A stretch of DNA of 63,690 nt, the filler included. It is 6 parts of 6 records of this genome, joined end to end, with 100 filler letters (N's around TTAATTAATTAA, not from the genome) between each part and the next. Parts side by side here need not be neighbours in the genome. Positions count along the whole stretch, not along the records: positions 43,549 to 50,193 come from SRR31156797_6189; 5 more parts are not named here. One strand, 5' to 3'. Both the position numbers and the translations under genes were made by a program. The notes under the pieces are model-generated. The model ran no database searches. It had not been told where the DNA came from and saw only the letters and a list, made by a program, of their open reading frames with translations. Below are positions 1 through 63,690 of the stretch, one piece after another (positions within the stretch are counted from its first letter, which is position 1; each line of letters starts with the position of its first letter).

Positions 1-385
1 TCCCTCAAACACCACTTTTGATCATAACTCTAAGGGATTCCGGTAGAACATTAAACTGTCTCTGGAACATCTATATTTAAAAAACCCCTTTTCAGGGTGA
101 TAGAAACGGGATCTTTTTCCTCTTTCCTTTATTTTCAGTGATACGCTAATATTACCTGACAGAGTACTTCACCACTTGTTTTTGTCCTTGAAGCGGGATG
201 GTGGCCACTCCAAAGGTCATGGGAATGGAGTAACATTTTGTGAAAGATATGGAGCTAAAGACCGACTTGTCTGCATCGGTCATAGACAGGGAAAAAATCA
301 ACCGAAAGGGAAAGGCATAAAAGTTTACCTGCGGTCCGACAATGTTAAGCTCAATATCTAAGTTTGGAAATTACGTTATCGTTAC

Positions 386-423
386 TCGATTTAATGGCCC
401 GGTTACTCGGGCCATTAAATCGA
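386..423 (-). terminator. 16-bp stem hairpin after the double-cubane reductase gene
   Basis: TCGATTTAATGGCCCG / CGGGCCATTAAATCGA inverted repeat just past the stop at 432; no clear U tract. Confidence 0.5.
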
Positions 424-431
424 TGGAAAAG

Positions 432-1580
432 CTAGCCAACCATTTCAAACAAGGCTTCAACCTTTGTTCTGATCTGACCGATATCGTTTTCGGAGTATCC
501 GGTTTCAATTTTCATATAAGTAAGTCCATGCTTTTCCATCACATGACGTCCAACACTGTAAGATTCTACATTGTATGAGTGGCAGGCGGTGAGAATAAAA
601 TCGATAACCACATCGGGCTTAAAACGCTCGATCATATCGCTAAGGGCATCATACCTTTTAGAGTTTGGCGTCATGCAGGAACAAGGGATCTGCAGGTAGC
701 GTGCAGCAATTGCCTTAATAGGATCACCTGTCCCTTCTTCAATCTCACCCACAAAGGTTTTCATTCCAGTGCAGGAATCGGGAACAACAACCAAGCCGCC
801 ACATTCTTCTATAATCTTAAATATCTTTAAGGCGTCTCCACCAACAGGGCAACCGGTAACCAATACCCTTGGAGAATTGTTGGTTCCAAAATGAATTCCC
901 TCCTCAACTCTCTTCTTAAGCTTGGCGACCAGCTCTTTGATAATGGGAATGGAATCCTCGGCCATTGCAGGGAGGGCAAGAAAACCGATATCGTACATTT
1001 CTTCCCAGCTGATTACAGGTGGATGCAGTGCAGCATATTCGTAGAGTTGGCCCATAAGTCGATTTCTTTCGTTATTATTTTTAATTACCTCTTCAATTCG
1101 TTCCTGAGTTGCTTGTTTACCAAGTTTTTCCTCTAAAAAAATGGCCAGTTTTTTAATCATGACCGTCCAGTTCTCAAGGGCTTCCTTCTCCTCTGGCAGT
1201 TGAGGAAGATCCATAACGTGTAACGGTTTTATCTCTGCAGCAAGCTCAAACATCTTCTTTTTCCCATCGCAGGTCGTCTCGGCGATGACAACGTCAGCCA
1301 TATTAAAAAAGGGGCATGTCCCTTCCTGAATAAAGCCATAGCTGGACTTAATAAGTGGGCAGAGGTTCGCTGGTAAAACTTCCTCTGCGGTGGTGATAGG
1401 TTTTTCAGCAAAAGCACAGAGTACAGCTGGGATAACATCCATTGCCTGAATCAATTCTATTGGCGCATAGCCGCAATAGATACCAGCAATTGGGACACCT
1501 TCTTCCTTCTTCTTTTCTACATAATTGAGCACTCGTTTGGCTGGCATTCCATCTAGACCATCATTCATCAACGGTTTCAT
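432..1580 (-). CDS. 2-hydroxyacyl-CoA dehydratase-family protein, double-cubane cluster protein (DCCP/YjiM-like)
   Basis: GIYCGYAP, LPANLCPLIKSSYG, CPFF, ETTCDGKKK, TGCP, DSCTG, CSCMTPN, ACHSYNVE Cys motifs; downstream of an activase. Confidence 0.85.
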   Translation of the reverse strand: MKPLMNDGLDGMPAKRVLNYVEKKKEEGVPIAGIYCGYAPIELIQAMDVIPAVLCAFAEKPITTAEEVLPANLCPLIKSSYGFIQEGTCPFFNMADVVIAETTCDGKKKMFELAAEIKPLHVMDLPQLPEEKEALENWTVMIKKLAIFLEEKLGKQATQERIEEVIKNNNERNRLMGQLYEYAALHPPVISWEEMYDIGFLALPAMAEDSIPIIKELVAKLKKRVEEGIHFGTNNSPRVLVTGCPVGGDALKIFKIIEECGGLVVVPDSCTGMKTFVGEIEEGTGDPIKAIAARYLQIPCSCMTPNSKRYDALSDMIERFKPDVVIDFILTACHSYNVESYSVGRHVMEKHGLTYMKIETGYSENDIGQIRTKVEALFEMVG

Positions 1581-1638
1581 CTTTTCTCCCTTAGTTTATG
1601 GTATAATCATCGAAAGTTAATAGGCTTTAGGGGACCCC

Positions 1639-2400
1639 TTAAGCTTCTATGTGTTTTTTACGTGTGAGTAGAGCTGCCCCAAGAGCCCCTGTTCGCTGCG
1701 GTGTGTTTGGAATGAGGATTTGACGACGAATTTTTTGCTCCAGCAGTGAAACCATGCAGAGGTTATTGGCTACTCCTCCGGTGAAGACAATATCCCCTTC
1801 AGGAGCCACACGGTTGAGCATTGAGCTAACCCTTCTGACAACGCTGTTGTGAAGCCCCAGGGCTATTTCCTGACAATCACCACCTTTTGCTATGAGTGAT
1901 GTTACCTCTGATTCCGCAAAGACTGTACACATACTGGAAATGGTAACACTCTGATCTGCCGCCAATGCTTCTTTACCAAAATCGTCTATCCCGTAACCGA
2001 GAGTTTTTGCCATGATTTCAAGGAACTTTCCGGTGCCGGCGGCACAACGGTCATTCATCTCAAACTTCACTACTTTCCCTTGAGGAGAAAGAGATATTAC
2101 CTTGCTGTCCTGCCCACCGATATCAAGTATTGCTCGTGCAGATGGAAAAGAGGCAACTGCACCCATTGCGTGGGCTTTAATTTCTGTTACGGTTTCTGCG
2201 TCATATTCAATTTCAAACAGAGTACGGCCATATCCCGTTGCCGTAATGGCATTAAACTCAACTTTTGAAAGGAGTGAACCCGCATTCGCCATTGGGTCAA
2301 AGCCGGTATCGGTTTGCAGACTATCAGTGATCTTTTTTTTATCGTTTATGACAACAAGTTCAATAGTACGGGAACCTATATCTATCCCTGCGTAATTCAT
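1639..2400 (-). CDS. ASKHA-type [4Fe-4S] ATPase activase (BadF/BcrA, YjiL/DCCP-R-like)
   Basis: GIDIGS, ATGYGR, DIGGQDSK, MNDRCAAGTG, SSMCTVFAESE motifs. Confidence 0.92.
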   Translation of the reverse strand: MNYAGIDIGSRTIELVVINDKKKITDSLQTDTGFDPMANAGSLLSKVEFNAITATGYGRTLFEIEYDAETVTEIKAHAMGAVASFPSARAILDIGGQDSKVISLSPQGKVVKFEMNDRCAAGTGKFLEIMAKTLGYGIDDFGKEALAADQSVTISSMCTVFAESEVTSLIAKGGDCQEIALGLHNSVVRRVSSMLNRVAPEGDIVFTGGVANNLCMVSLLEQKIRRQILIPNTPQRTGALGAALLTRKKHIEA

Positions 2401-2955
2401 AATAAATATCCATAACCTGATTTAAACTGGTAAAAATAGTTGATCAATTTACACTAGGATTTCCTATGGGTCAAATCGGTTATTCCGATTGGTTGGTACT
2501 GTTGTATTGGGATTTGTAACTGAATTTCCTTTGTGATTCCATGGGAGGAGATGGAATAAAACTTGAAATGGGCACTGACCATAAGCTGTGTGTTTACACT
2601 TAAAGGATTCGGCAAATGGCACGTAAAAGATGGGAATAGCAAACCGTTTTCACTGCGGCTTCATTAGAACAAAATGCCTTGGCATATATGAGGTACAATA
2701 GGATTGTACACACAGGAAGTGTGACTAGTAATGGCAGTTCTAAAATATTGTCTAAATTGTGGTGTTTACATTATTCCTGTCCCTCACCGATTTTGGTCTC
2801 TTTTAACCTTGCCACTGGATATGATCCAAATTGTTTGATATAAAATGTTACAGCTTTCGGAGAAGTAACGAGAAATCTTTGTTGATTGCCCATATTTTGG
2901 AATTCCTAATTGAGAGCTTGGTGCAAACGAAACGACCGGAAATGGAGGATCGCCT

Positions 2956-3399
2956 TTGAAGATTATGGCCGCCTTGGACCTAACTGATTACGCGGATTTC
3001 GTCCTAATCAAGGCAATTAAAACCGCCAAACAGCAGAACGCCAAGATGGACATCGTGGTAGTGGCCGAGGACCAAGGTAACGAGGGCGATTCCGATGACG
3101 GGGAACTGATCAACGAAAAGCTGTATAAGGATTCAACTCGGGCCGCTCGGGCTTACCAGCAAAAGGCCCTTGCCCAAGGGGTGAAGGCCAAGGTACGGGT
3201 GCGCTCCGGCAAGTCTGCGGCAGAGGAGATTATCAAGTACCAACAGTCGGAAAAACTGGACCTCATCGTTTTGGGCCGCCGATCCCACAAAGGCCGGGCA
3301 ACCTTTCCCATGGGCACAGTAGCAAATAGAGTCGCTGCCTATGCAACTTGCACAGTTATGGTGGTGCGCTGCATTGAGGAGCGGGACTTTATGGATTAG
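2956..3399 (+). CDS. universal stress protein
   Basis: KIMAALD start, DLIVLGRR..GTVANRV..ATCTVMVVR; GGAGG RBS before TTG. Confidence 0.85.
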   Translation: MKIMAALDLTDYADFVLIKAIKTAKQQNAKMDIVVVAEDQGNEGDSDDGELINEKLYKDSTRAARAYQQKALAQGVKAKVRVRSGKSAAEEIIKYQQSEKLDLIVLGRRSHKGRATFPMGTVANRVAAYATCTVMVVRCIEERDFMD

Positions 3400-3724
3400 G
3401 TCGTTGATAATGGATCGGATCGAAATAACTCATTGAAAACATCAGTGATCTCCTTAAGTATCAGCCTTAAAATAGGTTTATAAAGACCCTTTACAGATAA
3501 TTGAGTGTACGACTGTACAAGATTGCCGTGCTATCTTGCAAGGGGCCTAACCGCGTCAACCCCTTTTACAGCGTATGTTCGACCAGAATTAATAGGAGTA
3601 AACTTTACCGCTAAGGTTCTTTGACCTCACCATTTTTCTTGTCAAAGATTAGATCAATACGTAATGTTGTTTAGGTAATAATGTGAACCATATCAATATA
3701 ATAATTAACGTAATTGGAGATAAA

Positions 3725-4336
3725 ATGATTTCAACAGAGTTTCTTTTGACATCATTAGTGGTGGTCCTGATACCAGGTACTGGGGTTATATACACCGTCT
3801 CCAATGGTCTATTTTTAGGCTGGCGGGCAAGTATCGCTGCTGCCTGTGGATGTACTGCGGGGATTATTCCGCATTTATCTGCTAGTATACTTGGCTTATC
3901 TGCAATACTACATATGAGTGCTATTGCGTTTCAAACAATCAAATTAGCAGGAGCTTTCTATCTATTATATTTAGCTTGGGGCATGTGGAGGGATAAAGAG
4001 GGGCTGCAGTTCGATTCAGCCTGTGCTAAGAAAAAATATTGGCAAATTATCTATAAAGGTTTTTTAATAAACATACTAAATCCAAAGCTTTCCATATTTT
4101 TTCTGGCATTCCTACCACTCTTTGTGTCTCCAACCGCCAGCTCGCCAACCTTACAGATGGCATTCCTCAGCCTGATTTTCATGGCTATGACATTAGGGGT
4201 TTTTATCATATATGGTATTTCCGCTAATGGTATTCGGCATTACGTTGTCAATTCACCTAAGATAATCAATCGCTTGCAGCGAACCTTTGCATTTGTTTTT
4301 GCTGGTCTAGGAGTGAAGTTAGCGTTAACCGAGTAA
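3725..4336 (+). CDS. LysE/RhtB family translocator
   Basis: PGTG, GAFYLLYLAW, NILNPK motifs; start moved to the ATG at 3725 behind a GGAG RBS. Confidence 0.9.
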   Translation: MISTEFLLTSLVVVLIPGTGVIYTVSNGLFLGWRASIAAACGCTAGIIPHLSASILGLSAILHMSAIAFQTIKLAGAFYLLYLAWGMWRDKEGLQFDSACAKKKYWQIIYKGFLINILNPKLSIFFLAFLPLFVSPTASSPTLQMAFLSLIFMAMTLGVFIIYGISANGIRHYVVNSPKIINRLQRTFAFVFAGLGVKLALTE

Positions 4337-4759
4337 ATATTTCCTCCCATTACCACCTATCACTTTGAGAATGAGTAAATAGGAAGTTCTCAAGGCGGAT
4401 TTTTTCCTGAAAACCTCGGTCATGGCTCAGGGCAAGGTTGCTCCATTTCACGGGTGGGCATTGGAAGATATTTTTTTCATACAGGTCAAAAGTCAGTTGT
4501 TAAGATTGCCATGTACCACCTCTTGAAATCGCAATTTGCTTCAGACTGATCCATGTTCCTGTATCTCTCAATATTCCGTTCTGTAAATCACCTTCCACTC
4601 AAAACCGTAACTTCATAGTTCGTAAGCTTTAATTGATGTGACTGCGACAATGATTAATACTCGGTCGGGGGGCTATCTTAATCAAATTGCAAGCCACAAG
4701 ACAGAATCAATGTTGATGAACACAGCTTAGTAACTTGTCCATAAAATTGGGGGGGCAAT

Positions 4760-6157
4760 CTAAAAATCATAGCGTAGTTCGATAAAAATCCTATTGGTAT
4801 CATCGGCTATTGGCAACCGCTCGTTACTCCCTGCCTCGAACAACCAAACGCCAGTGGTCACACTCCAACTATCAGCTATATTGTATCTCGCTGTAAAACG
4901 CTGCATAGCTCCTTTATCTCCCCATTCGCCATTGAGAATGAACAGTGCGGTTAGTTGCAATGTATCCTGCAAAAAATCACTTGTAATTCTGCAACTGATA
5001 TTATTTTCACTGGACAGTGGATTTTCTGGAGAGCTATCTAGTATTGAATCATAGTCCTGGAGGTGACGGCTAGCATAATCAAGGCTAATAATTGTATCAG
5101 AAAAACCACTGTACTCAACACCAATTAATAAATCGTTTCTGTTATAGTCTCTGTCATAATCACTCTTGAATCGAAGACTTCGAAAGTGTGCAAATTCAGC
5201 GATATAAAGTAAGTTTCCACGGGCAATACTCAAACTGGCTCCGGCCATGGTTATTTTATGGTGCTTGAGACTTGGTGGATCTGTTGGCGTAATTGTAGCT
5301 TTATCGTTGAATAAATGTGCCCCATAAAAAGAAATGTCCCATCCGCTAAATGCACCTGCTAGTTCGAACGCCAGTTCAATATTCTCAAATGTATGGGCTG
5401 GTATTTCATCTGATGGAGCAGGTATAGCATATGGATATAAAAAATGGCCGTATGGCGGATTTTCGTCATACCGGTGCTCATGGATGGATATGAGATCAAG
5501 GTTCCAGTTACCAAGGTAAATATCTATTTTGGTCATGGTTAGAGGGAGTCGAAGATTTTCAAAATCTTCTATCCCCGGATCTCGGTTATCAAGTGGGTTC
5601 AAAACATCTGTCACTCGGAAATTGTCTGAGCGACCCCACACTACAATTTGTCTTCCTATTTTAAGATCAATATAACTGTTTAGAGTTCCATGAATATAGG
5701 CCTCCCGAAGGTCAAGTTCTTTTTCATATGCGTCAAGGACCTCAGTTGTATATCCCTCCCGACCATTTATCGAATAAGAAAAATCATAGAACCCCTTAAG
5801 ACTGGAGAAAACCTTCCAGTTTGAAATACGGAAGTCCGCTTCTAGAACGGCTTCCAACCTGAGGCCTGAAAGGCCATACCAGTCGCGATATTTCTCGCCG
5901 GGAGAATAGTGGGTAGTATTTGCAACTGCAAAAAGTTTGGTATAACCTGAGAAATGGTCCAAGAATGGAGGCTTTGTGTCTACACTCGATCCTGGCTGTT
6001 CTACAATAATAGCCTGTTCGTCAAAACCACTAAATAGGTCATCCTGGTCTTCAATTGTATTTCCCCAACAGACGGATCGTGAAAAGATAAAAGCAAGGAC
6101 GCATAGTACTGTTTTACAATCCTTTTTCAAGTTGCCGGGTAGTAAATAATTCTTCAT
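4760..6157 (-). CDS. outer-membrane beta-barrel protein (DUF1302-like)
   Basis: Signal peptide, LREAY, LKIGRQIVVWGRSD, DVLNPLD, terminal LRYDF beta-signal; homologous to 30066-31448. Confidence 0.75.
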   Translation of the reverse strand: MKNYLLPGNLKKDCKTVLCVLAFIFSRSVCWGNTIEDQDDLFSGFDEQAIIVEQPGSSVDTKPPFLDHFSGYTKLFAVANTTHYSPGEKYRDWYGLSGLRLEAVLEADFRISNWKVFSSLKGFYDFSYSINGREGYTTEVLDAYEKELDLREAYIHGTLNSYIDLKIGRQIVVWGRSDNFRVTDVLNPLDNRDPGIEDFENLRLPLTMTKIDIYLGNWNLDLISIHEHRYDENPPYGHFLYPYAIPAPSDEIPAHTFENIELAFELAGAFSGWDISFYGAHLFNDKATITPTDPPSLKHHKITMAGASLSIARGNLLYIAEFAHFRSLRFKSDYDRDYNRNDLLIGVEYSGFSDTIISLDYASRHLQDYDSILDSSPENPLSSENNISCRITSDFLQDTLQLTALFILNGEWGDKGAMQRFTARYNIADSWSVTTGVWLFEAGSNERLPIADDTNRIFIELRYDF

Positions 6158-6980
6158 TTACTGAATCTTGATTATATTTGATATCTGTAAGGGTGAGGAT
6201 TGTTTTATGTACAGTTTTTTTACCTTTCTTTTTGCTCATATGGATTTCAAGTGCAGTCCATATATCATCAATCTGTTCTAGTCTTTTGACATCGAAGTAC
6301 TTGAGCGCCTTTTCATCTTTTAGAGAATAGATGCCTCTCACGACCACATAATTATCCTGACGAACAAAGAGAACAGACTGTGTGTAGCCTGTTTCATCAA
6401 TTACTCTTTGTGTTTTCGGAGTGCTAACAATAACCCAGCATTTTTGATCATAAACATTGACCTCCCTCTGTTTTGGGTGAAATTTGTATGTGTATTCTCG
6501 CAACCTTTTTTTAGTAAAGTCTGAGTAGTTGAAATCTGACCCCATAAAGCTGCTGCTTTTATCATCAGAGGCGATCAATTTTATTTTTTTAAGAGCAGGC
6601 AGGTAGAGCCATTGGTCATCGGACTTCTCTACGGTTTCGTAGTCGTAGGTAAGAAAACCTGTTCCCTTCACATCTCCAGGGGAAAGAAAGAACATAAGGC
6701 TTAAGCGATCTTCCTCCTTGTCTATGCCGAAAGAGCGAAAAGTGCGGCTTCTTTGGGTGCCGTTTCGATCAATGAGTAACATTTGCAGATCTGCAATTGC
6801 TTTGTCGCCATCGTCACGCCTGTCAACCAATTCCATTATTACCTGAGCTGTATATTCCGCTGAATTTGCAGAAGTCAAAGGGGATATGCATAGTAGAATT
6901 ACCCAAAAAAGTTGAACTTTCAAAAAAAGATGAAGGCGGATCAATAATCCAAGCAGGCCCTGCCGATTTGTCTCAAGCAT
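6114..6980 (-). CDS. LolA-like outer-membrane lipoprotein-sorting protein
   Basis: FLSPGDVKGTGFL, DDQWLYLPALKK, SFMGSDF, FTTRQL; start probably at 6980. Confidence 0.85.
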   Translation of the reverse strand: MLETNRQGLLGLLIRLHLFLKVQLFWVILLCISPLTSANSAEYTAQVIMELVDRRDDGDKAIADLQMLLIDRNGTQRSRTFRSFGIDKEEDRLSLMFFLSPGDVKGTGFLTYDYETVEKSDDQWLYLPALKKIKLIASDDKSSSFMGSDFNYSDFTKKRLREYTYKFHPKQREVNVYDQKCWVIVSTPKTQRVIDETGYTQSVLFVRQDNYVVVRGIYSLKDEKALKYFDVKRLEQIDDIWTALEIHMSKKKGKKTVHKTILTLTDIKYNQDSVNEELFTTRQLEKGL

Positions 6981-9411
6981 GATAAATCTCATTGCAAATA
7001 CCCTGATGTTTTTGTGGCTTCCTGTAAGCAATACTGAGTAATGCTGGCACGAGAAAAAAGTCAGCTGCTAACGCAAAGAGAATGGCAAAACCACTTATTA
7101 GGCCGAATCGGACATTATTAGCCAGAGCCCCTACGGTATAGATAAAAAAACCTCCACAAAGCACCATGCTCGTAATAAATAAAGCTCTGCCGGTGGAAAG
7201 AAGCGTTTCTAGAACCACTTGTTCAACATCTGCAGTTTTTTCAAACGCCCTCCGAAAATGGTGAAGGAAATGGATAGTATCATCCACAACGATTCCCAAG
7301 ACGAGGCTGCCTACCAGCATTGTACTTAAATCAAGGGGAATGCCTATTAAACCCATCAGTCCGAGAATGCATATAATTGGGGCCACATTAGCGGCCATAC
7401 TCATTAAGCCGATACGAATTCTACCGACCAAGAGAATCATCAACAGCGTAATTATCACAACTGCAAAAGTGTAGCTTTTGGCCATGCTCGTCAGTGCGTT
7501 GGTGACTATCTGCACGAAAAGCTGAATTTTCCCTGTCAGGGCAATCTTGCTGTCAGGAAATTGGTGTATTAAGTATTCCTCTACTCTATCGGCATAGTCA
7601 GCATAGAGTACAGCATCTGCAAAAGGTGCCATTATTGAAAGTAGTGCTGTTTGGTAGCTGCTGTCTGTGAAATCTTCCAAATCGTTACTACCACTGGATT
7701 CAAAAAGAATAAGTTCTTGGGCGACCAGATTTTGATTATCAGGTATGCTAAAGAAATCGTTTATGTCTCCATTCAAAGCACGATTGGTTTCCTTGAGCAC
7801 ATCAGGAAGCGCCCACACTTTACCTGCTTTGATTCCCGAAACATTCAATTTGCTAATATCTTCAATAGCTAAATCGAGGCGGCGTAGAAAGTCTGGGTTA
7901 TGAACTCCATTTTCGTGGCCCGTGTCAATGAGCGCTTCCAACATTACTGAGCCGCCATTTAACGAATCAAGCACATCTGTCGCCAATCTGATATCTGATG
8001 TGTCAGGGAACCAGGTAGAGATATTATGAGAAAAACGGACGCTTAATGCACTGTAAGAGGCAACTGCTATGATGAAGACAGATAGAAGAGCGACACCCCA
8101 AGGTCTTCGTGTCGTTACTCTGGCAATCCATTTAAATGCGGAGTCCAGTCGAGATGTGCTAGAGACAGAGGTTACATCTCGCCTTTTAACCGGGAAAATT
8201 GCGATAAATACAGGGAGTAGTACGATGGAATAGAGAAAGGCAAAAAAAACACCTATAGGTGCAATATAGCCAAGTTGAGAAACAGTAGCCATATCCGCCC
8301 AGGCAAAAGAAAAAAGACCACAAGCGGTTGTTAAACTGGTCATAAGTATTGGCAGACCTGTAAAGCCGACAGCATCGACAATTGCCGCTTTTTTATCTCC
8401 ACTATGATTGTAATTCTTATAAAATATAGTGAGGATGTGAACCGTGTGAGCAATACTGACAATAAGAAGGAAAGAGGGAAGAATCTGACTTACCAGTGTT
8501 ATGGGGACATCGACAAAAGCCATGAAGCCGAACGTGGCAAGCAAGGACAATAATACAATCACAAGTGGATAGATTACTCCAGATAACCGTCTATAGAGCA
8601 GGGTCAGAAAAAAGATAATCAGCAGACATGAAAGCGGCATGATCAAGGACAGATCACGTTCAATACCTTTTTGAAGAGCGGAGACCACGGCAGGAGTACC
8701 GGTGAAATATACTTTAAGGCTTTCGCTTTGGTATTTATCTAAAATCGAATTTATAGCGTCGGCGACCTCCATACTTTCAGCGTTGCTTAAATACTTCTGG
8801 GCATCGTTTTGTTCTAAATCCTCATCTTGTGAAAAGCCTTCCAGTATGTTGTCTGATTGCTCATCCTTTATTGCCAGAGCTTTAATGATAATTGAAACAG
8901 TTGAGCGATCACGGGAGACTAAAAAATTCTCATAGAGTGGGAAATGGTCGATAAGTTCCTTTATTCTTGCTACTTCTTCCTCCGTTTTCGGTGGTGTCTC
9001 GATAAGGTCTTCAATAAAAAGAGTGTCTTTTTCTCCTCGAACAATTCTTCCGTTGATCAGGCTTGTTACTTCGTCAAGGTGTGGAACCTTCGTTTCAAGC
9101 TCGGAGTGCAATTGATAAAGGATGTTAAAGAATTCTTTGTCGAGCCCTTTGTCCGTTTGGAGAGCAATGATGAAAATTTCATCCTGTCCAAATCGCTCCT
9201 TAAAATCATTATATGCAATGAGTGTAGGATCATCTGCATGAAAAAAAACTTCATCACGTGTGTCTATCTGTAGGCGGCTAAGCTGGCTTGCAAGCCCAGC
9301 TGTCAACAGAAACATAAGAAGCAATATCAAATATTTTTTGGTATAAATAAAGGTTGTGAAAACCATAAATGCGGACTCAAATTTCTTGTAAATAGTCTTC
9401 ATCAATTGCAC
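6973..9411 (-). CDS. MMPL/RND-family transporter
   Basis: Two repeats of TM plus periplasmic loop plus 5 TM; GIVVDDTIHF, TSLTTACG. Confidence 0.9.
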   Translation of the reverse strand: MQLMKTIYKKFESAFMVFTTFIYTKKYLILLLMFLLTAGLASQLSRLQIDTRDEVFFHADDPTLIAYNDFKERFGQDEIFIIALQTDKGLDKEFFNILYQLHSELETKVPHLDEVTSLINGRIVRGEKDTLFIEDLIETPPKTEEEVARIKELIDHFPLYENFLVSRDRSTVSIIIKALAIKDEQSDNILEGFSQDEDLEQNDAQKYLSNAESMEVADAINSILDKYQSESLKVYFTGTPAVVSALQKGIERDLSLIMPLSCLLIIFFLTLLYRRLSGVIYPLVIVLLSLLATFGFMAFVDVPITLVSQILPSFLLIVSIAHTVHILTIFYKNYNHSGDKKAAIVDAVGFTGLPILMTSLTTACGLFSFAWADMATVSQLGYIAPIGVFFAFLYSIVLLPVFIAIFPVKRRDVTSVSSTSRLDSAFKWIARVTTRRPWGVALLSVFIIAVASYSALSVRFSHNISTWFPDTSDIRLATDVLDSLNGGSVMLEALIDTGHENGVHNPDFLRRLDLAIEDISKLNVSGIKAGKVWALPDVLKETNRALNGDINDFFSIPDNQNLVAQELILFESSGSNDLEDFTDSSYQTALLSIMAPFADAVLYADYADRVEEYLIHQFPDSKIALTGKIQLFVQIVTNALTSMAKSYTFAVVIITLLMILLVGRIRIGLMSMAANVAPIICILGLMGLIGIPLDLSTMLVGSLVLGIVVDDTIHFLHHFRRAFEKTADVEQVVLETLLSTGRALFITSMVLCGGFFIYTVGALANNVRFGLISGFAILFALAADFFLVPALLSIAYRKPQKHQGICNEIYHA

Positions 9412-10013
9412 TCCGGTAATAAAATGCCGCTTAAGTGATGCTCAAGCATTGTAGAAAGCATTTCTATGGCCGTCTCCGGACTCAACTCTTTATTCCTTAA
9501 AAATTCTCTCAGGACTCCGAGGTAAATTGAAAACAGCGTGGTTGCTACAAGACCCGTGTCAATTTCCGGTTTTATTGTGCCCAGCTTTTTCTCCCTCTCA
9601 ATTAACTGTGTTAAAATTCCAAAATATTTTTCATCGAGCTGAGCCATCTTTGGACTGTTATGAACAGGTTCAAAAAGAGTGTCGCGTACTAAAATACGAT
9701 AAAGCTCACGGTTTTTATCGTAGAGAAAGAACATTCCTGAGACAAAATGGACAAGGATAGCCCGGAGCCCGTCGTGAGCGGGCAAGGTTTCCAAAGCTCC
9801 GTGGAGTACTGTTTCGATCTCCTCAGATAATGCCGCTTCAAGCAGTGCGGTTTTATTTTTAAAGTGAACAATAACAGATGCTGGAGCGACGCCTGCTTCT
9901 TTTGCTATACTCCTGATTGTGCAATTTTCTGCGCCTTTCTCCCAGAATAACTGGTGTGCTGCATTAAGTATCAACTCTCTTGTTTCTGCTTTTGAATCGT
10001 CTCTTCTTGTCAT
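9402..10013 (-). CDS. TetR/AcrR family regulator
   Basis: HTH TIRSIAKEAGVAPASVIVHFKNK; start MTRRDD at 10013 behind GGAG. Confidence 0.9.
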   Translation of the reverse strand: MTRRDDSKAETRELILNAAHQLFWEKGAENCTIRSIAKEAGVAPASVIVHFKNKTALLEAALSEEIETVLHGALETLPAHDGLRAILVHFVSGMFFLYDKNRELYRILVRDTLFEPVHNSPKMAQLDEKYFGILTQLIEREKKLGTIKPEIDTGLVATTLFSIYLGVLREFLRNKELSPETAIEMLSTMLEHHLSGILLPECN

Positions 10014-10058
10014 GGTTTTTCTCCGTTTCTTCTCCTGCGAGTTTGAACATGTTTTTTG

Positions 10059-10074
10059 ATTAAACATGTTTAAT
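10059..10074. promoter_or_regulatory. perfect 16-bp palindrome, probable TetR operator
   Basis: ATTAAACATGTTTAAT lies between TTGACA (minus strand, 10101-10106) and the tetR start; a second AACATGTT core at 10046-10053. Confidence 0.6.
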
Positions 10075-10841
10075 AAGGAGATATACGGTTTATCAGTTTT
10101 TGTCAAATCATTTTATATTTTGAAGAAGATCTCATTTTCAAAATTACTGAAAAACCCTAGATGGAGATACCTTGAGAGCATCTTGGAAGTACTCTGGACA
10201 CATCTTCGGGCAAGACCAACGTCGGAAAGAAACAGAGAGATGCCAGAATTCATGCCAGGTTATCAGTTTTGTCCATCCCGTCCTTTTAGATTCTTCCTGG
10301 GCAGGTCACACACCCCGATCTTCTGTACCCTCATTAAAAGCCTACCTGCATAATCATCAGAAATTCAGGTTAACGGCAGAGTCGTTAAGCAGTTAATGCT
10401 CGCCAGATATTGCCTGCAAGGTTAACCACGTAAAATATTCTGTATGTTTTCAGACCGATGGACAAGCCGGAGAAGCTGTTTTTATGATAATCCTGACTGT
10501 TTTCTTTAGGGTACCAGGAAGCCCCTTTTGTTGGAATAAGTGGGAAGACTGATTACCTTTGTCCTGGCAATGTTAAGTTCGATGGGCAGGAACAGTCGTA
10601 TTTAGGAAGAAATTGAGCGGTTGAAACATGAATTTGAATGGCTTTGTTTTGTCGGCAAGGTATTGCCAGTGATTACAGTCATCATGAAAAGCATGCTGGT
10701 TGTTTTGGAGTTGATTCCTAGCAAATGTAAAGGGAGATTACTCTCTGGAAAGGTTTAACAATACTTGCACTAAAGAGACTGTTACCATTGCCGCTGTTAC
10801 GATTTGTGATGTCTGAGGAAATTCCCTGGATCAAGCACCTT

Positions 10842-10882
10842 TAATGAAAGGTATTGATAAGAATGGTCAATACCTTTCATTA
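10842..10882. repeat. 16-bp perfect inverted repeat, terminator-like hairpin
   Basis: TAATGAAAGGTATTGA-N9-TCAATACCTTTCATTA. Confidence 0.55.
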
Positions 10883-10990
10883 TTCCAAAATCATGGGCCT
10901 CCTACGTAATGGACCAGACGGTACGTAGAGATTTCAAATGCCTTTATGAAATACACAACACGGGAGCATTTTTTCTAATTATAGGGACGG

Positions 10991-11207
10991 CTAATAATAG
11001 ATCCATTTGAGTTGTTCCCTGGTCTCGGCATCTCGGATAATGGTGCTCCCCTGACCGATTGTTTTTTACCGCAACGACCGCTAGTTCATCGACTCCGTTG
11101 TTGTTCAGGTCGGCAACCGTGGTCAGTCCCATGGCCACCCGGTCCCCGTTGAGATAGTAGAAGCGGTTGAGCACCCACCTGCTTTCGCTATCTATGATTT
11201 TGACCAC
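10991..11207 (-). pseudogene. frameshifted remnant of an FG-GAP/VCBS-type repeat protein
   Basis: ADLNNNGVDELAV motif; repeat unit VKIIDSESRWVLNRFYY recurs as TIIRDAETREQLKWIYY* after a frameshift near 11047. Confidence 0.55.
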
Positions 11208-12144
11208 TGCTGAACCGGCAGGAGAAAGAAAAGAACTGAATTAAGAAAGAGCGGACGACGAAAAACGTTTTTCATAAAACGTCCTTTTTGTTTTGATGAT
11301 TAAATAAAAACAAGGTGTTTTTATGGAGTGCTAAGACAGTACGAGTAAGTTTTTGAGACCCGTTGCTTCCTGTCCTGCTTCATAGCAGAACTGGCCTTGT
11401 GGCAAAGTCGTTTTTAAATGATCATAAACAAACAATGCACAATTTCAAGGTCACAGGGTGGCACTAGTCCTTTGCCTTTAGTTTGTTGCTAACTTAGAGG
11501 GGTTGCAATCATGCAACTTGCTACTAAAGTGATTATGGTGAATTGAAAAATATTGTTCGCGACACTACTGCATCCCTACGGAGTGGATTGTTGTAATACC
11601 CATGGTATGCTGATTTCAGGCTCTCAAATGTCGCTGCTGTATACCGCGATCCGATTAGTAAGGGCAAGCGGACTCGACTCACTAGGGATTGCCTTTGAGC
11701 CGTATTTTTGATGACACTCGGGATTTAAGCTGCGTTAAAAACGGTTTGATCAAGTGAAGAGAAACACGATTTCCTGTCAAGATGCACCTTGCATATTGGC
11801 ATTCCGACGATTAGAAGAGGCTGGAGTTCCTTCTCGATGGGATGGCACTCTCCTGTAGCAGCGTGTTCGAGAGCGGCTGACAACCGTATCTGCGACTTGC
11901 CAATACTAATGAGGGGGGCTCTATGGTGAAGGTCCGTAAGCATTGGGCTAGAATATCATATCGAGGATTGCAATGACTTGTTTTGATTTGGTTTCAACTG
12001 TGGAAGCCCATCTGAATCGATATTCAGTCCCGATTTTGGTGATCAGGCTGTTTGCTTGGAATTATTTTGCGTTGTAATCGCTTCCAGCTTATCTGAAAAA
12101 TGACCCGGAGTTTTAAAAGCTCGATGTACCGTTGGAACTTAATA

Positions 12145-12522
12145 ATGAAAAATGTCTCTGAACCCTTTGTACGAGGCTTATTGAAGATCGGTGCATGTGT
12201 CTGCATTGCCCTCGGAGTCATAGGAGCCTTTCTCCCAATCCTGCCAACAACTCCTTTTTTGATTCTGGCAACGGTATTGAGCTATAACTCTTCTCCAAAG
12301 ATTAGACAGTGGTTGCTTGACCATCCTGTGTTTGGCGGCACAATTCAGGATTATATTGAGAATCGATCAATAACTCTTTCCGCACTACGCAGTGCCCTTG
12401 TTACGCTCTGGTTAGGCCTTTTAGTTAGCATCTGGCTCGTTAGTAATATTTGGGTAGCTGCAATATTGCTGGTTATAGGCGGCCTGGTGACTCTTTATCT
12501 ACTAAGCTTGCAGCGAAAATAA
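12145..12522 (+). CDS. ybaN: YbaN/DUF454 family membrane protein
   Basis: LGVIGAFLPILPTTPFLILA..SSP..WLL.HP.FG signature. Confidence 0.88.
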   Translation: MKNVSEPFVRGLLKIGACVCIALGVIGAFLPILPTTPFLILATVLSYNSSPKIRQWLLDHPVFGGTIQDYIENRSITLSALRSALVTLWLGLLVSIWLVSNIWVAAILLVIGGLVTLYLLSLQRK

Positions 12523-12759
12523 GAAAAACAGAGAGAGGTAAGACTCAGATGCCGGCTGTCATGGGGGCATTTCAGTTAGGTGGGAGTTTTTCTCCACGTC
12601 TGATATTTCTCCAGAACATTGAAGCGTTTGTTTGGAAAAATGTCCGATGGCAAGTTAAAAGGGGGCAGGTAGGCATCAACTAGAGGGCCTGAGGCTTATA
12701 GTAGAACCCCGGACTTCCTCAAAAGATGGGTCGGATGGCATGAGTACAACGATCTAAAA

Positions 12760-12864
12760 CTATTGAAATATTGGTCCTCGTAAAACATACTGGGTCACCG
12801 CCAGCATTCCCAAGATTCCAACTACCACAATTGCAACTGCCAATAATTTACGCCACAGCTCCAC
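12760..12864 (-). CDS. 34-aa single-TM small protein (below the ORF-track cutoff)
   Basis: GTG start after AAGGGA; MELWRKLLAVAIVVVGILGMLAVTQYVLRGPIFQ*. Confidence 0.5.
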   Translation of the reverse strand: MELWRKLLAVAIVVVGILGMLAVTQYVLRGPIFQ

Positions 12865-13074
12865 TGTATTATCCCTTTTTATGTGTGAAATCTAAATGTT
12901 ATCTTAGCACTCAATCGATATGTTATGATGAATTCTATTAAACTAATAGTATATAATAACGTTGCTGTTAAGTGGGAATCAAAGAAAAACTAAAAACCAA
13001 ATCCCTTCACTTTCATTTTATTTTTCTTCACCACTTTAGGCTTTGAAGCGATTTCGTGTATATCGAGTCGTTTG

Positions 13075-13174
13075 NNNNNNNNNNNNNNNNNNNNNNNNNN
13101 NNNNNNNNNNNNNNNNNNTTAATTAATTAANNNNNNNNNNNNNNNNNNNNNNNNNNNNNNNNNNNNNNNNNNNN
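13075..13174. other. artificial contig spacer
   Basis: N44-TTAATTAATTAA-N44. Confidence 0.99.
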
Positions 13175-13181
13175 CTTGTAC

Positions 13182-13197
13182 TGCAATATCAATGCCA
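13182..13197 (-). promoter_or_regulatory. sigma54 -24/-12 promoter pointing off the contig
   Basis: TGGCATTGATATTGCA on the minus strand, GG-N10-GC. Confidence 0.55.
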
Positions 13198-13363
13198 GAA
13201 TGCTTTCTATGCAACCATGCCAGATTAAGACTAATTATAAGTTATTTATGGAATTGTAATATTTAGTACAATTGCTTTTTGAGTTAAAAAACAAGAATAG
13301 TGGCTACTTTTTAAGCAAGACGATGGTTAAATATGGGGCACAAGAGAGTGCCCCGAAAATATA

Positions 13364-14026
13364 TCAGATCATTGAGAGAAGCTTTTTGCAGGTCTTTTCG
13401 ATCCCTTCAGCTACCTCTACTATATTTTGACCGAGCATGTATGCCGGTGTGGTAATGATTTTATTCTCTTTATCAACTACAAACTCTTTCACAGGGCAAT
13501 TAACGTGTTCGGATCCCATAGAGTCGATTGCGCCAGCTGCGCCTTCGTCGTTACCTATGGTTATAGAGCTTTTAACACCAGTATCTTCCAGCGCTTTCGC
13601 CACCACAACAGGTGCGATGCATATAGCCGCCAGAGGTTTTTTAGCATCCAAAGTCTCACGTACAAGCCTTAGAACTTCTGCATTAATATCACAATCTGCA
13701 CCGTCCACAGCGAACGTAGTGAGGTTTTTAGCAGCTCCAAAACCGCCCGGCAGAAATAGTGCATCAAAATCGGTTGCTTTGATTTCAGCTATATCTTTGA
13801 TGTCGCCCCTTGCGATACGTGCTGATTCAGTGAGGACATTTCTCGTCTCACCCTCCGCAGGTTCACCTTTCAGGTGATCGACAACATGCATCTGATCTAC
13901 GTCAGGAGCCATAATGAGCACTTCTGCGCCAGCTTTCTGCAGGAAATATAATGAAAGGACAGCCTCGTGGATTTCCGCACCATCGAAAACTCCACAGCCG
14001 CTTAAGATTACGCCTATCTTCGCCAT
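13364..14026 (-). CDS. elbB: glyoxalase ElbB (DJ-1/ES1 family)
   Basis: ILSGCGVFDGAEIHE, PGGFGAAKNL, ICIAP, TTPAYM. Confidence 0.93.
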   Translation of the reverse strand: MAKIGVILSGCGVFDGAEIHEAVLSLYFLQKAGAEVLIMAPDVDQMHVVDHLKGEPAEGETRNVLTESARIARGDIKDIAEIKATDFDALFLPGGFGAAKNLTTFAVDGADCDINAEVLRLVRETLDAKKPLAAICIAPVVVAKALEDTGVKSSITIGNDEGAAGAIDSMGSEHVNCPVKEFVVDKENKIITTPAYMLGQNIVEVAEGIEKTCKKLLSMI

Positions 14027-14082
14027 AAAGTACCTCCATAATTTTGTTGATACCTAGAGTTTATCAGCAGAAAGTTAGACTA

Positions 14083-15240
14083 TCAATTCGGATTGGAAAA
14101 ACAGGTTCCGGAGAGGTCTTCGACCTTATTGACAGGGACTACAACACGGCTGACACATATATGTTTAGCCAGTAAATCACATAAAGATTCTATATGTTCG
14201 CCGCCTAATTTCCTAGAGTTGGAAAAGGATATACGCTGAACTTTCATAAGTATGCGGGTGGTAGGTTTGACTTTTTCTTTAAGATTATCAGCTATCTGCT
14301 CTACCATCTTAAGTGCGTCATCCCTGTGAAGCTGAAGCTCCTGTGCTATCTGATCGTGATAGCCCATAACAGCGAGATAATCAAAACCGAAAGCGAGCAT
14401 AGAATCGATACTTTGTGCGTACCAGCTCATACCTTTACGTTCCTCAAGAGGGGTTTCGTAATAAACATTACCAGCAAAAACAAGATCGGGATTAATCTTA
14501 AGTGATTCTATTTTAAGTGACTGATAAAATTCCATCATTTTACCATTCTTCCACTGTGTCCAGGGGATAAAAGTTTCAGGACATCCGCCCGGCACTTTTG
14601 TAATGCCGTTACCGCCTGTACAGCCTAAAAGCTTCTCTCTTGTAAGCTTAATACCTGTATCCTGCTCGTAAGCTTTAAGCGCATAACCGGAAGCTCCCTC
14701 ACGATACCTAAGGATGAAATCATCCTGAAATAGTATACCGTCTATGTCGTATTTTGCGAGATCACGAAATAGCTGACGTACTGTTTCAGAAGCCTTTTCG
14801 TTAAAGATAGACATACCGTAGCCATCCCTTACGCCACTTTTACCGAAAGATTTTTCCATAAATTCCGGAGTTTTAAGGAACGAAAGTGATCGTGTTGCCA
14901 TCCATGCGAAAATCTTCATATCATGCTTACGTGCAGACGATACAGCCTCAGCCAGAACATCTCTCACAACACACGCTTTATCGGTCTGGAAATATACACC
15001 AGTCTTACACTCTTCTCTCTTATCGAGGTAGTGGAATCTATCGACACTATTATGGAACACACGTACAAAAACTGTGTCCACACCGTGCTCTTTCAAGCCG
15101 TCGAAAAGTTTATCGATATTACCGTCATACTTCTTGTCGAGCACAAAGACCTGAACACCGTTAAGTGCCGGATAATCTTGCGCAAAAGAAGACCCCGCTA
15201 AAATAAGCAGGGTCGTAAGGATTATAAATTTTCTGATCAT
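14083..15240 (-). CDS. secreted PgaB C-terminal-like (GH153-type) glycoside hydrolase
   Basis: Signal peptide; KIFAWM, DGILFQDD, WTQWK, WYAQS, DYLAVMGY match the PgaB C-terminal domain; no deacetylase domain. Confidence 0.7.
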   Translation of the reverse strand: MIRKFIILTTLLILAGSSFAQDYPALNGVQVFVLDKKYDGNIDKLFDGLKEHGVDTVFVRVFHNSVDRFHYLDKREECKTGVYFQTDKACVVRDVLAEAVSSARKHDMKIFAWMATRSLSFLKTPEFMEKSFGKSGVRDGYGMSIFNEKASETVRQLFRDLAKYDIDGILFQDDFILRYREGASGYALKAYEQDTGIKLTREKLLGCTGGNGITKVPGGCPETFIPWTQWKNGKMMEFYQSLKIESLKINPDLVFAGNVYYETPLEERKGMSWYAQSIDSMLAFGFDYLAVMGYHDQIAQELQLHRDDALKMVEQIADNLKEKVKPTTRILMKVQRISFSNSRKLGGEHIESLCDLLAKHICVSRVVVPVNKVEDLSGTCFSNPN

Positions 15241-16029
15241 TTATTTTTTCATTGGGTAAGGTTTATGGCTGGTTTTTGCAGCTATAGCAGCACCCTTTGC
15301 TCTCGCCTCTGCGTAGCTTATACCGTTATAACAGCGCACTCTGAACCATATCCCTTTCTCGCCTAAATCCGCTTTTGTAATGAACACATCTATCGCAACA
15401 CGTTTAAGTCTGGCAACTTCTTTTTCTGCGTATGATCTGTTTTTGAATGAAGCTACCTGAACAACGTAAGGACCTGTTGTCACCTTTTTAGAAAGCACTC
15501 CAAGCCCAGTATCAGCCGCCTTTTTAGCCACAGGCTTTGGAGCCGGTTTCTTCACTGCTGGTTTCTTCTTAGGAGTTTCCTTCTTTATCGCAGGCTTTAT
15601 ATTTACCGGAGGGAGAGGTGCAGGCTTTGCATCATCCATCTTAGCCATAGGGATAGGTTTCGCCGCAGGGATTTTCATCTCTTCGACTTTCATATCTTCC
15701 GGTTTCTTCTTATCTATATTACCTTTCTCGTCCATGACATACTCAGTAGCCTCACCGTCTTTCGGGTCGGTCATCTTTTCAGCCGGAACGATATCTTCTA
15801 AGTTTTTATCTTTACTGCCGGAAAGGTCGATCTTATCCGCGAAGAACGCAACGCCCGTAACTATTACAGTAAACACAATAAAGAATACTATGAAAAGAAT
15901 GATAGTATTACCGAATCCTTTGCTCACCTTCGGTGGTTTCTTATCCTTTACCGATGGTTTCGGTTCGTCTTTCAGTTCACCAACTTGCTCTTTAGGGCCG
16001 TTTTCGTTGTTCTTCTTTTTTCCAAACAC
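15241..16029 (-). CDS. SPOR-domain membrane protein (FtsN/DedD-like)
   Basis: One TM, Pro/Lys linker, YVVQVASF...WFRVR SPOR domain; follows argS. Confidence 0.85.
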   Translation of the reverse strand: MFGKKKNNENGPKEQVGELKDEPKPSVKDKKPPKVSKGFGNTIILFIVFFIVFTVIVTGVAFFADKIDLSGSKDKNLEDIVPAEKMTDPKDGEATEYVMDEKGNIDKKKPEDMKVEEMKIPAAKPIPMAKMDDAKPAPLPPVNIKPAIKKETPKKKPAVKKPAPKPVAKKAADTGLGVLSKKVTTGPYVVQVASFKNRSYAEKEVARLKRVAIDVFITKADLGEKGIWFRVRCYNGISYAEARAKGAAIAAKTSHKPYPMKK

Positions 16030-16032
16030 TTA

Positions 16033-17682
16033 TCACATCCTGTCAGGTGCGCTGACCCCTAAGAGAGCCAGTCCGTTTCTGATGGTATTACCTACCGCCT
16101 TTGCCAGAGTGAGTCTGGCGGAGGTGAGGTCTTTGTCTTCGCCGTTAAGCATCTTATTATTGAAGTAGTAGCTGTGGAACTGTGAAGCCAGCTCTTGCAG
16201 ATAGTAACCTATCCTGTGAGGCTGTCTGTTTCTCGCTGCCTGCTCCAATACATTTATATAATCGTAAATCTTCTTGATTATCTCAAGCTCTTCTTTCGAA
16301 TTTAATTTATCAAGCCCGGTAAAAAGCTCATAAGCTATCCCATCATCGTCTGCTTTACACAGAACAGACTGCACACGTGCGTGCCCATACTGGATGTAGT
16401 AAACAGGGTTATCCGACTCACGCTTCTTAGCCAAGGCTATGTCGAAGTCGAACTGCGCCTCGTAATCACGCATAGTATAAAAGTATCTGGCAGCATCAGA
16501 GCCTACATCCTGCACAAGCTCATCAAGCTCGATAAAGGTTCCGCCCCTTGTAGACATTGAGACACGCTCGCCACCATTCACTAAGTTTACCATCTGAATG
16601 AGGCTTACCGCAAACTCTCTATCCTCATAACCTATCGCTTCGATAGCGGAGCTGAGTCTTTTTACATATCCGTGGTGGTCTGCACCCCATACATCTATAG
16701 AAGTCATTATGCCACGGTCGAATTTATTTTTATGGTATGCGATGTCGGAAGCGAAATAAGTGTAGTCGCCGTTACTGCGCTTCACAACTCTATCTTTATC
16801 ATCGCCAAATTCAGTAGATTTAAACCAGAGTGCACCTTCGCTTTCATAAACAAAGCCACGCTCTTTCAGGTAATCAAGGCTGGCAGGTACATCGCCGTTA
16901 TCGTAAAGGGACTTCTCACTGAAATACTTCTCTATATCCACTTTAAAGTTCTTAAGGGTGTTAGCGATATTATCAGTAATATCTTTAAGCCCTCTTTTAA
17001 AGCAGATGTCTGTACCCTCTTTCTCAGGCATCTCAGCTATCTTATCGCCATTTTCAGCGTGAAGCTCTTTAGCGATATCAATAATATACTGACCTTTATA
17101 GCCGTCCTCCGGAAATTCCATCTCTCTGCCGACAAGTTCCATATACCTTACATATATAGACTTACCTAGATTATTCATCTGATTACCGGCATCGTTAACG
17201 TAATACTCTGTATCTACATCAAATCCGGCGGCAGTTAATATCTTTGCGAGAGAATCACCATAGGCAGCGTTACGCCCGTGACCGACGTGAAGCGGTCCTG
17301 TAGGGTTAGCAGATACAAACTCCACCATAACCTTTCTATTGTTACCAAAGTCACTTTTAAAGAACGCATCGTCTTTAGCAGCTCTTGTCACTATGTCGTG
17401 ATAGAAACCGTTATCTATTTTGAAATTGATGAAGCCCGGCATAACAGCGCCTGCGGACTTGATCATAGGATGTGTCATCTTAGCCGCAAGCTTCTCAGCT
17501 ATCTCGATCGGCTTGGTGCGGAAGATTTTCGCAGACTTCATAGCTGCGTTACTGGCGAAATCGCCGTGGTCTGGATTGTTAGGTGTTTCGATTGTATATT
17601 CAGGAACGGAACCCTCGAGCCCGCCCTCTTTGATCATCTCCTCAAGTGCTTTGTCTATCAGAGATTGAAGAATCTGCTTCAA
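16033..17682 (-). CDS. argS: arginine--tRNA ligase
   Basis: VEFVSANPTGPLHVGHGR, WGADHHGY, MSTR, NPVYYIQY, GVSAPDRM; TTG start behind GGAGG. Confidence 0.98.
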   Translation of the reverse strand: MKQILQSLIDKALEEMIKEGGLEGSVPEYTIETPNNPDHGDFASNAAMKSAKIFRTKPIEIAEKLAAKMTHPMIKSAGAVMPGFINFKIDNGFYHDIVTRAAKDDAFFKSDFGNNRKVMVEFVSANPTGPLHVGHGRNAAYGDSLAKILTAAGFDVDTEYYVNDAGNQMNNLGKSIYVRYMELVGREMEFPEDGYKGQYIIDIAKELHAENGDKIAEMPEKEGTDICFKRGLKDITDNIANTLKNFKVDIEKYFSEKSLYDNGDVPASLDYLKERGFVYESEGALWFKSTEFGDDKDRVVKRSNGDYTYFASDIAYHKNKFDRGIMTSIDVWGADHHGYVKRLSSAIEAIGYEDREFAVSLIQMVNLVNGGERVSMSTRGGTFIELDELVQDVGSDAARYFYTMRDYEAQFDFDIALAKKRESDNPVYYIQYGHARVQSVLCKADDDGIAYELFTGLDKLNSKEELEIIKKIYDYINVLEQAARNRQPHRIGYYLQELASQFHSYYFNNKMLNGEDKDLTSARLTLAKAVGNTIRNGLALLGVSAPDRM

Positions 17683-17776
17683 ATTGAGCCTCCACAATAA
17701 TGTATCGCTCGAATTTTATCAGCTATCGCAATGTAATTCAACCACACGTTTTAGAAATTTTAATAGAATGTTAAGC

Positions 17777-18406
17777 TTAGCTTACGAGATCGACTATGAG
17801 CCCTGTAAGCTCGTCGAATGTTTTCACAGTGGCATAGTTTGCTGCCATAGCGTTTTCAGCAGCGATCATATCAACAACTTCCCTCGCATAATCGACATCA
17901 GAAACCTCTACCAAGCCGGACTTTAATATGTACTGCTCCTCCGGTATCTTGTTTCCATAGCTGTCGTATATGTCTATCTTACCCCGGTATTCATTGTTTA
18001 CAGTAAACTCGCCCTGCTCAGAAACTTCGTAATCATCGATGTTTTCATCAGGTCTGACAACATCCTCAAGAAGCATACGACCTTTGGAATCGACAATATT
18101 CCCCTCACCATCGAGATAAAATTTTCCGTTTCTGGTGAAATAGTCGCTCTCGCCAGCATCAAGCTTAAACTGACCCTCGCCCTCAATAACGAAATCGAGA
18201 GTACGCCCTGATTGAATAGTGTAAGAAAGTGACTGATTCTGCCTGATAGCGGCTACATTAACGCCACCCTGTTTCAGGTCAGAAAGCTGTAAGCTATTGC
18301 TTTTAAAGTAAGGTGTGTCTATATTGGCAATGTTATGGGCAGAACTTATGACAGCATTCTTATATGTGTTGATCGCATTTATGTTTCCGTATATAGACTG
18401 CATCAT
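17777..18406 (-). CDS. flagellar basal-body rod/hook family protein (FlgG/FlgE-like)
   Basis: AHNIANIDTP, LDFVIEGEG, TRNGKF, EVSDVD C-terminal motif. Confidence 0.8.
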   Translation of the reverse strand: MMQSIYGNINAINTYKNAVISSAHNIANIDTPYFKSNSLQLSDLKQGGVNVAAIRQNQSLSYTIQSGRTLDFVIEGEGQFKLDAGESDYFTRNGKFYLDGEGNIVDSKGRMLLEDVVRPDENIDDYEVSEQGEFTVNNEYRGKIDIYDSYGNKIPEEQYILKSGLVEVSDVDYAREVVDMIAAENAMAANYATVKTFDELTGLIVDLVS

Positions 18407-18454
18407 AACTTCATCTCCATGGTATAATATAAGTGAAAAAGAGGAAGGAATTCA

Positions 18455-18874
18455 ATGACAAATATTTCAGATGAGCAACTTAAAGAACTTTTACAAAACG
18501 CTAAAACCGTCGCAGTTGTCGGCGCATCAAATAAACCTGAGAGAGCGAGCAACGGAATCATGAAATACCTTATAAGCAAAGGTTATGAGTGCACACCTGT
18601 AACGCCTATCGAAAAAGAAGTTTTAGGTGTTGAAACAATCGACGATATCGAGAGCCTGCCTTTCGAGCCTGATATAGTTGACGTCTTCCGTCAGGGCGCA
18701 TTCGCTCCTGAGATAGTGAGGGCTGCGATAGGCAGAAATGCTAAGCTCATCTGGCTTCAGGAAGGTGTGGAATCTAAAGAGGCTATGCAGATGGCAAAGA
18801 TATCCGGCGTACCTTACGTTGAAAATAAATGTATCTATAAAGAGTTTCTGAGGCTAGGTCTCAACGGAGAGTAA
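18455..18874 (+). CDS. CoA-binding protein (YccU-like)
   Basis: VAVVGASNKPERAS, DIVDVFR, IWLQEG, NKC. Confidence 0.9.
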   Translation: MTNISDEQLKELLQNAKTVAVVGASNKPERASNGIMKYLISKGYECTPVTPIEKEVLGVETIDDIESLPFEPDIVDVFRQGAFAPEIVRAAIGRNAKLIWLQEGVESKEAMQMAKISGVPYVENKCIYKEFLRLGLNGE

Positions 18875-18877
18875 ATA

Positions 18878-19741
18878 TTGCGTAAAGCTCTACTGCTTAT
18901 AATATTATTTTCTATCTTCACAACTGCCGGAGCGGACACCCTTAAGATTGGAAAGTCCTGCTCAGAATCTCACAGTCGGCTTAAAAATCTGCACCTTATT
19001 GGCGAGATTATTTCTGCTGAATTTGAAAATGATAAATATAGTGATTTTGAAATTTCGGCAGTTACATATAAAAGCCTCGAAGACCTTACCAAACAGGTGA
19101 CTCAAGGCAGTTTTGATCTGTATATAGATACTCTGCATAATGTCGTTCACCTCTCTGAGCATACTGATATGGAGCCTGTTCTACTCGTCAGCAGGCTAGG
19201 GTCAGTTTATATGAAATCTTATATAATCGTCCGCAAAGACTCAGGGATACATACGCTGAAAGACCTGGAGAGGAAAGTTGTGGCTATCGAACAGAAATAT
19301 GACACAAGCTCTTTCCACCTCCCGAAAAAAGCTTTTTCTGACATAGGTCTACAATTCATAGAGGTTAATGAACCATCTGCCAGTGTACCAGATGGGAGTG
19401 TTGGCTTTTACGTTACAAAAAATAAAAATCAGGTCGTAAACAGTGCATACATCAAAAAGACAGATGCATCAGCGGTCTGTTCAAAACTTTGGGAAGCGGA
19501 AGATATCGTGCCTGATTTTATAAAGGAAAATCTCAAAATTATCCACGAAACAAACAGCATACCCGGCATGTATCTTATGATGAACAAGAACATACCGGAG
19601 AAAAACAAAAATAAGATTATCAAACTGCTTCTCGGGTTAGAGGCTGACCGTACCTATCAGAGCAGATCTTCTGAGTGCTCGGTAGATGATTTTCATACTT
19701 TAGGCTTTGACATTAAAAGCCTGCTATATGATACAAAATAG
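18878..19741 (+). CDS. PhnD-like periplasmic substrate-binding protein
   Basis: Signal peptide, SYIIVRKDSGIHTLKDL, DTSSFHLP. Confidence 0.75.
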   Translation: MRKALLLIILFSIFTTAGADTLKIGKSCSESHSRLKNLHLIGEIISAEFENDKYSDFEISAVTYKSLEDLTKQVTQGSFDLYIDTLHNVVHLSEHTDMEPVLLVSRLGSVYMKSYIIVRKDSGIHTLKDLERKVVAIEQKYDTSSFHLPKKAFSDIGLQFIEVNEPSASVPDGSVGFYVTKNKNQVVNSAYIKKTDASAVCSKLWEAEDIVPDFIKENLKIIHETNSIPGMYLMMNKNIPEKNKNKIIKLLLGLEADRTYQSRSSECSVDDFHTLGFDIKSLLYDTK

Positions 19742-19748
19742 ATGCCGG

Positions 19749-21971
19749 TTAGCACGCCTCTCTTGAGCGGCACTTCTTTTTTACAGGTAAGCCATTTGTG
19801 TTAATTATGAATTCAGTTATCTCTGCTCTGTCTCTCGGTTTGGTGAAATAGTACCCCTGAAAATATGTATACCCCATATCTGAAAGCAGATTAAGCTGCT
19901 CTTCGGTCTCAACCCCTTCTGCTATGATATGCATATTCATATCCTTTGCCAGATTAAAGATGCTCGAGCATATCTTATTTGAAGAACCCTCTTTACTGAA
20001 GTTATTTACGAAAGACCTATCCAGCTTAAGTTTCTCCGGCATTAAGGAATTAAGATAATTCAACGACGAATATCCTGTTCCAAAATCATCTAGAGCGATC
20101 TGAATATTTTCTCCTTTTATAAACTCGAGAACCGGCTTCACCTGATCAAAATCACCTATGAGAATGTTTTCTGTTATCTCAAATACCACTTTGTTCTTAT
20201 CAAAATCGTATTTTTTAATCAGGTCAACATATTCAGACATCTTACTCTTTTTAGCCAGAGAGCTTGGAGAGATATTCACCGAAAGCCATATATCACAATA
20301 CCCTATCGCTTCAAGGTATTTCATATATTTAAGTGAACACTCTATAATGTCTAAGGTCATCTCATGCATCAGTCCAATCTCTTCTATGGTATCCAGAAAG
20401 ACTATTGGAGCGTGTATCTTTCCGTCATCGTACCACCTTGCGAGCGCCTCAACCCCTATCACCTTATTATTCTCAGAATCGATCACAGGCTGTAGATGCG
20501 GGATAAAATCCTTCGTTTTTATAGCTTTTGCAAGCCTATGCTCAAGGTAAAACCTGTGGCTGATGGTCTCATCATACTCCTGTGTATAAAACTCAAATGA
20601 TCCCTTTGCAGTTGATTTCGCTTTATACATGGCGAGGTCAGCATTTTTCATAAGCTTTTCTATCTCTTCCCCGTCATCAGGATAAAAAGTGATGCCTATT
20701 GATGTCGAGGTGTTGATAGTCTGCTCACCTATTTCCACTGGCTCTGAAACCTTATTTATAATCCTGCTGGCAATAAGTTCCATCATATCTTTCGTTTCCA
20801 CATCAGCAAAAATAATTACAAATTCATCGCCGCCGAGCCTGCAAACGGTATCCGTTTCTCTGGCGCACTCTAGAAGCCTCTGTGCCACCACCACAAGAAG
20901 CTTGTCACCCTGATCGTGCCCTAGTGTATCGTTCACCTGCTTGAAATTATCAAGATCAAGAAACATAAGCGCCATCATGCTTTTGCTTCTATATGACCTT
21001 TTGATCGCCATAGACAGCCTGTCGTAACAGAGAGCCCTGTTTGCGAGACCTGTCAGAGAATCATAAAATGCTTTCTTACGAAGCTCCTCTTTTGTCTCGT
21101 GGAGTTCTCTTGTCCTTATACGGACTTCAGATTCTATATTTTCATACGCTAGAATGAGCTTTTTCTCTCTGGAATATATCTCTTCCATCATGGTTACAAA
21201 TGAGTCGTTAAGCTTTTGAAACTCGTAATCAAAACTCTCTTCGAGACTGAAATCATAACTTCCGTTGGCTACCTCATTCGCTTTTTCAGTAATTTTAGCA
21301 AGAGGTTTCGAGACATATTTGTTGAATATTATAATGACATAGAACATAAGAATATTTACGACAAAAAAAGCTAATAACATAATCATGCTTAATTTGTCAT
21401 AAAACGAATCGAACACAGACTTATTGCTGACAGAGGCTTTTGAAAGAAGGTATTTTATCTGGTCAGCTTTAAACCCGATAACCACCTTACCTAAAGGCTC
21501 TTCTGCGAAGACAACCGGGTGTGATATGCAAAACAGGCTATTATCTATATAGCTTGAGACAGTATCATCTGATTCTGTTAATTTCTGCAGAAATGTGTCC
21601 TGTAGCTTGCTACCAATATTCTTATTATCCTCTGAGTAATCAGAAACAATTACTCCAGACATATCAACTATATATGCAAATTCTATATTTCTATTTTCGC
21701 CCAGCTTTTCAACTAAGATACTTGAGGTGTAGTAGTCGCCTTTATACAGAGGCACTATTAATTGTGATGCCAGAGTCCTGACAGTTGCCAGTGCGCTATC
21801 CTCAAAAATCCTATAGCTTGTTTTGTTTATAATTTCTTCATTATTCTTGTAAATCCTCGGGGCTATATTAACTTTTATTGCTGTATGAATAGCTATAAAC
21901 AGCACCATAAGGGACACAACGAATATGAAAAAACTAACGTAAATCTTGGCTGCTATTGAATTAAATCTCAT
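19749..21971 (-). CDS. membrane HAMP-GGDEF-EAL diguanylate cyclase/phosphodiesterase
   Basis: Two TM, HAMP, RETD I-site, RLGGDEF, EALARW, DDFGTGYSS. Confidence 0.93.
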   Translation of the reverse strand: MRFNSIAAKIYVSFFIFVVSLMVLFIAIHTAIKVNIAPRIYKNNEEIINKTSYRIFEDSALATVRTLASQLIVPLYKGDYYTSSILVEKLGENRNIEFAYIVDMSGVIVSDYSEDNKNIGSKLQDTFLQKLTESDDTVSSYIDNSLFCISHPVVFAEEPLGKVVIGFKADQIKYLLSKASVSNKSVFDSFYDKLSMIMLLAFFVVNILMFYVIIIFNKYVSKPLAKITEKANEVANGSYDFSLEESFDYEFQKLNDSFVTMMEEIYSREKKLILAYENIESEVRIRTRELHETKEELRKKAFYDSLTGLANRALCYDRLSMAIKRSYRSKSMMALMFLDLDNFKQVNDTLGHDQGDKLLVVVAQRLLECARETDTVCRLGGDEFVIIFADVETKDMMELIASRIINKVSEPVEIGEQTINTSTSIGITFYPDDGEEIEKLMKNADLAMYKAKSTAKGSFEFYTQEYDETISHRFYLEHRLAKAIKTKDFIPHLQPVIDSENNKVIGVEALARWYDDGKIHAPIVFLDTIEEIGLMHEMTLDIIECSLKYMKYLEAIGYCDIWLSVNISPSSLAKKSKMSEYVDLIKKYDFDKNKVVFEITENILIGDFDQVKPVLEFIKGENIQIALDDFGTGYSSLNYLNSLMPEKLKLDRSFVNNFSKEGSSNKICSSIFNLAKDMNMHIIAEGVETEEQLNLLSDMGYTYFQGYYFTKPRDRAEITEFIINTNGLPVKKKCRSREAC

Positions 21972-22834
21972 TTCATAAATACTTCATTGTATTTTTCCCA
22001 ATTTTCCGGAAGCTCTAAAAAATAATCAATTCTAAAGTTACGAAGTGCCTCTCTGCCATCTCTGTTTTTATGCATATTCAGGAAAACTTTTTTGATTTCC
22101 GTTATCTTATCTTGTGCGAGAGTATTAGACGCTGAAAGAAACATCGTGATGATCTCTGGTGTCTGCGCAAAAATCTTGCACTTACTACTAAAACTGTCCG
22201 GGTTGTATTTCTTATTTTCCCAGTCATTTATATTCAATACACCAGCATCAATTTTTCTTATGTTCACCCACGTGGTGATATTTACCTCTGATTCTGCAAA
22301 TGTGTAGTTAATCTTATCCGGAGCAGGTGTGTCGCCGTGGTTTATCTCATTCAGAGCATACCCTGAGTGTATAAGAAACTTATATGGAAGGATATATCCC
22401 GTAGTTGAATTCCTGTCTTCAAGGGCTATTGTCTTGCCTATGAGGTCATCAAGTTTATTTATTCCTGAATCATTTCTAGAAAAGAATATTGTATTTTGAG
22501 TAATTTTGCCCTTTCTCGATATTATAAGGATAGGGTCAGCCTTCCCAGCTTTATAATATTCGCTTATTCCGTATGGTGATTCCAGTATTAGATGAAGATC
22601 ATCGTCGTCAACCATTTTTAAAAGCGACGCCACACTGTTTTTAAGGTCAATCTTAACTTTTACGTCATCTATCCCGATGTGTTTAAATTTAGTACTGAGA
22701 TATTTTGCGATCGGAGTAATTCTCCTGTTCTCTTTTTCTATTTCGTTTGAAGATCTGCCTATGTATAAGACACTGCCCGCATATACCTGAGTAAAAGAAA
22801 TAAACAACATAACTATGAATATTATCGATTTCAT
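21968..22834 (-). CDS. PhnD-like periplasmic substrate-binding protein
   Basis: Signal peptide, DSGINKLDDLIGKTIALED, STTGYILP; ATGA overlap with the GGDEF-EAL gene. Confidence 0.8.
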   Translation of the reverse strand: MKSIIFIVMLFISFTQVYAGSVLYIGRSSNEIEKENRRITPIAKYLSTKFKHIGIDDVKVKIDLKNSVASLLKMVDDDDLHLILESPYGISEYYKAGKADPILIISRKGKITQNTIFFSRNDSGINKLDDLIGKTIALEDRNSTTGYILPYKFLIHSGYALNEINHGDTPAPDKINYTFAESEVNITTWVNIRKIDAGVLNINDWENKKYNPDSFSSKCKIFAQTPEIITMFLSASNTLAQDKITEIKKVFLNMHKNRDGREALRNFRIDYFLELPENWEKYNEVFMK

Positions 22835-23066
22835 AATTATACTCCGTCAATTGAATTTTGAATCAAGCTAACATGATAAATCGGCAACCACAATAAAGTG
22901 GCGCAACAATTTACATAATCTGAATATAATTGATCATTACATAACATTTATTTATAAATTACAGAATTTTACGACAATAATTTAGCTTAACGTTATACAA
23001 ATTAACAGTTGACAGCTAAACTTCAAAACTCTATAACATCCATCTAATCAATCTATACAGCATTTT

Positions 23067-23151
23067 GCCGTGGTGGTGGAATTGGTAGACACGCATGATT
23101 CAGGTTCATGTGGGAGATAATCCTGTGGGGGTTCGAGTCCCCCCCTCGGCA
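23067..23151 (+). tRNA. tRNA-Leu(CAG)
   Basis: D-arm GGAATTGGTAGAC, anticodon arm CATGA-TTCAGGT-TCATG, long variable arm, GTTCGAGTC; CCA not encoded. Confidence 0.95.
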
Positions 23152-23155
23152 CTCT

Positions 23156-23186
23156 AAAAGAGCTCAAGCATTTGCTTGGGCTTTTT
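23156..23186 (+). terminator. intrinsic terminator after tRNA
   Basis: AGCTCAAGCA-TT-TGCTTGGGCT followed by a T run. Confidence 0.75.
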
Positions 23187-23363
23187 CGTTAACAGGGAAG
23201 ATAACTACTGATCGCAACGAACCGGCAAGAAACAGCACAAAGACTATATAATTCGGCTAACTAGCTGGCTTTAAAAACCTTTAAAGCTAAAAATGGGAAG
23301 GTATTCCATTTGCTTTCTCAACAGAACAAATATTTGATGCATCTTTAACCAGTATTCAGCATA

Positions 23364-23384
23364 AGTGACTAAATTTTAATCACT
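23364..23384. promoter_or_regulatory. imperfect palindrome, candidate enhancer (bEBP) site for the glnK promoter
   Basis: AGTGACTAAATTTTAATCACT about 65-85 bp upstream of the sigma54 site. Confidence 0.45.
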
Positions 23385-23447
23385 ATTTATTCATTAATTT
23401 TTAATTAAACACCATCTAACTAATGCTACCAACAACTTTTACGTTTT

Positions 23448-23463
23448 TGGCACACCAGTTGCT
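23448..23463 (+). promoter_or_regulatory. sigma54 promoter of glnK-amt
   Basis: TGGCACACCAGTTGCT, canonical GG-N10-GC. Confidence 0.85.
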
Positions 23464-23499
23464 TATAACACTTCACAAATAACCATACAGGAGTTTTGT

Positions 23500-23841
23500 A
23501 TGAAACTGATCAAGTCAATAATCAAGCCATCTCGGATTGATGAGGTGAAAGATGCTCTCAACGAGTTTGGGATTTCAGGCATGACAATTTTTGAAGTGAA
23601 AGGTTACGGAAGACAAAAAGGTCACCACGAACTGTATCGTGGCGCAGAGTACCAGATTGATTTCGTACCAAAGGTTATGCTAGAGATTGTTGTAAACGAT
23701 GATATCGCAGCTGATTGCGTAAAAGTAATCTCTGAAGCTGCAAAAACAGGAAAGATTGGGGACGGAAAAGTTTTTGTTCTCGATGTCGCAGAAGCCGTTA
23801 GAATTCGTACCGGCGAACTCGGAACAGAAGCACTTAGTTAA
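23500..23841 (+). CDS. glnK: P-II nitrogen regulatory protein
   Basis: GYGRQKG, YRGAEY T-loop, TGKIGDGK, RIRTGE; precedes amt. Confidence 0.95.
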   Translation: MKLIKSIIKPSRIDEVKDALNEFGISGMTIFEVKGYGRQKGHHELYRGAEYQIDFVPKVMLEIVVNDDIAADCVKVISEAAKTGKIGDGKVFVLDVAEAVRIRTGELGTEALS

Positions 23842-23854
23842 TTAGGAGGTCATT

Positions 23855-25120
23855 ATGGAAAATCATATTTTTGAACTACAATTTGCAATTGATACATTCT
23901 ATTTTTTAGTTTGTGGTGCATTGGTAATGTGGATGGCAGCAGGATTTGCCATGCTCGAATCGGGTCTCGTAAGATCCAAAAACACAACAGAAATTCTTAC
24001 AAAAAACGTAGCTCTTTATGCAGTGGCTAGTATCATGTATTTGGTATGCGGTTATCAGTTTATGTATGACGGCGGTATTTTTCTTTCCGGTGTGGAAACA
24101 GTTGCCAACTTCAGCAAAGAAGCAGCGCTTGCTGCATCTGTTGAAAACGGTTTTGACGGCGACTCAGTATACGCTGGTGCATCCGACTTCTTCTTTCAGG
24201 TAGTTTTCGTTGGTGCTGCTATGTCTATCGTTTCTGGTGCTGTTGCTGAAAGAATGAAACTTTGGGCATTCCTTATCTTTGCTGTTATTATGACCGGTGT
24301 TATCTACCCTATCGAAGGTGGATGGACATGGGGCGGTAAGGAAGTTTTTGGTATGTTTTCCCTTAACTACAGCGACTACGCTGGTTCTGGTATAGTTCAT
24401 ATGGCTGGTGCTGCTGCAGCTCTGTCAGGTGTTCTCTTCCTCGGAGCAAGAAAAGGAAAATACACTAAAGACGGTAAAATTAATGCTATCCCAGGTGCAA
24501 ACCTTCCACTCGCTGCACTCGGAACATTCATCCTCTGGATGGGTTGGTTCGGATTCAACGGTGGTTCAACACTTAAGCTCGGTGGTATGGAAGTAGCAAA
24601 CGAAGTAGCTAACGTTTTCCTTAACACTAACGCTGCAGCTGCTGGTGGTGCAATATCTGCACTGATCGTTGCTCAGATACTGTTTAAGAAAGCTGATATT
24701 ACTATGCTTCTCAATGGTGCTCTCGCTGGTCTTGTTGCTATCACAGCTGAGCCTGCTGACCCAACACCTGTAATAGCAACTATTATCGGTGCTGTCGCTG
24801 GTATCATCGTTGTATTCGCAATTATCGGTATTGACCGTATAAAAATTGACGATCCTGTTGGTGCTATCTCTGTTCACGGTGTATGCGGTTTCTTCGGTGT
24901 AATGGTAGTTCCATTAACAGATGCAGATGCTTCTTTCGGTGGACAGTTCGTAGGTGCTCTTACAATTTTCGTATGGGTATTCCTCGCATCATCTATTGTC
25001 TGGTTCATCCTTAAGATGGTTATGGGTATCAGAATCAGCGAAGATGAAGAATTCGAAGGTGCGGACATGTCAGAATGCGGTGTTGCTGCTTACCCAGAAT
25101 TCACTACAAGCGGAAAATAA
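23855..25120 (+). CDS. amtB: ammonium transporter
   Basis: DYAGSGIVH, WMGWFGFNGGS, NGALAGLVAIT, DDPVGAISVHG. Confidence 0.96.
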   Translation: MENHIFELQFAIDTFYFLVCGALVMWMAAGFAMLESGLVRSKNTTEILTKNVALYAVASIMYLVCGYQFMYDGGIFLSGVETVANFSKEAALAASVENGFDGDSVYAGASDFFFQVVFVGAAMSIVSGAVAERMKLWAFLIFAVIMTGVIYPIEGGWTWGGKEVFGMFSLNYSDYAGSGIVHMAGAAAALSGVLFLGARKGKYTKDGKINAIPGANLPLAALGTFILWMGWFGFNGGSTLKLGGMEVANEVANVFLNTNAAAAGGAISALIVAQILFKKADITMLLNGALAGLVAITAEPADPTPVIATIIGAVAGIIVVFAIIGIDRIKIDDPVGAISVHGVCGFFGVMVVPLTDADASFGGQFVGALTIFVWVFLASSIVWFILKMVMGIRISEDEEFEGADMSECGVAAYPEFTTSGK

Positions 25121-25150
25121 TTAACTGTAACAACAGTTACATATAACTCT

Positions 25151-25179
25151 AAGGGGGAGCTTATGCTTCCCCTTTTTTT
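25151..25179 (+). terminator. intrinsic terminator after amt
   Basis: AAGGGGGAGC-TTAT-GCTTCCCCTT plus T run. Confidence 0.8.
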
Positions 25180-25217
25180 GTGCATGTCTATATATTAATA
25201 AACACCTTTATACTGGG

Positions 25218-26111
25218 CTACTTACCTTTTCTGAGAGCGATAAGAATACCTGTAAAAATCAATATCATCCCTATCAGTTGAATAAATGTAATCGTTTCAG
25301 TAAAGAACAGGTATGCAAGGATAGCAGAAAGGATAGGCTCACCCATTTTAACCACTGCAACGATACTCGATTTTATATACTTCAAAGCCCAGTTGAATGA
25401 GCTGTGCCCTAATACCTGCGGAAAAAGCCCCATAAGTAGCAGAAAAAGCCATGAAGACGGCTTAAATCCAGTAAAGCTAAGCCCCATTGAGAAAGCCAGA
25501 ACAGTAAGAACAACAGCAGCACTGGTATAAACTATCATGACGTAGGTCAAAAGGTTCATTCGTGTCATCAGCCGACTCCCGATAAGTAAGTAAAATGACT
25601 GGGTGAAAGCACCTGCAATGGCAAGCGAATTACCTATAATAAGCCCTGAACCACCAGCAAAACCGATAAAACACCTGTCACCTATGGTGAGCATATAGCA
25701 TCCGGCAAAAGCTATCACAATACTTAGAATTATCGAAAAGCTCTGCTTCTCTCTGAAGAAGATAAACGCAAGCACACATAGGAATATCGGATTCATATTT
25801 ACCAACATCACACTGTTAGCAACGGATGTATATAATAGAGAGGTAATCCATGTAGCGAAATGTCCCGCAAGGAAAATTCCACTCAGGACACCTAAAAGAA
25901 AATCTTTCCTGTTTACAGCACCAAGTGACATCCCTCTGAATCTGGCTACAGCAATAAGTATCATAGATGAAAAGATCATCCTGTATGCGCCTATGACAAC
26001 TGGGTGCACGTCATCAGCAAACCGGACAAGGATAGCACCGCTTGACATGAAAAGAAGCCCTAGCAGCATCACGGTCGCAACAGTAGAGCCAGAAACTTTC
26101 TCCTCTTTCAT
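25218..26111 (-). CDS. DMT/EamA family transporter
   Basis: About 10 TM in two repeats; HFATWITSL, GHSSFNWALK, GEP. Confidence 0.88.
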   Translation of the reverse strand: MKEEKVSGSTVATVMLLGLLFMSSGAILVRFADDVHPVVIGAYRMIFSSMILIAVARFRGMSLGAVNRKDFLLGVLSGIFLAGHFATWITSLLYTSVANSVMLVNMNPIFLCVLAFIFFREKQSFSIILSIVIAFAGCYMLTIGDRCFIGFAGGSGLIIGNSLAIAGAFTQSFYLLIGSRLMTRMNLLTYVMIVYTSAAVVLTVLAFSMGLSFTGFKPSSWLFLLLMGLFPQVLGHSSFNWALKYIKSSIVAVVKMGEPILSAILAYLFFTETITFIQLIGMILIFTGILIALRKGK

Positions 26112-26218
26112 ACATCACCTTCCTTAACACAACTAATTTATACTAAATCATCCGGCGATCTGTCCACGGATAAAAAATCTGTTGCACTATTTCTAAACTC
26201 GAGCTATCTTTTAATTAC

Positions 26219-26236
26219 TAACTAACTGGTTGGTTA
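26219..26236. promoter_or_regulatory. candidate TetR operator
   Basis: TAACTAACTGGTTGGTTA imperfect palindrome between TTGCAC-N17-TATCTT (26182-26210) and the ATG. Confidence 0.55.
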
Positions 26237-26239
26237 ATT

Positions 26240-26869
26240 ATGAAACGAAATAAAGATAAAACTATCGAGAAAATACTTTCTGCATCACTTGAGCACTTCT
26301 CCAAAAAGGGTTATGAGGGCGCAAGGATCGATGAAATTGCCGAGGAAGCAGGTATCAACAAAGCTACCATCTATTACCACATTGGCGACAAGGATACCCT
26401 TTACAAGACGACTCTAACCAATATGTTCACCGAAATAGCTGGTAATCTGCGGGAGACCATCAACAAGCAGGAGAGCGTGCACGAAAAGCTCCGCACATTC
26501 ATTCTCATGCTTCACAGGATTAAGCATAGATATCCGCACTTCCCCCCTGTTGTAATGCGTGAATTTGCCTCAAGGGGTGAGCGTTTAACAGATGAGATAA
26601 TGGTCTCTATCTATAAGGTAATCAAAATATTTATAGAGATTATAGAGGATGGCATGGCTCAGGGCATCTTTAGAAAAGTGAATCCTTTTATGCTTTACAC
26701 AACCGTCATCGGCAGTTCACTTATAATCCATACAGGCTACCCTGTTTTCAAAAACGCAAAGGATAATGGACTCGTAGAGAGTCTGCCTATACCACCGCTT
26801 GAGCCGGAAATAACATCAGAAATTATATACGACTTTTTGATAAACTCACTGGAGAATAAAAATGTCTAA
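26240..26869 (+). CDS. TetR/AcrR family regulator
   Basis: GARIDEIAEEAGINKATIYYHIGDK HTH. Confidence 0.92.
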   Translation: MKRNKDKTIEKILSASLEHFSKKGYEGARIDEIAEEAGINKATIYYHIGDKDTLYKTTLTNMFTEIAGNLRETINKQESVHEKLRTFILMLHRIKHRYPHFPPVVMREFASRGERLTDEIMVSIYKVIKIFIEIIEDGMAQGIFRKVNPFMLYTTVIGSSLIIHTGYPVFKNAKDNGLVESLPIPPLEPEITSEIIYDFLINSLENKNV

Positions 26870-29267
26870 ATTAAAAGATAAGATCGAAAGCTATTTTGGA
26901 GTTTTCGCAGAGGCAGTATACAATCACAGGCTGAAAGTTCTGTTATTATGTCTTATTTCCTGGGGGCTTCTGCTTCCGAACCTTCGCTACTTAGAGGTGG
27001 ACACTTCGAATGAGAGTTTCCTGCATAAGAGCGACCCTATACTTGTAGAGTATAATAACTTCCGGGATCAGTTCGGTCGTGACGAAGTAGCCCTCATCAC
27101 TCTGAAAAGTAAAGACGGCGTATTTAACCTCTCTTTCCTTGAAAAACTTAATCAGCTCCACACTGAGCTTGAGGATAATGTCCCCCATCTCGATGATATC
27201 ACCAGCCTTGTTAACGCCAGATATCAGATAGGCAGCGAAGATGAGCTTCTGGTCGAAGATTTTATGAAAGATTTCCCAAAGTCTGAGGCGGAAGCAGCCG
27301 CTCTTAAAGTTAAGGCGAAAACTCAGCCTAACTATTTCAACCTTCTTCTAAACGAGGAGATGAGCGTAACAACTATTGTTCTTAAGTCTAACACTTACTC
27401 CGGCGAGGGCGAAGAGGAGGATTTACTGGGCGGTTTTGACGATACTGAGATAGATGAAAACGTTGAAAAAGTCTACCTTACAGCGGCGGAAAACACTGAG
27501 TTTGTTGATGCAACAAAAGCTATTCTCGATAAGTACCGCTCAGATGATTTCGATGCTTATATGGCTGGCTCCGCTGTTGTTATAGACCAGCTAAAGCTTT
27601 GGATGCAAAGCGATGTTTCAAAATTTATCAGACTATGTGTGCTTGTCATAGGTATTCTGTTATTTGCTATGTTCCGCAGATTCTCCTGCGTTATGATCCC
27701 TCTTTTAGTGGTTATATTAACTCTCCTCTCTACCTTGGCGATAATGGCTATTACTGGGGTTAAGTTCAAACTCCCGACCTCTATACTCCCATCATTTATC
27801 CTCGCTGTGGGCGTCGGAGATGCCGTTCATATTTTAACTATTGTGCTCCAGCAAATGCGAAAAGGACTCTCGAAAAAAGATGCTGTAATTTACGCTCTAA
27901 GTCACTCAGGGCTTGCAGTATTTTTAACTAGTATTACCACTGCCGGCGGGTTGTTATCCTTCGCAACTGCTGAAGTTGCTCCTATAGCAGAGCTAGGCAT
28001 GTTTGCATCTATAGGTGTTATGCTCGCATTTTTTTATACAGTTGTGCTTCTTCCGGCATTAATCTCAATCATACCTTTTAAGGTTCGTAAAAAGGAGCTT
28101 GAGGCTGAACAGGGAATTTCGAAATTTGACAAGTTCTTAGCTGATGTAGGAAGCTTTTCAGTAAGGAATTACAAAGCTGTTCTCACTGTATCAGTGATCG
28201 TTCTTATTATATCATTTGCAGGAATCGCCAAAGTAAAATTTTCACATAATGTCCTGAAATGGCTCCCTCCTGCGGCAGAGGTCACAAGGGGGACTATCCT
28301 AACCGACAAAGAGATGCGTGGCTCTGTAAACATGGAAATAGTTTTAGATACAGGTAAGCCAAACGGTCTTTACGACCCGGAGGTTATGCGTAAGATAGAT
28401 GAATTTGACACCTTTGCTGAAGCTTACGAAGATGGCGATATCTTCATAGGTAAATCGAGCTCACTCAGTGATATCCTGAAAGAGATAAACAGAGCACTGA
28501 ATGAAAACCGTGATAGTCACTATAGCATACCAGACAATAAACAGCTTATAGCTCAGGAGTTTCTCCTCTTTGAAAATAGCGGTTCAGACGACCTTGAAGA
28601 CTTCGTAGATACTCAGTTCCAAAAGACCCGCATATCTCTTAAAAACCCTTGGCTCGATGCCATTGTTTACACCGACTACATAGAATTCATTAGTCAGAAG
28701 GCGAAAGAAACTTTCGGGGATGCGAGCGTAACTGTGACAGGGGTTATGGCTATCTTTTCAAGGGTGATGACAGCAACCATACACAGCATGGCGCAAAGCT
28801 ACATAATTGCCGGCGGTGTTATCTCAATCCTTATGGTGCTTCTTATAGGGCGCATCAGAATGGGACTTATAAGCATGATACCAAACCTGCTGCCGATAGT
28901 GATGGCTATAGGTGTGATAGGCTGGTTCAGCCTCCCTATGGATCTTTTCACTATGATGGTGGGTAGCATATCCATCGGTCTGGCGGTGGATGACACTATC
29001 CACTTCATGCACAACTTTATAAGGTATTTCAACCAGACTAAAAATGTCGAAGAATCTGTAAGGATGACCCTAAGCACCACAGGCAGGGCTATGATGACCA
29101 CAACCATGGTGCTCTCGACAGGTTTCTTCATTTACATGTTTGCTATGATGAAAAACCTTTATAACTTCGGAATGATCACAGCTATAGCGATTATATTCGC
29201 ACTGCTTGCTGATTTCTTTGTAGCTCCGGCTCTGATGGCACTATTTGCAAAATCTAAGGAGAACTAA
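26862..29267 (+). CDS. MMPL/RND-family transporter
   Basis: Homologous along its length to 6973-9411; GVGDAVH, GLAVDDTIHF. Confidence 0.9.
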   Translation: MSKLKDKIESYFGVFAEAVYNHRLKVLLLCLISWGLLLPNLRYLEVDTSNESFLHKSDPILVEYNNFRDQFGRDEVALITLKSKDGVFNLSFLEKLNQLHTELEDNVPHLDDITSLVNARYQIGSEDELLVEDFMKDFPKSEAEAAALKVKAKTQPNYFNLLLNEEMSVTTIVLKSNTYSGEGEEEDLLGGFDDTEIDENVEKVYLTAAENTEFVDATKAILDKYRSDDFDAYMAGSAVVIDQLKLWMQSDVSKFIRLCVLVIGILLFAMFRRFSCVMIPLLVVILTLLSTLAIMAITGVKFKLPTSILPSFILAVGVGDAVHILTIVLQQMRKGLSKKDAVIYALSHSGLAVFLTSITTAGGLLSFATAEVAPIAELGMFASIGVMLAFFYTVVLLPALISIIPFKVRKKELEAEQGISKFDKFLADVGSFSVRNYKAVLTVSVIVLIISFAGIAKVKFSHNVLKWLPPAAEVTRGTILTDKEMRGSVNMEIVLDTGKPNGLYDPEVMRKIDEFDTFAEAYEDGDIFIGKSSSLSDILKEINRALNENRDSHYSIPDNKQLIAQEFLLFENSGSDDLEDFVDTQFQKTRISLKNPWLDAIVYTDYIEFISQKAKETFGDASVTVTGVMAIFSRVMTATIHSMAQSYIIAGGVISILMVLLIGRIRMGLISMIPNLLPIVMAIGVIGWFSLPMDLFTMMVGSISIGLAVDDTIHFMHNFIRYFNQTKNVEESVRMTLSTTGRAMMTTTMVLSTGFFIYMFAMMKNLYNFGMITAIAIIFALLADFFVAPALMALFAKSKEN

Positions 29268-29268
29268 A

Positions 29269-30066
29269 ATGAAAAACATAATAACTATTATAACCTTACT
29301 AATATTCACGATAACAGGAACAGCTTTCGCTGACGACGCTAAGGCTCGGGCGATAATGGAGAAAGTTGACGCTAGAGATGACGGCGACAATTCCACCAGT
29401 GAGATGCGTATGATCCTGATAGACAAGCATAATAACGAGCGCACAAGACACCTTAAATCCTTCACAAAAGATAAAGGTGAAGATACACAAAGGCTGATGT
29501 TTTTCATCTCGCCTGCTGACGTTAAAGATACGGGGTTCCTCACATACGACTACGACGAAGCGGATAAAGACGACGACCAGTGGCTCTACCTCCCTGCCCT
29601 GCGTAAAACCAAGCGGATAGCATCAAGCGATAAGAGCGGAAGCTTTATGGGGTCTGATTTCACATATTCAGATATGACACAGCGTAACCTGGAAGACTAC
29701 GACTTTAAACTTCTGAAAGAAGCAAAGGTCGGCGAACATAAAGTCTGGCTCATCGAGTCAACACCACGCTCAAAAGAGATTATAGACGAAACCGGCTACA
29801 CAAAGTCTGTTCTCTTTGTTCGTCAGGATATCGACTTCGTTATCCGTGCGGTACATTGGGTTAAAGACGGCGGATACAATAAATATTTCGACGTAAAAAA
29901 GCTCGAAAAGATAGACGGTATCTGGACCAGCAGAGAAACACACATGACAACCAAAAAGGGTAAGACAACGATGCACAAAACTATCCTCAGCTTCGATAAC
30001 CTTAAATATAATCAAGACTTAAAAGAGTCTATCTTCACCATAAGAAGGCTTGAGAAGGGACTTTAA
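29269..30066 (+). CDS. LolA-like outer-membrane lipoprotein-sorting protein
   Basis: Signal peptide, SPADVKDTGFL, DDQWLYLPALRK, SFMGSDF; AGGAG RBS. Confidence 0.88.
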   Translation: MKNIITIITLLIFTITGTAFADDAKARAIMEKVDARDDGDNSTSEMRMILIDKHNNERTRHLKSFTKDKGEDTQRLMFFISPADVKDTGFLTYDYDEADKDDDQWLYLPALRKTKRIASSDKSGSFMGSDFTYSDMTQRNLEDYDFKLLKEAKVGEHKVWLIESTPRSKEIIDETGYTKSVLFVRQDIDFVIRAVHWVKDGGYNKYFDVKKLEKIDGIWTSRETHMTTKKGKTTMHKTILSFDNLKYNQDLKESIFTIRRLEKGL

Positions 30067-31448
30067 TGATCAGGTATCTTTTAGCTATAATTCTTTTGGC
30101 CTCATCCGCTTTCGCATCTGACCTTGATTCTGTGCTTGGCGGGTTTGATGATGCGCCAGCTGAAAAACCACTTGAGGATGTTCTAGGCGGATTTGATGAT
30201 GATACCTCAGTGGATACCGTTAAAACCGAAAAGACTGGCAATAGGAAGTATGCTATACACGGCTACAGTAAGATCGGCGCAACATACAACATAAACGATC
30301 ACTCTCCGCAATCAGACAGCGAAAACTGGCAGGGACTATCAAGGCTTAGAGGCGAGCTACAGCTTGAGCTGGATGTCTATCTGCCAAAAAAGTGGCGTGG
30401 GTTTATAAGCGGTAAAGGGACTCATGATCTTGCGTATAATCTCAACGGTCAGAACCGCTACACAGACGAAGTTTTAGACGAGTATGAATCGGAATTCGAT
30501 CTGAAAGATACATACATCATAGGGAGCCTCGCAGACTCTCTCGACATGAAATTCGGACGCCAGATAGTCCCATGGGGTAAATCTGACAATATCCGCATAA
30601 CAGACGTTCTCAACCCTATGGACATGCGTGAACCCGGGCTAACCGACATTGAAGATATGCGCCTCCCTGTCACAATGACAAAGCTCGACTACTACTTCGG
30701 CAAGTGGAACCTGAGCGCAATGGTGATACACGAAATCAGATTCAACAAAACTCCTGTCTACGGACATGATTTCTACCCATCAAACGGGAGACTCCCAGAT
30801 GAGGTCAAACCTGCCAGCACCATTGAAAACAGCGAATTCGCACTGGCTATGAACGGAACTTTCTCCGGCTGGGATATGTCACTTTACGCCGCTGACATTT
30901 ATGACGAGAACTACCACAAGGAAGTTAAAAGCAAGGCTGAGTTAATACATTCACGTGTAAAAATGATCGGAACTGCGCTAAACATAGCGAGAGGTGACTG
31001 GCTTATTAAATATGAACTCGCTCATTTCATGGGGATCGAACACTTCAACAGCAGTAATAAATTCAGCAGAAGTGATGAGCTTATCGGGTTTGAATATTCA
31101 GGATTCACTGATACAACAATCAGTGCTGAAGTTGCCAACAGACGCACACACGGGCATAAGGACTCACTAGAAAACGCACCGGATTTTATCAGAAAAGACG
31201 AGGTGCAATCAGCCTTACGCATAAACAGAAGCTTTATGCATGAAAAGCTCGACCTCACCCTTCTTGCGATGGTTTACGACTGGACCGGACAGGGGGGAGT
31301 GATGAAACGTTTTTCAGCAGAATATGAACTGAGCGAAGCGCTCTCACTCTCTGGCGGAGTTGTAGTGTATAAATCCGGTGGAGATAAATTTTACAAAAAT
31401 GTTGGCAGCAACGACAGACTCTTCACCGAAGTGAAATACAGCTTCTAG
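30066..31448 (+). CDS. outer-membrane beta-barrel protein (DUF1302-like)
   Basis: Signal peptide, FGRQIVPWGKSD, DVLNPMD, terminal VKYSF. Confidence 0.78.
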   Translation: MIRYLLAIILLASSAFASDLDSVLGGFDDAPAEKPLEDVLGGFDDDTSVDTVKTEKTGNRKYAIHGYSKIGATYNINDHSPQSDSENWQGLSRLRGELQLELDVYLPKKWRGFISGKGTHDLAYNLNGQNRYTDEVLDEYESEFDLKDTYIIGSLADSLDMKFGRQIVPWGKSDNIRITDVLNPMDMREPGLTDIEDMRLPVTMTKLDYYFGKWNLSAMVIHEIRFNKTPVYGHDFYPSNGRLPDEVKPASTIENSEFALAMNGTFSGWDMSLYAADIYDENYHKEVKSKAELIHSRVKMIGTALNIARGDWLIKYELAHFMGIEHFNSSNKFSRSDELIGFEYSGFTDTTISAEVANRRTHGHKDSLENAPDFIRKDEVQSALRINRSFMHEKLDLTLLAMVYDWTGQGGVMKRFSAEYELSEALSLSGGVVVYKSGGDKFYKNVGSNDRLFTEVKYSF

Positions 31449-31867
31449 CGCTTCCGGTAAGGCTCAAAAGGGATACCGTTTTTACTCGCTTTCCTTATGC
31501 CGCCTTTGAGGTTTATAACCTTTTTATAGCCGACCTCACGGAGAAACTTAGCCACTGCGGTTGTTCTGTTTCCAGACCTGCATATAATTGCGAAATTCTC
31601 TGACGGTTCTATTATCTTGCTAAGGCTTCTGATAAATTTCTTCGCATCATAACCGCCCCTCTCATCGAAGAAGGTTATAGGGTGTGAGCCTTTCACTATG
31701 CCTGTCTGCTTCCACTCCGGCTTGGTTCTGATGTCTATAATCTTTATGCCGGATTTATATAATGCCATCGATAGCGGCTGATGCCCATTCACCCCTTGCT
31801 GCATATAAGCAAATGATGACGATGCTACTAGCATAACCGCTATAGCTGATAATAATAACTTTCTCAT
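31445..31867 (-). CDS. secreted rhodanese-like protein
   Basis: IDIRT..EW..TG, ICRSGNRT active-site loop. Confidence 0.85.
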   Translation of the reverse strand: MRKLLLSAIAVMLVASSSFAYMQQGVNGHQPLSMALYKSGIKIIDIRTKPEWKQTGIVKGSHPITFFDERGGYDAKKFIRSLSKIIEPSENFAIICRSGNRTTAVAKFLREVGYKKVINLKGGIRKASKNGIPFEPYRKR

Positions 31868-31953
31868 GTTTACTCCAAATCTAATTCATACTTTTTCAGT
31901 CTTAATAATGTAGCACCGATGAATTAATCATGCAATAATTTTCTATTATGAGC

Positions 31954-33252
31954 TTAACGCCTCAAAATAAGGAATCCAAGGGTTCCGGCTATGAGGGAGG
32001 CTGTCAGAATCGCAACCTTAGCTGTATCTATAAACTCACTGCTGAAAGCCATTCCGGCTATGAATATTGACATTGTAAGCCCTATTCCTGAAAGAACAGA
32101 TGCACCAAAGACGTGCGCCTTACTTATCTCCTCAGGGAGAGAAATCAATTTCACTTTTACAGCTAAAAGAACCGAGCCCATTATTCCCAGAGGTTTACCA
32201 ACGACCAGCCCCAATATTATACCTAAGCTGACCGGGCTTAGTATACTGTCGAAAGCGGATGCGTTCAGCGTCACACCTGTATTTGCAAAAGCGAAAACCG
32301 GCATGATCAGAAAAGCTGATACCCCGTGAAGGTTATACTCAAGCCTGCTCATAGGGTTATATGTTGAAAGAGATGCATGGATTATTTTGTTCAGCGTATG
32401 TTTCTGACACTTAGTAGGAATCTCACTATCAGGATTATCAACACAGCTATTAAGCTCACTATGGAATATCCCGAGCGATCTTTTGTAAGTCATAAGAGGT
32501 ATTTTCGGCTGGCTAGGTATAAACAGCGCAAGTAGAACTCCCGCTATGGTTGCGTGTACACCGGACTTCAAAAAGAAGTACCAGAGGAAAACTCCGGCAA
32601 TTATATATAAAAGTATAGACCTAACCTTAAATATGTTCATAACCGCAAGCAGGGCTATCACAACACCAGCATATGTAAGATAGGAGATCACTATCGATTC
32701 TGTGTAGAATATAGCTATCACAAGCACAGCGATCATGTCGTCTACCACCGCAAGAGAGGTTATGAATATCTTAAGCTGTATCGGTACACGGCTGCCCAAA
32801 AGAGCCATCACTCCTATCGCAAATGCGATGTCTGTAGCCATAGGAACGCCCCAGCCTGAGAGATCGCCGCCTTTCACATTAGCCGCAACATATATCAGCG
32901 CAGGGATAACAGCTCCGCCTAGTGCCGCAACAATAGGCAACAGAGCCTTTTTAAATGATGACAGCTCACCTATGATTATCTCACGCTTAATCTCCAGCCC
33001 GATAACAAGGAAGAAGATAGCCATAAGACCGTCATTAATCCAGTAGATAACCGGCTTGATAAGTGAAAAATCACCCGCTGTAAAACCGAAATCGGTCTTC
33101 CATAAACCGTGATACCACTCAGAGTATGTTGAGTTTGCCACTGTCATAGCGAGCACCATAGCCGCAAGCATTATGATACTACTTGATGACTGCTGTCTTA
33201 AAAACTGATTAAAAGGGTCGATGGTAAAGGACTTTACCTTATTAAGGGTCAT
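31954..33252 (-). CDS. nhaA: Na+/H+ antiporter NhaA
   Basis: WINDGLMAIFF, GLEIKRE, ATDIAFA, LAVVDD, SGVHAT, GKPLG. Confidence 0.96.
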   Translation of the reverse strand: MTLNKVKSFTIDPFNQFLRQQSSSSIIMLAAMVLAMTVANSTYSEWYHGLWKTDFGFTAGDFSLIKPVIYWINDGLMAIFFLVIGLEIKREIIIGELSSFKKALLPIVAALGGAVIPALIYVAANVKGGDLSGWGVPMATDIAFAIGVMALLGSRVPIQLKIFITSLAVVDDMIAVLVIAIFYTESIVISYLTYAGVVIALLAVMNIFKVRSILLYIIAGVFLWYFFLKSGVHATIAGVLLALFIPSQPKIPLMTYKRSLGIFHSELNSCVDNPDSEIPTKCQKHTLNKIIHASLSTYNPMSRLEYNLHGVSAFLIMPVFAFANTGVTLNASAFDSILSPVSLGIILGLVVGKPLGIMGSVLLAVKVKLISLPEEISKAHVFGASVLSGIGLTMSIFIAGMAFSSEFIDTAKVAILTASLIAGTLGFLILRR

Positions 33253-33398
33253 GTCTGCTCCTTATAGCTAGGGACAACTACAGGCTTAGCGGACATAGAG
33301 CCGAAATCATGCGACGGCTTAATGTTGAGGGATCTCTGCTTGTCAGAGTGTTTCCTTTTTGTGATGCGATAGATCAAAGTCAGAATCATGTTGAGCAT
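33249..33398 (-). CDS. 49-aa leader ORF between the riboswitch and nhaA
   Basis: GGAGGT RBS, ATG at 33398, stop overlaps the nhaA start (ATGA). Confidence 0.55.
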   Translation of the reverse strand: MLNMILTLIYRITKRKHSDKQRSLNIKPSHDFGSMSAKPVVVPSYKEQT

Positions 33399-33426
33399 TA
33401 TTACCTCCGTATATTTACTGCGGGTA

Positions 33427-33470
33427 ATAAAAAAACCCTTACCCACAGCGATAATGCCAGGATAAAGGTC
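33427..33470 (-). terminator. riboswitch expression-platform terminator
   Basis: ACCTTTATCC...GGGTAAGGGT plus T run; its 5' arm overlaps the 3' strand of aptamer P1. Confidence 0.75.
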
Positions 33471-33565
33471 TTGCATGAGTCGTATTAACGAAGCTCTGTT
33501 CCCGGGTGCTGAAAACACCGTAATGACGAAAACAGACCGCTGTGTGCGGTAGCTACTCCCCTTTA
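33463..33565 (-). ncRNA. yybP-ykoY (Mn2+) riboswitch aptamer
   Basis: AAAGGGGAGTAGC ... CGTCATTACG ... GCAAGACCTTT conserved segments with P1 TAAAGG/CCTTTA. Confidence 0.88.
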
Positions 33566-33647
33566 ACTTTATAAAATAATATTATATTTTGAGACTTTGT
33601 CAATAATTATCGAAAAAAAAAGCCGGCTTTTACACCGGCTCAGTTTA

Positions 33648-34667
33648 TTATTTAGCAGCCTTTCTGGCCTCTTCGAGCCATCCGTTCCACTTATCCTGAT
33701 TAGCTTTGATCCACTCGTCAACGTGACGCTTGATATCTTTTTTACTCTTTTCACCTTCGTTCATCTTAGTGTTCTGCTCACTGATATCTTTCAGTGAAAG
33801 TGTGAATACTTCGAGGAACTTTTTAGCAGCAGGGTTTTCTGCGAGGAATTTTTTGTTAGCAACCGCTCTGATGTCACTTACAACAAAACCGAGTTTAACA
33901 GGGTCAGTTACAGTACCAACAGCACCGGATACAGACATGAACTTCTCTTTACCTTTCTGGCCTTCGTGCGGCTTGATCTCAGGAACATTAATCCAGAGTA
34001 CGTCAGCGCCAGGGAGGAGCTTAAATACTGTCCAGTTTGGTGTCCATGTGTAGAAAAGTACAGGCTTGTCGTTTTTGTGCTTAGCGATAGCGCCAGCCAT
34101 ACTTGCGGAGTAGCTCGCTTTAATGAGGTTTATGTCATTCTTAAGACCGTAGATATCCATATGGATTCCGATAGTCTTCTCGCATCCCCATCCAGGAGGG
34201 CATGCAACGAGGTCAGCTTTTCCGTCGCCGTTTGTATCGAAAGCTTTTTTAACTTCAGGTCTTTTGAAGTCAGCGAGTGATTTGATGTTGTATTTTTCAA
34301 CATACTTCTTAGACGCAAGATAGCCCTGCATTCCACCAGCCTTAACAACATAACCGACTATCTCAGCTTTATCGTGAAAGTTTTTAGGCATCTGAGCGTT
34401 GTGGATAGGGAACCATCCGTTTACCCAGTAGTCGATATCGCCAAGTGTTACAGACTTATAAAATATAGGGTTAGCGAGGTCTTTTGGAGCCTTCACTTTA
34501 TATCCAAGTTCTGTGAAAGCCTTTGCTACAAGTGCTTCCTGAAAGAAACCTGTTGTCCATGTTGCTCTTGCAGGTGTAAGTTTTTTACCCTTGCCCGGCA
34601 TCTTGTTGTAGGCTACTGCTGAGCTGGCAAGGCATACAACTAAAATTGTAATAAGTAATCTTTTCAT
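33648..34667 (-). CDS. proX: glycine betaine/proline ABC substrate-binding protein
   Basis: FDTNGDGKADLVACPPGWGC, YTWTPNW. Confidence 0.9.
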   Translation of the reverse strand: MKRLLITILVVCLASSAVAYNKMPGKGKKLTPARATWTTGFFQEALVAKAFTELGYKVKAPKDLANPIFYKSVTLGDIDYWVNGWFPIHNAQMPKNFHDKAEIVGYVVKAGGMQGYLASKKYVEKYNIKSLADFKRPEVKKAFDTNGDGKADLVACPPGWGCEKTIGIHMDIYGLKNDINLIKASYSASMAGAIAKHKNDKPVLFYTWTPNWTVFKLLPGADVLWINVPEIKPHEGQKGKEKFMSVSGAVGTVTDPVKLGFVVSDIRAVANKKFLAENPAAKKFLEVFTLSLKDISEQNTKMNEGEKSKKDIKRHVDEWIKANQDKWNGWLEEARKAAK

Positions 34668-34682
34668 TTATAACTCCTTTCG

Positions 34683-35537
34683 TTATTTCTTTCTTTTACG
34701 TTCTTTTGAAAGTCCCTGAGTGATCCTGTCAAGCACCATAGCCATAAGCACAATAGCCAGACCACCGATGGTCGCAAGACCTATATCAAGTGTGTTAAGC
34801 CCTTGGAAAACCGGACTTCCGAGACCACCGGCTCCGATGAGAGCGGCGATAACAACCATAGAGAGGGACATCATAATTGTCTGATTTAAGCCCGCCATGA
34901 TTGAAGGCATAGCAAGCGGGATCTGTACTTTGAAAAGCGTTTGTCTTGGTGTCGCACCAAAAGCCTGCGCCGCTTCGATAAGCTCAGGATGCACCTGCTG
35001 AATACCGAGGCTTGTGAGCCTGATGATTGGCGGCATAGCGAAAACGATAGTTGCAAGGACACCAGACACTGTACCGATGCTGAAAAGCATAACCACAGGA
35101 ACAAGATAAACAAATGCAGGCGTTGTCTGCATAGCATCCAGAAATGGACGCAAGATCATCTCTGCCCTCTTACTCCGACCGGACATAATGCCAAGCGGAA
35201 CCCCTACAATGGCGCAAAAGATAACAGAGCTGACCACCATCGCAAGTGTGATCATCGCATCTTCCCAAAGAGCGAGAGCGCCGATCAGAAAAAGTGTCGC
35301 CACAGTGAAAATTGTTACCCTTTTACCCGCCAGCCTAAATGCGAAAAAAGCAAAAAAGGCTATTATGATAAGCGGATGCAAAGATGTAAAAAGAGTCTCA
35401 AAACCCTCAAGTGTCTTCTCTACAGGGAACTTTATTATCTGAAAAAACTCACGATAGTTCTCTACAAGGAAATCTACCGCCGACTGAACCCACTCATCCA
35501 TAGGTATTAATCTATCTTCGAAATCGAAAAAGCCCAT
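34683..35537 (-). CDS. proW: glycine betaine/proline ABC permease
   Basis: LDAMQTTPAFVYLVP, EAAQAFG, MAGLNQTIM. Confidence 0.93.
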   Translation of the reverse strand: MGFFDFEDRLIPMDEWVQSAVDFLVENYREFFQIIKFPVEKTLEGFETLFTSLHPLIIIAFFAFFAFRLAGKRVTIFTVATLFLIGALALWEDAMITLAMVVSSVIFCAIVGVPLGIMSGRSKRAEMILRPFLDAMQTTPAFVYLVPVVMLFSIGTVSGVLATIVFAMPPIIRLTSLGIQQVHPELIEAAQAFGATPRQTLFKVQIPLAMPSIMAGLNQTIMMSLSMVVIAALIGAGGLGSPVFQGLNTLDIGLATIGGLAIVLMAMVLDRITQGLSKERKRKK

Positions 35538-36070
35538 TATTTCACCTCCCCATTAGTCATCTCTTCAGTTTTATGAAGAGTCCTGAGGAAGATGTTTTTT
35601 GAAATCACACCGATATATTTATTATTCTCATCCACAACAGGAACCGGATAAGGTTTTGATGAAACCTCCGGCAGAATATCCTGCATAGAATCAGTCGATT
35701 TAACTGACTTGACTTCATCAAGCATAGCGAGTGAAATATCTTTTGTATCAAGCTTTTCGTCGTTTATAACATGTTGAAGTGTCTCAACACTTACAATGCC
35801 GACAAATTCCTTCTTCTTATCCATTACATAGCCGAAATCTCTGTCATGGTTACGAAGTCTCTGAAGTGCTGTCGCAGGACCATCACCAGGATGTCTGATA
35901 ACCTGAACCTGAGTATTTCTGGCGATATCACCAGCAGTGATAATATTTGTAGGATCTACGCCTCTGAAAAATGCACGGACGTAATCATCTGCAGGGTTTT
36001 GAAGAATCTCTTCCGGTGAGCCCACCTGAACAACTCTTCCCCCTTCCATGATGGCGATACGGTCGCCAAT
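35537..36070 (-). CDS. proV: glycine betaine/proline ABC ATPase, C-terminal part (5' end cut by contig edge)
   Basis: IGDRIAIMEGGRVVQVGSPEEILQNPADDYV then CBS domains. Confidence 0.88.
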   Translation of the reverse strand: MGDRIAIMEGGRVVQVGSPEEILQNPADDYVRAFFRGVDPTNIITAGDIARNTQVQVIRHPGDGPATALQRLRNHDRDFGYVMDKKKEFVGIVSVETLQHVINDEKLDTKDISLAMLDEVKSVKSTDSMQDILPEVSSKPYPVPVVDENNKYIGVISKNIFLRTLHKTEEMTNGEVK

Positions 36071-36170
36071 NNNNNNNNNNNNNNNNNNNNNNNNNNNNNN
36101 NNNNNNNNNNNNNNTTAATTAATTAANNNNNNNNNNNNNNNNNNNNNNNNNNNNNNNNNNNNNNNNNNNN
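36071..36170. other. artificial contig spacer
   Basis: N44-TTAATTAATTAA-N44. Confidence 0.99.
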
Positions 36171-36171
36171 T

Positions 36172-36270
36172 CATACACTCAAAAGCGAATGTATTCGACC
36201 AGGTGTTCTTTTGTCCTTGGAAGATGATGCTCGTACTGTTGTTGATCAATATATCAAACTGGGCGTATGA
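36172..36270 (+). pseudogene. degenerate IS3-type transposase C-terminal fragment
   Basis: HTLKSECIRPGVLLSLEDDARTVVDQY resembles the TLK.E.I....SLE.AR region after the catalytic Glu; stops early; sits at a contig edge. Confidence 0.45.
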
Positions 36271-36482
36271 GTTCAAGGCGACCCCCAATTCAGATTTTCA
36301 TAACTCAGCCGCATGACATCTGAGATCATGCGGTTTAAGTTCTATATCAATAAGTTTTCCTGCTTTCTTGTCCATTGACTAAGTAGGTAGGTGCGATATA
36401 GGAAAATCTAAGTTAACATTTTCTCTGGCAAAAGTGACCACTGACAATTATCAAAACAAATCTGAACTAGAACAAATAATCA

Positions 36483-37691
36483 CTATGCAAACTGTTCATC
36501 AAGCCAGTCATAAATCACGCAGTTTGAGAAACTCAGATTACCAAGCTGGCAATGGGTATCAGCACCCTCTTGTTGGGTGAAAACATATTCTTTTGCACCT
36601 TTGACCGCATCACAAAAAAACCTATGCTGCCTGAGAGGTTCCTCCCCTTCACCCTCTCCTGTTAACGCAAGGCACGGGACATCCAGCTTTTCCAGTGTAG
36701 TCTCTACACTAAATGATTCCAAATATTGGTAGGTTGCAATAAAAGATCTATTCCCGAAGCGCTGTAGCATTGATGTAAGAGATTCTTTTTGGCTAGGAGC
36801 TAGTTCTTCATCACTTATAAAGGGAATATCTTCTACGCCGAAATCTTCATCTTCAGGAAGCTTTAATGGGTCAAAGCCTATAAATCCTACCATATAATCA
36901 TGCAGACTGATTATGGGAGAGTTGACAATGAGTGCCCGAATTCGTTGCTCGAAGCATGCTGCTCGGGTGGCAAAATATCCCCCAAAACTGATCCCATAGA
37001 GAGCCAGACGGGTCTCATCAATTAGTGGGTTTGGGAAAAGGGAGTCTAGCAACACTTTAACAGGATTTTCATAGTCTGGCTCAAAATGGGTCTTATTAAA
37101 ACGCATACTATCCATTTGACCTGGGCCTGCATAAAGAATGACATTATAGCCTCTTTGCAGCGCAGCCAGTCCGGACTGAATATACGACTCCTCTAGTGTT
37201 CCATCAAAGCCGCTTACAATGATTATGGTTTTTCGTTTCTGTGTATCAATGCTTAAAAGGTTATAGGGTAGTCGTAGGTCATTGTATTCCACAAACCCTG
37301 CTTCACAATTATATTCAGAGAGCTTGATGCCAGCCAAAAAGGTTTCTCTTGAGCGCAGGCCGTACTTTTTATGATTGGGGTCGTTGATGTTTGTATAATA
37401 CTCTGCAGCTCTATAATTGTTGGAAGCTTTAAGGTACTGCTCATAAGCGCTCCGTCGGTACCCTTTGCTCTCTCTATTCTTTGCATCAGATTCAAGGCTG
37501 GACGCACACTGACTAAAAACTCTAACCCAGTCTTTAGGCGCTTCCTCTTGCATCGATGCAACACAACTAAGAGTTTCGCCCACCGAAGCACCTCCATATG
37601 CAGCAGATCCCAACTGTCGGAGCAACTGAAAATCCATTTCCGTATCGTCAAATCCTCGAACTCTAGTATTGCTGCGTTTGGTTTCAGACAT
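36483..37691 (-). CDS. alpha/beta hydrolase (FrsA/dihydropseudooxynicotine hydrolase-like)
   Basis: SGFDGTLEE, GPGQ, GISFGG nucleophile, GADTHCQ. Confidence 0.85.
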   Translation of the reverse strand: MSETKRSNTRVRGFDDTEMDFQLLRQLGSAAYGGASVGETLSCVASMQEEAPKDWVRVFSQCASSLESDAKNRESKGYRRSAYEQYLKASNNYRAAEYYTNINDPNHKKYGLRSRETFLAGIKLSEYNCEAGFVEYNDLRLPYNLLSIDTQKRKTIIIVSGFDGTLEESYIQSGLAALQRGYNVILYAGPGQMDSMRFNKTHFEPDYENPVKVLLDSLFPNPLIDETRLALYGISFGGYFATRAACFEQRIRALIVNSPIISLHDYMVGFIGFDPLKLPEDEDFGVEDIPFISDEELAPSQKESLTSMLQRFGNRSFIATYQYLESFSVETTLEKLDVPCLALTGEGEGEEPLRQHRFFCDAVKGAKEYVFTQQEGADTHCQLGNLSFSNCVIYDWLDEQFA

Positions 37692-38350
37692 ATTACTCTC
37701 CTGTGTTGAGATAGACCACTCTAGACTAACAAGCCTCTTAGCCTATTGCACCATACAAACTAGCAGTTTTTCCTGTTTCCATTCAGATTAGAAACAGGTA
37801 GTACCTTAACCCCAATCCAATTTTCCCTTTATGGAATTGCCAAGGAATATCTCTCAACATTACATTGTTGCGACAAACCTGATGCCTGATTAATCCAATC
37901 CAGCTCACCAACCTTCAGTGCCCCAAAACGATCACTTTTCTCAAGCAACTTCAGTCCCTGAAAATTAACGTACAAGAAACAGTAATTGGCGCGTTGGTTC
38001 CTGGTTGAAATGCACCACCAGAATTGCTCTAAATGCACCACTTATTTGCTGGTTCCCTTTGGTAAACCAAAACCGTTAGCTTTAATTTAAACGTAATTTT
38101 AGTTGGTTGTCCGTGTGCCGGGGGTGCTGGCTCAAAATATGCATTCATGTCGGCAGGTTGCCATTTGATTACGTAAATCATAAAGTTACCATTTTCAATG
38201 GTACAGAAGAAAACTCCATGATTTAGACAATGGCATGAGCAAATCTTAACATGAATAGTGGTGACAGCTAGAAAGGAGTGACCTGTGTGTTGAAGATCAG
38301 TTATGAATTCAGCAAATTAACAAAGTCACCTACTCGTCAGGAGGAAAACC

Positions 38351-38707
38351 ATGAGCATCACGTTGGAAATTGATTATGGCATGGGGGCACGGAAATCATT
38401 CACTATTAACGCTCTGCCCGATGAACCCATTGGAGATGTCTTTAGTCTTTGGGACCTTCTTGCTATCGTGCGTGACATTAAGCCCGGACTCGAATACGAG
38501 TTTGACAGTGGAACGACCGCAACTGATCGCGGTGGACTCGAGTTTCCCGGAAAGATAGTGAGCGTTGATGGAGTGGTCGGTGAATGGGTTGTTCTTGTAG
38601 CAGGAGCTGAACTAACCAATTTGCGGAGAGCTCAACTCCGAATGGCGAACGGTCGAGAAGTCCCACAGATAAATGAAGGTGATAGTGTCGTTTTGAAACG
38701 TCAATAG
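38351..38707 (+). CDS. hypothetical protein, possible DUF4430-like beta-grasp domain
   Basis: AGGAGG RBS; LEIDYG start, IVSVDG..W.V.V.G, GDSVVL end. Confidence 0.55.
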   Translation: MSITLEIDYGMGARKSFTINALPDEPIGDVFSLWDLLAIVRDIKPGLEYEFDSGTTATDRGGLEFPGKIVSVDGVVGEWVVLVAGAELTNLRRAQLRMANGREVPQINEGDSVVLKRQ

Positions 38708-38741
38708 GCTCGCTTACCACACTTGAGATTTAACGACTGGC

Positions 38742-38832
38742 AGATAACCATCGTATGTACCGAAGCCGCCGATCGGGTCGGTTTTGAATGGAGAGTCACT
38801 TGCCGGCGGTCCTGTGTTACGTGGCGTTAGCA
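38742..38832 (+). mobile_element. degenerate integron attC site
   Basis: AGATAAC ... GCCGCCG/CGGCGGT inner inverted repeat ... GTTAGCA, lying between two co-oriented ORFs. Confidence 0.6.
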
Positions 38833-38858
38833 AAACAAGAGAGTGTGACACATTCAAT

Positions 38859-39368
38859 ATGTATCAATTAAGATATTGGAAAGAGCTATATCAATTAAAG
38901 GTTCATCTAAATTAGTTAGAACTGTACCTCCAAAAATCTAAGGTAAACGATCGGTCAATAAGCATTTTTCTTGCTATCACCTCCAGTGGAAGTATTGCCG
39001 GTTGGGCTATCTGGCAACAAGCAGCAGGGATATGGGTAATAATAAATGCTGCATCCCAGGTTGTCGGGGCAATGAAGAATTTCCTGCCATACAAAACAAG
39101 GATGAAAAGTCATTCTGGTTTAGCCCAAGAATTTGAAGAGATCATATTGTTTGCTGAGAAAAATTGGTTTGATGTCTCTGAAGGGAAGCTAACAGAGAGG
39201 GAAATTCACAATTTACAGTTTGAGATAAGAACAAGAAAAAAATAGGCGCTGAAAAAATATCTTGGGAATAGCGTATTACCCGGCAAACGAAAACTGCTAC
39301 AGAAAGCTCAGCATTCAGCCGACTTATACTTTAACAATTTTTATCCAGTGGAACAGGCAAATGAGTGA
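38859..39368 (+). pseudogene. SLATT-like two-TM protein gene with two in-frame TAG codons
   Basis: 169 codons, MYQLRYW..IFLAITSSGSIAGWAIW..AASQVV..FLPY; TAG at 38913 and 39243; no frameshift. Confidence 0.65.
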
Positions 39369-39534
39369 CACAAACAATGCCAACAATAACCAAGATGTTT
39401 TAATTGAAGATAAAGGCCTGCCGCCGATAGAAAAAAGCTTCCCTATGCCCCCGGTAAAACAACCGCCAGAAGAAAAGTCAGAGACCGAGAGTAATCAACA
39501 ACAACTAGATGATAACGAACTAAATGGTAGCTAG
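39361..39534 (+). CDS. 57-aa Pro/acid-rich small protein
   Basis: MSDTNN..KSFPMPPVKQPPEEK; start overlaps the end of the SLATT-like gene. Confidence 0.45.
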   Translation: MSDTNNANNNQDVLIEDKGLPPIEKSFPMPPVKQPPEEKSETESNQQQLDDNELNGS

Positions 39535-39603
39535 GTCCGCTATCATTCGTCAATTTTGCGTAGTTTCTACAGCTAACATTATGGCACTGCTTGCTAGATA
39601 TAA

Positions 39604-41703
39604 TTAGTTTAAGAGTGCTTCCTTAACAGTTTTCCCAAGCTGCTCAAAGGAATAAGGTTTCAAGATAAAATATTTGGCACCGAGCTGTAATGCCCTCTTA
39701 ACCTCATTGCTCTCAGAAAAACCACTAACAATAACTGCCTTTGCATCCGGCACTATTTTTTTCACAGCTTCAAATGTCTGTCTGCCGTTAATGCCAGGGT
39801 CCATGAGCATATCTATAATGAATAAATCCGCACGGTGTTTTTTAACATATTCGACAGCTTCCTCCCCCGAAGAAACAACATCTACCCTATAGCCAAGTTC
39901 ACTCAGCATATATGAAGCGATATCCTGAAGGAGCGGTTCATCGTCAACAACCAGTATCTGCTCTTGATTTTTTGACATAAACATCCCCGCCTGGTAGTCA
40001 TGGAGTTCTTCATCTTTTTTTTCCTCGAAAAAACAAGGAAAGTAGAGTTTAAAACAGGTTCCCTTTTCAGAGCTGTCTACAGTAATTTTTCCATCGTGGT
40101 CAATGACCGTGTTATGTACCACGGTCAAGCCGAGCCCTGTGCCGCTTCTTCCCATCTCTTTTTTGGTATAGAATGGGTCAAAAATTCGCTGTTGGTCTTT
40201 GCTGGAAATTCCTGTTCCTGTATCGGATATTTCAACAACAACATACAGGTTGCTGCCCGTTTCCTGGTCATAAGTTTTGATCCTTACCGTGCCATTCGCC
40301 TCAATAGCTTCTGTTGCATTTGCAACCAGATTCATTAAACATTTTTTAATATGAATAGGTGAACAGAGAATAAAAGGATCAATAGCCTTCAAATCTTTCT
40401 CATACACTACCTCAGGGTGTTCTGAGGTTAGCTCTGAAAACTCAGGAGAAGAATAATATTGGTAAATCAACTCATGAAGATTGCTTCTTTCTCTGGTACT
40501 GGCAGCACTTCTAGCAACAGTCAGTAAATCCGCAACTATGGTGGATGCCCTTATGCCGGAATCATGGATAGCCTGTAATGGTTTTGTCAAGTCGCTGTCT
40601 TCTGGTATCTTTTTAAGTAACAGATCGGGGTAGCCGACAATCCCTGAAAGTATATTATTGAGATCATGGGCAACCCCTCCTGCTAATGACCCAATTGCTT
40701 CAAATTTTTGTGCGTGCCTCAGCTTTTCCTTCAGCTCTTCTTTTTCTTTTTGTGCTAGTTTCTTTTCAGAAATATCCCTCACAATGACAAGAATAGAACG
40801 TTTTCCACTAAAATAAATTGTTTTTGCAGAAACTTCTACATCTACCGGGGTGCCTCTTTTATGCTTGTATTTTCTTTCGCCTATGAAGTATTGATCAAGG
40901 ATTGGTACGGTGTCTATGTTGTTATCCACTTCACGGCGATCATGATAAACGATATCGTATACCTGACGGCCTAGTAACTCTTCCTTCGTAAAACCAAGCA
41001 TTTTTTGTAAAGATTGATTGGAATGAAGAATCTTTTTGCTTTTTGGGGCTAACAGAAATATACCCTCAATAGCTTGATTAACTACTGCAGCATACCTCTC
41101 TTCACTTTCCCGTAGCTCTTTTTCAGCCTGTATTTTTTTAATAACCTCTTGCTGCAACAGGTAATTTCTTTCAACAAGTTCACTGGATTTTTCCCCAATT
41201 AAAGTCTCGAGGTCGTTTCTGTGCCGAATGAGTTCCTCGTTTTGCTCGCAGGCTATACAGGAAGTTGCGAGCTTGGATAAGAGTGGTGTAAAAGACTTGA
41301 CGAGTAATGGATCAAGAGCTGGAGAGTTTTTCAGCAGTATCAGCAGGCCGTAACCCGGTAAACTCAGAAAATACAGATGCTTGTTTGGGTTAATTTCAAG
41401 ATGACGGGGGAGTTTTCGGGTAAATTCGTCAAACCATTTGTTGGTAAAATCTTTCGGAAAAAGATCTCTTGCCCGTTGGTAGGATTCTATACGCTGTGTG
41501 TCTCGTGGAATTGAAAAAACCTGCTCAAGGCACATGAGCTCAGATGAGAGGTGTTTAAGGGCTAGCACTCCTCCAGCCTGACAATTTAGTTTCCTTAATA
41601 TTGTTGAAATGCTTTTTCTCAACATATTCTTCAGGTCAAGGCTATGCCCAATAGCCATTGAAAATTCGTATTGAATCTGCAGGTGTTCAAGAGGTGAAAT
41701 CAT
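39604..41703 (-). CDS. hybrid sensor histidine kinase (PAS-HisKA-HATPase-REC)
   Basis: AGGVAHDLNN, NLVANA, DTGTGI, GTGLGL, VVDDE receiver; ATGA-coupled to the FIST gene. Confidence 0.92.
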   Translation of the reverse strand: MISPLEHLQIQYEFSMAIGHSLDLKNMLRKSISTILRKLNCQAGGVLALKHLSSELMCLEQVFSIPRDTQRIESYQRARDLFPKDFTNKWFDEFTRKLPRHLEINPNKHLYFLSLPGYGLLILLKNSPALDPLLVKSFTPLLSKLATSCIACEQNEELIRHRNDLETLIGEKSSELVERNYLLQQEVIKKIQAEKELRESEERYAAVVNQAIEGIFLLAPKSKKILHSNQSLQKMLGFTKEELLGRQVYDIVYHDRREVDNNIDTVPILDQYFIGERKYKHKRGTPVDVEVSAKTIYFSGKRSILVIVRDISEKKLAQKEKEELKEKLRHAQKFEAIGSLAGGVAHDLNNILSGIVGYPDLLLKKIPEDSDLTKPLQAIHDSGIRASTIVADLLTVARSAASTRERSNLHELIYQYYSSPEFSELTSEHPEVVYEKDLKAIDPFILCSPIHIKKCLMNLVANATEAIEANGTVRIKTYDQETGSNLYVVVEISDTGTGISSKDQQRIFDPFYTKKEMGRSGTGLGLTVVHNTVIDHDGKITVDSSEKGTCFKLYFPCFFEEKKDEELHDYQAGMFMSKNQEQILVVDDEPLLQDIASYMLSELGYRVDVVSSGEEAVEYVKKHRADLFIIDMLMDPGINGRQTFEAVKKIVPDAKAVIVSGFSESNEVKRALQLGAKYFILKPYSFEQLGKTVKEALLN

Positions 41704-42842
41704 AGAGAACCAATAACTCCTACGACACATGTTTTGTTGTACATTTCAAGATAATCGCTTCCGCAATTAGCAATTTCACCAAGAGAAAGGATACCTACAA
41801 TGTCGACCCCCTCCTGTTGAACCGCTGCCAATTCGTCTTTAAACTGATCTTCCAGGAAGAGGACTCTTGAAATACAATCAACCAGCAGTATAGTTTTATT
41901 CTCCTCACTGTTGAAATCTCCCACACCCTTTAGTGAAGCATTACTTGCAGCCCTGATCAGTGATTTTTTATCACCGGTTAAGATATCGACGAAAGACTCC
42001 TGTGGTATGGCAGCATTGAAGATCAAGCCCTTTTCTTCCGTGATCCCGAAAGGATCGCGGACTATCATTTCCGACTCAAACTTCATGATCCCCAATGGGT
42101 AGGATTTAGCAATATCAAAAAAGTTACCCTCGGTAATTTCCTGCTTGGTTTGTTTTTCAATCACTGCCTTGTAAACATCAAAAGCAGGTATCCAGTCCAG
42201 AGTTTTAATAGTGTTACCTTCAGACTCGGTGACCTTGTGATGTCCACTTACTGTTATTTCCCACCCATGTTGAACCCCGACACTGCTTTCAACATCAGCC
42301 AACACTAAAAGTGCCCCGTCTTTTTTCGTCCCCCGATTGGTTAAAAGGCAGTAAGTCTGTTCCAAATCAAGTTTATCTGTATTTATGGAACCTGCTCCTC
42401 CTCCAATATAGTTGAACTCCAGCCCAAAAATATTAAAGAGGCTTTCGGTAAAGTCAGCTACTCTATGGGAGTATCCATCCACCAACACAAACATTGTTTT
42501 TGCCCTTCCTACATCGGGAATAAGGGCATCTATTATTTCCTCAAACTCGGTATTGGGGTCACTTAATCCACCAATGAATTGAACGTTAATCTTTTTCTTG
42601 AAACCAATAACTATTGAGCCCTTGGTTAACTTGGACTGCCCGGATATTATAGCAGGAAATATCCCGCCAAAAACCGGTACTGAGATTTTTTGCAGAAGAG
42701 GGTCAAGAGCTTCCGGCACAAACTTATTACCGTCAGCGACAAACAGCAACAGACCACTGATTGTATTATCTTCAAGGATGCTGTCTATAGCGTGTTCAAG
42801 CCCTTGTATGGTACCGGTAAAGTCTACTTTCTTCTGGATCAT
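41700..42842 (-). CDS. FIST N/C domain protein (NosP-like)
   Basis: FGGIFP, YIGGGAG, HGW, PAFDVY, YPLG, VRDP, DCISR, GEIA, YNKT. Confidence 0.88.
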   Translation of the reverse strand: MIQKKVDFTGTIQGLEHAIDSILEDNTISGLLLFVADGNKFVPEALDPLLQKISVPVFGGIFPAIISGQSKLTKGSIVIGFKKKINVQFIGGLSDPNTEFEEIIDALIPDVGRAKTMFVLVDGYSHRVADFTESLFNIFGLEFNYIGGGAGSINTDKLDLEQTYCLLTNRGTKKDGALLVLADVESSVGVQHGWEITVSGHHKVTESEGNTIKTLDWIPAFDVYKAVIEKQTKQEITEGNFFDIAKSYPLGIMKFESEMIVRDPFGITEEKGLIFNAAIPQESFVDILTGDKKSLIRAASNASLKGVGDFNSEENKTILLVDCISRVLFLEDQFKDELAAVQQEGVDIVGILSLGEIANCGSDYLEMYNKTCVVGVIGSL

Positions 42843-43448
42843 ATTTTCTGTTATAAAATCCTATCTTACTTTGAAAATACGCACAGGGCGAGATCCTTTA
42901 TGGGGTGCCCCTGCAAGGCATTCCACAAACTTTATACCCTGTAAGGTTTCCCGAGGTACTCTTCAATTTAATCTTGAGTTAATTTCGCCTAATTAGTTAT
43001 TGAAGCTCAATATCTCCCCCCATGCGCAAGGTATCTGTTATTGATACATGATAAAACAGCTGCAATGACAATACAAATTTATATTGTCATTCATCAAGAC
43101 TGTGTCCTCGAAAACAGAGCACTGATATAACATTTTTCATTCAGGAAAGTAGGAGCTTCCATAATTACGGAGGGAACTATCCCTTTGCTGGACACCATGT
43201 AAGACGATATGGAAATGATTTTCGTCCCAAGGACTAGATTTGTACTACCAACAATAGACAGAACCTAAATCTATCAACTTAAGATTATTCCAGACAGGGT
43301 AGATCTTCCTACCTGAATGGAAAAAGGTAGAAATTGGGTAACTGAGCCTTGGACTTAACATTGCCAAATCCAAGGTATCAATTTCGTATCATTCTCGCTG
43401 GTTAACACTATTTCTGTATCTCTCGGAAAGGAGAGGTTAGAAAATGAC

Positions 43449-43548
43449 NNNNNNNNNNNNNNNNNNNNNNNNNNNNNNNNNNNNNNNNNNNNTTAATTAA
43501 TTAANNNNNNNNNNNNNNNNNNNNNNNNNNNNNNNNNNNNNNNNNNNN
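43449..43548. other. artificial contig spacer
   Basis: N44-TTAATTAATTAA-N44. Confidence 0.99.
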
Positions 43549-44139
43549 TACTTCACGGACATGTCCGAGCATTGCTGAACAACCAATACGTCAACGTTAG
43601 CGTATCCATAGGCTGCTGCGATTCATGGTACATTTGATCATGAATCGAGGGTTATATGAGGAACATTACTCCTGTCAGGAGGTAAGTAAAGTTATTACAG
43701 ATTATTAGACTGTACTGTTGGTAGGTTGATATGATTCTTTTGGAGTGTTTATAGATTCCTACCAGGGGGGGTAGATACTTGATGTGTGATCCAGAAAAAG
43801 GGGCTCACAGGAGTAGCACCACACAAGGCGCATCAGGTGTTTAGTGAATATTCTTATGATTTTCTATCATTTATGAATGTTTACTGATCTCTCTTTGGTT
43901 GTTGGCTAGATTATAATGTTTATCTCCTGCTTGATTTTTTGACCTAGAGAGAGAAAGTCTAATGTATTGGGTAGTGAGTAGACAGTTTATTAATATTTTT
44001 ATGGGGGGGGGGAGAAATAGCGATATTGACTTCGTTGGTGCAGGATGGAAATACTACTAATAGTATTTAAAAAACCGGAGAATAACTTGTCATAATCTCA
44101 CAGCAATAAAGCTTTGGAAATCCCAAAAAGGAGGTAGTA

Positions 44140-44691
44140 ATGAAAATTAAGGCCCCAACAGATTTTGGTGTTTTTGAATGGCAGGTAGACGAAACTAAAG
44201 ATGCTCCCGTTGATGTTGTGGGCGGTGCTGCTGCAGATGTTGAGGTTACTTTAATCGAGAGATCCTCTTCGGATAGAGGGTTTCAAATTGAATTCATTAA
44301 TCATAGTAGTAGTTGGATAAAAATTAGATATCGAACTGCCCAAGTACTTTGCTCGGGTTGGTTCTCCAGAAACTTAAGACCAAACAGAACTAAAACTATT
44401 GAAATTCCTGCTCACCAAATTGGCGTTTGTGAGCCTTTTGAGGCTGAATACCTCAAGAAAGAATCCATATCTGAAGAGTGGACCCAGACGGACCTGAAAG
44501 GAATATTTTACAGATGGGGAGGGCAATTCTCTAATCTTTTGTATATTAAAAACGAGAATGATGAATGGGCTCGTATCGAATATAATGACGGCTCGAGATG
44601 GCGTTCAAGCTTAGTTCCACCAAACTCTGATCATACATGTGAAACTTTAGCAGACAATTCCGGTACATTACTATTTAGGTGGAGAAATTAA
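44140..44691 (+). CDS. hypothetical protein with an internal duplication
   Basis: AGGAGGT RBS; two similar segments N...W.(K/R)I.Y...W.S....PN...T.E. Confidence 0.65.
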   Translation: MKIKAPTDFGVFEWQVDETKDAPVDVVGGAAADVEVTLIERSSSDRGFQIEFINHSSSWIKIRYRTAQVLCSGWFSRNLRPNRTKTIEIPAHQIGVCEPFEAEYLKKESISEEWTQTDLKGIFYRWGGQFSNLLYIKNENDEWARIEYNDGSRWRSSLVPPNSDHTCETLADNSGTLLFRWRN

Positions 44692-44855
44692 ATCCACTTA
44701 TAAAATGTTTGAGAGCACTTAATAAAAATAGTTTTTTACTAAGTGCTCTTTCGTTATTTTGGACCTGCCGGTCAACTCTCCGACCCTTTATCGCGTTCCC
44801 ATCTCACGGGATGCTTTTGCGAACTGGTGGGGCTATTCCTTTTGATGGAGGCGTG

Positions 44856-44996
44856 ATGTCTACAAAACTATACTTTCCCACCGGCCTTTCTGTTGAGCGT
44901 GCTAAAAAGGATGCAAAGAAATATGCAAAGGAGCACGGTAGCAGGCTCTCTTCTGCACTGGATTATATAGCGATGGCCAACTTCATGTTGCCTTAA
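44856..44996 (+). pseudogene. short, probably truncated ORF with a helical N-terminal domain of mobile-element type
   Basis: GGAGG RBS; VERAKKDAKK.AK..G..LSSALD.IA..N; ends after 46 aa. Confidence 0.35.
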
Positions 44997-45414
44997 GAAG
45001 CATATAGCGATTGAAGGTAGTTTTAGGAGTATAGTCATACCCAAATAGCAAAGGAATACTCCCAGGCTTCGATCGAAACTCGGGGATATTTGAGTTTTGA
45101 AAAGATGATCCCATACTGAGATAAAAAGCCATAATTGCTCCAAACTAAAAAACCAAAAAGAATAGGCTGATGCCTAGATTTCTCCTTGGTTTACCTAGCT
45201 TTTTATGGCGGTGGGGTGAGGTCGCCAGCTTTTACGTATAATATTAATACTACGATGAGTGGCTGAAATCAAGAGTGTGCAGCTGCAACTATCTGGTTTT
45301 GTTGCAATTGTGCGTGTTCGACGTATGGATTAAACATGTTCATATATTTCAATGTGCTCAACAGTTCTGAGCATGTAACAATAATATTGAAATAGGAGTA
45401 GCCAAAGCAAGAGT

Positions 45415-45615
45415 TCAGCAGCTTTTTATCCAGGTGATATAACCGGACTCATCATCATTGATGAACACCGAGGCTGTGATGTGCATGGCGTTGACCAGAC
45501 ACAGCCCTTCTCGAATATTGGATTCTCGCAGGCACTCTTCCACATCTTCCGTGATGTTGATGAACGCCCGCCGGGTCGGGATTTCGAAGAACAGTTCTTT
45601 GCGGTATGATTTCAT
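45415..45615 (-). pseudogene. yjbQ: 3'-truncated YjbQ (UPF0047) gene
   Basis: [27 protein letters not shown] then unrelated sequence; about half the normal length. Confidence 0.8.
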
Positions 45616-45617
45616 TG

Positions 45618-46055
45618 TTATTCCTTGATTATTTTTTCCCACTCCCGAACATCCCCATCCACCAGATGAAATAGCGGATGAGCATCAGGTCTTTCGGTTG
45701 CTTGAGATTCTTTGAACCGTTCAGGATCTCGTTTTTTCAGTTTTTTCAACAAATGATGCCATTCGTAGTCGAGTTGGCCCGATGTCTCTTCAATGGAAGG
45801 GGCAGTGGCTGTCTCATCAATCTTGTTCGCGTTGAAATTGTAGTTGCGTTCGCGTGATTCTGTCAGCACAGCGGAAAGGTATGCATCAATGGCGATTAAC
45901 GGATTGGGATGTTCGCGGAAACGGTTGAGTTGCGGGTGGTTTTTATACCCTTTGGTTTGACCATGAAGTACTGCGCGCGCAAGCAGACCTTCACGCCAGA
46001 GCGCGACCAAACCTTTGGCATCAAGGTGTTTGGGATGCACGGTCCAGAGCCGCAC
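45618..46055 (-). CDS. pyrimidine dimer DNA glycosylase/endonuclease V family protein
   Basis: [34 protein letters not shown]. Confidence 0.85.
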
Positions 46056-46060
46056 AGGCG

Positions 46061-46609
46061 TTACCTCGTTTCGGCCAGATAGCCCAGCTCACGCGAAAAG
46101 TCGTCGGTATCAACAGGCTTGTCATGGAGCAGGTGGCCCAGCCGCATCATAGGGCCGGTAGGAAAATCCTTGGTCCAACGGTCATAGTAACCGGTGAAAC
46201 CATACATCCAGAGCATTTCCGAGGCCTGTGTAAAGACCTGATCTGCAAAGGAACGCCATGTAGTGGTGGTTTTTATTTCCCAGACGGGGAATTCTTCGCC
46301 GTCCACTTCACGCTTGCCCTTGAAGTCCACGGTAATGTCGAGCTTCCCGTTGGGTCTTGGGATGACTGACCAGTAATAGAGCCAGCCTTCACCGCCCCAT
46401 TCGAATTCCGTGTGGCGATAATCTTTTTCCATGTTGGTAGGCGCGTTCAGGTTGTGGACATCACATAAACATCTGAACAGGTCCTTGAGTGGTTCAGAGA
46501 ACGTGGATTGAACGCTCAGATCGTAGTGGGAGTCACTGGCAATCAAGCGACATTCCAACCGACCGGAGCTGATTTCCGGGAAAAAAATCTGAAAACGTTC
46601 GCCAGACAT
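46061..46609 (-). CDS. hypothetical protein
   Basis: GGAGG RBS before MSGERF; first gene of a three-gene operon. Confidence 0.7.
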   Translation of the reverse strand: MSGERFQIFFPEISSGRLECRLIASDSHYDLSVQSTFSEPLKDLFRCLCDVHNLNAPTNMEKDYRHTEFEWGGEGWLYYWSVIPRPNGKLDITVDFKGKREVDGEEFPVWEIKTTTTWRSFADQVFTQASEMLWMYGFTGYYDRWTKDFPTGPMMRLGHLLHDKPVDTDDFSRELGYLAETR

Positions 46610-46822
46610 CCGTACCTCCAAGGAAAATACAATTTCTCAAATCCTACACAACTCCTTTTAGATTAGCAAAAGGAATGGCGTTGAAAGCGACTCTCATTGG
46701 TTTAATGAAAAGGGTGAATTTTAAACCCTGTCAAGATGATTCTTTATACCAATCAAATGATTTTACTCTACATTCAGTCACATTCAGGCGGTTTTCGAAA
46801 AACCCGTGCTAGTTTTTTTCAC

Positions 46823-46924
46823 CCGGCCCGGAGGTCTCGGCAAACGGCCCTTGCGATCATGGCGAAATGGTTTCGCTGACGGTTGCGTGGACACCCGTTA
46901 ACAGGACGCAGCTCGGATACCCGG
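46823..46924 (+). ncRNA. structured 5' leader of the capsid operon
   Basis: About 100-nt nested hairpin with two copies of a GG-C-CC / GG-AYAC-CC internal loop. Confidence 0.6.
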
Positions 46925-46960
46925 ACTCGTTGAGAATTTGTAACGGACAAGGAGAAAACG

Positions 46961-47791
46961 ATGTCCACGACTGTCAGTAATGGTTTTGTAACCCAATATG
47001 TTGAAATGGTGCATCAGGCCTATCAGGCTCAGGGCTCCAAAATGCGTCAGACCGTCCGCCTTCAGAGTGAGGTCGAAGGTTCCAAGTGCGTGTTTCAGAA
47101 AGTCGGTAAGGGTGCGGCTGGCAAGAAAACCCGTCATGGCAACGTGCCGCTCATGAACCTCAATCATTCCAATGTGTCCTGCACGCTGTCCGACTGGTAC
47201 GCTGCCGAGTACATCGACAAACTCGATGAACTCAAGGACAAGGGCGACGAAAAGCAGGTGGCAGCCAATGCCGGTGCCTGGGCTTTGGGGCGCAAGATTG
47301 ATGAGTTGATTATTACCAAGCTCGGCGGTGCTGCCAACGTGGTCGCTGAGAATACGTCCGGCCTGACCAAGGACAAGATTCTTCAGGCCTTTGGCACGCT
47401 GAATGCCAATGATGTGCCGGACGATGGCCACCGTTTTGCCGTGGTCGGGCCGCATCAGTGGAACGAATTGCTGAATATTCAGGAGTTCAAATCCAGTGAT
47501 TACGCTGGTGAACAGTATCCTTGGCTCAAGGGAACTGAATCCCGCACATGGCTCGGTATCACCTGGATGTTTCACACCGGCCTGCCGCTGGATAACGGTA
47601 TGCGTAAGTGCTTTGTCTACCATCGCAACGCTGCTGGTCTGGCCGAGGGCCAGAAGGTCAAGGCATTCGTGGACTGGGTGCCGGAAAAGGCCGCCCATCT
47701 GGTGGACCATATGCTCAGTGCCGGTGCCTGTCTTATCGACCCGGACGGCGTGATTGAAATCCAGTGCGACGACGACGCAGTGATTCTCTAA
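46961..47791 (+). CDS. phage major capsid protein, podovirus-like HK97-fold type
   Basis: FVTQY..VHQAYQ.QGSK.R.TVR, DWYAAEYIDKLDELK, ALGRKIDELII, L.ANDVP, EFKSSDY, W.G..W pattern; AAGGAG RBS. Confidence 0.82.
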   Translation: MSTTVSNGFVTQYVEMVHQAYQAQGSKMRQTVRLQSEVEGSKCVFQKVGKGAAGKKTRHGNVPLMNLNHSNVSCTLSDWYAAEYIDKLDELKDKGDEKQVAANAGAWALGRKIDELIITKLGGAANVVAENTSGLTKDKILQAFGTLNANDVPDDGHRFAVVGPHQWNELLNIQEFKSSDYAGEQYPWLKGTESRTWLGITWMFHTGLPLDNGMRKCFVYHRNAAGLAEGQKVKAFVDWVPEKAAHLVDHMLSAGACLIDPDGVIEIQCDDDAVIL

Positions 47792-47810
47792 GCTCATTTA
47801 AAACTACAAC

Positions 47811-47830
47811 CGGAGGGGGCGACCCCTCCG
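47811..47830 (+). other. intercistronic GNRA-capped hairpin without a U tract
   Basis: CGGAGGGG-GCGA-CCCCTCCG. Confidence 0.65.
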
Positions 47831-47853
47831 CCATATATATGGAGAATTGAACA

Positions 47854-48102
47854 ATGGCATACGTAAGTGAAGACATGCGGCTCATGGGTGGTGTCCCGGG
47901 TCAGCAGTTGTTTCTGTATCGTTCTGAAGACGCTGTAGCATCCGTGACTGGCTCCGGTTATTTTGATGAAGCAGCTATCGATTACACCCTCGGGACTGGC
48001 GACATCATCATCGCCTGCACCGGCGCTGATCAGGCCGAGGCCGTGGATATGTTGGTCGCCACCAACACGGATGGTGTGGTCACGGTAGTCAGCGGCACTT
48101 AA
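47854..48102 (+). CDS. small capsid-associated (decoration/cement-like) protein
   Basis: GG...[17 protein letters not shown]....L..GD.I pattern typical of the gene following this capsid type; GGAG RBS. Confidence 0.6.
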
Positions 48103-48153
48103 TCTGTTCGGCTTATAAAGAGTCGACCTGGAAAAGCGTTTCATACTCCTCCA

Positions 48154-48188
48154 GAGGACCTTCTTTCGGGAGGGTCCTCGCTTTTTTT
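48154..48188 (+). terminator. intrinsic terminator closing the capsid operon
   Basis: GAGGACCTTCT-TTCG-GGAGGGTCCTC followed by GC and T7. Confidence 0.85.
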
Positions 48189-48480
48189 GAAAAAGGCTGT
48201 AAATAAAAGACAAATAAAAAAGGCCAATATGGATAAAGGGGATCCTGAGTATACTCGTTGGCTTTTGGAGATAAAGAAAAATCCGCCGTGGAAGAGCAAA
48301 GAAAAGACGCCAACGGAAAAGGTGCAAAGTGTGACGCATCCGTTGGGAGAAGAGGTAGGGATGACGATGTTAGAACAACTGGTGAAGGACAGGCCTTTCT
48401 TATGGAAAAGTGTTGGGTAAAGGACTGAGTCGGCTTGGTGTGCTTACAGATATTCTTGGCAACTCAGATGAGGCTTGGTA

Positions 48481-48699
48481 ATGAAAAGATTGACCAAAGA
48501 ACTCTATGTTGAGTTTTTGATTGGGGTTGTGAGCGGTATTGTTTTCGGAGGAGCAACATATTGGTATAGTCAATCATGGGAGCTTGCTACCGTGGTTGGT
48601 ATTGTCCTTTTTGCCGGAGCTTTGCGGAGTATGAATTCAACGTACAGTGCTTTTCGTCGCAAACCGGAATATCAGAAAGATACCAAGGATAATTCATGA
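48481..48699 (+). CDS. small two-TM hypothetical protein
   Basis: GAGG RBS, two hydrophobic stretches; ACGGGGATG/CATCCCCGT hairpin follows. Confidence 0.55.
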   Translation: MKRLTKELYVEFLIGVVSGIVFGGATYWYSQSWELATVVGIVLFAGALRSMNSTYSAFRRKPEYQKDTKDNS

Positions 48700-48752
48700 A
48701 CAACGGGGATGCCCATTCGGACATCCCCGTCTATTTTGAATGATCGTAAGCT

Positions 48753-49589
48753 TTAGAATTTTAGCGTCAGCCCGGACCCGACTTCCTTGAGCGGACATTT
48801 TTTTGCCATGACGATTTTGGCGGCGAGGTCGGTACAATGGCAGGCGTATAGGTTTTCCAGACTCAATGCGGCCAGATAGTCCGTGGTCGGATCAAGTCGT
48901 TCCGGTTTGGCCTGTTGCAAGTGGAAGCCGCCGAGGACCGTGCGGACTTTGTCCACACCTGTGAGGCGCTTCGCCTGTTCGACGGTATTACAAATACCGG
49001 CGTGAGCGCAGCCGGAGATAACCACCAGTCCAGAATCCGAGACATAGGCCAGAGCGGTGTCGTCTGGCATGTCGTCAGGTACTGGCCCATTTTCTTCAAT
49101 GCGTTCACCCAGTGGAGCGGGCGGTTCGAAGTCCATGACGCGTTCAATTTCTCCGAGCGTGACCAATGTGTCCGTGAGCCAAACCGGCTTGTCGGTCAGG
49201 TTCAATTCAAACTGGCGTGATAATTTTTCTTCTGCCAGCAACATACCGAGTTCCGGCACTGCACTTTTTCGTTTGGACGTGAAGGCCTGCGGATGGGCTA
49301 CAATCCGAGGGCGTGCGTGCGGCTGTTTATGAATAGCCGCCTCAAAATGATGGCGAATCAGATAATCCAACCCCCATGTGTGATCAAAGTGACCGTGAGA
49401 CAGGGCAATCCAATCTAGATTGAGCAGGTCGATCCCCTTGCGCTGTGCGTTGATCAAAAAGGCGTCGGAATATCCGGCGTCGAAAAGTATGTTTTTGCCG
49501 TCATCCTGAATAAACATGGACAGTGCGGGTTCAGCCAGAAATTGGGTGCCGATGAGTGAATTGTTATCGACGAGAAAGGTCAGTTCCAT
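48753..49589 (-). CDS. MBL-fold metallo-hydrolase
   Basis: LFDAG, SHGHFDH, ISGCAHAG, GGFHL, CHCT. Confidence 0.9.
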   Translation of the reverse strand: MELTFLVDNNSLIGTQFLAEPALSMFIQDDGKNILFDAGYSDAFLINAQRKGIDLLNLDWIALSHGHFDHTWGLDYLIRHHFEAAIHKQPHARPRIVAHPQAFTSKRKSAVPELGMLLAEEKLSRQFELNLTDKPVWLTDTLVTLGEIERVMDFEPPAPLGERIEENGPVPDDMPDDTALAYVSDSGLVVISGCAHAGICNTVEQAKRLTGVDKVRTVLGGFHLQQAKPERLDPTTDYLAALSLENLYACHCTDLAAKIVMAKKCPLKEVGSGLTLKF

Positions 49590-49648
49590 GGGAGGGCTCC
49601 GGGTTATTGTCACTGGAATCAATTGCGGAAACAGTCTATGCTCTTCCC

Positions 49649-50140
49649 ATGAATTCTCGCAACCTCGTTTTATCACTTTTCCTGTTGTCTCTGTTGACTT
49701 TTTTTCCGGGTCACGCTTCGGCCCTTGATGTCCAATTCCTTCATATAATAGATGGGGACTCTTTGGTGGTCGTGTCTGGTGGCGATTCCGTCGAGGTCCG
49801 GCTTATCGGTGTGGATGCCCCGGAATATCGACAGGAATACAGTAACAAGGCCAAAGTCTTTTCCCTGAAATTCTGCCATGGCAAACGTCTGAAATTGGTC
49901 TTTGATCGAGAGAAAAAGGACCGTTACGGCAGAACGCTCGCCTATGTCTATGCCGACGGCGAAATGCTCAATAAAGCCATCATCCAAGCTGGATTGGCCC
50001 TTGCCTTTAAGGTTAAGCCCAACACCAGATATTCCTCTCTTTTCAAGGCTGTTGAGAAAGAAGCCAAGAAAGCGAAGCGAGGCTTTTGGCGATTCGGTGG
50101 TTTGAAACAAACTCCTGCTCAATGGCGTAGGGCTCATTAG
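49649..50140 (+). CDS. thermonuclease (SNase) family protein
   Basis: Signal peptide, IDGDS, VRLIGVDAPE, DRYGRTLAYV. Confidence 0.9.
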   Translation: MNSRNLVLSLFLLSLLTFFPGHASALDVQFLHIIDGDSLVVVSGGDSVEVRLIGVDAPEYRQEYSNKAKVFSLKFCHGKRLKLVFDREKKDRYGRTLAYVYADGEMLNKAIIQAGLALAFKVKPNTRYSSLFKAVEKEAKKAKRGFWRFGGLKQTPAQWRRAH

Positions 50141-50193
50141 TCGGCTTGCGATAGCGGCACATCTGCACATTTTTCGGCCTTGCCGAGTCCTCA

Positions 50194-50293
50194 NNNNNNN
50201 NNNNNNNNNNNNNNNNNNNNNNNNNNNNNNNNNNNNNTTAATTAATTAANNNNNNNNNNNNNNNNNNNNNNNNNNNNNNNNNNNNNNNNNNNN
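50194..50293. other. artificial contig spacer
   Basis: N44-TTAATTAATTAA-N44. Confidence 0.99.
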
Positions 50294-52235
50294 CTGGTAT
50301 CTCAACAAATACAAAATCAAAATCTTCAAAATTCACATGTTCAAGTTCCGGATCCAACTCCTTTATTTTTGCAACCTTATGAAAAGAATTATCGATTTTG
50401 TAATTATACATATCTACTCCTGCAATTGGCTCAACTGTTTCGTTTGTTACAAATAAAGTTTTATAACCAATTGATGCCAGTTTTTGCAGCAAAAGAACCA
50501 GTAATAACGATTTTCCTTCTTTACCAGTGGTACTAAACACCAGGTTCGAATCGGCAATATGTGAAGGATTACCACTTTGTTCTTTATTAAAAATCAGCCT
50601 GCGGGCAATGGCTTCAAGTGCGCCGCTTTTGACCATCTCAAGGTCAATCCTTTTTGAAACCTTGGTTATACGCGGAAAAACTGATGCAACTTTAAGACCG
50701 GTAAGTTTTTCTGCTCGTTGTGCAGTTTTTATATTCTGATCCAGAAAATCCAGAATGATTATTAATGAGGCAGGAATAATAAATCCAATCATTAGTCCAA
50801 TCAGCAATAACATTTTTCGCTTACTTGGCTCCGATTTTAGCGGGAATAATGGTGGTTCTAATACCCTTAAGTTCGAATTTAGCTCAACATTTTGTTGTTT
50901 TAATTTCGCTACATTCAAACTATGAAGTATTGAAAGGTATTCTCGTTCAGCAATGTCAATCTTACGTTCAAGACGCTTCATGGTAGCTCCCTTTGGAGCA
51001 TAGTCGCTAATAACTCTTCTAAACTCTTCCTTTTTTTGTGTACCCACAAAAAGTTTTGCCTTCGCGGCTTCGTAATTTACTACTTCTTCCAACCACTCTG
51101 TTAATACCGAGTTAGAGGTTATTCCGTCAATGCTGTTATCAATAAAATAAGAACGTTCAACCGAGTTTCTTAATTCATCCTGGAGTTTATACGATTCTAT
51201 TTGTAACTGAGCAATCTCATCATCATATTGTTGTGTGTTAAGCGAATCAAATCTAAGCTGGTATTCTTTCGTAGCTATTTGCATGTTAATATTTGCCAGC
51301 TTATTTCTTAATTCAACAATATTAGAATTATTTAATTGCTTTTTTTGCTGAGCAGTTAGTTTATTCTCCAGAACCTTTAATACTGATTCAGAAGCTGCCA
51401 GATCCATTTTTATTTCGTTGTATTTTGCCGAAAACAATTCTTTTTGAGCAACGATGTGTTCGGTTTGTTCATAGTAGTTAATAATGTTATTCTTCTTGTT
51501 AAACTGTAGCAGCTCATCTTCTGCCATATCCAGTTTGCCTTTAGCATCGTCCAACTGTGCCTGAAAGTACTTTAATATCGCATCTGACTGATTGATTTTT
51601 ACCGATGAATAACTGTTAATAAAAACTTCGGTTAATATCTCGAGTGTTTTTTGACAAATTCCAGGATCTGTTGATCGATACTTAACCTCTATCATATCGC
51701 TCGAGCTTATTCGCCTTGCCTTTAGTTTTCCGGCAATTTTCCCATAACTATAATCGGGATGGTTTAATACTGCGAGCTTATAAATAAAGTTTGAAAAGTT
51801 TTGCTCTTTAAAAGCTAAAAAGGCCTGGTAAGTTCTATCAAAATCGCCTTTAACAACCAGGTCTTTTACTTCCTGTGGAACAATTCGCATTAATTTACGA
51901 TAAGACTCACTACTGATTATCTCTGAGCTTGGCCCCTCTTGTATCATGTGCAAGGTAAACAACTTTAAACCAACCTCTTCGAGTGTTTCCCGCGACTTTA
52001 CAATATTAATCAGGTTGTCGAAAGCGATCATTGTACTTAAACGGTCGACCTTACTATTTTCAAGCGATGTTAAACTTGAACCAGAAGCTATTCCGGTATA
52101 AATATTTGTAAAAGAAGTATACGACTTAGGCTCTCCTTTAGTGGAATAAAAAATTACTGCAAACAGAACAATTGGTCCTAAAATGAGGATATAAATATGC
52201 CTTAACAGTAACCTTATGAAGTATAGTATATTCAA
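50294..52235 (-). CDS. GumC/Wzc-like polysaccharide co-polymerase (3' end cut)
   Basis: N-terminal TM, long coiled coil, P..P..SKR plus TM, degenerate Walker A STTGKEGKS. Confidence 0.8.
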
Positions 52236-53005
52236 TTCGCCTGGTTTAAATTAATTTTTATCCCTACTGTTTCCTGTAATAGATGCAATGCCGTTGAAAA
52301 TTCAATCTTAGCTTCTTCAAGCCCTAGCTTTGCATTAAAATACCTGCTTTGTTGATTGGAATAACTCGACAAACTTATTTGTCCTTTTTTATAGTTTACT
52401 TCCGAATTCATCGTCTGCAACTTAGCTGTCTCGTATTCAGCGATTGACAACGATAATTTAGCATAAGACTTTAGCACATTACCATACTGTACAATAACAA
52501 GTTTTCTTAATTCCTGTATTGTTCGTTCTCGCTGATATCCAAGTCGTACGGCCTCGTTTTCCGCCATTTCTTTTTCTGAATTATCAAAAAACCTGGAGAT
52601 TGGCACTTTTAGCATTACACCAATGCTATAGCGTGCCTGTTTGGTACTATGAGTTGTTACATCATCAATTCCCAGGTCTTCTGTAAGAATAAGGTTATCA
52701 AATACCCCATATTTGGCCGAGCCGTCAATACTAAAATAGGTCAGCCAATCCTTCTTTTCTGAAGTTACTTTTAATTCCTGGATAATAATGTCTGCATCAA
52801 TCATTTTTAGCAAAGGAGAATGTATTTCAGCAGCATCGAGCAAGCTTTGAAGAGAAGGAAGTCGCTTTGAAATATCATTCTGCTCCAAATTACTTTCCAA
52901 TTTAACCTGTGCTTCCTGCGCAATCAGTTCCATACCAACTACCACAAACACAAGAATCAATATTATTTTACACACTCGAATATTCATTTCAATATGGCTA
53001 AACAT
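52232..53005 (-). CDS. short TolC-family outer-membrane protein
   Basis: Signal peptide, A..HSPLLK, VPIS, single OEP repeat. Confidence 0.7.
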   Translation of the reverse strand: MFSHIEMNIRVCKIILILVFVVVGMELIAQEAQVKLESNLEQNDISKRLPSLQSLLDAAEIHSPLLKMIDADIIIQELKVTSEKKDWLTYFSIDGSAKYGVFDNLILTEDLGIDDVTTHSTKQARYSIGVMLKVPISRFFDNSEKEMAENEAVRLGYQRERTIQELRKLVIVQYGNVLKSYAKLSLSIAEYETAKLQTMNSEVNYKKGQISLSSYSNQQSRYFNAKLGLEEAKIEFSTALHLLQETVGIKINLNQAN

Positions 53006-54203
53006 TTTCCTTTTGAAATACTGCCTTAAAAGTTCTGATTATAATCCATATATCCTTCCAAAAAGAGAATCTACTGTTGGCTATTTCCGAATAGGTATTA
53101 TCCAGTTGTTTACGCTCTTCCGGAGACATTTTAGAGGTTTTTCCTCTTGCTTCAACCTGCCACAAACCAGTAATGCCAGCAGGACCATTAAACCTGTCTG
53201 TCCAGTTATCGGTAGTCAGTAATTCTGCTTCGTAAAGAGGTAAAGGTCTGTTTCCAACAATCGACATATCTCCTTTTAAAACATTTATTAGCTGTGGTAA
53301 CTCATCAATACTAAGTTTGCGAATAATATGACCAACCTTTGTAATCCTTGGATCATTCTCAAATTTTACAAAAGCACTTTCCTGGTCCTCCTTCTTATGT
53401 TGAATATGCGAAGCCTCATCCACCTCTAAATCATCACCAAATAAAATTGTTCCATCTATGTTGTTCTCATTCGTACTGTTTTGTACCTCTTCAACGATAA
53501 TTTCTTGTCCGGTCTCCTCATTTTTATATTGGTTCAGGTGTTGAAACTCTTTTAACCTCCTGTCAGCATCAGGATACATCGATCTTAATTTCAGAAAGTT
53601 AAAAATACGATATCCTGTTCCCACCCTTTTCGAGATATAATATACCTTACCTTTGGACTCAAGGCGTATGGCAATTATAAAAACGATTAATATAGGCGAT
53701 AGCATCAAAAGAGCCAGACCCGAGAATGTGATATCGAAAGAGCGTTTAAAAAACGGAGTTTTATAAATTTCAGTTTCAGGTTCATTCTTTTCTTTATGAA
53801 CCAAGGTAATACGGGGTTTTAATACAGTAAGAGTTTTAATACGGTTGTATACCATAGCGGAATCAACGGGCTTTTGGAACAAATCATCAACCTTTTGAAT
53901 AAAAGCATGCTTTATATCTTCATCTGTTTTTTCCGCTGTTAATACAATAAATGGTATCTGGTTTTCTTTATCAACTTCTTTTATAAACGATTCATGAAAA
54001 TCTATTCCGTTGATACCCGGCAGCTCTTTTTCACAAACAACACCATCAACCCTGTTGCCTTTTTTTAACCAATTTGTAGCACTTAAGGCATTTGGAAACT
54101 GAGTTAAATTTGTTAAACCGGCTTGTTCGTTGAAACAGCTGCTTATCGTTTCGTCCGATCCGATATAAAGAATCGACAATTTCCGTGTTGGTATACCTGC
54201 CAT
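52998..54203 (-). CDS. receiver-domain-fused priming sugar transferase
   Basis: N-terminal REC-like domain; KRSFD, KLRSM, DPRITKVG, SIDELPQL, VGNRP, GITGLWQV. Confidence 0.9.
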   Translation of the reverse strand: MAGIPTRKLSILYIGSDETISSCFNEQAGLTNLTQFPNALSATNWLKKGNRVDGVVCEKELPGINGIDFHESFIKEVDKENQIPFIVLTAEKTDEDIKHAFIQKVDDLFQKPVDSAMVYNRIKTLTVLKPRITLVHKEKNEPETEIYKTPFFKRSFDITFSGLALLMLSPILIVFIIAIRLESKGKVYYISKRVGTGYRIFNFLKLRSMYPDADRRLKEFQHLNQYKNEETGQEIIVEEVQNSTNENNIDGTILFGDDLEVDEASHIQHKKEDQESAFVKFENDPRITKVGHIIRKLSIDELPQLINVLKGDMSIVGNRPLPLYEAELLTTDNWTDRFNGPAGITGLWQVEARGKTSKMSPEERKQLDNTYSEIANSRFSFWKDIWIIIRTFKAVFQKENV

Positions 54204-54213
54204 AACATACGTT

Positions 54214-54579
54214 TTAACGGTTCAACACTCGCTCAATTCTTATCAATAGTTCTTCCGGATTAAACGGTTTTACTAAGTAATCTTCAGCTCCCATTTTTAA
54301 GCACTTAATCCTATCATTACTGCTATCGAGACTACTAAGAACAATTATTGGTACATCTTTAAAATATCCACTCGCTTTAACATGCTCAATCAATTCAAAA
54401 CCATCAAGATTGGGCATTTGCAAATCAGTTAAAATTAAATCGGGAATGTTTCCTTCTTGTAACCAGGTTAAAGCTTGTAATCCATCTTCTTTGGTTTCCA
54501 CCTCAAAATCTTTACTAAGAAACTGTACGATTAGCTTGCTAATTGACGATTTATCGTCAACAACTAAGATTTTTTTCAT
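54214..54579 (-). CDS. single-domain response regulator
   Basis: LVVDD, DLQMP, KPF. Confidence 0.92.
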   Translation of the reverse strand: MKKILVVDDKSSISKLIVQFLSKDFEVETKEDGLQALTWLQEGNIPDLILTDLQMPNLDGFELIEHVKASGYFKDVPIIVLSSLDSSNDRIKCLKMGAEDYLVKPFNPEELLIRIERVLNR

Positions 54580-54706
54580 TGCTTTTAATTAATGGTTTGT
54601 AATTTGTCCTCATAACAAATATATGATACTGATAAAAAAAACTGTCACAAACATGGCCAAATCAGGCTAATTTGAGCAAATACCCCAGGGACTACTTCCA
54701 AATTTC

Positions 54707-55000
54707 TTACCTGATGTTAGGCAAAAAGAAAAACCTTATGTAAAAATACCCAACCGCCTCACTCAAAACTGCCCTAACTCCCCTAATTTTTTGCCACCAT
54801 CGGTCCAAATCATAGCTAAATTCCTCCACCAAAATAACACCAACCTTTATGGTTTCCTTTAAAACCATCTGAAACAAAACTGACCTCGTGCCGCATGACA
54901 ACCAAGGATTAAAACAATAATATTATCTGCGGGATAATTTTTTTAAACAAGTGCCGGGGTGTATGCTCTGTTTCGTACAACATTGTCAGAAGGTAAAGCA
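54707..55000 (-). pseudogene. degenerate YdcF/ElyC-family gene fragment
   Basis: Pieces RNRAYTPAL*, GCHAAR and, after a frameshift, YDLDRWW..GVRAVLSE..Y.Y.RFFF.P; upstream limit approximate. Confidence 0.5.
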
Positions 55001-55301
55001 ATAATATTTACTAAATAAAAACAGGGTTTAATAAAAGTTGTATAAGATTTACCGATGGCTTCTACAATTCCAAAATCAAGCCTCATGCCGTTAAATACTA
55101 AATCTGACCATTTAGGGAATTGGAACGATTTAAATAACCAGGAAAGTAACTACCAAAAATAAAAGAAACTACAACCGTTATTGTCGACGCAAAAACACGC
55201 CCCAACCAGAGAAGGTGATAACATTGCTTCTTTTTGAAAAGCTTTGGATTTGCATTCATTATTACATGATCTTGGCTTATACCAAGTTTCGTAATATTTC
55301 A

Positions 55302-57591
55302 TCAGGAGGTAATAATTTGAAGTACCAATTCTTTTGTTAAATTACGTCCAGCAGCTTTTGCGCGAATTTCATCGAAGGTATAACGAAAATCGCAGCCCTG
55401 TTTCCAATTGCTACACCCGTAAGCGGTTTTACCTTTTACAATATTTCCGATCCCACATTTGGGACATAAAGGCATATCATTGGAAGCATCTTTCTTTTGG
55501 GATGATTTGTTCTCGAACTCTACATTAAAATCAGCGGTAAGTTTCAGCACTCCTTCCACCTTTTCTTCTCCCAGCATAAAACCTTTTAGTTTAGTGGTAG
55601 CTTTTTTTGAGATAAGCCTTTTTATCTGATTATCGCTTAACTTTTTTCCCATAAAAACAAAAGGCAACCTAAAATCGCAGCCCTCTTTCCAGCGGCTACA
55701 TCCATATGCACTCTTTCCCTTTAGAATTTCTCCTTTGGAACACTTTGGACAAACGATCAATGCATCACCAGGTTGTGCTGGTTTTGTTTTAGACTTCTTT
55801 TTCGATGCTTTTGTTTCTGCAGGTTCCGGTGCAGCCAACCTTACAGTTTTTTGTTCTTTCATTACCTCAACAACCAGGTCGTACACCATACGTTTCATAT
55901 CGAAGATAAACTTCCTGGCGTTGTAATCGCCCTGCTCAATTTCGCGCAAACGTTTTTCCCACTGGCCGGTCAATTCTGCCGATTTGAGCAGTTCATTCCG
56001 GATGGTATCAATCAACTGTATTCCCACCCGGGTAGGATGAATCTGCTTTTTCTGACGTTCAATGTATTTCCTTCTGAAAAGTGTTTCAATAATGGCTGCA
56101 CGTGTTGATGGCCTTCCTATTCCGTTGGCTTTCATCAGGTCACGTAACTCTTCATCATCCACATTCTTACCGGCTGTTTCCATTGCGCGCAATAATGAAG
56201 CTTCGGTATAATAACGCGGTGGTTTTGTTTCTTTTTCAGTAAAAGATGGTTCATGCGGGCCGTGCTCTCCTTTAACAAAAGCGGGTAGTATTTTTTCATC
56301 GTCTGCTCCTTTGTTCTCCGTCTTCTCCGACTGGAATAATACCCGCCACCCCGGATCCAGTATTTCTTTACCGGAAGCCACAAACTGAACTCCTACTACC
56401 TCGGCTTTTACCTGTGTTTTTGCAACTTTACAATCGGGATAAAAGGTTGCTATAAACCGACGAACAATGCTATCGTAAACATTTTTTTCATTTCCACCCA
56501 AAAGTTTCTCCTCACCAGTAGGAATAATCGCGTGGTGATCGGTTACCTTTTTATCGTTAAAAACTTTAGCTGATTTTCGAATTGTTTTCCCCTGCAGCGG
56601 CTGTATAAACTTTTCGTAGGCTTTTAATCCTTTTAAAATGCCAGGTACTTTAGGATACAGATCAGTTGGCAAAAAGGTAGTATCAACACGTGGATAAGTT
56701 ACTACTTTCATTTCGTAAAGTCGCTGAATGGTTTTAAGCGTTTCATCGGCAGTAAGTCCAAAGCGGTTGTTACAATGTACCTGCAAACTGGTAAGATCGA
56801 AAAGTTTAGGAGCATATTCCTTTCCATCCTTTTTTTCTACTTCAGTAATAAAAAGATCTTTACCCAAAACCTGCTTCAACAGTTTTTCCCCATCTTCCTT
56901 TTTAAAGAACTTACCTTCAGTATTGCTAAAAACCGTGTCGCGGTATAGGGTTTGTAACTCCCAGTAAGGCTGAGGTTTAAAATTTGTTATTTCGTAGTAC
57001 CGCTGTACAAGCATCGCCAGCGTTGGCGTTTGTACCCGTCCGATTGACAACACCTGTTTGTAGCCACCATATTTTAAAGTGTACAAACGTGTGGCATTCA
57101 TCCCTAATAGCCAATCACCAATAGCTCGTGAACTACCGGCGTAATATAAATTATCAAAATCAGTAGCAGGAAGTAGTTTTTGAAATCCGTTTTTTATAGC
57201 TTCTGTTGTTAATGATGAAATCCACAATCGCTGAACCTCTCCTTTGTATCCCGCCTCTTTCATCACCCAACGCTGTATTAGCTCTCCTTCCTGACCAGCA
57301 TCACCACAATTTATTACAAGATTGGTTTTTGAGAGCAGATCTTTTATGACATTAAATTGTTTGGTAACACCTCCATCGCCTGTCATAACTTTTGTCTCGA
57401 AACGTTCGGGAAGCATTGGTAAGGTAGCCATATCCCATTTTTTCCAGCTGGCATTATAATCCTCGGGAGGCCAAAGCGTACAAAAATGGCCAAAGGTCCA
57501 GGTTACCTGGTAACCATTTCCTTCGTAATAACCACCTTTACGGGTATTTGCTCCAATAACCTGGGCAATTTCTTTGGCAACACTTGGTTTC
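55302..57591 (-). CDS. topB: DNA topoisomerase III (5' end cut by contig edge)
   Basis: Frame extends to KPSVAKEIA..VTWTFGH; DAGQEGE, GRVQTPTL, TYPRVD, GRPSTRA, C-terminal zinc ribbons. Confidence 0.93.
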
Positions 57592-57691
57592 NNNNNNNNN
57601 NNNNNNNNNNNNNNNNNNNNNNNNNNNNNNNNNNNTTAATTAATTAANNNNNNNNNNNNNNNNNNNNNNNNNNNNNNNNNNNNNNNNNNNN
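57592..57691. other. artificial contig spacer
   Basis: N44-TTAATTAATTAA-N44. Confidence 0.99.
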
Positions 57692-58064
57692 GCAAATTTA
57701 AAGCAAGCTTTATTTGCACTCACTTATCGCAATAATTCAAGACTACGTCTGCTTTGCTATAAAAACTACAGCTCTTTTGTCTAAATCGCGAAAACTCCTA
57801 CTCTCCTGCGTCGAGTACTCAGACAGTTCGCAATTAATTACGACAAAACAACTTTGTTTTTATGCTCACCAGTCGAGGTCGAGGTTGAAATAAGATGGCA
57901 AAATATTATTTCAGAATTTAGAATTAAAATACACTTACAATACTAAGCGGAACTTTGGAAAGGATCAAAAAGAATCAACGAACGCTGTTTTTTTATCAAC
58001 CAATTCGATTGACGGAACTTGTTGAGTAGAATTATAAGTGTATTAACCAGCATCTAAGAAGTAC

Positions 58065-58369
58065 TTGCGCACAAATGCACAAACTAGTTTTGGCTGGATA
58101 GATGCTTGCACATGTATGCAAAGCTTATTTTTGAAAAAGGTTGGCCTTGCACGTTTGTATTTTACTCATTTTTCATTTGGGATGAGCCTTGCACAAGTGT
58201 GCAAAGCTTGGTTTTAAAAAAAGATGACCATGCACACTTGTGCAAAGCCATCATTTTTTCAAATTGCCTCTTGCACGAACGTGCAAACACCATTTGTAAT
58301 TTTTTTTGCCCTTTGCACGTTTGTGCAAGCTTCCCTTTTATAAAGTTTGGTCTTTGCACGCTTGAGCAA
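58065..58369. repeat. array of 8 palindromic TTGCAC-N4-GTGCAA units with a 41-42 bp period
   Basis: Units start at 58065, 58106, 58147, 58189, 58230, 58271, 58313, 58354; spacers differ from one another. Confidence 0.85.
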
Positions 58370-58411
58370 GGTACTATCTGGAGTTTATTGGATTATGGAA
58401 TGAGGGATTCG

Positions 58412-59047
58412 TTAGTTAATTAAAACTTTTTTAGTCAGTATTTTTTTGTTCTCTATTTCTATTTTAAGAATTACTATTCCCTTATACCGAAGATTATGAA
58501 TAGAAGTGCTTTGTGCAGGATGTGTATAGTTCAAATGGGTGATAAGTTTACCAAGGGTAGTATATATTTCAATATTATTGATGTTTGATTGTGCTGAATT
58601 TATATAAATCGATTTATCCAAATGGTTATAGTATACTTGTAGGGCATCCTCTTTTAGTTTTGAGATAGTGGTAATGATAGCGTATGTATCTAATTCAATC
58701 TCATAAAAATTCTGGTTTTGAAGATCTTTGTTCGTATTGATTACTCCGGTTATTTTTATTGAATCATTTAATTCCAGGTTTATGTTATCTATAATGAGTG
58801 GCCCGTTTACCCATTTCCATGAGTTGTTTATGGAAATAATAAAATTTGCCGTATCATTTTTTAGCGCATAAACAATCCCTGGAATACAGGGGCTATCAAG
58901 ACAAGGATTACTGATTTCTGCAATTTTACCAGTAATGCTTTCCATTTCTTCCTCATTTTGGGCATTTGAGGATAAGCTTGTAAGTGTCAAGAAAAATGTA
59001 AGTAAGAAGATTCGTAAGGTTGTTAAAGCTTGATTTTTAGTTGTCAT
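58412..59047 (-). CDS. secreted protein with a T9SS type A-like C-terminal sorting domain
   Basis: Signal peptide, NPCLDSPCIPG, IEIYTTLGK..GIVILKI..TKKVLIN. Confidence 0.7.
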   Translation of the reverse strand: MTTKNQALTTLRIFLLTFFLTLTSLSSNAQNEEEMESITGKIAEISNPCLDSPCIPGIVYALKNDTANFIISINNSWKWVNGPLIIDNINLELNDSIKITGVINTNKDLQNQNFYEIELDTYAIITTISKLKEDALQVYYNHLDKSIYINSAQSNINNIEIYTTLGKLITHLNYTHPAQSTSIHNLRYKGIVILKIEIENKKILTKKVLIN

Positions 59048-59187
59048 AATAAAAGTGGTGAATTGGTTATTTGTTATGTAAATAAACAGAGAATTGATTA
59101 AACACAATATCAATTAATCAAAAAACAATATCATGTTTTCAATGCTAGAATTCTGATTGAAACTCCAATCTACCAATTACAATGCTC

Positions 59188-60426
59188 CTAAAAACTATAC
59201 TTTAATCGAAGGAAACCATAATGAACTGTTTGTTGCAGTATATCTCCACTAAAGGAATCCGGGAACCGACCGTGAAATACCTGCCAGTATACCGAAGCGT
59301 TAAAGTTATCGGACAGGCTGTAATCCCATGATGGGCCAAGGAATATTCCTTTAATATCGGGATGTGGATAAAAGATGGTCGCCAGAGAAATATTGGATAA
59401 AGGGCTGGCCTGAAACATGGCACTGGCCAGAAACTGAAAAGGGGAGATGGCTAAATCTTTTACTGAATTAGGAGCGGCATAGGCATCAAAGTAATTGATG
59501 GTTTTGCTGTCAGGAAAATGCGCCAGCATCATTTCTCCCTGTAAAGTCCATTTAGAACAGAGTGTAAAATCCATACCGGTTGATAGCATCACAACTCCAG
59601 TTGTATCGGAAAAATTTTCGAAAGGCTGATACCAGGCTAATTCACCACGCCAGCTGGCATTTTTAATGTAGCCCGACCAGCCCAATCCTAAGGCTAAATC
59701 GTTTCCTTTTAATACACCGCCAATAAACTGAAAATCGTAATTCTTAAAGTTAGCATTCCACTTTGCTGCAGCGGTTAACTGACGGGCGCTATCTATGCTG
59801 GCAGCCATTTCAATAGAAGTGGTAGCTCCGGTGTAATACATCAGGCGGGCTGCGTCAACTCCTGGTTTTTCTTCGTAATCAAAATCAAAATAGGAGTAGG
59901 TGTTAAACATATCGTTTGGGTTGAAAGCAAAAGTTTTTCCCCAGTTAATACGTTGTTTTCCCAGAGTTACATCAAACTGACCGCTGGTGTATTCAGCATA
60001 TAAACGGTCAAAGGCCATGTTAAAAATATAACTGTTGCCAGATGCTACATTAAGCGAAGTATTAACGAAATTACCAGTGTTCTCGTAACTATCTTTTAGT
60101 GCACCGGTAAAGTCCAATCGCACCTGATCGCCCACCAATAATCGGTTGCGCATTTGAGCCGAAAAAGTCAGTTTATCATTGGCATAATAAAATACATTCA
60201 ATCTATTTTGAAAATTGATATTGGTATTGTACAAATGATGGTCACCTTTCGAAAAATCTTCTATAATCTCAGGTAAATCATCCGGTAATGCCGAAATAGA
60301 TACAGATTGCATATTGGTGAGATAACCGTTTATTTCCCATTTTGAGGCAGCACTGTTTTTCTGCGACTGCATATGAACAGCAACTAAAAGCGATAACAGC
60401 ACTGTAGCTATGATTTTTGATTTCAT
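59188..60426 (-). CDS. outer-membrane beta-barrel protein of the ABC cassette
   Basis: Signal peptide, DRLY, LGKQRINWG, NPNDMF, PGVDA, terminal LKYSF. Confidence 0.75.
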   Translation of the reverse strand: MKSKIIATVLLSLLVAVHMQSQKNSAASKWEINGYLTNMQSVSISALPDDLPEIIEDFSKGDHHLYNTNINFQNRLNVFYYANDKLTFSAQMRNRLLVGDQVRLDFTGALKDSYENTGNFVNTSLNVASGNSYIFNMAFDRLYAEYTSGQFDVTLGKQRINWGKTFAFNPNDMFNTYSYFDFDYEEKPGVDAARLMYYTGATTSIEMAASIDSARQLTAAAKWNANFKNYDFQFIGGVLKGNDLALGLGWSGYIKNASWRGELAWYQPFENFSDTTGVVMLSTGMDFTLCSKWTLQGEMMLAHFPDSKTINYFDAYAAPNSVKDLAISPFQFLASAMFQASPLSNISLATIFYPHPDIKGIFLGPSWDYSLSDNFNASVYWQVFHGRFPDSFSGDILQQTVHYGFLRLKYSF

Positions 60427-60438
60427 TCTTATCTGCAA

Positions 60439-61125
60439 TTATGCTTTGCGTTCGTCACTAATAATTTTACCATCTTCCAGTTTAATTACTCTTCGGGCTT
60501 TATTTACCACACGCGCATCGTGGGTACTAAAAATAAAAGTGATTTTTTCTTCCCGGTTAAGCTTCTCCATAATGTCAAGAAGGGTTTCGGTGGATTTAGA
60601 ATCCAGGTTAGCCGTAGGTTCATCGGCCAGTACAAATTTAGGTTTGGATGCCAAGGCACGTGCCACAGCTACTCTTTGTTGTTGTCCTCCAGATAAGCGA
60701 GAAGGACGGCTGTTTAATCTTTCACCCAATCCCACTTCAGTTAGTAAGTCAATGGCTCTTTTTTCGCGTTCGGTTTTGTTTTTTCCCTGCAACTGCATGA
60801 TAAATTCTACATTCTCGCGTGCGGTTAAAACAGGAATCAGGTTGTAAGCCTGAAAAACAAAGCCAATATTATGCAATCGAAAATCAATAAGTTCAGATGA
60901 TTTTAGTTCGTTGACATAGGTATCACCCACTCGAACAGAACCGGATGTGGGTTGATCCAATCCACCCAGCATATTTAAAAAAGTGGTTTTTCCACAACCC
61001 GAAGGACCAACAATAGCCGTAAATTCACCTTCTTCAATTTGTAAATCGATACCCTGTACCGCAGGAACCTCCACCTCAGAATCGTGGTATATTTTAGTAA
61101 GTTGATTGATTTCTATAACGTTCAT
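60439..61125 (-). CDS. LolD/MacB-type ABC ATPase
   Basis: GPSGCGKT, LSGGQQQR, ADEPTANLD, STHD. Confidence 0.93.
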   Translation of the reverse strand: MNVIEINQLTKIYHDSEVEVPAVQGIDLQIEEGEFTAIVGPSGCGKTTFLNMLGGLDQPTSGSVRVGDTYVNELKSSELIDFRLHNIGFVFQAYNLIPVLTARENVEFIMQLQGKNKTEREKRAIDLLTEVGLGERLNSRPSRLSGGQQQRVAVARALASKPKFVLADEPTANLDSKSTETLLDIMEKLNREEKITFIFSTHDARVVNKARRVIKLEDGKIISDERKA

Positions 61126-61183
61126 TTCTTTTGGATTTAATTGGTTAATAACTGTTCTCTGTTTACTGATCACTGAAAACTGC

Positions 61184-62404
61184 CTACATATTCATCCTCA
61201 GTGCTTCGGCAGGTTTTAGTTTCAGGGCTTTCCATGCCGGGTACAGTGCTGCCAGTAATCCTGTAAAAAATACCATGACTACCACATCAACAATGTTTCT
61301 GATTTTCAATACTGGATATACCATAGAATCGTAACCCATTGCACCAAAACCTTCAGCCACATGAGAAATATCAATACCGGATTGTGCGGTTAAAACCGTA
61401 ACAGCTATGCCCATGGCAATACCAACTATGCCTCCAATCAGTGATAAGAAAACTGTTTCTACCATGATCATTTTAAACACCCTGGATTTATTCATACCGA
61501 TGGACATTAACATACCTAATTCTTTGGTTCGTTCCAACACCGCCATGAGCATGGTATTGATAATACCAAAAATCAAGGCCAGTAAAATGATGATCATAAA
61601 AATGTACATGGATATATCCAGACTGGATTCTAACATAGAAACCTGTGGTAAAATTTCCCGCCATTCTTTTACATCGTATTCACCATAGCTGGATTGTATT
61701 TTAGACAACATATCAGGCACATATTCTGAATAATCCAAAAGCATGGCAATTTCATGAGCATCAGTATTATTTACACCATAAAGAGAAGTTAAATCCTGTG
61801 AACGAACAAAGATGTTGCTGTTATCGTACATGGTATTTGAAGTCTGGTAGATACCGGCCACTCTAAAAGAGGCTCCGGAAATATGTCCGGAAGCGTCGGC
61901 AAAGGTAATCACCACTTTAGATCGCACTTTTAACTTGAGTTTATCGGCCAGTTTTTTTCCAATCACAACCGGATTTCTTTTGATGCCTTCAAAATAAGCA
62001 CCATCTATTATTTTAGTGTAAAGGTTGGTTACTTCCTTTTCCTTATCGGGATGAACACCCATTATTTTAATACCCGTTGAGGTGGTTGGAGATTGAATCA
62101 TTCCCTGCACAATAAAACGGGCGCAGGTAGCTTTTACAGAATCCTGAATTGCGATTTGATTGGCTATATTCAGCGCATTGGTGATATAGTTTTTTTCTTC
62201 AGGATTTTCGAGGTATCCCTTGGGGTGAATCTGAATATGAGATGCCTCTGTGGATATGGCAGACTGAATGCGTTGTATAGCCATTCCATTATAAAAAGCA
62301 TAGTTGAATACGCCCGTAAAAATACCTAAGGCAATAGCAAATAATATTACAAAACTCCGGGTTTTGCTACGCCATACATTTCGCCATGAAACAGATAATA
62401 TCAT
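61184..62404 (-). CDS. LolC/E (MacB-FtsX) type ABC permease
   Basis: WRNVWR, periplasmic loop, NTMLMAVLERTKELG, ALYPA. Confidence 0.9.
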   Translation of the reverse strand: MILSVSWRNVWRSKTRSFVILFAIALGIFTGVFNYAFYNGMAIQRIQSAISTEASHIQIHPKGYLENPEEKNYITNALNIANQIAIQDSVKATCARFIVQGMIQSPTTSTGIKIMGVHPDKEKEVTNLYTKIIDGAYFEGIKRNPVVIGKKLADKLKLKVRSKVVITFADASGHISGASFRVAGIYQTSNTMYDNSNIFVRSQDLTSLYGVNNTDAHEIAMLLDYSEYVPDMLSKIQSSYGEYDVKEWREILPQVSMLESSLDISMYIFMIIILLALIFGIINTMLMAVLERTKELGMLMSIGMNKSRVFKMIMVETVFLSLIGGIVGIAMGIAVTVLTAQSGIDISHVAEGFGAMGYDSMVYPVLKIRNIVDVVVMVFFTGLLAALYPAWKALKLKPAEALRMNM

Positions 62405-62427
62405 TGTTTTTATTTTAGTATCAAGTA

Positions 62428-63651
62428 TCAGGATCTTAAAGATTTTGTGACTTTTAAGCGTAATATCTTGCTTAAAGGATATATAGAGACCAATAAGGTG
62501 ATGCCCAGCACAACTAATATTTGTCCACCAAATACCATGGGGTCGGAACCAAAGTAGATGGCAGGTTCAATGCCAAATTCTTCATAAACTGCCGCGACTT
62601 CTCCCGTTAAGGGGATGGGACTATGAACCAGCCAGGCAATTAAAGGTATACTCACCAGGAAACCGGCTATAATACCTGTTAAACCAATTAAAATAGTTTC
62701 GTAAAAAAGCACTTTAGCCAGTTTAAGTTTATTCATGCCTATAGCGACCATAACCCCCAGCTCTTTGCGTCGCTCTGCAATCATCATAATAACGGTGGAA
62801 AATACGCCAAAGCCAATGAGAATATAAAGAATACCTTTCATGATTACACCCTGACCTTTATCTCCTTCTATCATTTGTTTGGTCACAGGATCCATTTCGT
62901 CCCAGGTCATGACAGAATAGTTGTTGCCTAGCTGCTGGCTTAACTGATGTTTTACGGGAAGTACTTCATCGTAATCATTAACTGTTAGCACCAGACTGGT
63001 AACCATATCCGGAGCGGAGAAAAAAGTACGGGCTTTTTCGAGTGTAATGTAAGTCCCAAAGTTATTGAGGGCAGGGAAGGGGAATTCCAAAATTCCTTTT
63101 ACCGGGAATAAACCACTGGCACTATAACCATGATATCCCTGACTGATTAAAGCCACCGTATCACCAATGTCTACATTGAGATTCCGGGCTAGGTTCACGG
63201 CCATTAATATACCGTCATCTCCTTTTTCAAGATAATCTCCTTCTTTAACCCATTTTTTTAATCCTGTAAGCTGATTTTCCTCCTTAGGTTGAATGCCAAT
63301 CAACATACCTCCTTTGGTATTAATACCGTACGACATCAAAGAAAAAGATTCCATACGCGGAACGATCAAATCAACGTCCTGATTGGATTTAATTTTTTGA
63401 ATTAAAGAATCCTCCGGAACAAACAAATCATCAATAGATTTACTTTCCCAATAATCCGGATGGTGTACTTGAAGGTAACCGGAGTAAAAGCTCACCACAT
63501 TATCAATCATTTTGGAATACGTGCCATCCTGCATCGAACTCATCAGGGTGCAAAGAATAACACCAAAGAATATGGATGCTACTGTAATAAATGTGCGACG
63601 CCGGTTACGCCAGATATTTCGCCATGCCAGTATGATATCACCGTTTGCCAT
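62428..63651 (-). CDS. LolC/E (MacB-FtsX) type ABC permease
   Basis: AWRNIWRNRRR, ERRKELG, SIYP. Confidence 0.9.
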   Translation of the reverse strand: MANGDIILAWRNIWRNRRRTFITVASIFFGVILCTLMSSMQDGTYSKMIDNVVSFYSGYLQVHHPDYWESKSIDDLFVPEDSLIQKIKSNQDVDLIVPRMESFSLMSYGINTKGGMLIGIQPKEENQLTGLKKWVKEGDYLEKGDDGILMAVNLARNLNVDIGDTVALISQGYHGYSASGLFPVKGILEFPFPALNNFGTYITLEKARTFFSAPDMVTSLVLTVNDYDEVLPVKHQLSQQLGNNYSVMTWDEMDPVTKQMIEGDKGQGVIMKGILYILIGFGVFSTVIMMIAERRKELGVMVAIGMNKLKLAKVLFYETILIGLTGIIAGFLVSIPLIAWLVHSPIPLTGEVAAVYEEFGIEPAIYFGSDPMVFGGQILVVLGITLLVSIYPLSKILRLKVTKSLRS

Positions 63652-63660
63652 TTTATTAGT

Positions 63661-63690
63661 TATAAAGTATAAAGTATAAAGTATAAAGTA
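63661..63690. repeat. TATAAAG heptamer tandem repeat, at least 4 copies, running off the window
   Basis: TATAAAG x4 plus TA directly upstream of the permease start. Confidence 0.85.

Follow-up and report, generated by a model that had tools for sequence, protein, structure and literature searches.

Autogenous operators are known from the ribosomal-protein leaders, from the thrS operator with its dimeric ThrRS, from gp32 and RegA of bacteriophage T4, and from the autoregulation of the P22 scaffolding protein. Leader hairpins of another kind, those of the E. coli ompA gene and of T7 gene 10, act as mRNA stabilisers, and T7 gene 10 is a capsid gene. To our knowledge, no capsid protein of a dsDNA phage has been found to bind its own mRNA.

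The C-loop, an RNA-protein binding site, is an asymmetric internal loop in which the longer strand carries two cytosines around an exposed adenine (PMC9516175, PMC2952876). The nadA riboswitch is described as two similar tandem domains of bulged stems, each with ACA-N followed by C's; its 8-nt, unopposed ACANCCCC bulge in the 5' strand pairs with a GYG loop 7 bp away, and its P1a helix is 7 bp long (PMC7297122). It is reported only before nadA genes of Acidobacteria (PMC6859854). A 2023 survey (Comput Struct Biotechnol J) with 10,006 candidates includes structured RNAs that are consistently upstream of major capsid genes (PMC10690425), and the word 'capsid' is nowhere in the main text of Weinberg et al. 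2017 (PMC5737381). Phage-derived virion genes that are spread over several chromosomal loci and are co-regulated are known from RcGTA (PMC5026251). The published candidate for the Dd1 agent of Desulfovibrio desulfuricans is the neighbourhood of Ddes_0720 (Table 1 of PMC6854486). Neither the loop motif described below nor dispersed virion genes with a common promoter were found described in the literature searched.

The segment 46823-46924 of the 63.7-kb stretch of DNA that was analysed (the window) forms the 5' leader RNA of a unit of two genes, a major capsid gene and a small virion-type gene (Table 1). The initial annotation described this leader as a long hairpin with two nested copies of the same asymmetric internal loop. 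The letters are as given there, and the structure was confirmed. The minimum free energy (MFE) fold of the RNA (-32.8 kcal/mol) contains all four parts claimed: the outer pairing of CCGG-C-CCGG with CGG/ATAC/CCGG, the inner pairing of AACGG-C-CC with GG-ACAC-CCGTT, the TGCGATC/GGTTGCG stem and the GGCGAAA/TTTCGCT apical stem. The spacing to the ribosome-binding site, given as about 25 nt, is 24 nt from the end of the hairpin to AAGGAG, and the ATG codon follows the hairpin at 36 nt. The capsid protein matches PF19821 with residues 5-270 on profile positions 1-292 of 293, and its dN/dS is about 0.05 in comparison with two related loci (L002 and L003). The inverted repeat of the G+C-rich hairpin between the two genes is also listed on the - strand; we infer an attenuator or stabiliser role for this hairpin.

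Table 1. Features of the capsid unit and of the region upstream (positions in the window)
Feature	Position	Strand	Basis
Upstream promoter element CCCTGTCAAG, presumed regulator site (putative function)	46726..46735	+	YTGTCAA-type
A-tract, CCCGTGC and -10-like hexamer TAGTTT (46810-46815)	46798..46815	+	conserved pattern
Structured leader RNA, whole hairpin with two nested loop modules	46823..46924	+	MFE fold, covariance models, covariation
Outer module, 5' strand: CCGG (P1), C (loop, 46827), CCGG (P2)	46823..46831	+	fold, alignment
Inner module, 5' strand: AACGG, C (loop, 46848), CC	46843..46850	+	fold, alignment
Variable upper hairpin: TGCGATC/GGTTGCG stem and GGCGAAA-TGG-TTTCGCT apical stem-loop	46852..46887	+	fold, covariation
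Inner module, 3' strand: GG, ACAC (loop, 46891-46894), CCGTT	46889..46899	+	fold, alignment
Outer module, 3' strand: CTCGG, ATAC (loop, 46917-46920), CCGG	46912..46924	+	fold, alignment
Ribosome-binding site AAGGAG (46949-46954) and capsid ATG	46949..46963	+	sequence
Major capsid gene, 276 aa, PF19821 Phage_capsid_2	46961..47791	+	Pfam E = 1.3e-71; phrog_3437 E = 5.4e-66
G+C-rich hairpin, GCGA loop, between capsid and small gene; without U-run after it	47811..47830	+	sequence
Small acidic protein gene, 82 aa, phrog_18004	47854..48102	+	always adjoins this capsid gene
Terminator-like hairpin and T-run closing the two-gene unit	48154..48190	+	sequence

The leader appears to be an undescribed, capsid-specific control element. 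As an overall explanation we infer, with a probability of roughly 0.55, that it acts in cis and that its loop modules bind a factor which sets the capsid output.

The hairpin is not distinguished by its stability. Of 200 dinucleotide shuffles, 161 fold at least as well (z = +0.99), and for five relatives z lies between -0.16 and -2.6. Because of the former value, thermodynamic stability was dropped as support for the hairpin; the support is comparative. By our own reading of the MFE folds of 14 close-group sequences, the inner loop forms in 12 and the exact outer loop in only 6; the nested motif was not obtained in the MFE fold of locus L053.

The repeated unit is a helix broken by a single C opposite A-Y-A-C and flanked on both sides by G-C pairs; rare variants carry A-Y-A-A or N-C-A-C in the long strand. 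The proposal that the 1x4 loop GG-C-CC / GG-AYAC-CC is a repeated module is borne out: there are two nested copies, the loop letters are (nearly) invariant, and the neighbouring stems covary. When a strict module is defined as xxGG-C-CC ... GG-NNNN-CCxx with paired xx, 59 of the 83 modules in the 200-nt regions before 66 capsid genes (13.2 kb) have A-Y-A-C/A loops, against 6 of 484 elsewhere in the same sources (1.045 Mb, both strands), and two of these six are the same capsid leaders just beyond the 200-nt limit. The frequency of the loop module in capsid leaders is far above chance. The C of the outer loop is invariant in the 14 close relatives (14/14), and in relatives the long strand opposite to it reads ACAC, ATAC, AGAC or GCAC. 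In the inner loop, the letters A-x-A-C are invariant (14/14), while the outermost pair of the inner module occurs as four standard pair types among the 14 sequences.

Covariation and loop conservation upstream of homologous capsid genes, which the initial annotation had named as the check on its reading, are both present. In an alignment of the close group and six further matches (n = 20), 93.1% of the cells are paired, compared to 27-59% when the partners are slid, both-side changes are found at 21 of 29 pairs, and none of 500 shuffles reaches the observed values; alignment A2 was fitted to the covariance model. The helix of the upper hairpin has both-side changes at 9 of its 11 pairs. The top of the hairpin, GRAA-YGG-TTYC, is conserved in the close group, and a tetraloop or a short loop takes its place in the phage forms. 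In a separate alignment of the marine-phage subfamily (n = 14), 96% of the cells are paired as against 31-50% in slid controls, with compensatory pairs at 4 of 18. The G-C pairs next to the loops never vary, so that pairing there is unproven and these letters can be read as sequence instead. The G-U pairs had been put forward as a sign of RNA on the + strand. The ratio of G-U to A-C cells is 46:5 and 15:2 in two structural alignments, the first of which was fitted to a model, a procedure that favours G-U; this excess fits an RNA read from the + strand.

Covariance models identify the hairpin as one of a family. Model R1 gives it 81 bits. Model R2, built solely from 14 marine-phage copies and independent of this hairpin, has it as the only match in the window (24.7 bits, E about 0.006 for 568 kb, both strands), and it also matches the capsid leaders of 13 other Desulfovibrionaceae loci and of a prophage. 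The covariance models of Rfam 15 give no match at E <= 1 between positions 40000 and 55000, and seven loci whose motif is compact, flipped or in tandem gave a single match, to SCARNA21 (E = 0.88), which is due to chance and lies off the motif. The hairpin is a member of a widespread capsid-leader family that is absent from Rfam. The capsid gene of the window has diverged from those of L002 and L003 with dS of 1.05-1.31, and the leaders are 0.51-0.72 identical, yet the module letters are invariant. Such a pattern indicates that the hairpin family is kept by selection. It is very probable that the leader is a real structured, cis-acting RNA tied to capsid expression.

Among Desulfovibrionaceae genomes and IMG/VR phages, the pair of nested modules is found again in front of capsid genes of the PF19821 family. 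The capsid-leader family is defined here by two or more modules of the form GG-C-CC / GG-AYAM-CC that lie in helices and precede a major capsid gene by about 25-55 nt; the window has two of them. A pattern scan of IMG/VR that was blind to proteins gave at least 120 loci, and among the matches listed 92 of 120 have a capsid-HMM match no more than 1.1 kb downstream; PF19821 is present in 5 of 6 downstream proteins scanned. In loci of high G+C content, all frames were scanned for ORFs. An earlier pattern scan yielded mostly chance matches in G+C-rich phages, and its nested-pair filter was passed by 17 of 118; L182, among these 17, was rejected as a collagen-like repeat, and L086 is doubtful. Besides the nested arrangement, there are tandem (L277), flipped (L196, L253) and single (MEP301) modules. 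About 16 homologous capsid loci, 13 from alphaproteobacterial genomes together with L058-L060 from IMG/VR, lack the motif and have another conserved leader in its place, and the capsid genes of L057, pelagiphage Hodr and L186 are preceded by no structured leader. As the motif is missing upstream of many homologous capsid genes, it is dispensable. In the alphaproteobacterial loci, the Shine-Dalgarno (SD) sequence appears to be paired in the different, conserved leader.

From spacing, the transcription start is predicted at about 46821-46823. The composite promoter occurs as a single copy in the window (46729-46815); a simple sigma-70 scan did not list it. In 36 of 39 Desulfovibrionaceae capsid loci, its YTGTCAA-type element keeps a fixed distance of 60-71 nt to the A-tract that follows; the element likewise precedes the dispersed tail-tube genes. 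The pattern A-tract + SCGGGG + TAnnnT is found at 39 of 41 loci (misplaced in one, L005), and the two misses carry visible variants. A start downstream of 46924, which the initial annotation had named as a finding that would speak against the hairpin, is not in evidence. A 209-nt contig of metatranscriptome X18, 90-95% alike and possibly carried-over DNA, spans 46902-47110 and links the 3' part of the leader with the start of the capsid gene; the X18 contigs leave 46448-46891 uncovered, a gap that is uninformative on transcription. The contigs of runs X2-X4 look like DNA of a close strain, with a single difference within the hairpin, G46833T.

As the hairpin stands about 0-2 nt from the predicted 5' end of the transcript, it should shield the mRNA from 5'-end-dependent decay. 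The leader might be nothing more than such a 5' stabiliser and/or a processing site, whose loops do no more than guide a host RNase (of the RNase III or E type) or give the fold its shape. The hairpin would then block decay either at the 5' end, in the dispersed units, or after an endonuclease cut, in phage operons, and the capsid mRNA would outlast the co-regulated mRNAs. The position of the hairpin agrees with this, as its first paired base follows the -10 hexamer by 7 nt here and by 7-9 nt in the close group, and so do the position of the motif in phages, in the gap directly before the capsid gene, and the SD region, which stays free. The leaders of tail-tube genes under the same promoter are about 50 nt long and motif-free, in line with a much higher demand for capsid than for tube or portal protein. 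Generic stabiliser hairpins, however, need no conserved loop letters, whereas the C and A-Y-A-C are (nearly) invariant from Desulfovibrionaceae hosts to marine phages; the ordinary stability of the hairpin also speaks against a passive role, which we consider unlikely.

In the marine subfamily (n = 14), the modules are separated by a consensus K-turn by sequence rules: GA/GA is invariant, the bulge measures 3 nt and the C stem covaries. A GAAA loop is also present. A K-turn is absent from the hairpin at 46823-46924, where the junction between the modules is without GA on the unbulged strand beside the inner helix. K-turns and GNRA loops, both seen in compact forms of the leader, are features of self-folding RNAs more often than of simple protein operators. 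The leader could be imagined as a riboswitch-like sensor, each module, or a pair of modules joined by the bend, binding a small molecule or ion and tuning capsid expression; the about 12 conserved letters of each module point the same way, and the leader loosely resembles the two-domain nadA (NAD+) riboswitch, whose bulges read ACANCCCC (PMC7297122). A sensor is nevertheless very improbable. The spacing, order and orientation of the modules vary, which argues against one common pocket, and no Rfam model, that of nadA among them, matches at E <= 1. Furthermore, the leader at 46823-46924 is without an expression platform: no terminator was found after the hairpin, and its duplex with the SD region (-11.0 kcal/mol) is no better than those with shuffled SD regions (-12.8 +/- 2.1 kcal/mol), so that an SD/anti-SD switch was rejected for this leader. 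In some prophage and phage forms (L015, L019, L055), ACCCUCC pairs with AGGAGGG somewhat better than controls, and an SD switch is possible in the forms that carry it.

The two loci with a flipped inner module precede phrog_267, a different family of head proteins. This is a point against sequence-specific recognition by the capsid protein, and a general 'capsid-gene' function fits at least as well as recognition by one capsid. The occurrence of the motif with two capsid families speaks for a factor different from any particular capsid protein. The modules might then be an operator through which such a factor times or activates capsid translation; it could be a regulator encoded by the phage or by the dispersed set, or an RNA-binding protein common to all hosts, such as a GGA binder of the CsrA type or a ribosomal protein. 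At least two independent modules would suit a dimer or two monomers, and GGA is present in each 3' strand and twice more at the ribosome-binding site. However, the GG of GGA is predicted to be paired, and there is no clear sign of GGA enrichment; the loci read showed no candidate gene that recurs with the motif, and in the dispersed units the motif is accompanied by the capsid gene and the acidic 82-aa protein only. An operator of this kind is quite unlikely.

In about 39 Desulfovibrionaceae genomes, as in the window, the capsid gene stands with only one small gene, apart from other phage genes, and when portal, scaffold and tube proteins were used as tblastn queries against the window, the capsid gene and the small gene were the only matches. 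Such isolation, together with repeated modules that resemble multi-site packaging signals, might suggest that the capsid protein encapsidates its own mRNA, or assembles on it, via the two modules, and the initial annotation had considered an RNA packaging signal in the event that the shell has no portal. This suggestion is weakened by the three related whole genomes searched (G001-G003), in which the same composite promoter precedes dispersed virion genes of podovirus type. The set comprises portal, scaffold-like protein, capsid, small protein, tube A, tube B and the large subunit of terminase, and the portal homologue (PF12236) is intact or nearly intact, elsewhere in the chromosome. The retention of portal, terminase and tail-tube genes under one promoter type points to DNA-packaging particles. 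Ordinary phage contigs and prophages that possess portal, scaffold and tail genes have the motif before their capsid genes as well, and RNA packaging or nucleation is extremely improbable. The identification of the dispersed genes with the Dd1 agent was rejected, as none of the 52 capsid loci is labelled D. desulfuricans.

The dispersed set also provides a comparison among genes with common transcription signals. When R1 and R2 were run over the 17-19 loci in which the other virion genes with this promoter type lie (120-140 kb), capsid leaders were their only matches at E < 0.1. In the three related genomes, only the capsid genes among the virion genes with one promoter type carry the motif.

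By combining these observations, it is possible to describe how the preferred reading, a cis-acting leader whose modules bind a factor, might work. The modules would be docking sites for a trans-acting factor, and they are protein-binding sites with somewhat better than even odds. Each module would act as an independent unit, because the copies can be nested, tandem or flipped. The leader would act in cis and post-transcriptionally, and would set the amount of capsid relative to the other virion proteins. As only the capsid gene always accompanies the motif, the most parsimonious factor would be unassembled capsid protein, exerting autogenous feedback; the capsid protein as the binder is a tentative proposal, possible rather than probable.

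Should this description be true, the leader would represent a new and abundant class of phage RNA element, with the 120 or more IMG/VR loci and the 92 capsid-associated ones among those listed above, and its module would be a very small, well-defined and cleanly mutable repeating unit. It could show how podoviruses with capsids of the HTVC010P/MEP301 type and their domesticated relatives make an excess of capsid from common transcription signals. A small RNA module that works in either orientation and has a binder of its own could serve as a tool as well. In sulfate reducers, the motif marks a dispersed, one-promoter set of virion genes, which may be an unrecognised gene transfer agent. The most far-reaching version is rather unlikely: the modules would bind the capsid protein on its own mRNA, an RNA operator of autogenous control never before described for a capsid of the dsDNA-phage type (HK97 fold), and in Desulfovibrionaceae would set capsid stoichiometry within an undescribed, dispersed, promoter-linked podovirus virion-gene regulon, a candidate gene transfer agent.

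The module shares with the C-loop an asymmetric loop, here 1x4 and present twice, within a hairpin stem. It differs in that its long strand starts with A, where the C-loop usually has C, and in that the variants AUAC, ACAA and AUAA miss one of the two cytosines; the triples and non-Watson-Crick pairs that define a C-loop are not readable from sequence, and the two were compared by letters alone. The leader falls outside the nadA class, as its modules are nested, its bulge is not an unopposed one in the 5' strand, and there is no GYG docking. The rows of supplementary file 5 of the 2023 survey, by which its candidates were compared, name HK97-type and PHA00201 capsid domains and not PF19821, and overlap with that survey is possible. 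As in RcGTA, the virion genes of the three related genomes are dispersed; they share one promoter type. They are, however, of podovirus type (T7-like connector, tail tubular proteins A and B), belong to another phylum, are spread over far more units, and are known at the level of genes.

The stems of ompA and T7 gene 10 begin at, or within a few nt of, the 5' end of the mRNA of a gene with very high expression, and a similar position is predicted for the capsid leader. Those hairpins are short and need no specific internal loops, whereas the loops are the most conserved part of the capsid leader. The autogenous operators differ from it in SD occlusion, which it lacks, and in their binder, which is putative here. 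Nevertheless, it is these operators that it resembles in its structured 5' leader, in small conserved loops, often in two copies, and in the gene of an assembling protein that follows, and the proposed logic, feedback by the unassembled protein, would be the same.

The leader at 46823-46924 (+) reads as it was described in the initial annotation, with a single C opposite A-Y-A-C in each of two nested copies of one module, and its minimum-free-energy (MFE) RNA fold is one long hairpin of -32.8 kcal/mol. The 3' end of the hairpin is separated by 24 nt from AAGGAG (46949-46954) and by 36 nt from the ATG at 46961. Its stability shows no excess over dinucleotide shuffles (161 of 200 fold at least as well, z = +0.99), and the leaders of its relatives have z values of -0.16 to -2.6. 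Fold stability alone says nothing about the reality of the hairpin. In a close strain (runs X2-X4), T replaces G at 46833, a position within the 5'-strand GGAGG that has no partner in the fold and that differs among the relatives too.

As judged from alignments, a conserved, covarying RNA structure exists in these leaders, and its loops are the most conserved part. In a structure-blind MAFFT alignment of the 14 closest leaders (window, L001-L011, L014 and L049), 15 of the 29 consensus pairs stay paired through two-sided changes. A covariance model built from this close group, R1, recovers its 14 sequences and six more distant leaders (L054, L053, L065, L036, L013 and L012; E = 0.0017-0.66). 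The resulting 20-sequence alignment is fitted to the model, which favors the structure by construction; 93.1% of its cells are standard pairs, a share that drops to 27-59% once the 3' partners are shifted by 1-3 columns, two-sided changes occur in 21 of the 29 pairs, and 500 column shuffles all fall short of these values. The 46 G-U cells against 5 A-C cells fit an RNA read from the capsid-sense strand. In our reading of the single-sequence MFE folds of the close group, the inner loop forms in 12 of 14 leaders and the exact outer loop in 6, the 5' C being paired or the outermost helix (P1) being open in the others. Both single C's are invariant in this group, and the long strands read A-x-A-C. 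As the G-C pairs flanking the loops never vary, they give no evidence for or against their own pairing; one pair further out, a G-C to A-U exchange occurs once, beside some G-U variants.

A protein-based scan for capsid homologues, using one genome per species, gave 80 stretches matching the pattern, 53 of them confirmed, at 52 loci: 39 in Desulfovibrionaceae-type genomes (68-93% amino-acid identity) and 13 in Rhodospirillaceae-type alphaproteobacteria (52-56%). IMG/VR yielded 13 further capsid loci (49-81%). Among cultured phages, HTVC010P-type pelagiphages, Methylophilales phage MEP301 and Vibrio podophages come nearest (33-43%). GGCCC ... GGAYACCC recurs once or twice upstream of the Desulfovibrionaceae capsid genes. 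When modules are defined strictly, as xxGG-C-CC ... GG-NNNN-CCxx with xx paired, the 200-nt regions preceding 66 capsid genes (13.2 kb) contain 83, and the loop is A-Y-A-C/A in 59. In the remainder of these sources (1.045 Mb, counting both strands) this loop occurs in 6 of 484 strict modules, and two of the six belong to the same capsid leaders, just past the 200-nt limit.

Two IUPAC patterns of the module letters were also scanned over IMG/VR, blind to protein. The first matches at least 118 loci. Among the matches listed, 17 pass a nested-pair filter: 14 form one 66-nt subfamily, L104 is a fifteenth, related locus, L086 is of unclear assignment, and L182 was rejected as a collagen-like repeat. 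In the subfamily the motif lies 26-33 nt before the downstream ORF (13 loci with an ORF called; 8 ORFs complete, 269-271 aa). PF19821, the family of the window's capsid, is present in all four subfamily ORFs scanned and in that of L104, and one subfamily capsid is 44% identical to the window's. The second pattern matches at least 120 loci; among the matches listed, 92 have a same-strand capsid-HMM match at most 1.1 kb downstream, and the 28 without one include several whose downstream sequence is no longer than 300 nt and several repeats in coding DNA.

In the 66-nt subfamily, 96% of the cells of the hand-drawn structure are paired, a share that falls to 31-50% when partners are shifted, and 4 of its 18 pairs show compensatory changes. 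The stretch between the modules has every hallmark of a K-turn that sequence can show: a C stem of 4 bp that covaries, a bulge of 3 nt, GA facing GA without exception, and an NC stem. GAAA closes the inner hairpin. A second covariance model, R2, built from these 14 sequences alone and run over 568 kb, finds the hairpin at 46823-46924 (+) as its sole match in the window (24.7 bits; E about 0.006, a rough value from a short calibration). It also finds 13 other Desulfovibrionaceae leaders, several phage leaders and the leader of a second capsid gene, in a prophage of the related genome G001. The RNA motif is tied to capsid genes in phages, prophages and dispersed chromosomal units.

At L087:918-1517, and in the same place in other loci of the subfamily, scaffold and capsid are separated by an extra 199-aa gene with a weak match to phrog_308 ('internal virion protein'). 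The gene stops at a UGA that also serves as the 5' strand of the K-turn, so that the final codons double as the 5' strand of the outer module; a ribosome terminating there would melt the outer half of the motif.

Judged by its sequence variants, the module appears to be a unit. L196 and L253 have the inner module in the opposite orientation, with its long strand on the 5' side and the helix closed by GCAA; the gene downstream encodes a head protein of 381-382 aa from a different family, phrog_267. The two modules of L277 lie in tandem hairpins, and MEP301 has a single module with CAUA. One Desulfovibrionaceae group, in our reading, combines a canonical outer module with the inner variant GGAG-C(N)-CC / GG-CCAC-CUCC. 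The motif is not universal: the gaps in pelagiphage Hodr and L186 are too short for it, the capsid leader of L057 lacks it, and the alphaproteobacterial loci and L058-L060 have another conserved leader instead, with the Shine-Dalgarno sequence (SD) seemingly paired. No Rfam match was found for the window region or for seven loci with other forms of the motif.

The other leader, carried by the alphaproteobacterial prophages L038-L048, L051, L052 and L058-L060, is highly conserved, lies about 150 nt upstream of the capsid start and has a hairpin with a conserved 18-nt loop. Its trio CCGGGGGC / GCCCUCGG / CGAGGGC looks like an anti-anti-SD, an anti-SD and an SD. SD sequestration is unsupported in the window, where the duplex has -11.0 kcal/mol versus -12.8 +/- 2.1 kcal/mol in shuffled controls.

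The leader is flanked by a conserved promoter on its 5' side and by a free ribosome-binding site on its 3' side. A regular expression for an A-tract, SCGGGG and a TAnnnT hexamer finds the promoter at 39 of 41 Desulfovibrionaceae loci (it is placed wrongly at L005, and the two misses are visible variants), and in 36 of 39 loci the A-tract is preceded, at a fixed distance of 60-71 nt, by an element (C)CCTGTCAA. Within the window this composite promoter occurs once, at 46729-46815. As the hexamer and its spacing to the first paired base (7-9 nt in the close group) are conserved, the transcript is predicted to start at about 46821-46823. A relative is represented by a metatranscriptome contig (90-95% alike) that covers 46902-47110, a weak hint of leader-capsid co-transcription.

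Features of the capsid unit and its neighbors in the window
Feature	Position	Strand	Remarks
Pyrimidine-dimer DNA glycosylase gene	45618-46055	-	PF03013; divergent, upstream of capsid promoter
186-aa ORF	46061-46621	-	No family matches; divergent, upstream of capsid promoter
-10-like hexamer TAGTTT	46810-46815	+	First paired base 7 nt later
Outer helix CCGG/CCGG	within 46823-46924	+	MFE fold
Outer loop, single C opposite ATAC	46827; 46917-46920	+	MFE fold
Short helix, then irregular middle part	between outer loop and inner helix	+	MFE fold
Inner helix AACGG/CCGTT	within 46823-46924	+	MFE fold
Inner loop, single C opposite ACAC	46848; 46891-46894	+	MFE fold
Top of hairpin: CC/GG, TGCGATC/GGTTGCG stem, GGCGAAA-TGG-TTTCGCT stem-loop		+	MFE fold
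Major capsid protein ORF	46961-47791	+	PF19821, E = 1.3e-71; phrog_3437
G+C-rich hairpin, no U-run	47811-47830		3' of capsid gene
82-aa acidic protein gene	47854-48102		phrog_18004
Terminator-like hairpin with T-run	48154-48190
MBL-fold gene (-) and SNase-type nuclease gene (+)	48753-50140	-/+	Overlap tail to tail

The genomic context of the capsid leader is unexpectedly interesting. Outside the capsid unit, the window is ordinary bacterial chromosome (ArgRS, AmtB, MMPL transporters, topoisomerase) of about 36-44% G+C; 46-50 kb has 50-52%. Purifying selection on the capsid protein is strong (dN/dS about 0.05, dS 1.05-1.31, against L002 and L003), and leader identity is 0.51-0.72. The capsid unit has 78% nucleotide identity to related genomes over 46718-48094, and the MBL/SNase genes 65-68%. 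Synteny of the latter pair (G+C about 0.50 versus about 0.40 around it) with the capsid unit extends from the window to seven Pseudodesulfovibrio-type loci (L001, L002, L003, L005, L006, L010 and L014).

In three related whole genomes, G001-G003, the virion genes, of podovirus type, are not missing; they are intact but dispersed, and sit among housekeeping genes at distances of 9 to about 300 kb from the capsid gene. By Pfam, no other phage gene is present in the 19.9 kb around the G001 capsid gene (about 9-10 kb each side), whose neighbors are MurJ, Fpg, an SNase-type nuclease, an MBL-fold protein, Dus and others. Each genome has a portal gene (PF12236, E down to 3e-152), a small gene, and tail tubular proteins A and B. 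A scaffold-like gene adjoins the portal in G001 and G002; in G003 it forms a separate unit with the small gene, and the portal match has one internal TAG. A terminase unit is present in G002, and G001 has a weak Terminase_6N match. The set comprises loci L187 and L309-L325; the window has only the capsid unit, 46726-48190.

The composite promoter precedes the tube genes in all five readable cases, and also the portal operon, the terminase unit and several 380-440-aa paralogues. A pattern scan of the three genomes gave 8, 15 and 4 sites, versus 1, 4 and 1 for the reversed pattern. The promoter parts of the dispersed units are a CTGTCAA element, T-rich repeats, A-tract-CCGGGG and TAnnnT. These promoter-sharing units look like a regulon of gene-transfer-agent type; no description of dispersed virion genes was found in the literature searched. 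A contiguous prophage at G001:C1:2124000-2143900 (L188) has portal, scaffold, capsid, small protein and tube A/B genes; its capsid is 40% identical, and the gene carries the compact RNA motif too. The dispersed set and a related intact prophage thus coexist in one genome. At L319 (G002:282900-292500), three promoter copies within 6.3 kb each precede a paralogue; the paralogues share their first about 60 residues and near-identical 5' leaders, and may be exchangeable fiber or receptor-binding genes.

Over 17-19 dispersed-unit loci (120-140 kb), R1 and R2 find the motif at capsid leaders only, all other matches having E >= 0.13; the tube-gene leaders are about 50 nt long. As the promoter is shared and the leader is not, and far more copies of the capsid protein are needed, the most likely role of the leader is to set capsid output post-transcriptionally. 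Packaging of the RNA, one of the roles proposed in the initial annotation, is very improbable, and the sensing of a ligand is improbable. The modules, being independent, repeatable and orientation-free, with invariant loop letters, look like protein-binding sites. That another protein binds them is doubtful; the small neighbor protein is strongly acidic and hence unlikely to bind RNA. The capsid gene is the sole gene that always accompanies the motif, and this, together with the character of the modules, leads us to favor feedback by unassembled capsid protein on the leader of its own mRNA, helped by a 5'-terminal hairpin that would slow mRNA decay. A passive stabilizer, or a processing site as had also been suggested, is unlikely, though it ranks first among the alternatives, ahead of another protein, a ligand sensor and RNA packaging. 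The hairpin of the initial annotation is borne out, and the interpretation given there is supported in part.

Candidate RNAs preceding capsid genes of other families are catalogued in a survey from 2023 (PMC10690425), and the published Dd1 candidate genes lie elsewhere, around Ddes_0720 (PMC6854486). No description of the motif was found in the literature searched; the PMC10690425 candidates were compared by the capsid families named for them, so that a prior listing is possible. The capsid leader appears to be a new class of RNA motif, a cis-acting leader in kind. Its loop resembles the C-loop, though its long strand begins with A where C is usual, and is loosely like the nadA bulge, outside that class and with no Rfam match. 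By analogy, the capsid leader may work like the autogenous leader operators and like the 5' stabilizer hairpins.

Follow-up and report, generated by a model that had tools for sequence, protein, structure and literature searches.

A stand-alone capsid operon as a candidate locus of a scattered, host-kept podovirus gene set in Desulfovibrionaceae

The window analyzed here, a stretch of 63.7 kb, is made up of six contigs separated by stretches of N; one of the contigs (positions 43549–50193, 6645 bases) carries an intact two-gene capsid operon. With fair probability, this operon is one locus of a scattered podovirus gene set that has been kept by the host, i.e., part of a gene-transfer-agent-like element. 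The operon would make the shell of a phage-derived particle, formed by an HK97-fold capsid protein of the T7/LME-1 type and a small decoration protein, predicted to be a trimer, whose place would be at the capsomer junctions. The podovirus structural and packaging set would have been retained by the host lineage, with its loci lying apart among ordinary host genes, and together the scattered genes would yield a short-tailed, DNA-filled particle unable to carry its own scattered genes. A broader proposal, which we put forward with reserve, is that two Desulfovibrionaceae genera (approximately 60 species genomes) may have among their core genes a tamed T7/LME-1-like podovirus, its head, packaging, and tail genes dispersed over as much as 700 kb yet functional, which would give rise to short-tailed particles packaging and delivering host DNA, maybe of the Dd1 kind, with the capsid under the control of a structured leader RNA not described before. 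We found no printed description of the scattered gene set in the literature. The features of the operon and its flank are as follows.

46728–46734, plus strand: invariant box CTGTCAA, located approximately 230 nt ahead of the capsid start; from an alignment of 15 regions upstream of capsid genes, all 15 of which share it.
46797–46815, plus strand: conserved block AAAACC..G...TAnnnT just before the leader, possibly a promoter −10 region; from the alignment of 15 sequences.
46820–46926, plus strand: structured 5′ leader of the capsid gene; from covariation.
46949–46954, plus strand: ribosome-binding site AAGGAG of the capsid gene; read from the sequence and conserved in the capsid upstream alignment.
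46961–47791, plus strand: gene of the major capsid protein, 276 aa, HK97-type, PF19821; from Pfam, PHROGs, and the profile match to 9eg4_A.
47811–47830, plus strand: G+C-rich hairpin of 8 pairs between the capsid and companion genes; from folding.
47841–47844, plus strand: ribosome-binding site GGAG of the 82-aa gene; read from the sequence.
47854–48102, plus strand: gene of the putative head-decoration (cement) protein, 82 aa, with the capsid-binding base domain only; from the model fold, a profile match, and gene order.
48154–48189, plus strand: candidate intrinsic terminator of the operon, with an 11-pair stem (48154–48179) and a 4-nt loop, followed by the T run GCTTTTTTTG.
48753–50140, both strands: host flank outside the system, with an MBL-fold hydrolase gene (minus strand) and an SNase nuclease gene (plus strand); from Pfam PF00753 and PF00565.

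Along its full length, the 276-aa ORF matches the Pfam family PF19821 (Phage_capsid_2; E 1.3e-71 and 241.7 bits at a cut-off of 25), with capsid residues 5–270 aligned to profile positions 1–292 of 293, and it also matches the major head protein family phrog_3437 (E 5e-66). A profile of 35 sequences retrieves 9eg4_A, the solved capsid chain of Legionella phage LME-1, with an E-value of 5e-37 and query positions 1–268 on chain positions 1–284. The HMM check for an HK97-type capsid proposed in the first-pass annotation gave a positive answer, and the stand-alone, intact pair of 276-aa capsid and 82-aa companion genes that it had described is confirmed. The AlphaFold model of the capsid protein is poor (mean pLDDT 53.3, with residues 1–110 below 50), and the five Foldseek matches obtained with this poor model at E ≤ 0.001 are all phage capsid chains, the first being 9eg4_A at a TM-score of only 0.47. 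Encapsulins occur among the weaker Foldseek matches of the same poor model. The capsid gene is intact in all 53 copies examined (275–277 aa). Pairwise comparisons of the window capsid with 13 relatives gave dN/dS values between 0.04 and 0.12 at dS of 0.95–1.7, and the median for the clade is 0.165 (91 pairs).

The companion ORF matches phrog_18004 (E 6e-13), and the Pfam scan assigned no family to it. Its AlphaFold model has a pLDDT of 93.7 and resembles chain H of the LME-1 structure (9eg4_H; E 5.2e-5, probability 1.00, TM-scores 0.75/0.69, rmsd 3.1 Å, 25% identity), the next match having an E-value of 0.30. The profile match to the LME-1 decoration chain (E 0.009) covers chain residues 19–84 only, and the distal projecting domain is absent from the companion, which has 82 aa vs. 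269 aa in the LME-1 protein. The predicted homotrimer scored 0.96, against 0.20 for the best of three controls, a pass that may reflect memory since a like complex (9eg4) is solved; the runs agreed in at least 98% of contacts, with partner pLDDT of at least 94. The mark used for homotrimers was calibrated with two copies, not three; 21 of 30 proteins whose solved structure is a pair of one chain attained it, and none of 23 solved as single chains did. In all 53 loci, the gene after that of the capsid encodes a homolog of the companion. The gap between the two genes is 21–71 nt in the 49 loci where the companion was picked at its own start, a range given without L013, L016, and L052, in which the first ORF is in the wrong frame or has an upstream start; tblastn places the companion directly after the capsid gene in L013 and L016. 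In Pelagibacter phage Hodr a companion homolog likewise follows the capsid gene (hhalign probability 98.8). Judging from the modelled fold, we identify the 82-aa companion as a minimal, base-only head-decoration protein, predicted to be trimeric.

Other phage genes are absent from the surroundings of the operon, in agreement with the first-pass annotation. Portal, terminase, scaffold, tail, and integrase genes were not found among nine contig ORFs searched against Pfam and six searched against PHROGs, the contig reaching only 3.4 kb leftward and 2 kb rightward of the operon. A tblastn search of the whole window with 41 proteins (11 from the scattered set and 30 from a true prophage of a relative) gave matches only in the capsid and 82-aa genes, and found no partner gene. 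An intact prophage at the capsid locus was rejected, as contiguous portal, scaffold, terminase, and tail genes, an integrase gene, and a lysis module are missing from the contig and the window. The neighbors are those described at first pass: on the left, divergent genes for a 186-aa protein without known function and a pyrimidine-dimer glycosylase (PF03013); on the right, the MBL-fold and SNase genes. This right-hand flank marks a conserved chromosomal site of the capsid operon, with SNase located 3′ of the companion gene in 10 of 10 related clade loci with enough flanking sequence and MBL in 9 of 10. The host-like codon style noted earlier was not clearly borne out, the G+C content being 0.55 in the operon vs. 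0.47 in the contig.

The signals attributed to the operon at first pass, i.e., its own ribosome-binding sites, leader, and terminator, were recovered, and the leader is covarying. The CTGTCAA box is the same in all 15 aligned sequences despite differing upstream genes and is possibly a regulator site. A scan for the sigma-70 consensus called no promoter at the conserved block 46797–46815. The capsid leader is predicted to fold into helices nested about a hairpin whose center, AACGGTT, is conserved; of the 27 pairs predicted from 14 sequences, 13 have changed on both sides. Leader cells are paired in 91% of cases vs. 26–54% when the partners are slid, and the covariation score was reached in none of 500 shuffles. 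As a single sequence, the leader folds no better than its shuffles (z +0.84). A search of Rfam with the leader gave no matches at E ≤ 1. The covariance model of the leader (R1) has a match just upstream of the capsid gene of a true prophage (36.6 bits, E 2.5e-4), and the leader may have been inherited from the phage ancestor; it probably sets expression or mRNA stability of the capsid gene. The same model has no match at the portal, terminase, adaptor, and nozzle loci. Among upstream regions, no 8–10-mers are common to three or more locus types, and a GAYACCC-like motif shows no enrichment. A box containing GTCAA is seen upstream of both the capsid and the terminase genes, a descriptive observation given without a statistic. 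The intergenic hairpin (−20.2 kcal/mol, z −3.5) is more stable than expected, none of 200 shuffles folding as well. In the terminator scan overall, sites were no more frequent than in shuffles, so that only its position supports the terminator at 48154–48189.

Contigs of a marine-sediment metatranscriptome (X1) cover positions 46902–47110 and 47896–48138 with 93–97% identity. They were rejected as proof of transcription, since DNA is possible in such libraries and contigs give neither level nor strand. A 99%-identical strain is represented in runs X2–X4.

In the related genomes, the partner genes have been identified, and they are scattered, nearly universal, single-copy, intact, and under purifying selection. 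In all five related genomes, a T7-like portal (E approximately 1e-140 to 1e-155), a nozzle, an adaptor, and a large terminase are intact and located away from the capsid gene, the portal coming with a scaffold gene and the nozzle with fiber genes. The full scattered set in the relatives comprises the portal/Bbp19-like/scaffold locus, the large terminase, the tail adaptor, the nozzle/tail fiber/fiber chaperone locus, and a DUF5675 protein. In the complete genome G001, these loci lie at 3.899–3.906 Mb (nozzle/fiber), 3.933 Mb (adaptor), 3.958 Mb (terminase), 3.971 Mb (DUF5675), and 3.996 Mb (capsid), and the portal/Bbp19/scaffold locus is found at 0.105 Mb; host genes beside the scattered loci include a glycosyltransferase and an MBOAT gene. 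A 92-aa ORF preceding the G001 portal was rejected as a member of the set, being not conserved in G002 or G005. The search for unlinked single-copy portal, terminase, and tail genes suggested in the first-pass annotation was therefore successful in the relatives, and the organism of the window presumably possesses the partner loci found in their genomes.

The genus of the nearest relative was surveyed in 42 species genomes, of which 41 have the capsid, 41 the portal, 41 the terminase, 41 the nozzle, 42 the adaptor, and 41 the DUF5675 gene. In a second genus, the capsid is present in 20 of 22 genomes and the portal in 21 of 22, mostly unlinked. Five of the genes span between 40 and 707 kb in each of the 18 genomes with all of them on one contig, often in the same order, and the partner nearest to the capsid is at least 8.7 kb away in 14 of these 18 relatives. 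The identities to G001 co-vary among the proteins (Spearman 0.76–0.93). Gene transfer agents are expected to consist of host-kept, vertically inherited phage genes under purifying selection, and in the relatives each of six genes is kept in 41–42 of 42 species, with a conserved flank and capsid dN/dS values of 0.04–0.17; they are also expected to form a set too wide for one particle and devoid of an integration/replication module, and the span of 40–707 kb in the relatives agrees with that. The orthologs, right-hand synteny, and dN/dS sought at first pass point the same way.

The same single genome of the 42 lacks the capsid, portal, terminase, and nozzle genes, and one genome of the survey has a split capsid gene. 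The set is therefore dispensable. These losses, together with the missing small terminase and ejection proteins, could suggest functionless remnants of an old prophage that has been rearranged and has not yet decayed. We regard this as most improbable, given dS near saturation (approximately 1–1.7) combined with the low dN/dS, the intact capsid in every copy, and the retention of six genes each in 41–42 of 42 species. Quite improbable, too, is a capsid pair acting alone, either as an encapsulin-like shell or as a decoy poisoning the assembly of related phages, with its tie to the other loci being historical only. Such a role would suit an operon that stands alone with its own leader and terminator, as well as the encapsulins among the weaker structural matches; however, a cargo gene is missing, the second gene of the operon encodes a decoration protein, the scaffold gene is kept beside the portal, and the genome without the capsid has also lost the portal, terminase, and nozzle. 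The repurposed nanocompartment considered in the first-pass annotation was not supported, as packaging and tail partners are conserved along with the capsid.

Under the preferred reading, that of a scattered gene set retained as a gene-transfer-agent-like element, particles would form, package host DNA, and transfer it. As regards the multi-locus gene transfer agent suggested at first pass, the relatives' unlinked partners, capsid selection, and synteny were found; particles, transfer, and the window's own partners are what we infer from them. Several components known from the prophages were not recovered in scattered form. The prophage small terminase used as a query gave no tblastn match in the 393 kb of G001 examined, and none lies next to the scattered large terminase in this genome. 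No scattered ortholog of the two large internal proteins of the prophage (896 and 886 aa) was found in the five genomes searched, so that the DNA-ejection apparatus may be missing. The 896-aa query matched only the prophages of G001 and G005; in addition to these, the 886-aa query matched a nearly identical fragment with a broken frame in G001 and, at 1.73 Mb in G002, a copy with 54–58% identity. No lysis genes of the scattered set were identified; the vicinity of the terminase has just some small membrane proteins, including one that matches phrog_2524 (function unknown). No integrase or replication gene was found beside the scattered loci scanned.

Of the 42 genomes surveyed in the genus, 6 carry true prophages, in which the same genes lie within approximately 10 kb and are only 23–44% identical to the scattered set; in the one prophage that was annotated, that of G001, integrase, small terminase, and holin genes are present as well. 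The fiber of the scattered tail locus in G001 is exceptional in being 98.5% identical over 610 aa to the fiber of the resident prophage, and the scattered and prophage particles of this genome would therefore aim at the same receptor. PBSX-type defective phages are known to kill competitors. Unlikely, but deserving some weight, is a scenario in which particles are built and kept for another use, such as killing competitors in the PBSX manner or blunting infection by related podophages. The conservation data suit any host-level benefit, related phages and co-resident prophages exist, and both the shared fiber and the failure to find ejection proteins with the prophage queries in five genomes are compatible with it. 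On the other hand, 41 of 42 genomes have retained the large terminase and portal, an indication that the heads are filled with DNA, and no toxin or defense gene lies beside the scanned loci.

Contiguous phages with structural proteins 54–81% identical to the set also exist. The first-pass annotation had named homologs confined to complete prophages as evidence against its reading; complete phages with capsids up to 81% identical were indeed found, and the closest homologs of the window capsid (82–93% identity) are all stand-alone and intact. The AU test rejects a single clade of all stand-alone capsids (p 0.00017, for a group named after the tree was seen). Hence a single origin of all stand-alone copies was rejected, and either more than one origin or gene exchange between phages and hosts follows. 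The close phage relatives (capsid identity up to 81%), the exchange or repeated origin suggested by the AU test, and the near-identical fiber could also fit scattered genes that serve or parasitise related podophages, as spare parts or a satellite-like element that is not self-sufficient. This we consider very improbable, as a related prophage occurs in only 6 of 42 genomes vs. the set in 41 of 42, and no integrase or replication gene adjoins the scanned loci.

Of 151 Desulfovibrionaceae genomes surveyed, 101 have a T7-like portal and 91 an adaptor. An agent common to the whole family was dropped from consideration: the five clusters fetched are contiguous, have portals only 31–34% identical, and show no tblastn match to the window capsid. 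These five clusters are other podophage lineages.

Few gene transfer agents are known so far, and reviews see the main obstacle in their bioinformatic recognition (PMC6854486, PMC12946183). The signature offered here consists of podovirus core genes that are single-copy, intact, and under purifying selection, yet scattered among host genes, and a true prophage of like type, resident in the same genome, serves as an internal control. If the proposed reading is true, a gene transfer agent of sulfate reducers would for the first time have an identified, testable gene set. The set is open to knockout in cultured Pseudodesulfovibrio, making testable the decades-old question of DNA exchange by phage-like particles in sulfate reducers. 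The analysis has also yielded a minimal 82-aa decoration domain, predicted to be trimeric, and a capsid-specific leader RNA with covariation that is absent from Rfam.

Among known systems, the agent of Rhodobacter capsulatus (RcGTA) is similar in its host-kept phage structural genes, vertical inheritance, and additional chromosomal loci. RcGTA is siphovirus-like, and its head-tail core forms one cluster of approximately 15 kb. Its ectopic loci, as listed in a review, encode fiber, head-spike, and maturation proteins (PMC6854486). In contrast to RcGTA, the ancestor here would be a T7/LME-1-like podovirus, the core genes themselves are scattered over 40–707 kb, and the system is known from its genes alone. 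Dd1 of Desulfovibrio desulfuricans, from the same bacterial family, is a small short-tailed particle carrying approximately 13.6 kb. Reviews list Dd1 among the agents discovered by experiment and call its characterization cursory (PMC11841831, PMC11409702). The candidate cluster printed for D. desulfuricans is described as contiguous, with the small terminase Ddes_0720 directly upstream of the large terminase (PMC6854486), unlike the scattered set of G001, where the large terminase has no such neighbor. The Faecalibacterium prausnitzii agent (FpGTA) is described as GTA-like, most likely podovirus-like, and encoded by two separate operons (PMC12946183); it belongs to another phylum, has two loci vs. 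six or more, and differs in that its particles with packaged DNA have been demonstrated.

The closest solved structure is that of LME-1 (PDB 9eg4), both for the full-length capsid (E 5e-37) and for the decoration base (TM-score 0.75). Its reported gene order is capsid, decoration protein, adaptor, and nozzle, and its T=7 head measures approximately 60 nm (PMC12407071). However, the phage LME-1 is infectious, its genome is contiguous, and its 269-aa decoration protein has a projecting distal part. The uncultured podophage L129 (IMGVR_UViG_3300009379_000034) is close to the G001 set in its terminase (69%), portal (67%), Bbp19-like protein (63%), adaptor (78%), and nozzle (54%), and to the window in its capsid (81%) and companion (65%). 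It differs in having all genes contiguous and in canonical order on a 37.5-kb contig, with homologs of the internal proteins present, and its capsid falls outside the stand-alone clade (SH-aLRT 97 for the clade). Encapsulins, finally, are similar as HK97-fold shell proteins encoded in cellular chromosomes without a surrounding prophage, but they come with cargo genes and lack partners of the portal, terminase, or tail kind, whereas the shell protein described here is accompanied by a putative decoration partner and by conserved packaging and tail genes.

The window consists of six contigs joined by N runs, and the capsid operon lies on the contig at 43549-50193, where the following elements were found.

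46961-47791, plus strand: major capsid gene, 276 aa; Pfam PF19821 (Phage_capsid_2) end to end (E 1.3e-71) and phrog_3437 (major head protein)
47854-48102, plus strand: companion gene, 82 aa; phrog_18004 (a phrog of unknown function), no Pfam family
48154-48189: terminator with an 11-pair stem and a T run, downstream of both genes

Both genes are preceded by ribosome-binding sites. The other scanned ORFs of the contig comprise a divergent 186-aa gene without an assigned family, a pyrimidine-dimer glycosylase, a truncated UPF0047 gene, an MBL-fold hydrolase, an SNase nuclease, and two unknowns. Forty-one structural-set and prophage proteins from a relative, used as tblastn queries against the whole window, matched the two operon genes and revealed no further structural or prophage gene. 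Together with the Pfam and PHROG scans of the contig ORFs, this search confirms the stand-alone capsid and companion operon without a prophage described in the first-pass annotation.

G+C content is low (0.35-0.41) in the left 1.9 kb of the contig (43549-45442). A 99%-identical strain from sequencing runs X2-X4 has contigs that cover 45443-50193 and then run into other sequence; at this point of divergence the UPF0047 gene (45415-45642, minus strand) is truncated. The left stretch represents a strain-specific insertion or else a chimeric join in the assembly. In the same strain, 291 different letters stand in place of the segment 48385-48705, which contains a 74-aa membrane ORF (48475-48699), and variable inserts between the companion and MBL genes were observed in relatives too. 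The other five contigs (1-43448 and 50294-63690) have a G+C content of 0.37-0.42, their ORFs are only 22-39% identical to the compared stretches of G001, the complete genome of the nearest relative (titled Desulfovibrio caledoniensis lm2024), and they may belong to another organism than the capsid contig does.

A profile built from 35 homologues of the capsid protein aligns over residues 1-268 with the capsid protein of Legionella phage LME-1, whose structure is solved (9eg4_A; E 5e-37). The fold is assigned by sequence homology, since AlphaFold modelled the capsid protein poorly (pLDDT 53); the Foldseek matches of this low-confidence model were all phage capsids, with encapsulins further down. 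The comparison of the window capsid gene with 13 relatives, as proposed in the first-pass annotation, revealed a purifying pattern (dN/dS 0.04-0.12 at dS 0.95-1.7), which excludes neutral decay; the clade median is 0.165 (91 capsid gene pairs).

The 82-aa companion folds with high confidence (AlphaFold pLDDT 93.7). Its model resembles the base of the LME-1 decoration protein in fold (9eg4_H, TM 0.75), and a weak profile match to that protein agrees (E 0.009, chain residues 19-84). According to the LME-1 study, the trimeric base of the decoration protein ties two hexons to a penton in a T=7 head of ~60 nm, and the gene order is capsid, decoration protein, adaptor, nozzle (PMC12407071). The homotrimer predicted for the companion scored 0.96 (best of three controls, 0.20), against a mark that was calibrated with two copies rather than three and was reached by 21/30 proteins solved as one-chain pairs and 0/23 single-chain proteins. 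At least 98% of contacts agree between the trimer runs, with pLDDT of at least 94, although the predictor may be reproducing a similar complex that has been solved. A companion homologue follows the capsid gene in 53/53 loci (L013 and L016 placed by tblastn) and also in Pelagibacter phage Hodr (hhalign probability 98.8). The protein matches of both genes make the operon one of a shell protein and a predicted base-only decoration, or cement, protein, the companion.

The 260 nt upstream of the capsid start are conserved across 15 relatives despite differing upstream genes. Within them, the consensus fold of the leader at 46820-46926 comprises 27 pairs, and in 13 of these both sides have changed; the paired share of cells is 91%, versus 26-54% with slid partners, and the covariation score was reached by 0/500 shuffles. 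An Rfam search returned no match. The covariance model, whose E-values are rough, matches just 5' of a true prophage's capsid gene (E 2.5e-4) and has weak matches at the same capsid-upstream place in three more distant loci, with no matches at other structural loci. We read it as a leader of the capsid gene that probably descends from the phage ancestor.

Scanning a single genome for each species identified 52 capsid loci, in which all examined capsid genes are intact (275-277 aa) and three kinds of context occur. The first stand-alone clade (14 copies including the window, support 100/100; records mostly titled Pseudodesulfovibrio) has the SNase gene downstream in 10/10 copies with enough flank and the MBL gene in 9. 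Sixteen of the 19 copies in the second stand-alone clade are located directly before a UDP-glucose pyrophosphorylase gene. The canonical podovirus module (T7-like portal PF12236, scaffold PF05396, capsid, companion, adaptor phrog_394, nozzle phrog_376, and large terminase) is the setting of every Rhodospirillales copy and of six copies of Desulfovibrionaceae type; in G+C-rich loci the genes were called heuristically. Some basal members (L013:7346-14231 and genomes G162, G168, and G181) have the order terminase, capsid, companion, portal, scaffold. This placement of the capsid pair before the portal, not after the scaffold, suggests an early rearrangement preceding wider scattering. One Rhodospirillaceae chromosome (OY764545.1) carries two contiguous podophage modules of the same type (L038 and L039), about 228 kb apart.

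Family searches revealed a strong T7-like portal, as well as nozzle, adaptor, and large terminase genes, away from the capsid in 5/5 related genomes; the first-pass annotation had proposed looking for such unlinked portal, terminase, and tail genes. The G001 capsid is 93% identical to that of the window, and the set is arranged in G001 as follows.

0.105 Mb: portal, Bbp19-like protein, scaffold-like protein, flanked by glycosyltransferase and MBOAT genes
3.899-3.906 Mb: tail locus with nozzle, 200-aa unknown, fibre N-terminal protein, 759-aa fibre or virion protein, and fibre chaperone (PF16778)
3.933 Mb: adaptor
3.958 Mb: large terminase
3.971 Mb: DUF5675 protein
3.996 Mb: capsid and companion

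A true prophage of G001 (near 2.12-2.145 Mb) is an internal control for the look of a mobile copy: the equivalent genes are contiguous, integrase, small terminase, and holin genes accompany them, and their identity to the scattered set is just 23-44%.

Among 42 species genomes of the G001 genus, the family search found the capsid in 41/42. The portal (41/42; 66-100% identity to G001), terminase (41/42; 68-100%), nozzle (41/42; 55-100%), adaptor (42/42; 65-100%), and DUF5675 protein (41/42; about 50-100%) are similarly widespread, and capsid, portal, terminase, and nozzle are absent together from one genome. Eighteen genomes carry all five main genes on one contig; there the set extends over 40-707 kb, frequently in the order nozzle, adaptor, terminase, capsid, portal, and in 14/18 the distance from the capsid to the closest partner is 8.7 kb or more. 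Identities to G001 co-vary among the proteins (Spearman 0.76-0.93). Six of the 42 genomes additionally have a true prophage related to the set, in which all five genes fit into about 10 kb. A second genus (22 genomes) has the capsid in 20 and the portal in 21, mostly on separate contigs or far apart.

In a family sample of 151 genomes, the counts were 25 for PF19821 capsids, 101 for T7-like portals, and 91 for adaptors. For one phage type, these portal and adaptor counts amount to a very high prevalence; the two genes are mostly present in one copy each, usually 3.5-5 kb apart. The five other family clusters that were fetched are other podophage lineages, contiguous and with portals only 31-34% identical. 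Genome G187 has its capsid gene in two pieces, residues 1-228 and residues 231-292, separated by 42 kb (C1:2473501-2474121 and 2431321-2431503), while portal, terminase, nozzle, and adaptor remain. Near the scattered G001 terminase (L096:3427-3956, about 3.9601-3.9606 Mb, minus strand) are two small membrane proteins of 70 aa and 106-177 aa, the longer matching phrog_2524, in a stretch that G005 and G002 also conserve; both may be lysis proteins.

The isolate-phage collection yielded 79 matching records, all below 60% identity. IMG/VR contains 13 related contigs, the closest of which (L129, 37.5 kb) is a contiguous phage with a capsid 81% identical to that of the window and terminase, portal, adaptor, and nozzle 69, 67, 78, and 54% identical to the scattered set. 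Both stand-alone clades hold together in the capsid tree (SH-aLRT 97 and 93), and their nearest neighbours are contiguous copies on longer branches. The AU test rejects one clade of all 35 stand-alone capsids, a group named after the tree had been seen (p 0.00017), so that either the separation occurred more than once or phage and resident genes were exchanged. The fibre of the scattered G001 tail (L099:10055-12334, 3.900-3.902 Mb) is 98.5% identical over 610 aa to that of the resident prophage (L074, about 2.120-2.122 Mb), and a frame-broken fragment of the 886-aa internal protein of the prophage (89-100% identical) was observed beside the tail locus; both point to recent exchange between prophage and scattered set.

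The podovirus parts retained by the host lineage, as seen in the relatives' genomes, are terminase, portal, scaffold, capsid, decoration protein, adaptor, nozzle, fibre, and chaperone. This list of building blocks is complete, and they are host-kept, single-copy, intact, and under constraint, in an arrangement that cannot move as a unit. In the most likely reading, their assembly would give short-tailed, DNA-filled particles carrying host DNA, and the set would then be a gene-transfer-agent-like element, with the operon of the window as its shell locus and the partners known from relatives. A killing or anti-phage role of such particles fits the same data.

A literature search, with most subscription journals outside it, returned no published description of the scattered set, nor of Pseudodesulfovibrio together with a gene transfer agent. 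Reviews and recent papers treat Dd1, the gene transfer agent of Desulfovibrio desulfuricans, as only cursorily characterised (PMC11841831, PMC11409702, PMC12946183), and the printed candidate is the predicted small terminase Ddes_0720, adjoining its large terminase (PMC6854486). Four results count against the gene-transfer-agent-like reading: no small terminase was found for the scattered set, the two large internal proteins of the prophage have no scattered orthologue in five genomes, the only candidates for lysis genes are the small membrane proteins near the terminase, and the leader model and upstream comparison gave no common regulatory signal across the structural loci. In RcGTA, the last step of DNA entry relies on competence proteins of the recipient, and a missing ejection apparatus therefore need not be fatal.
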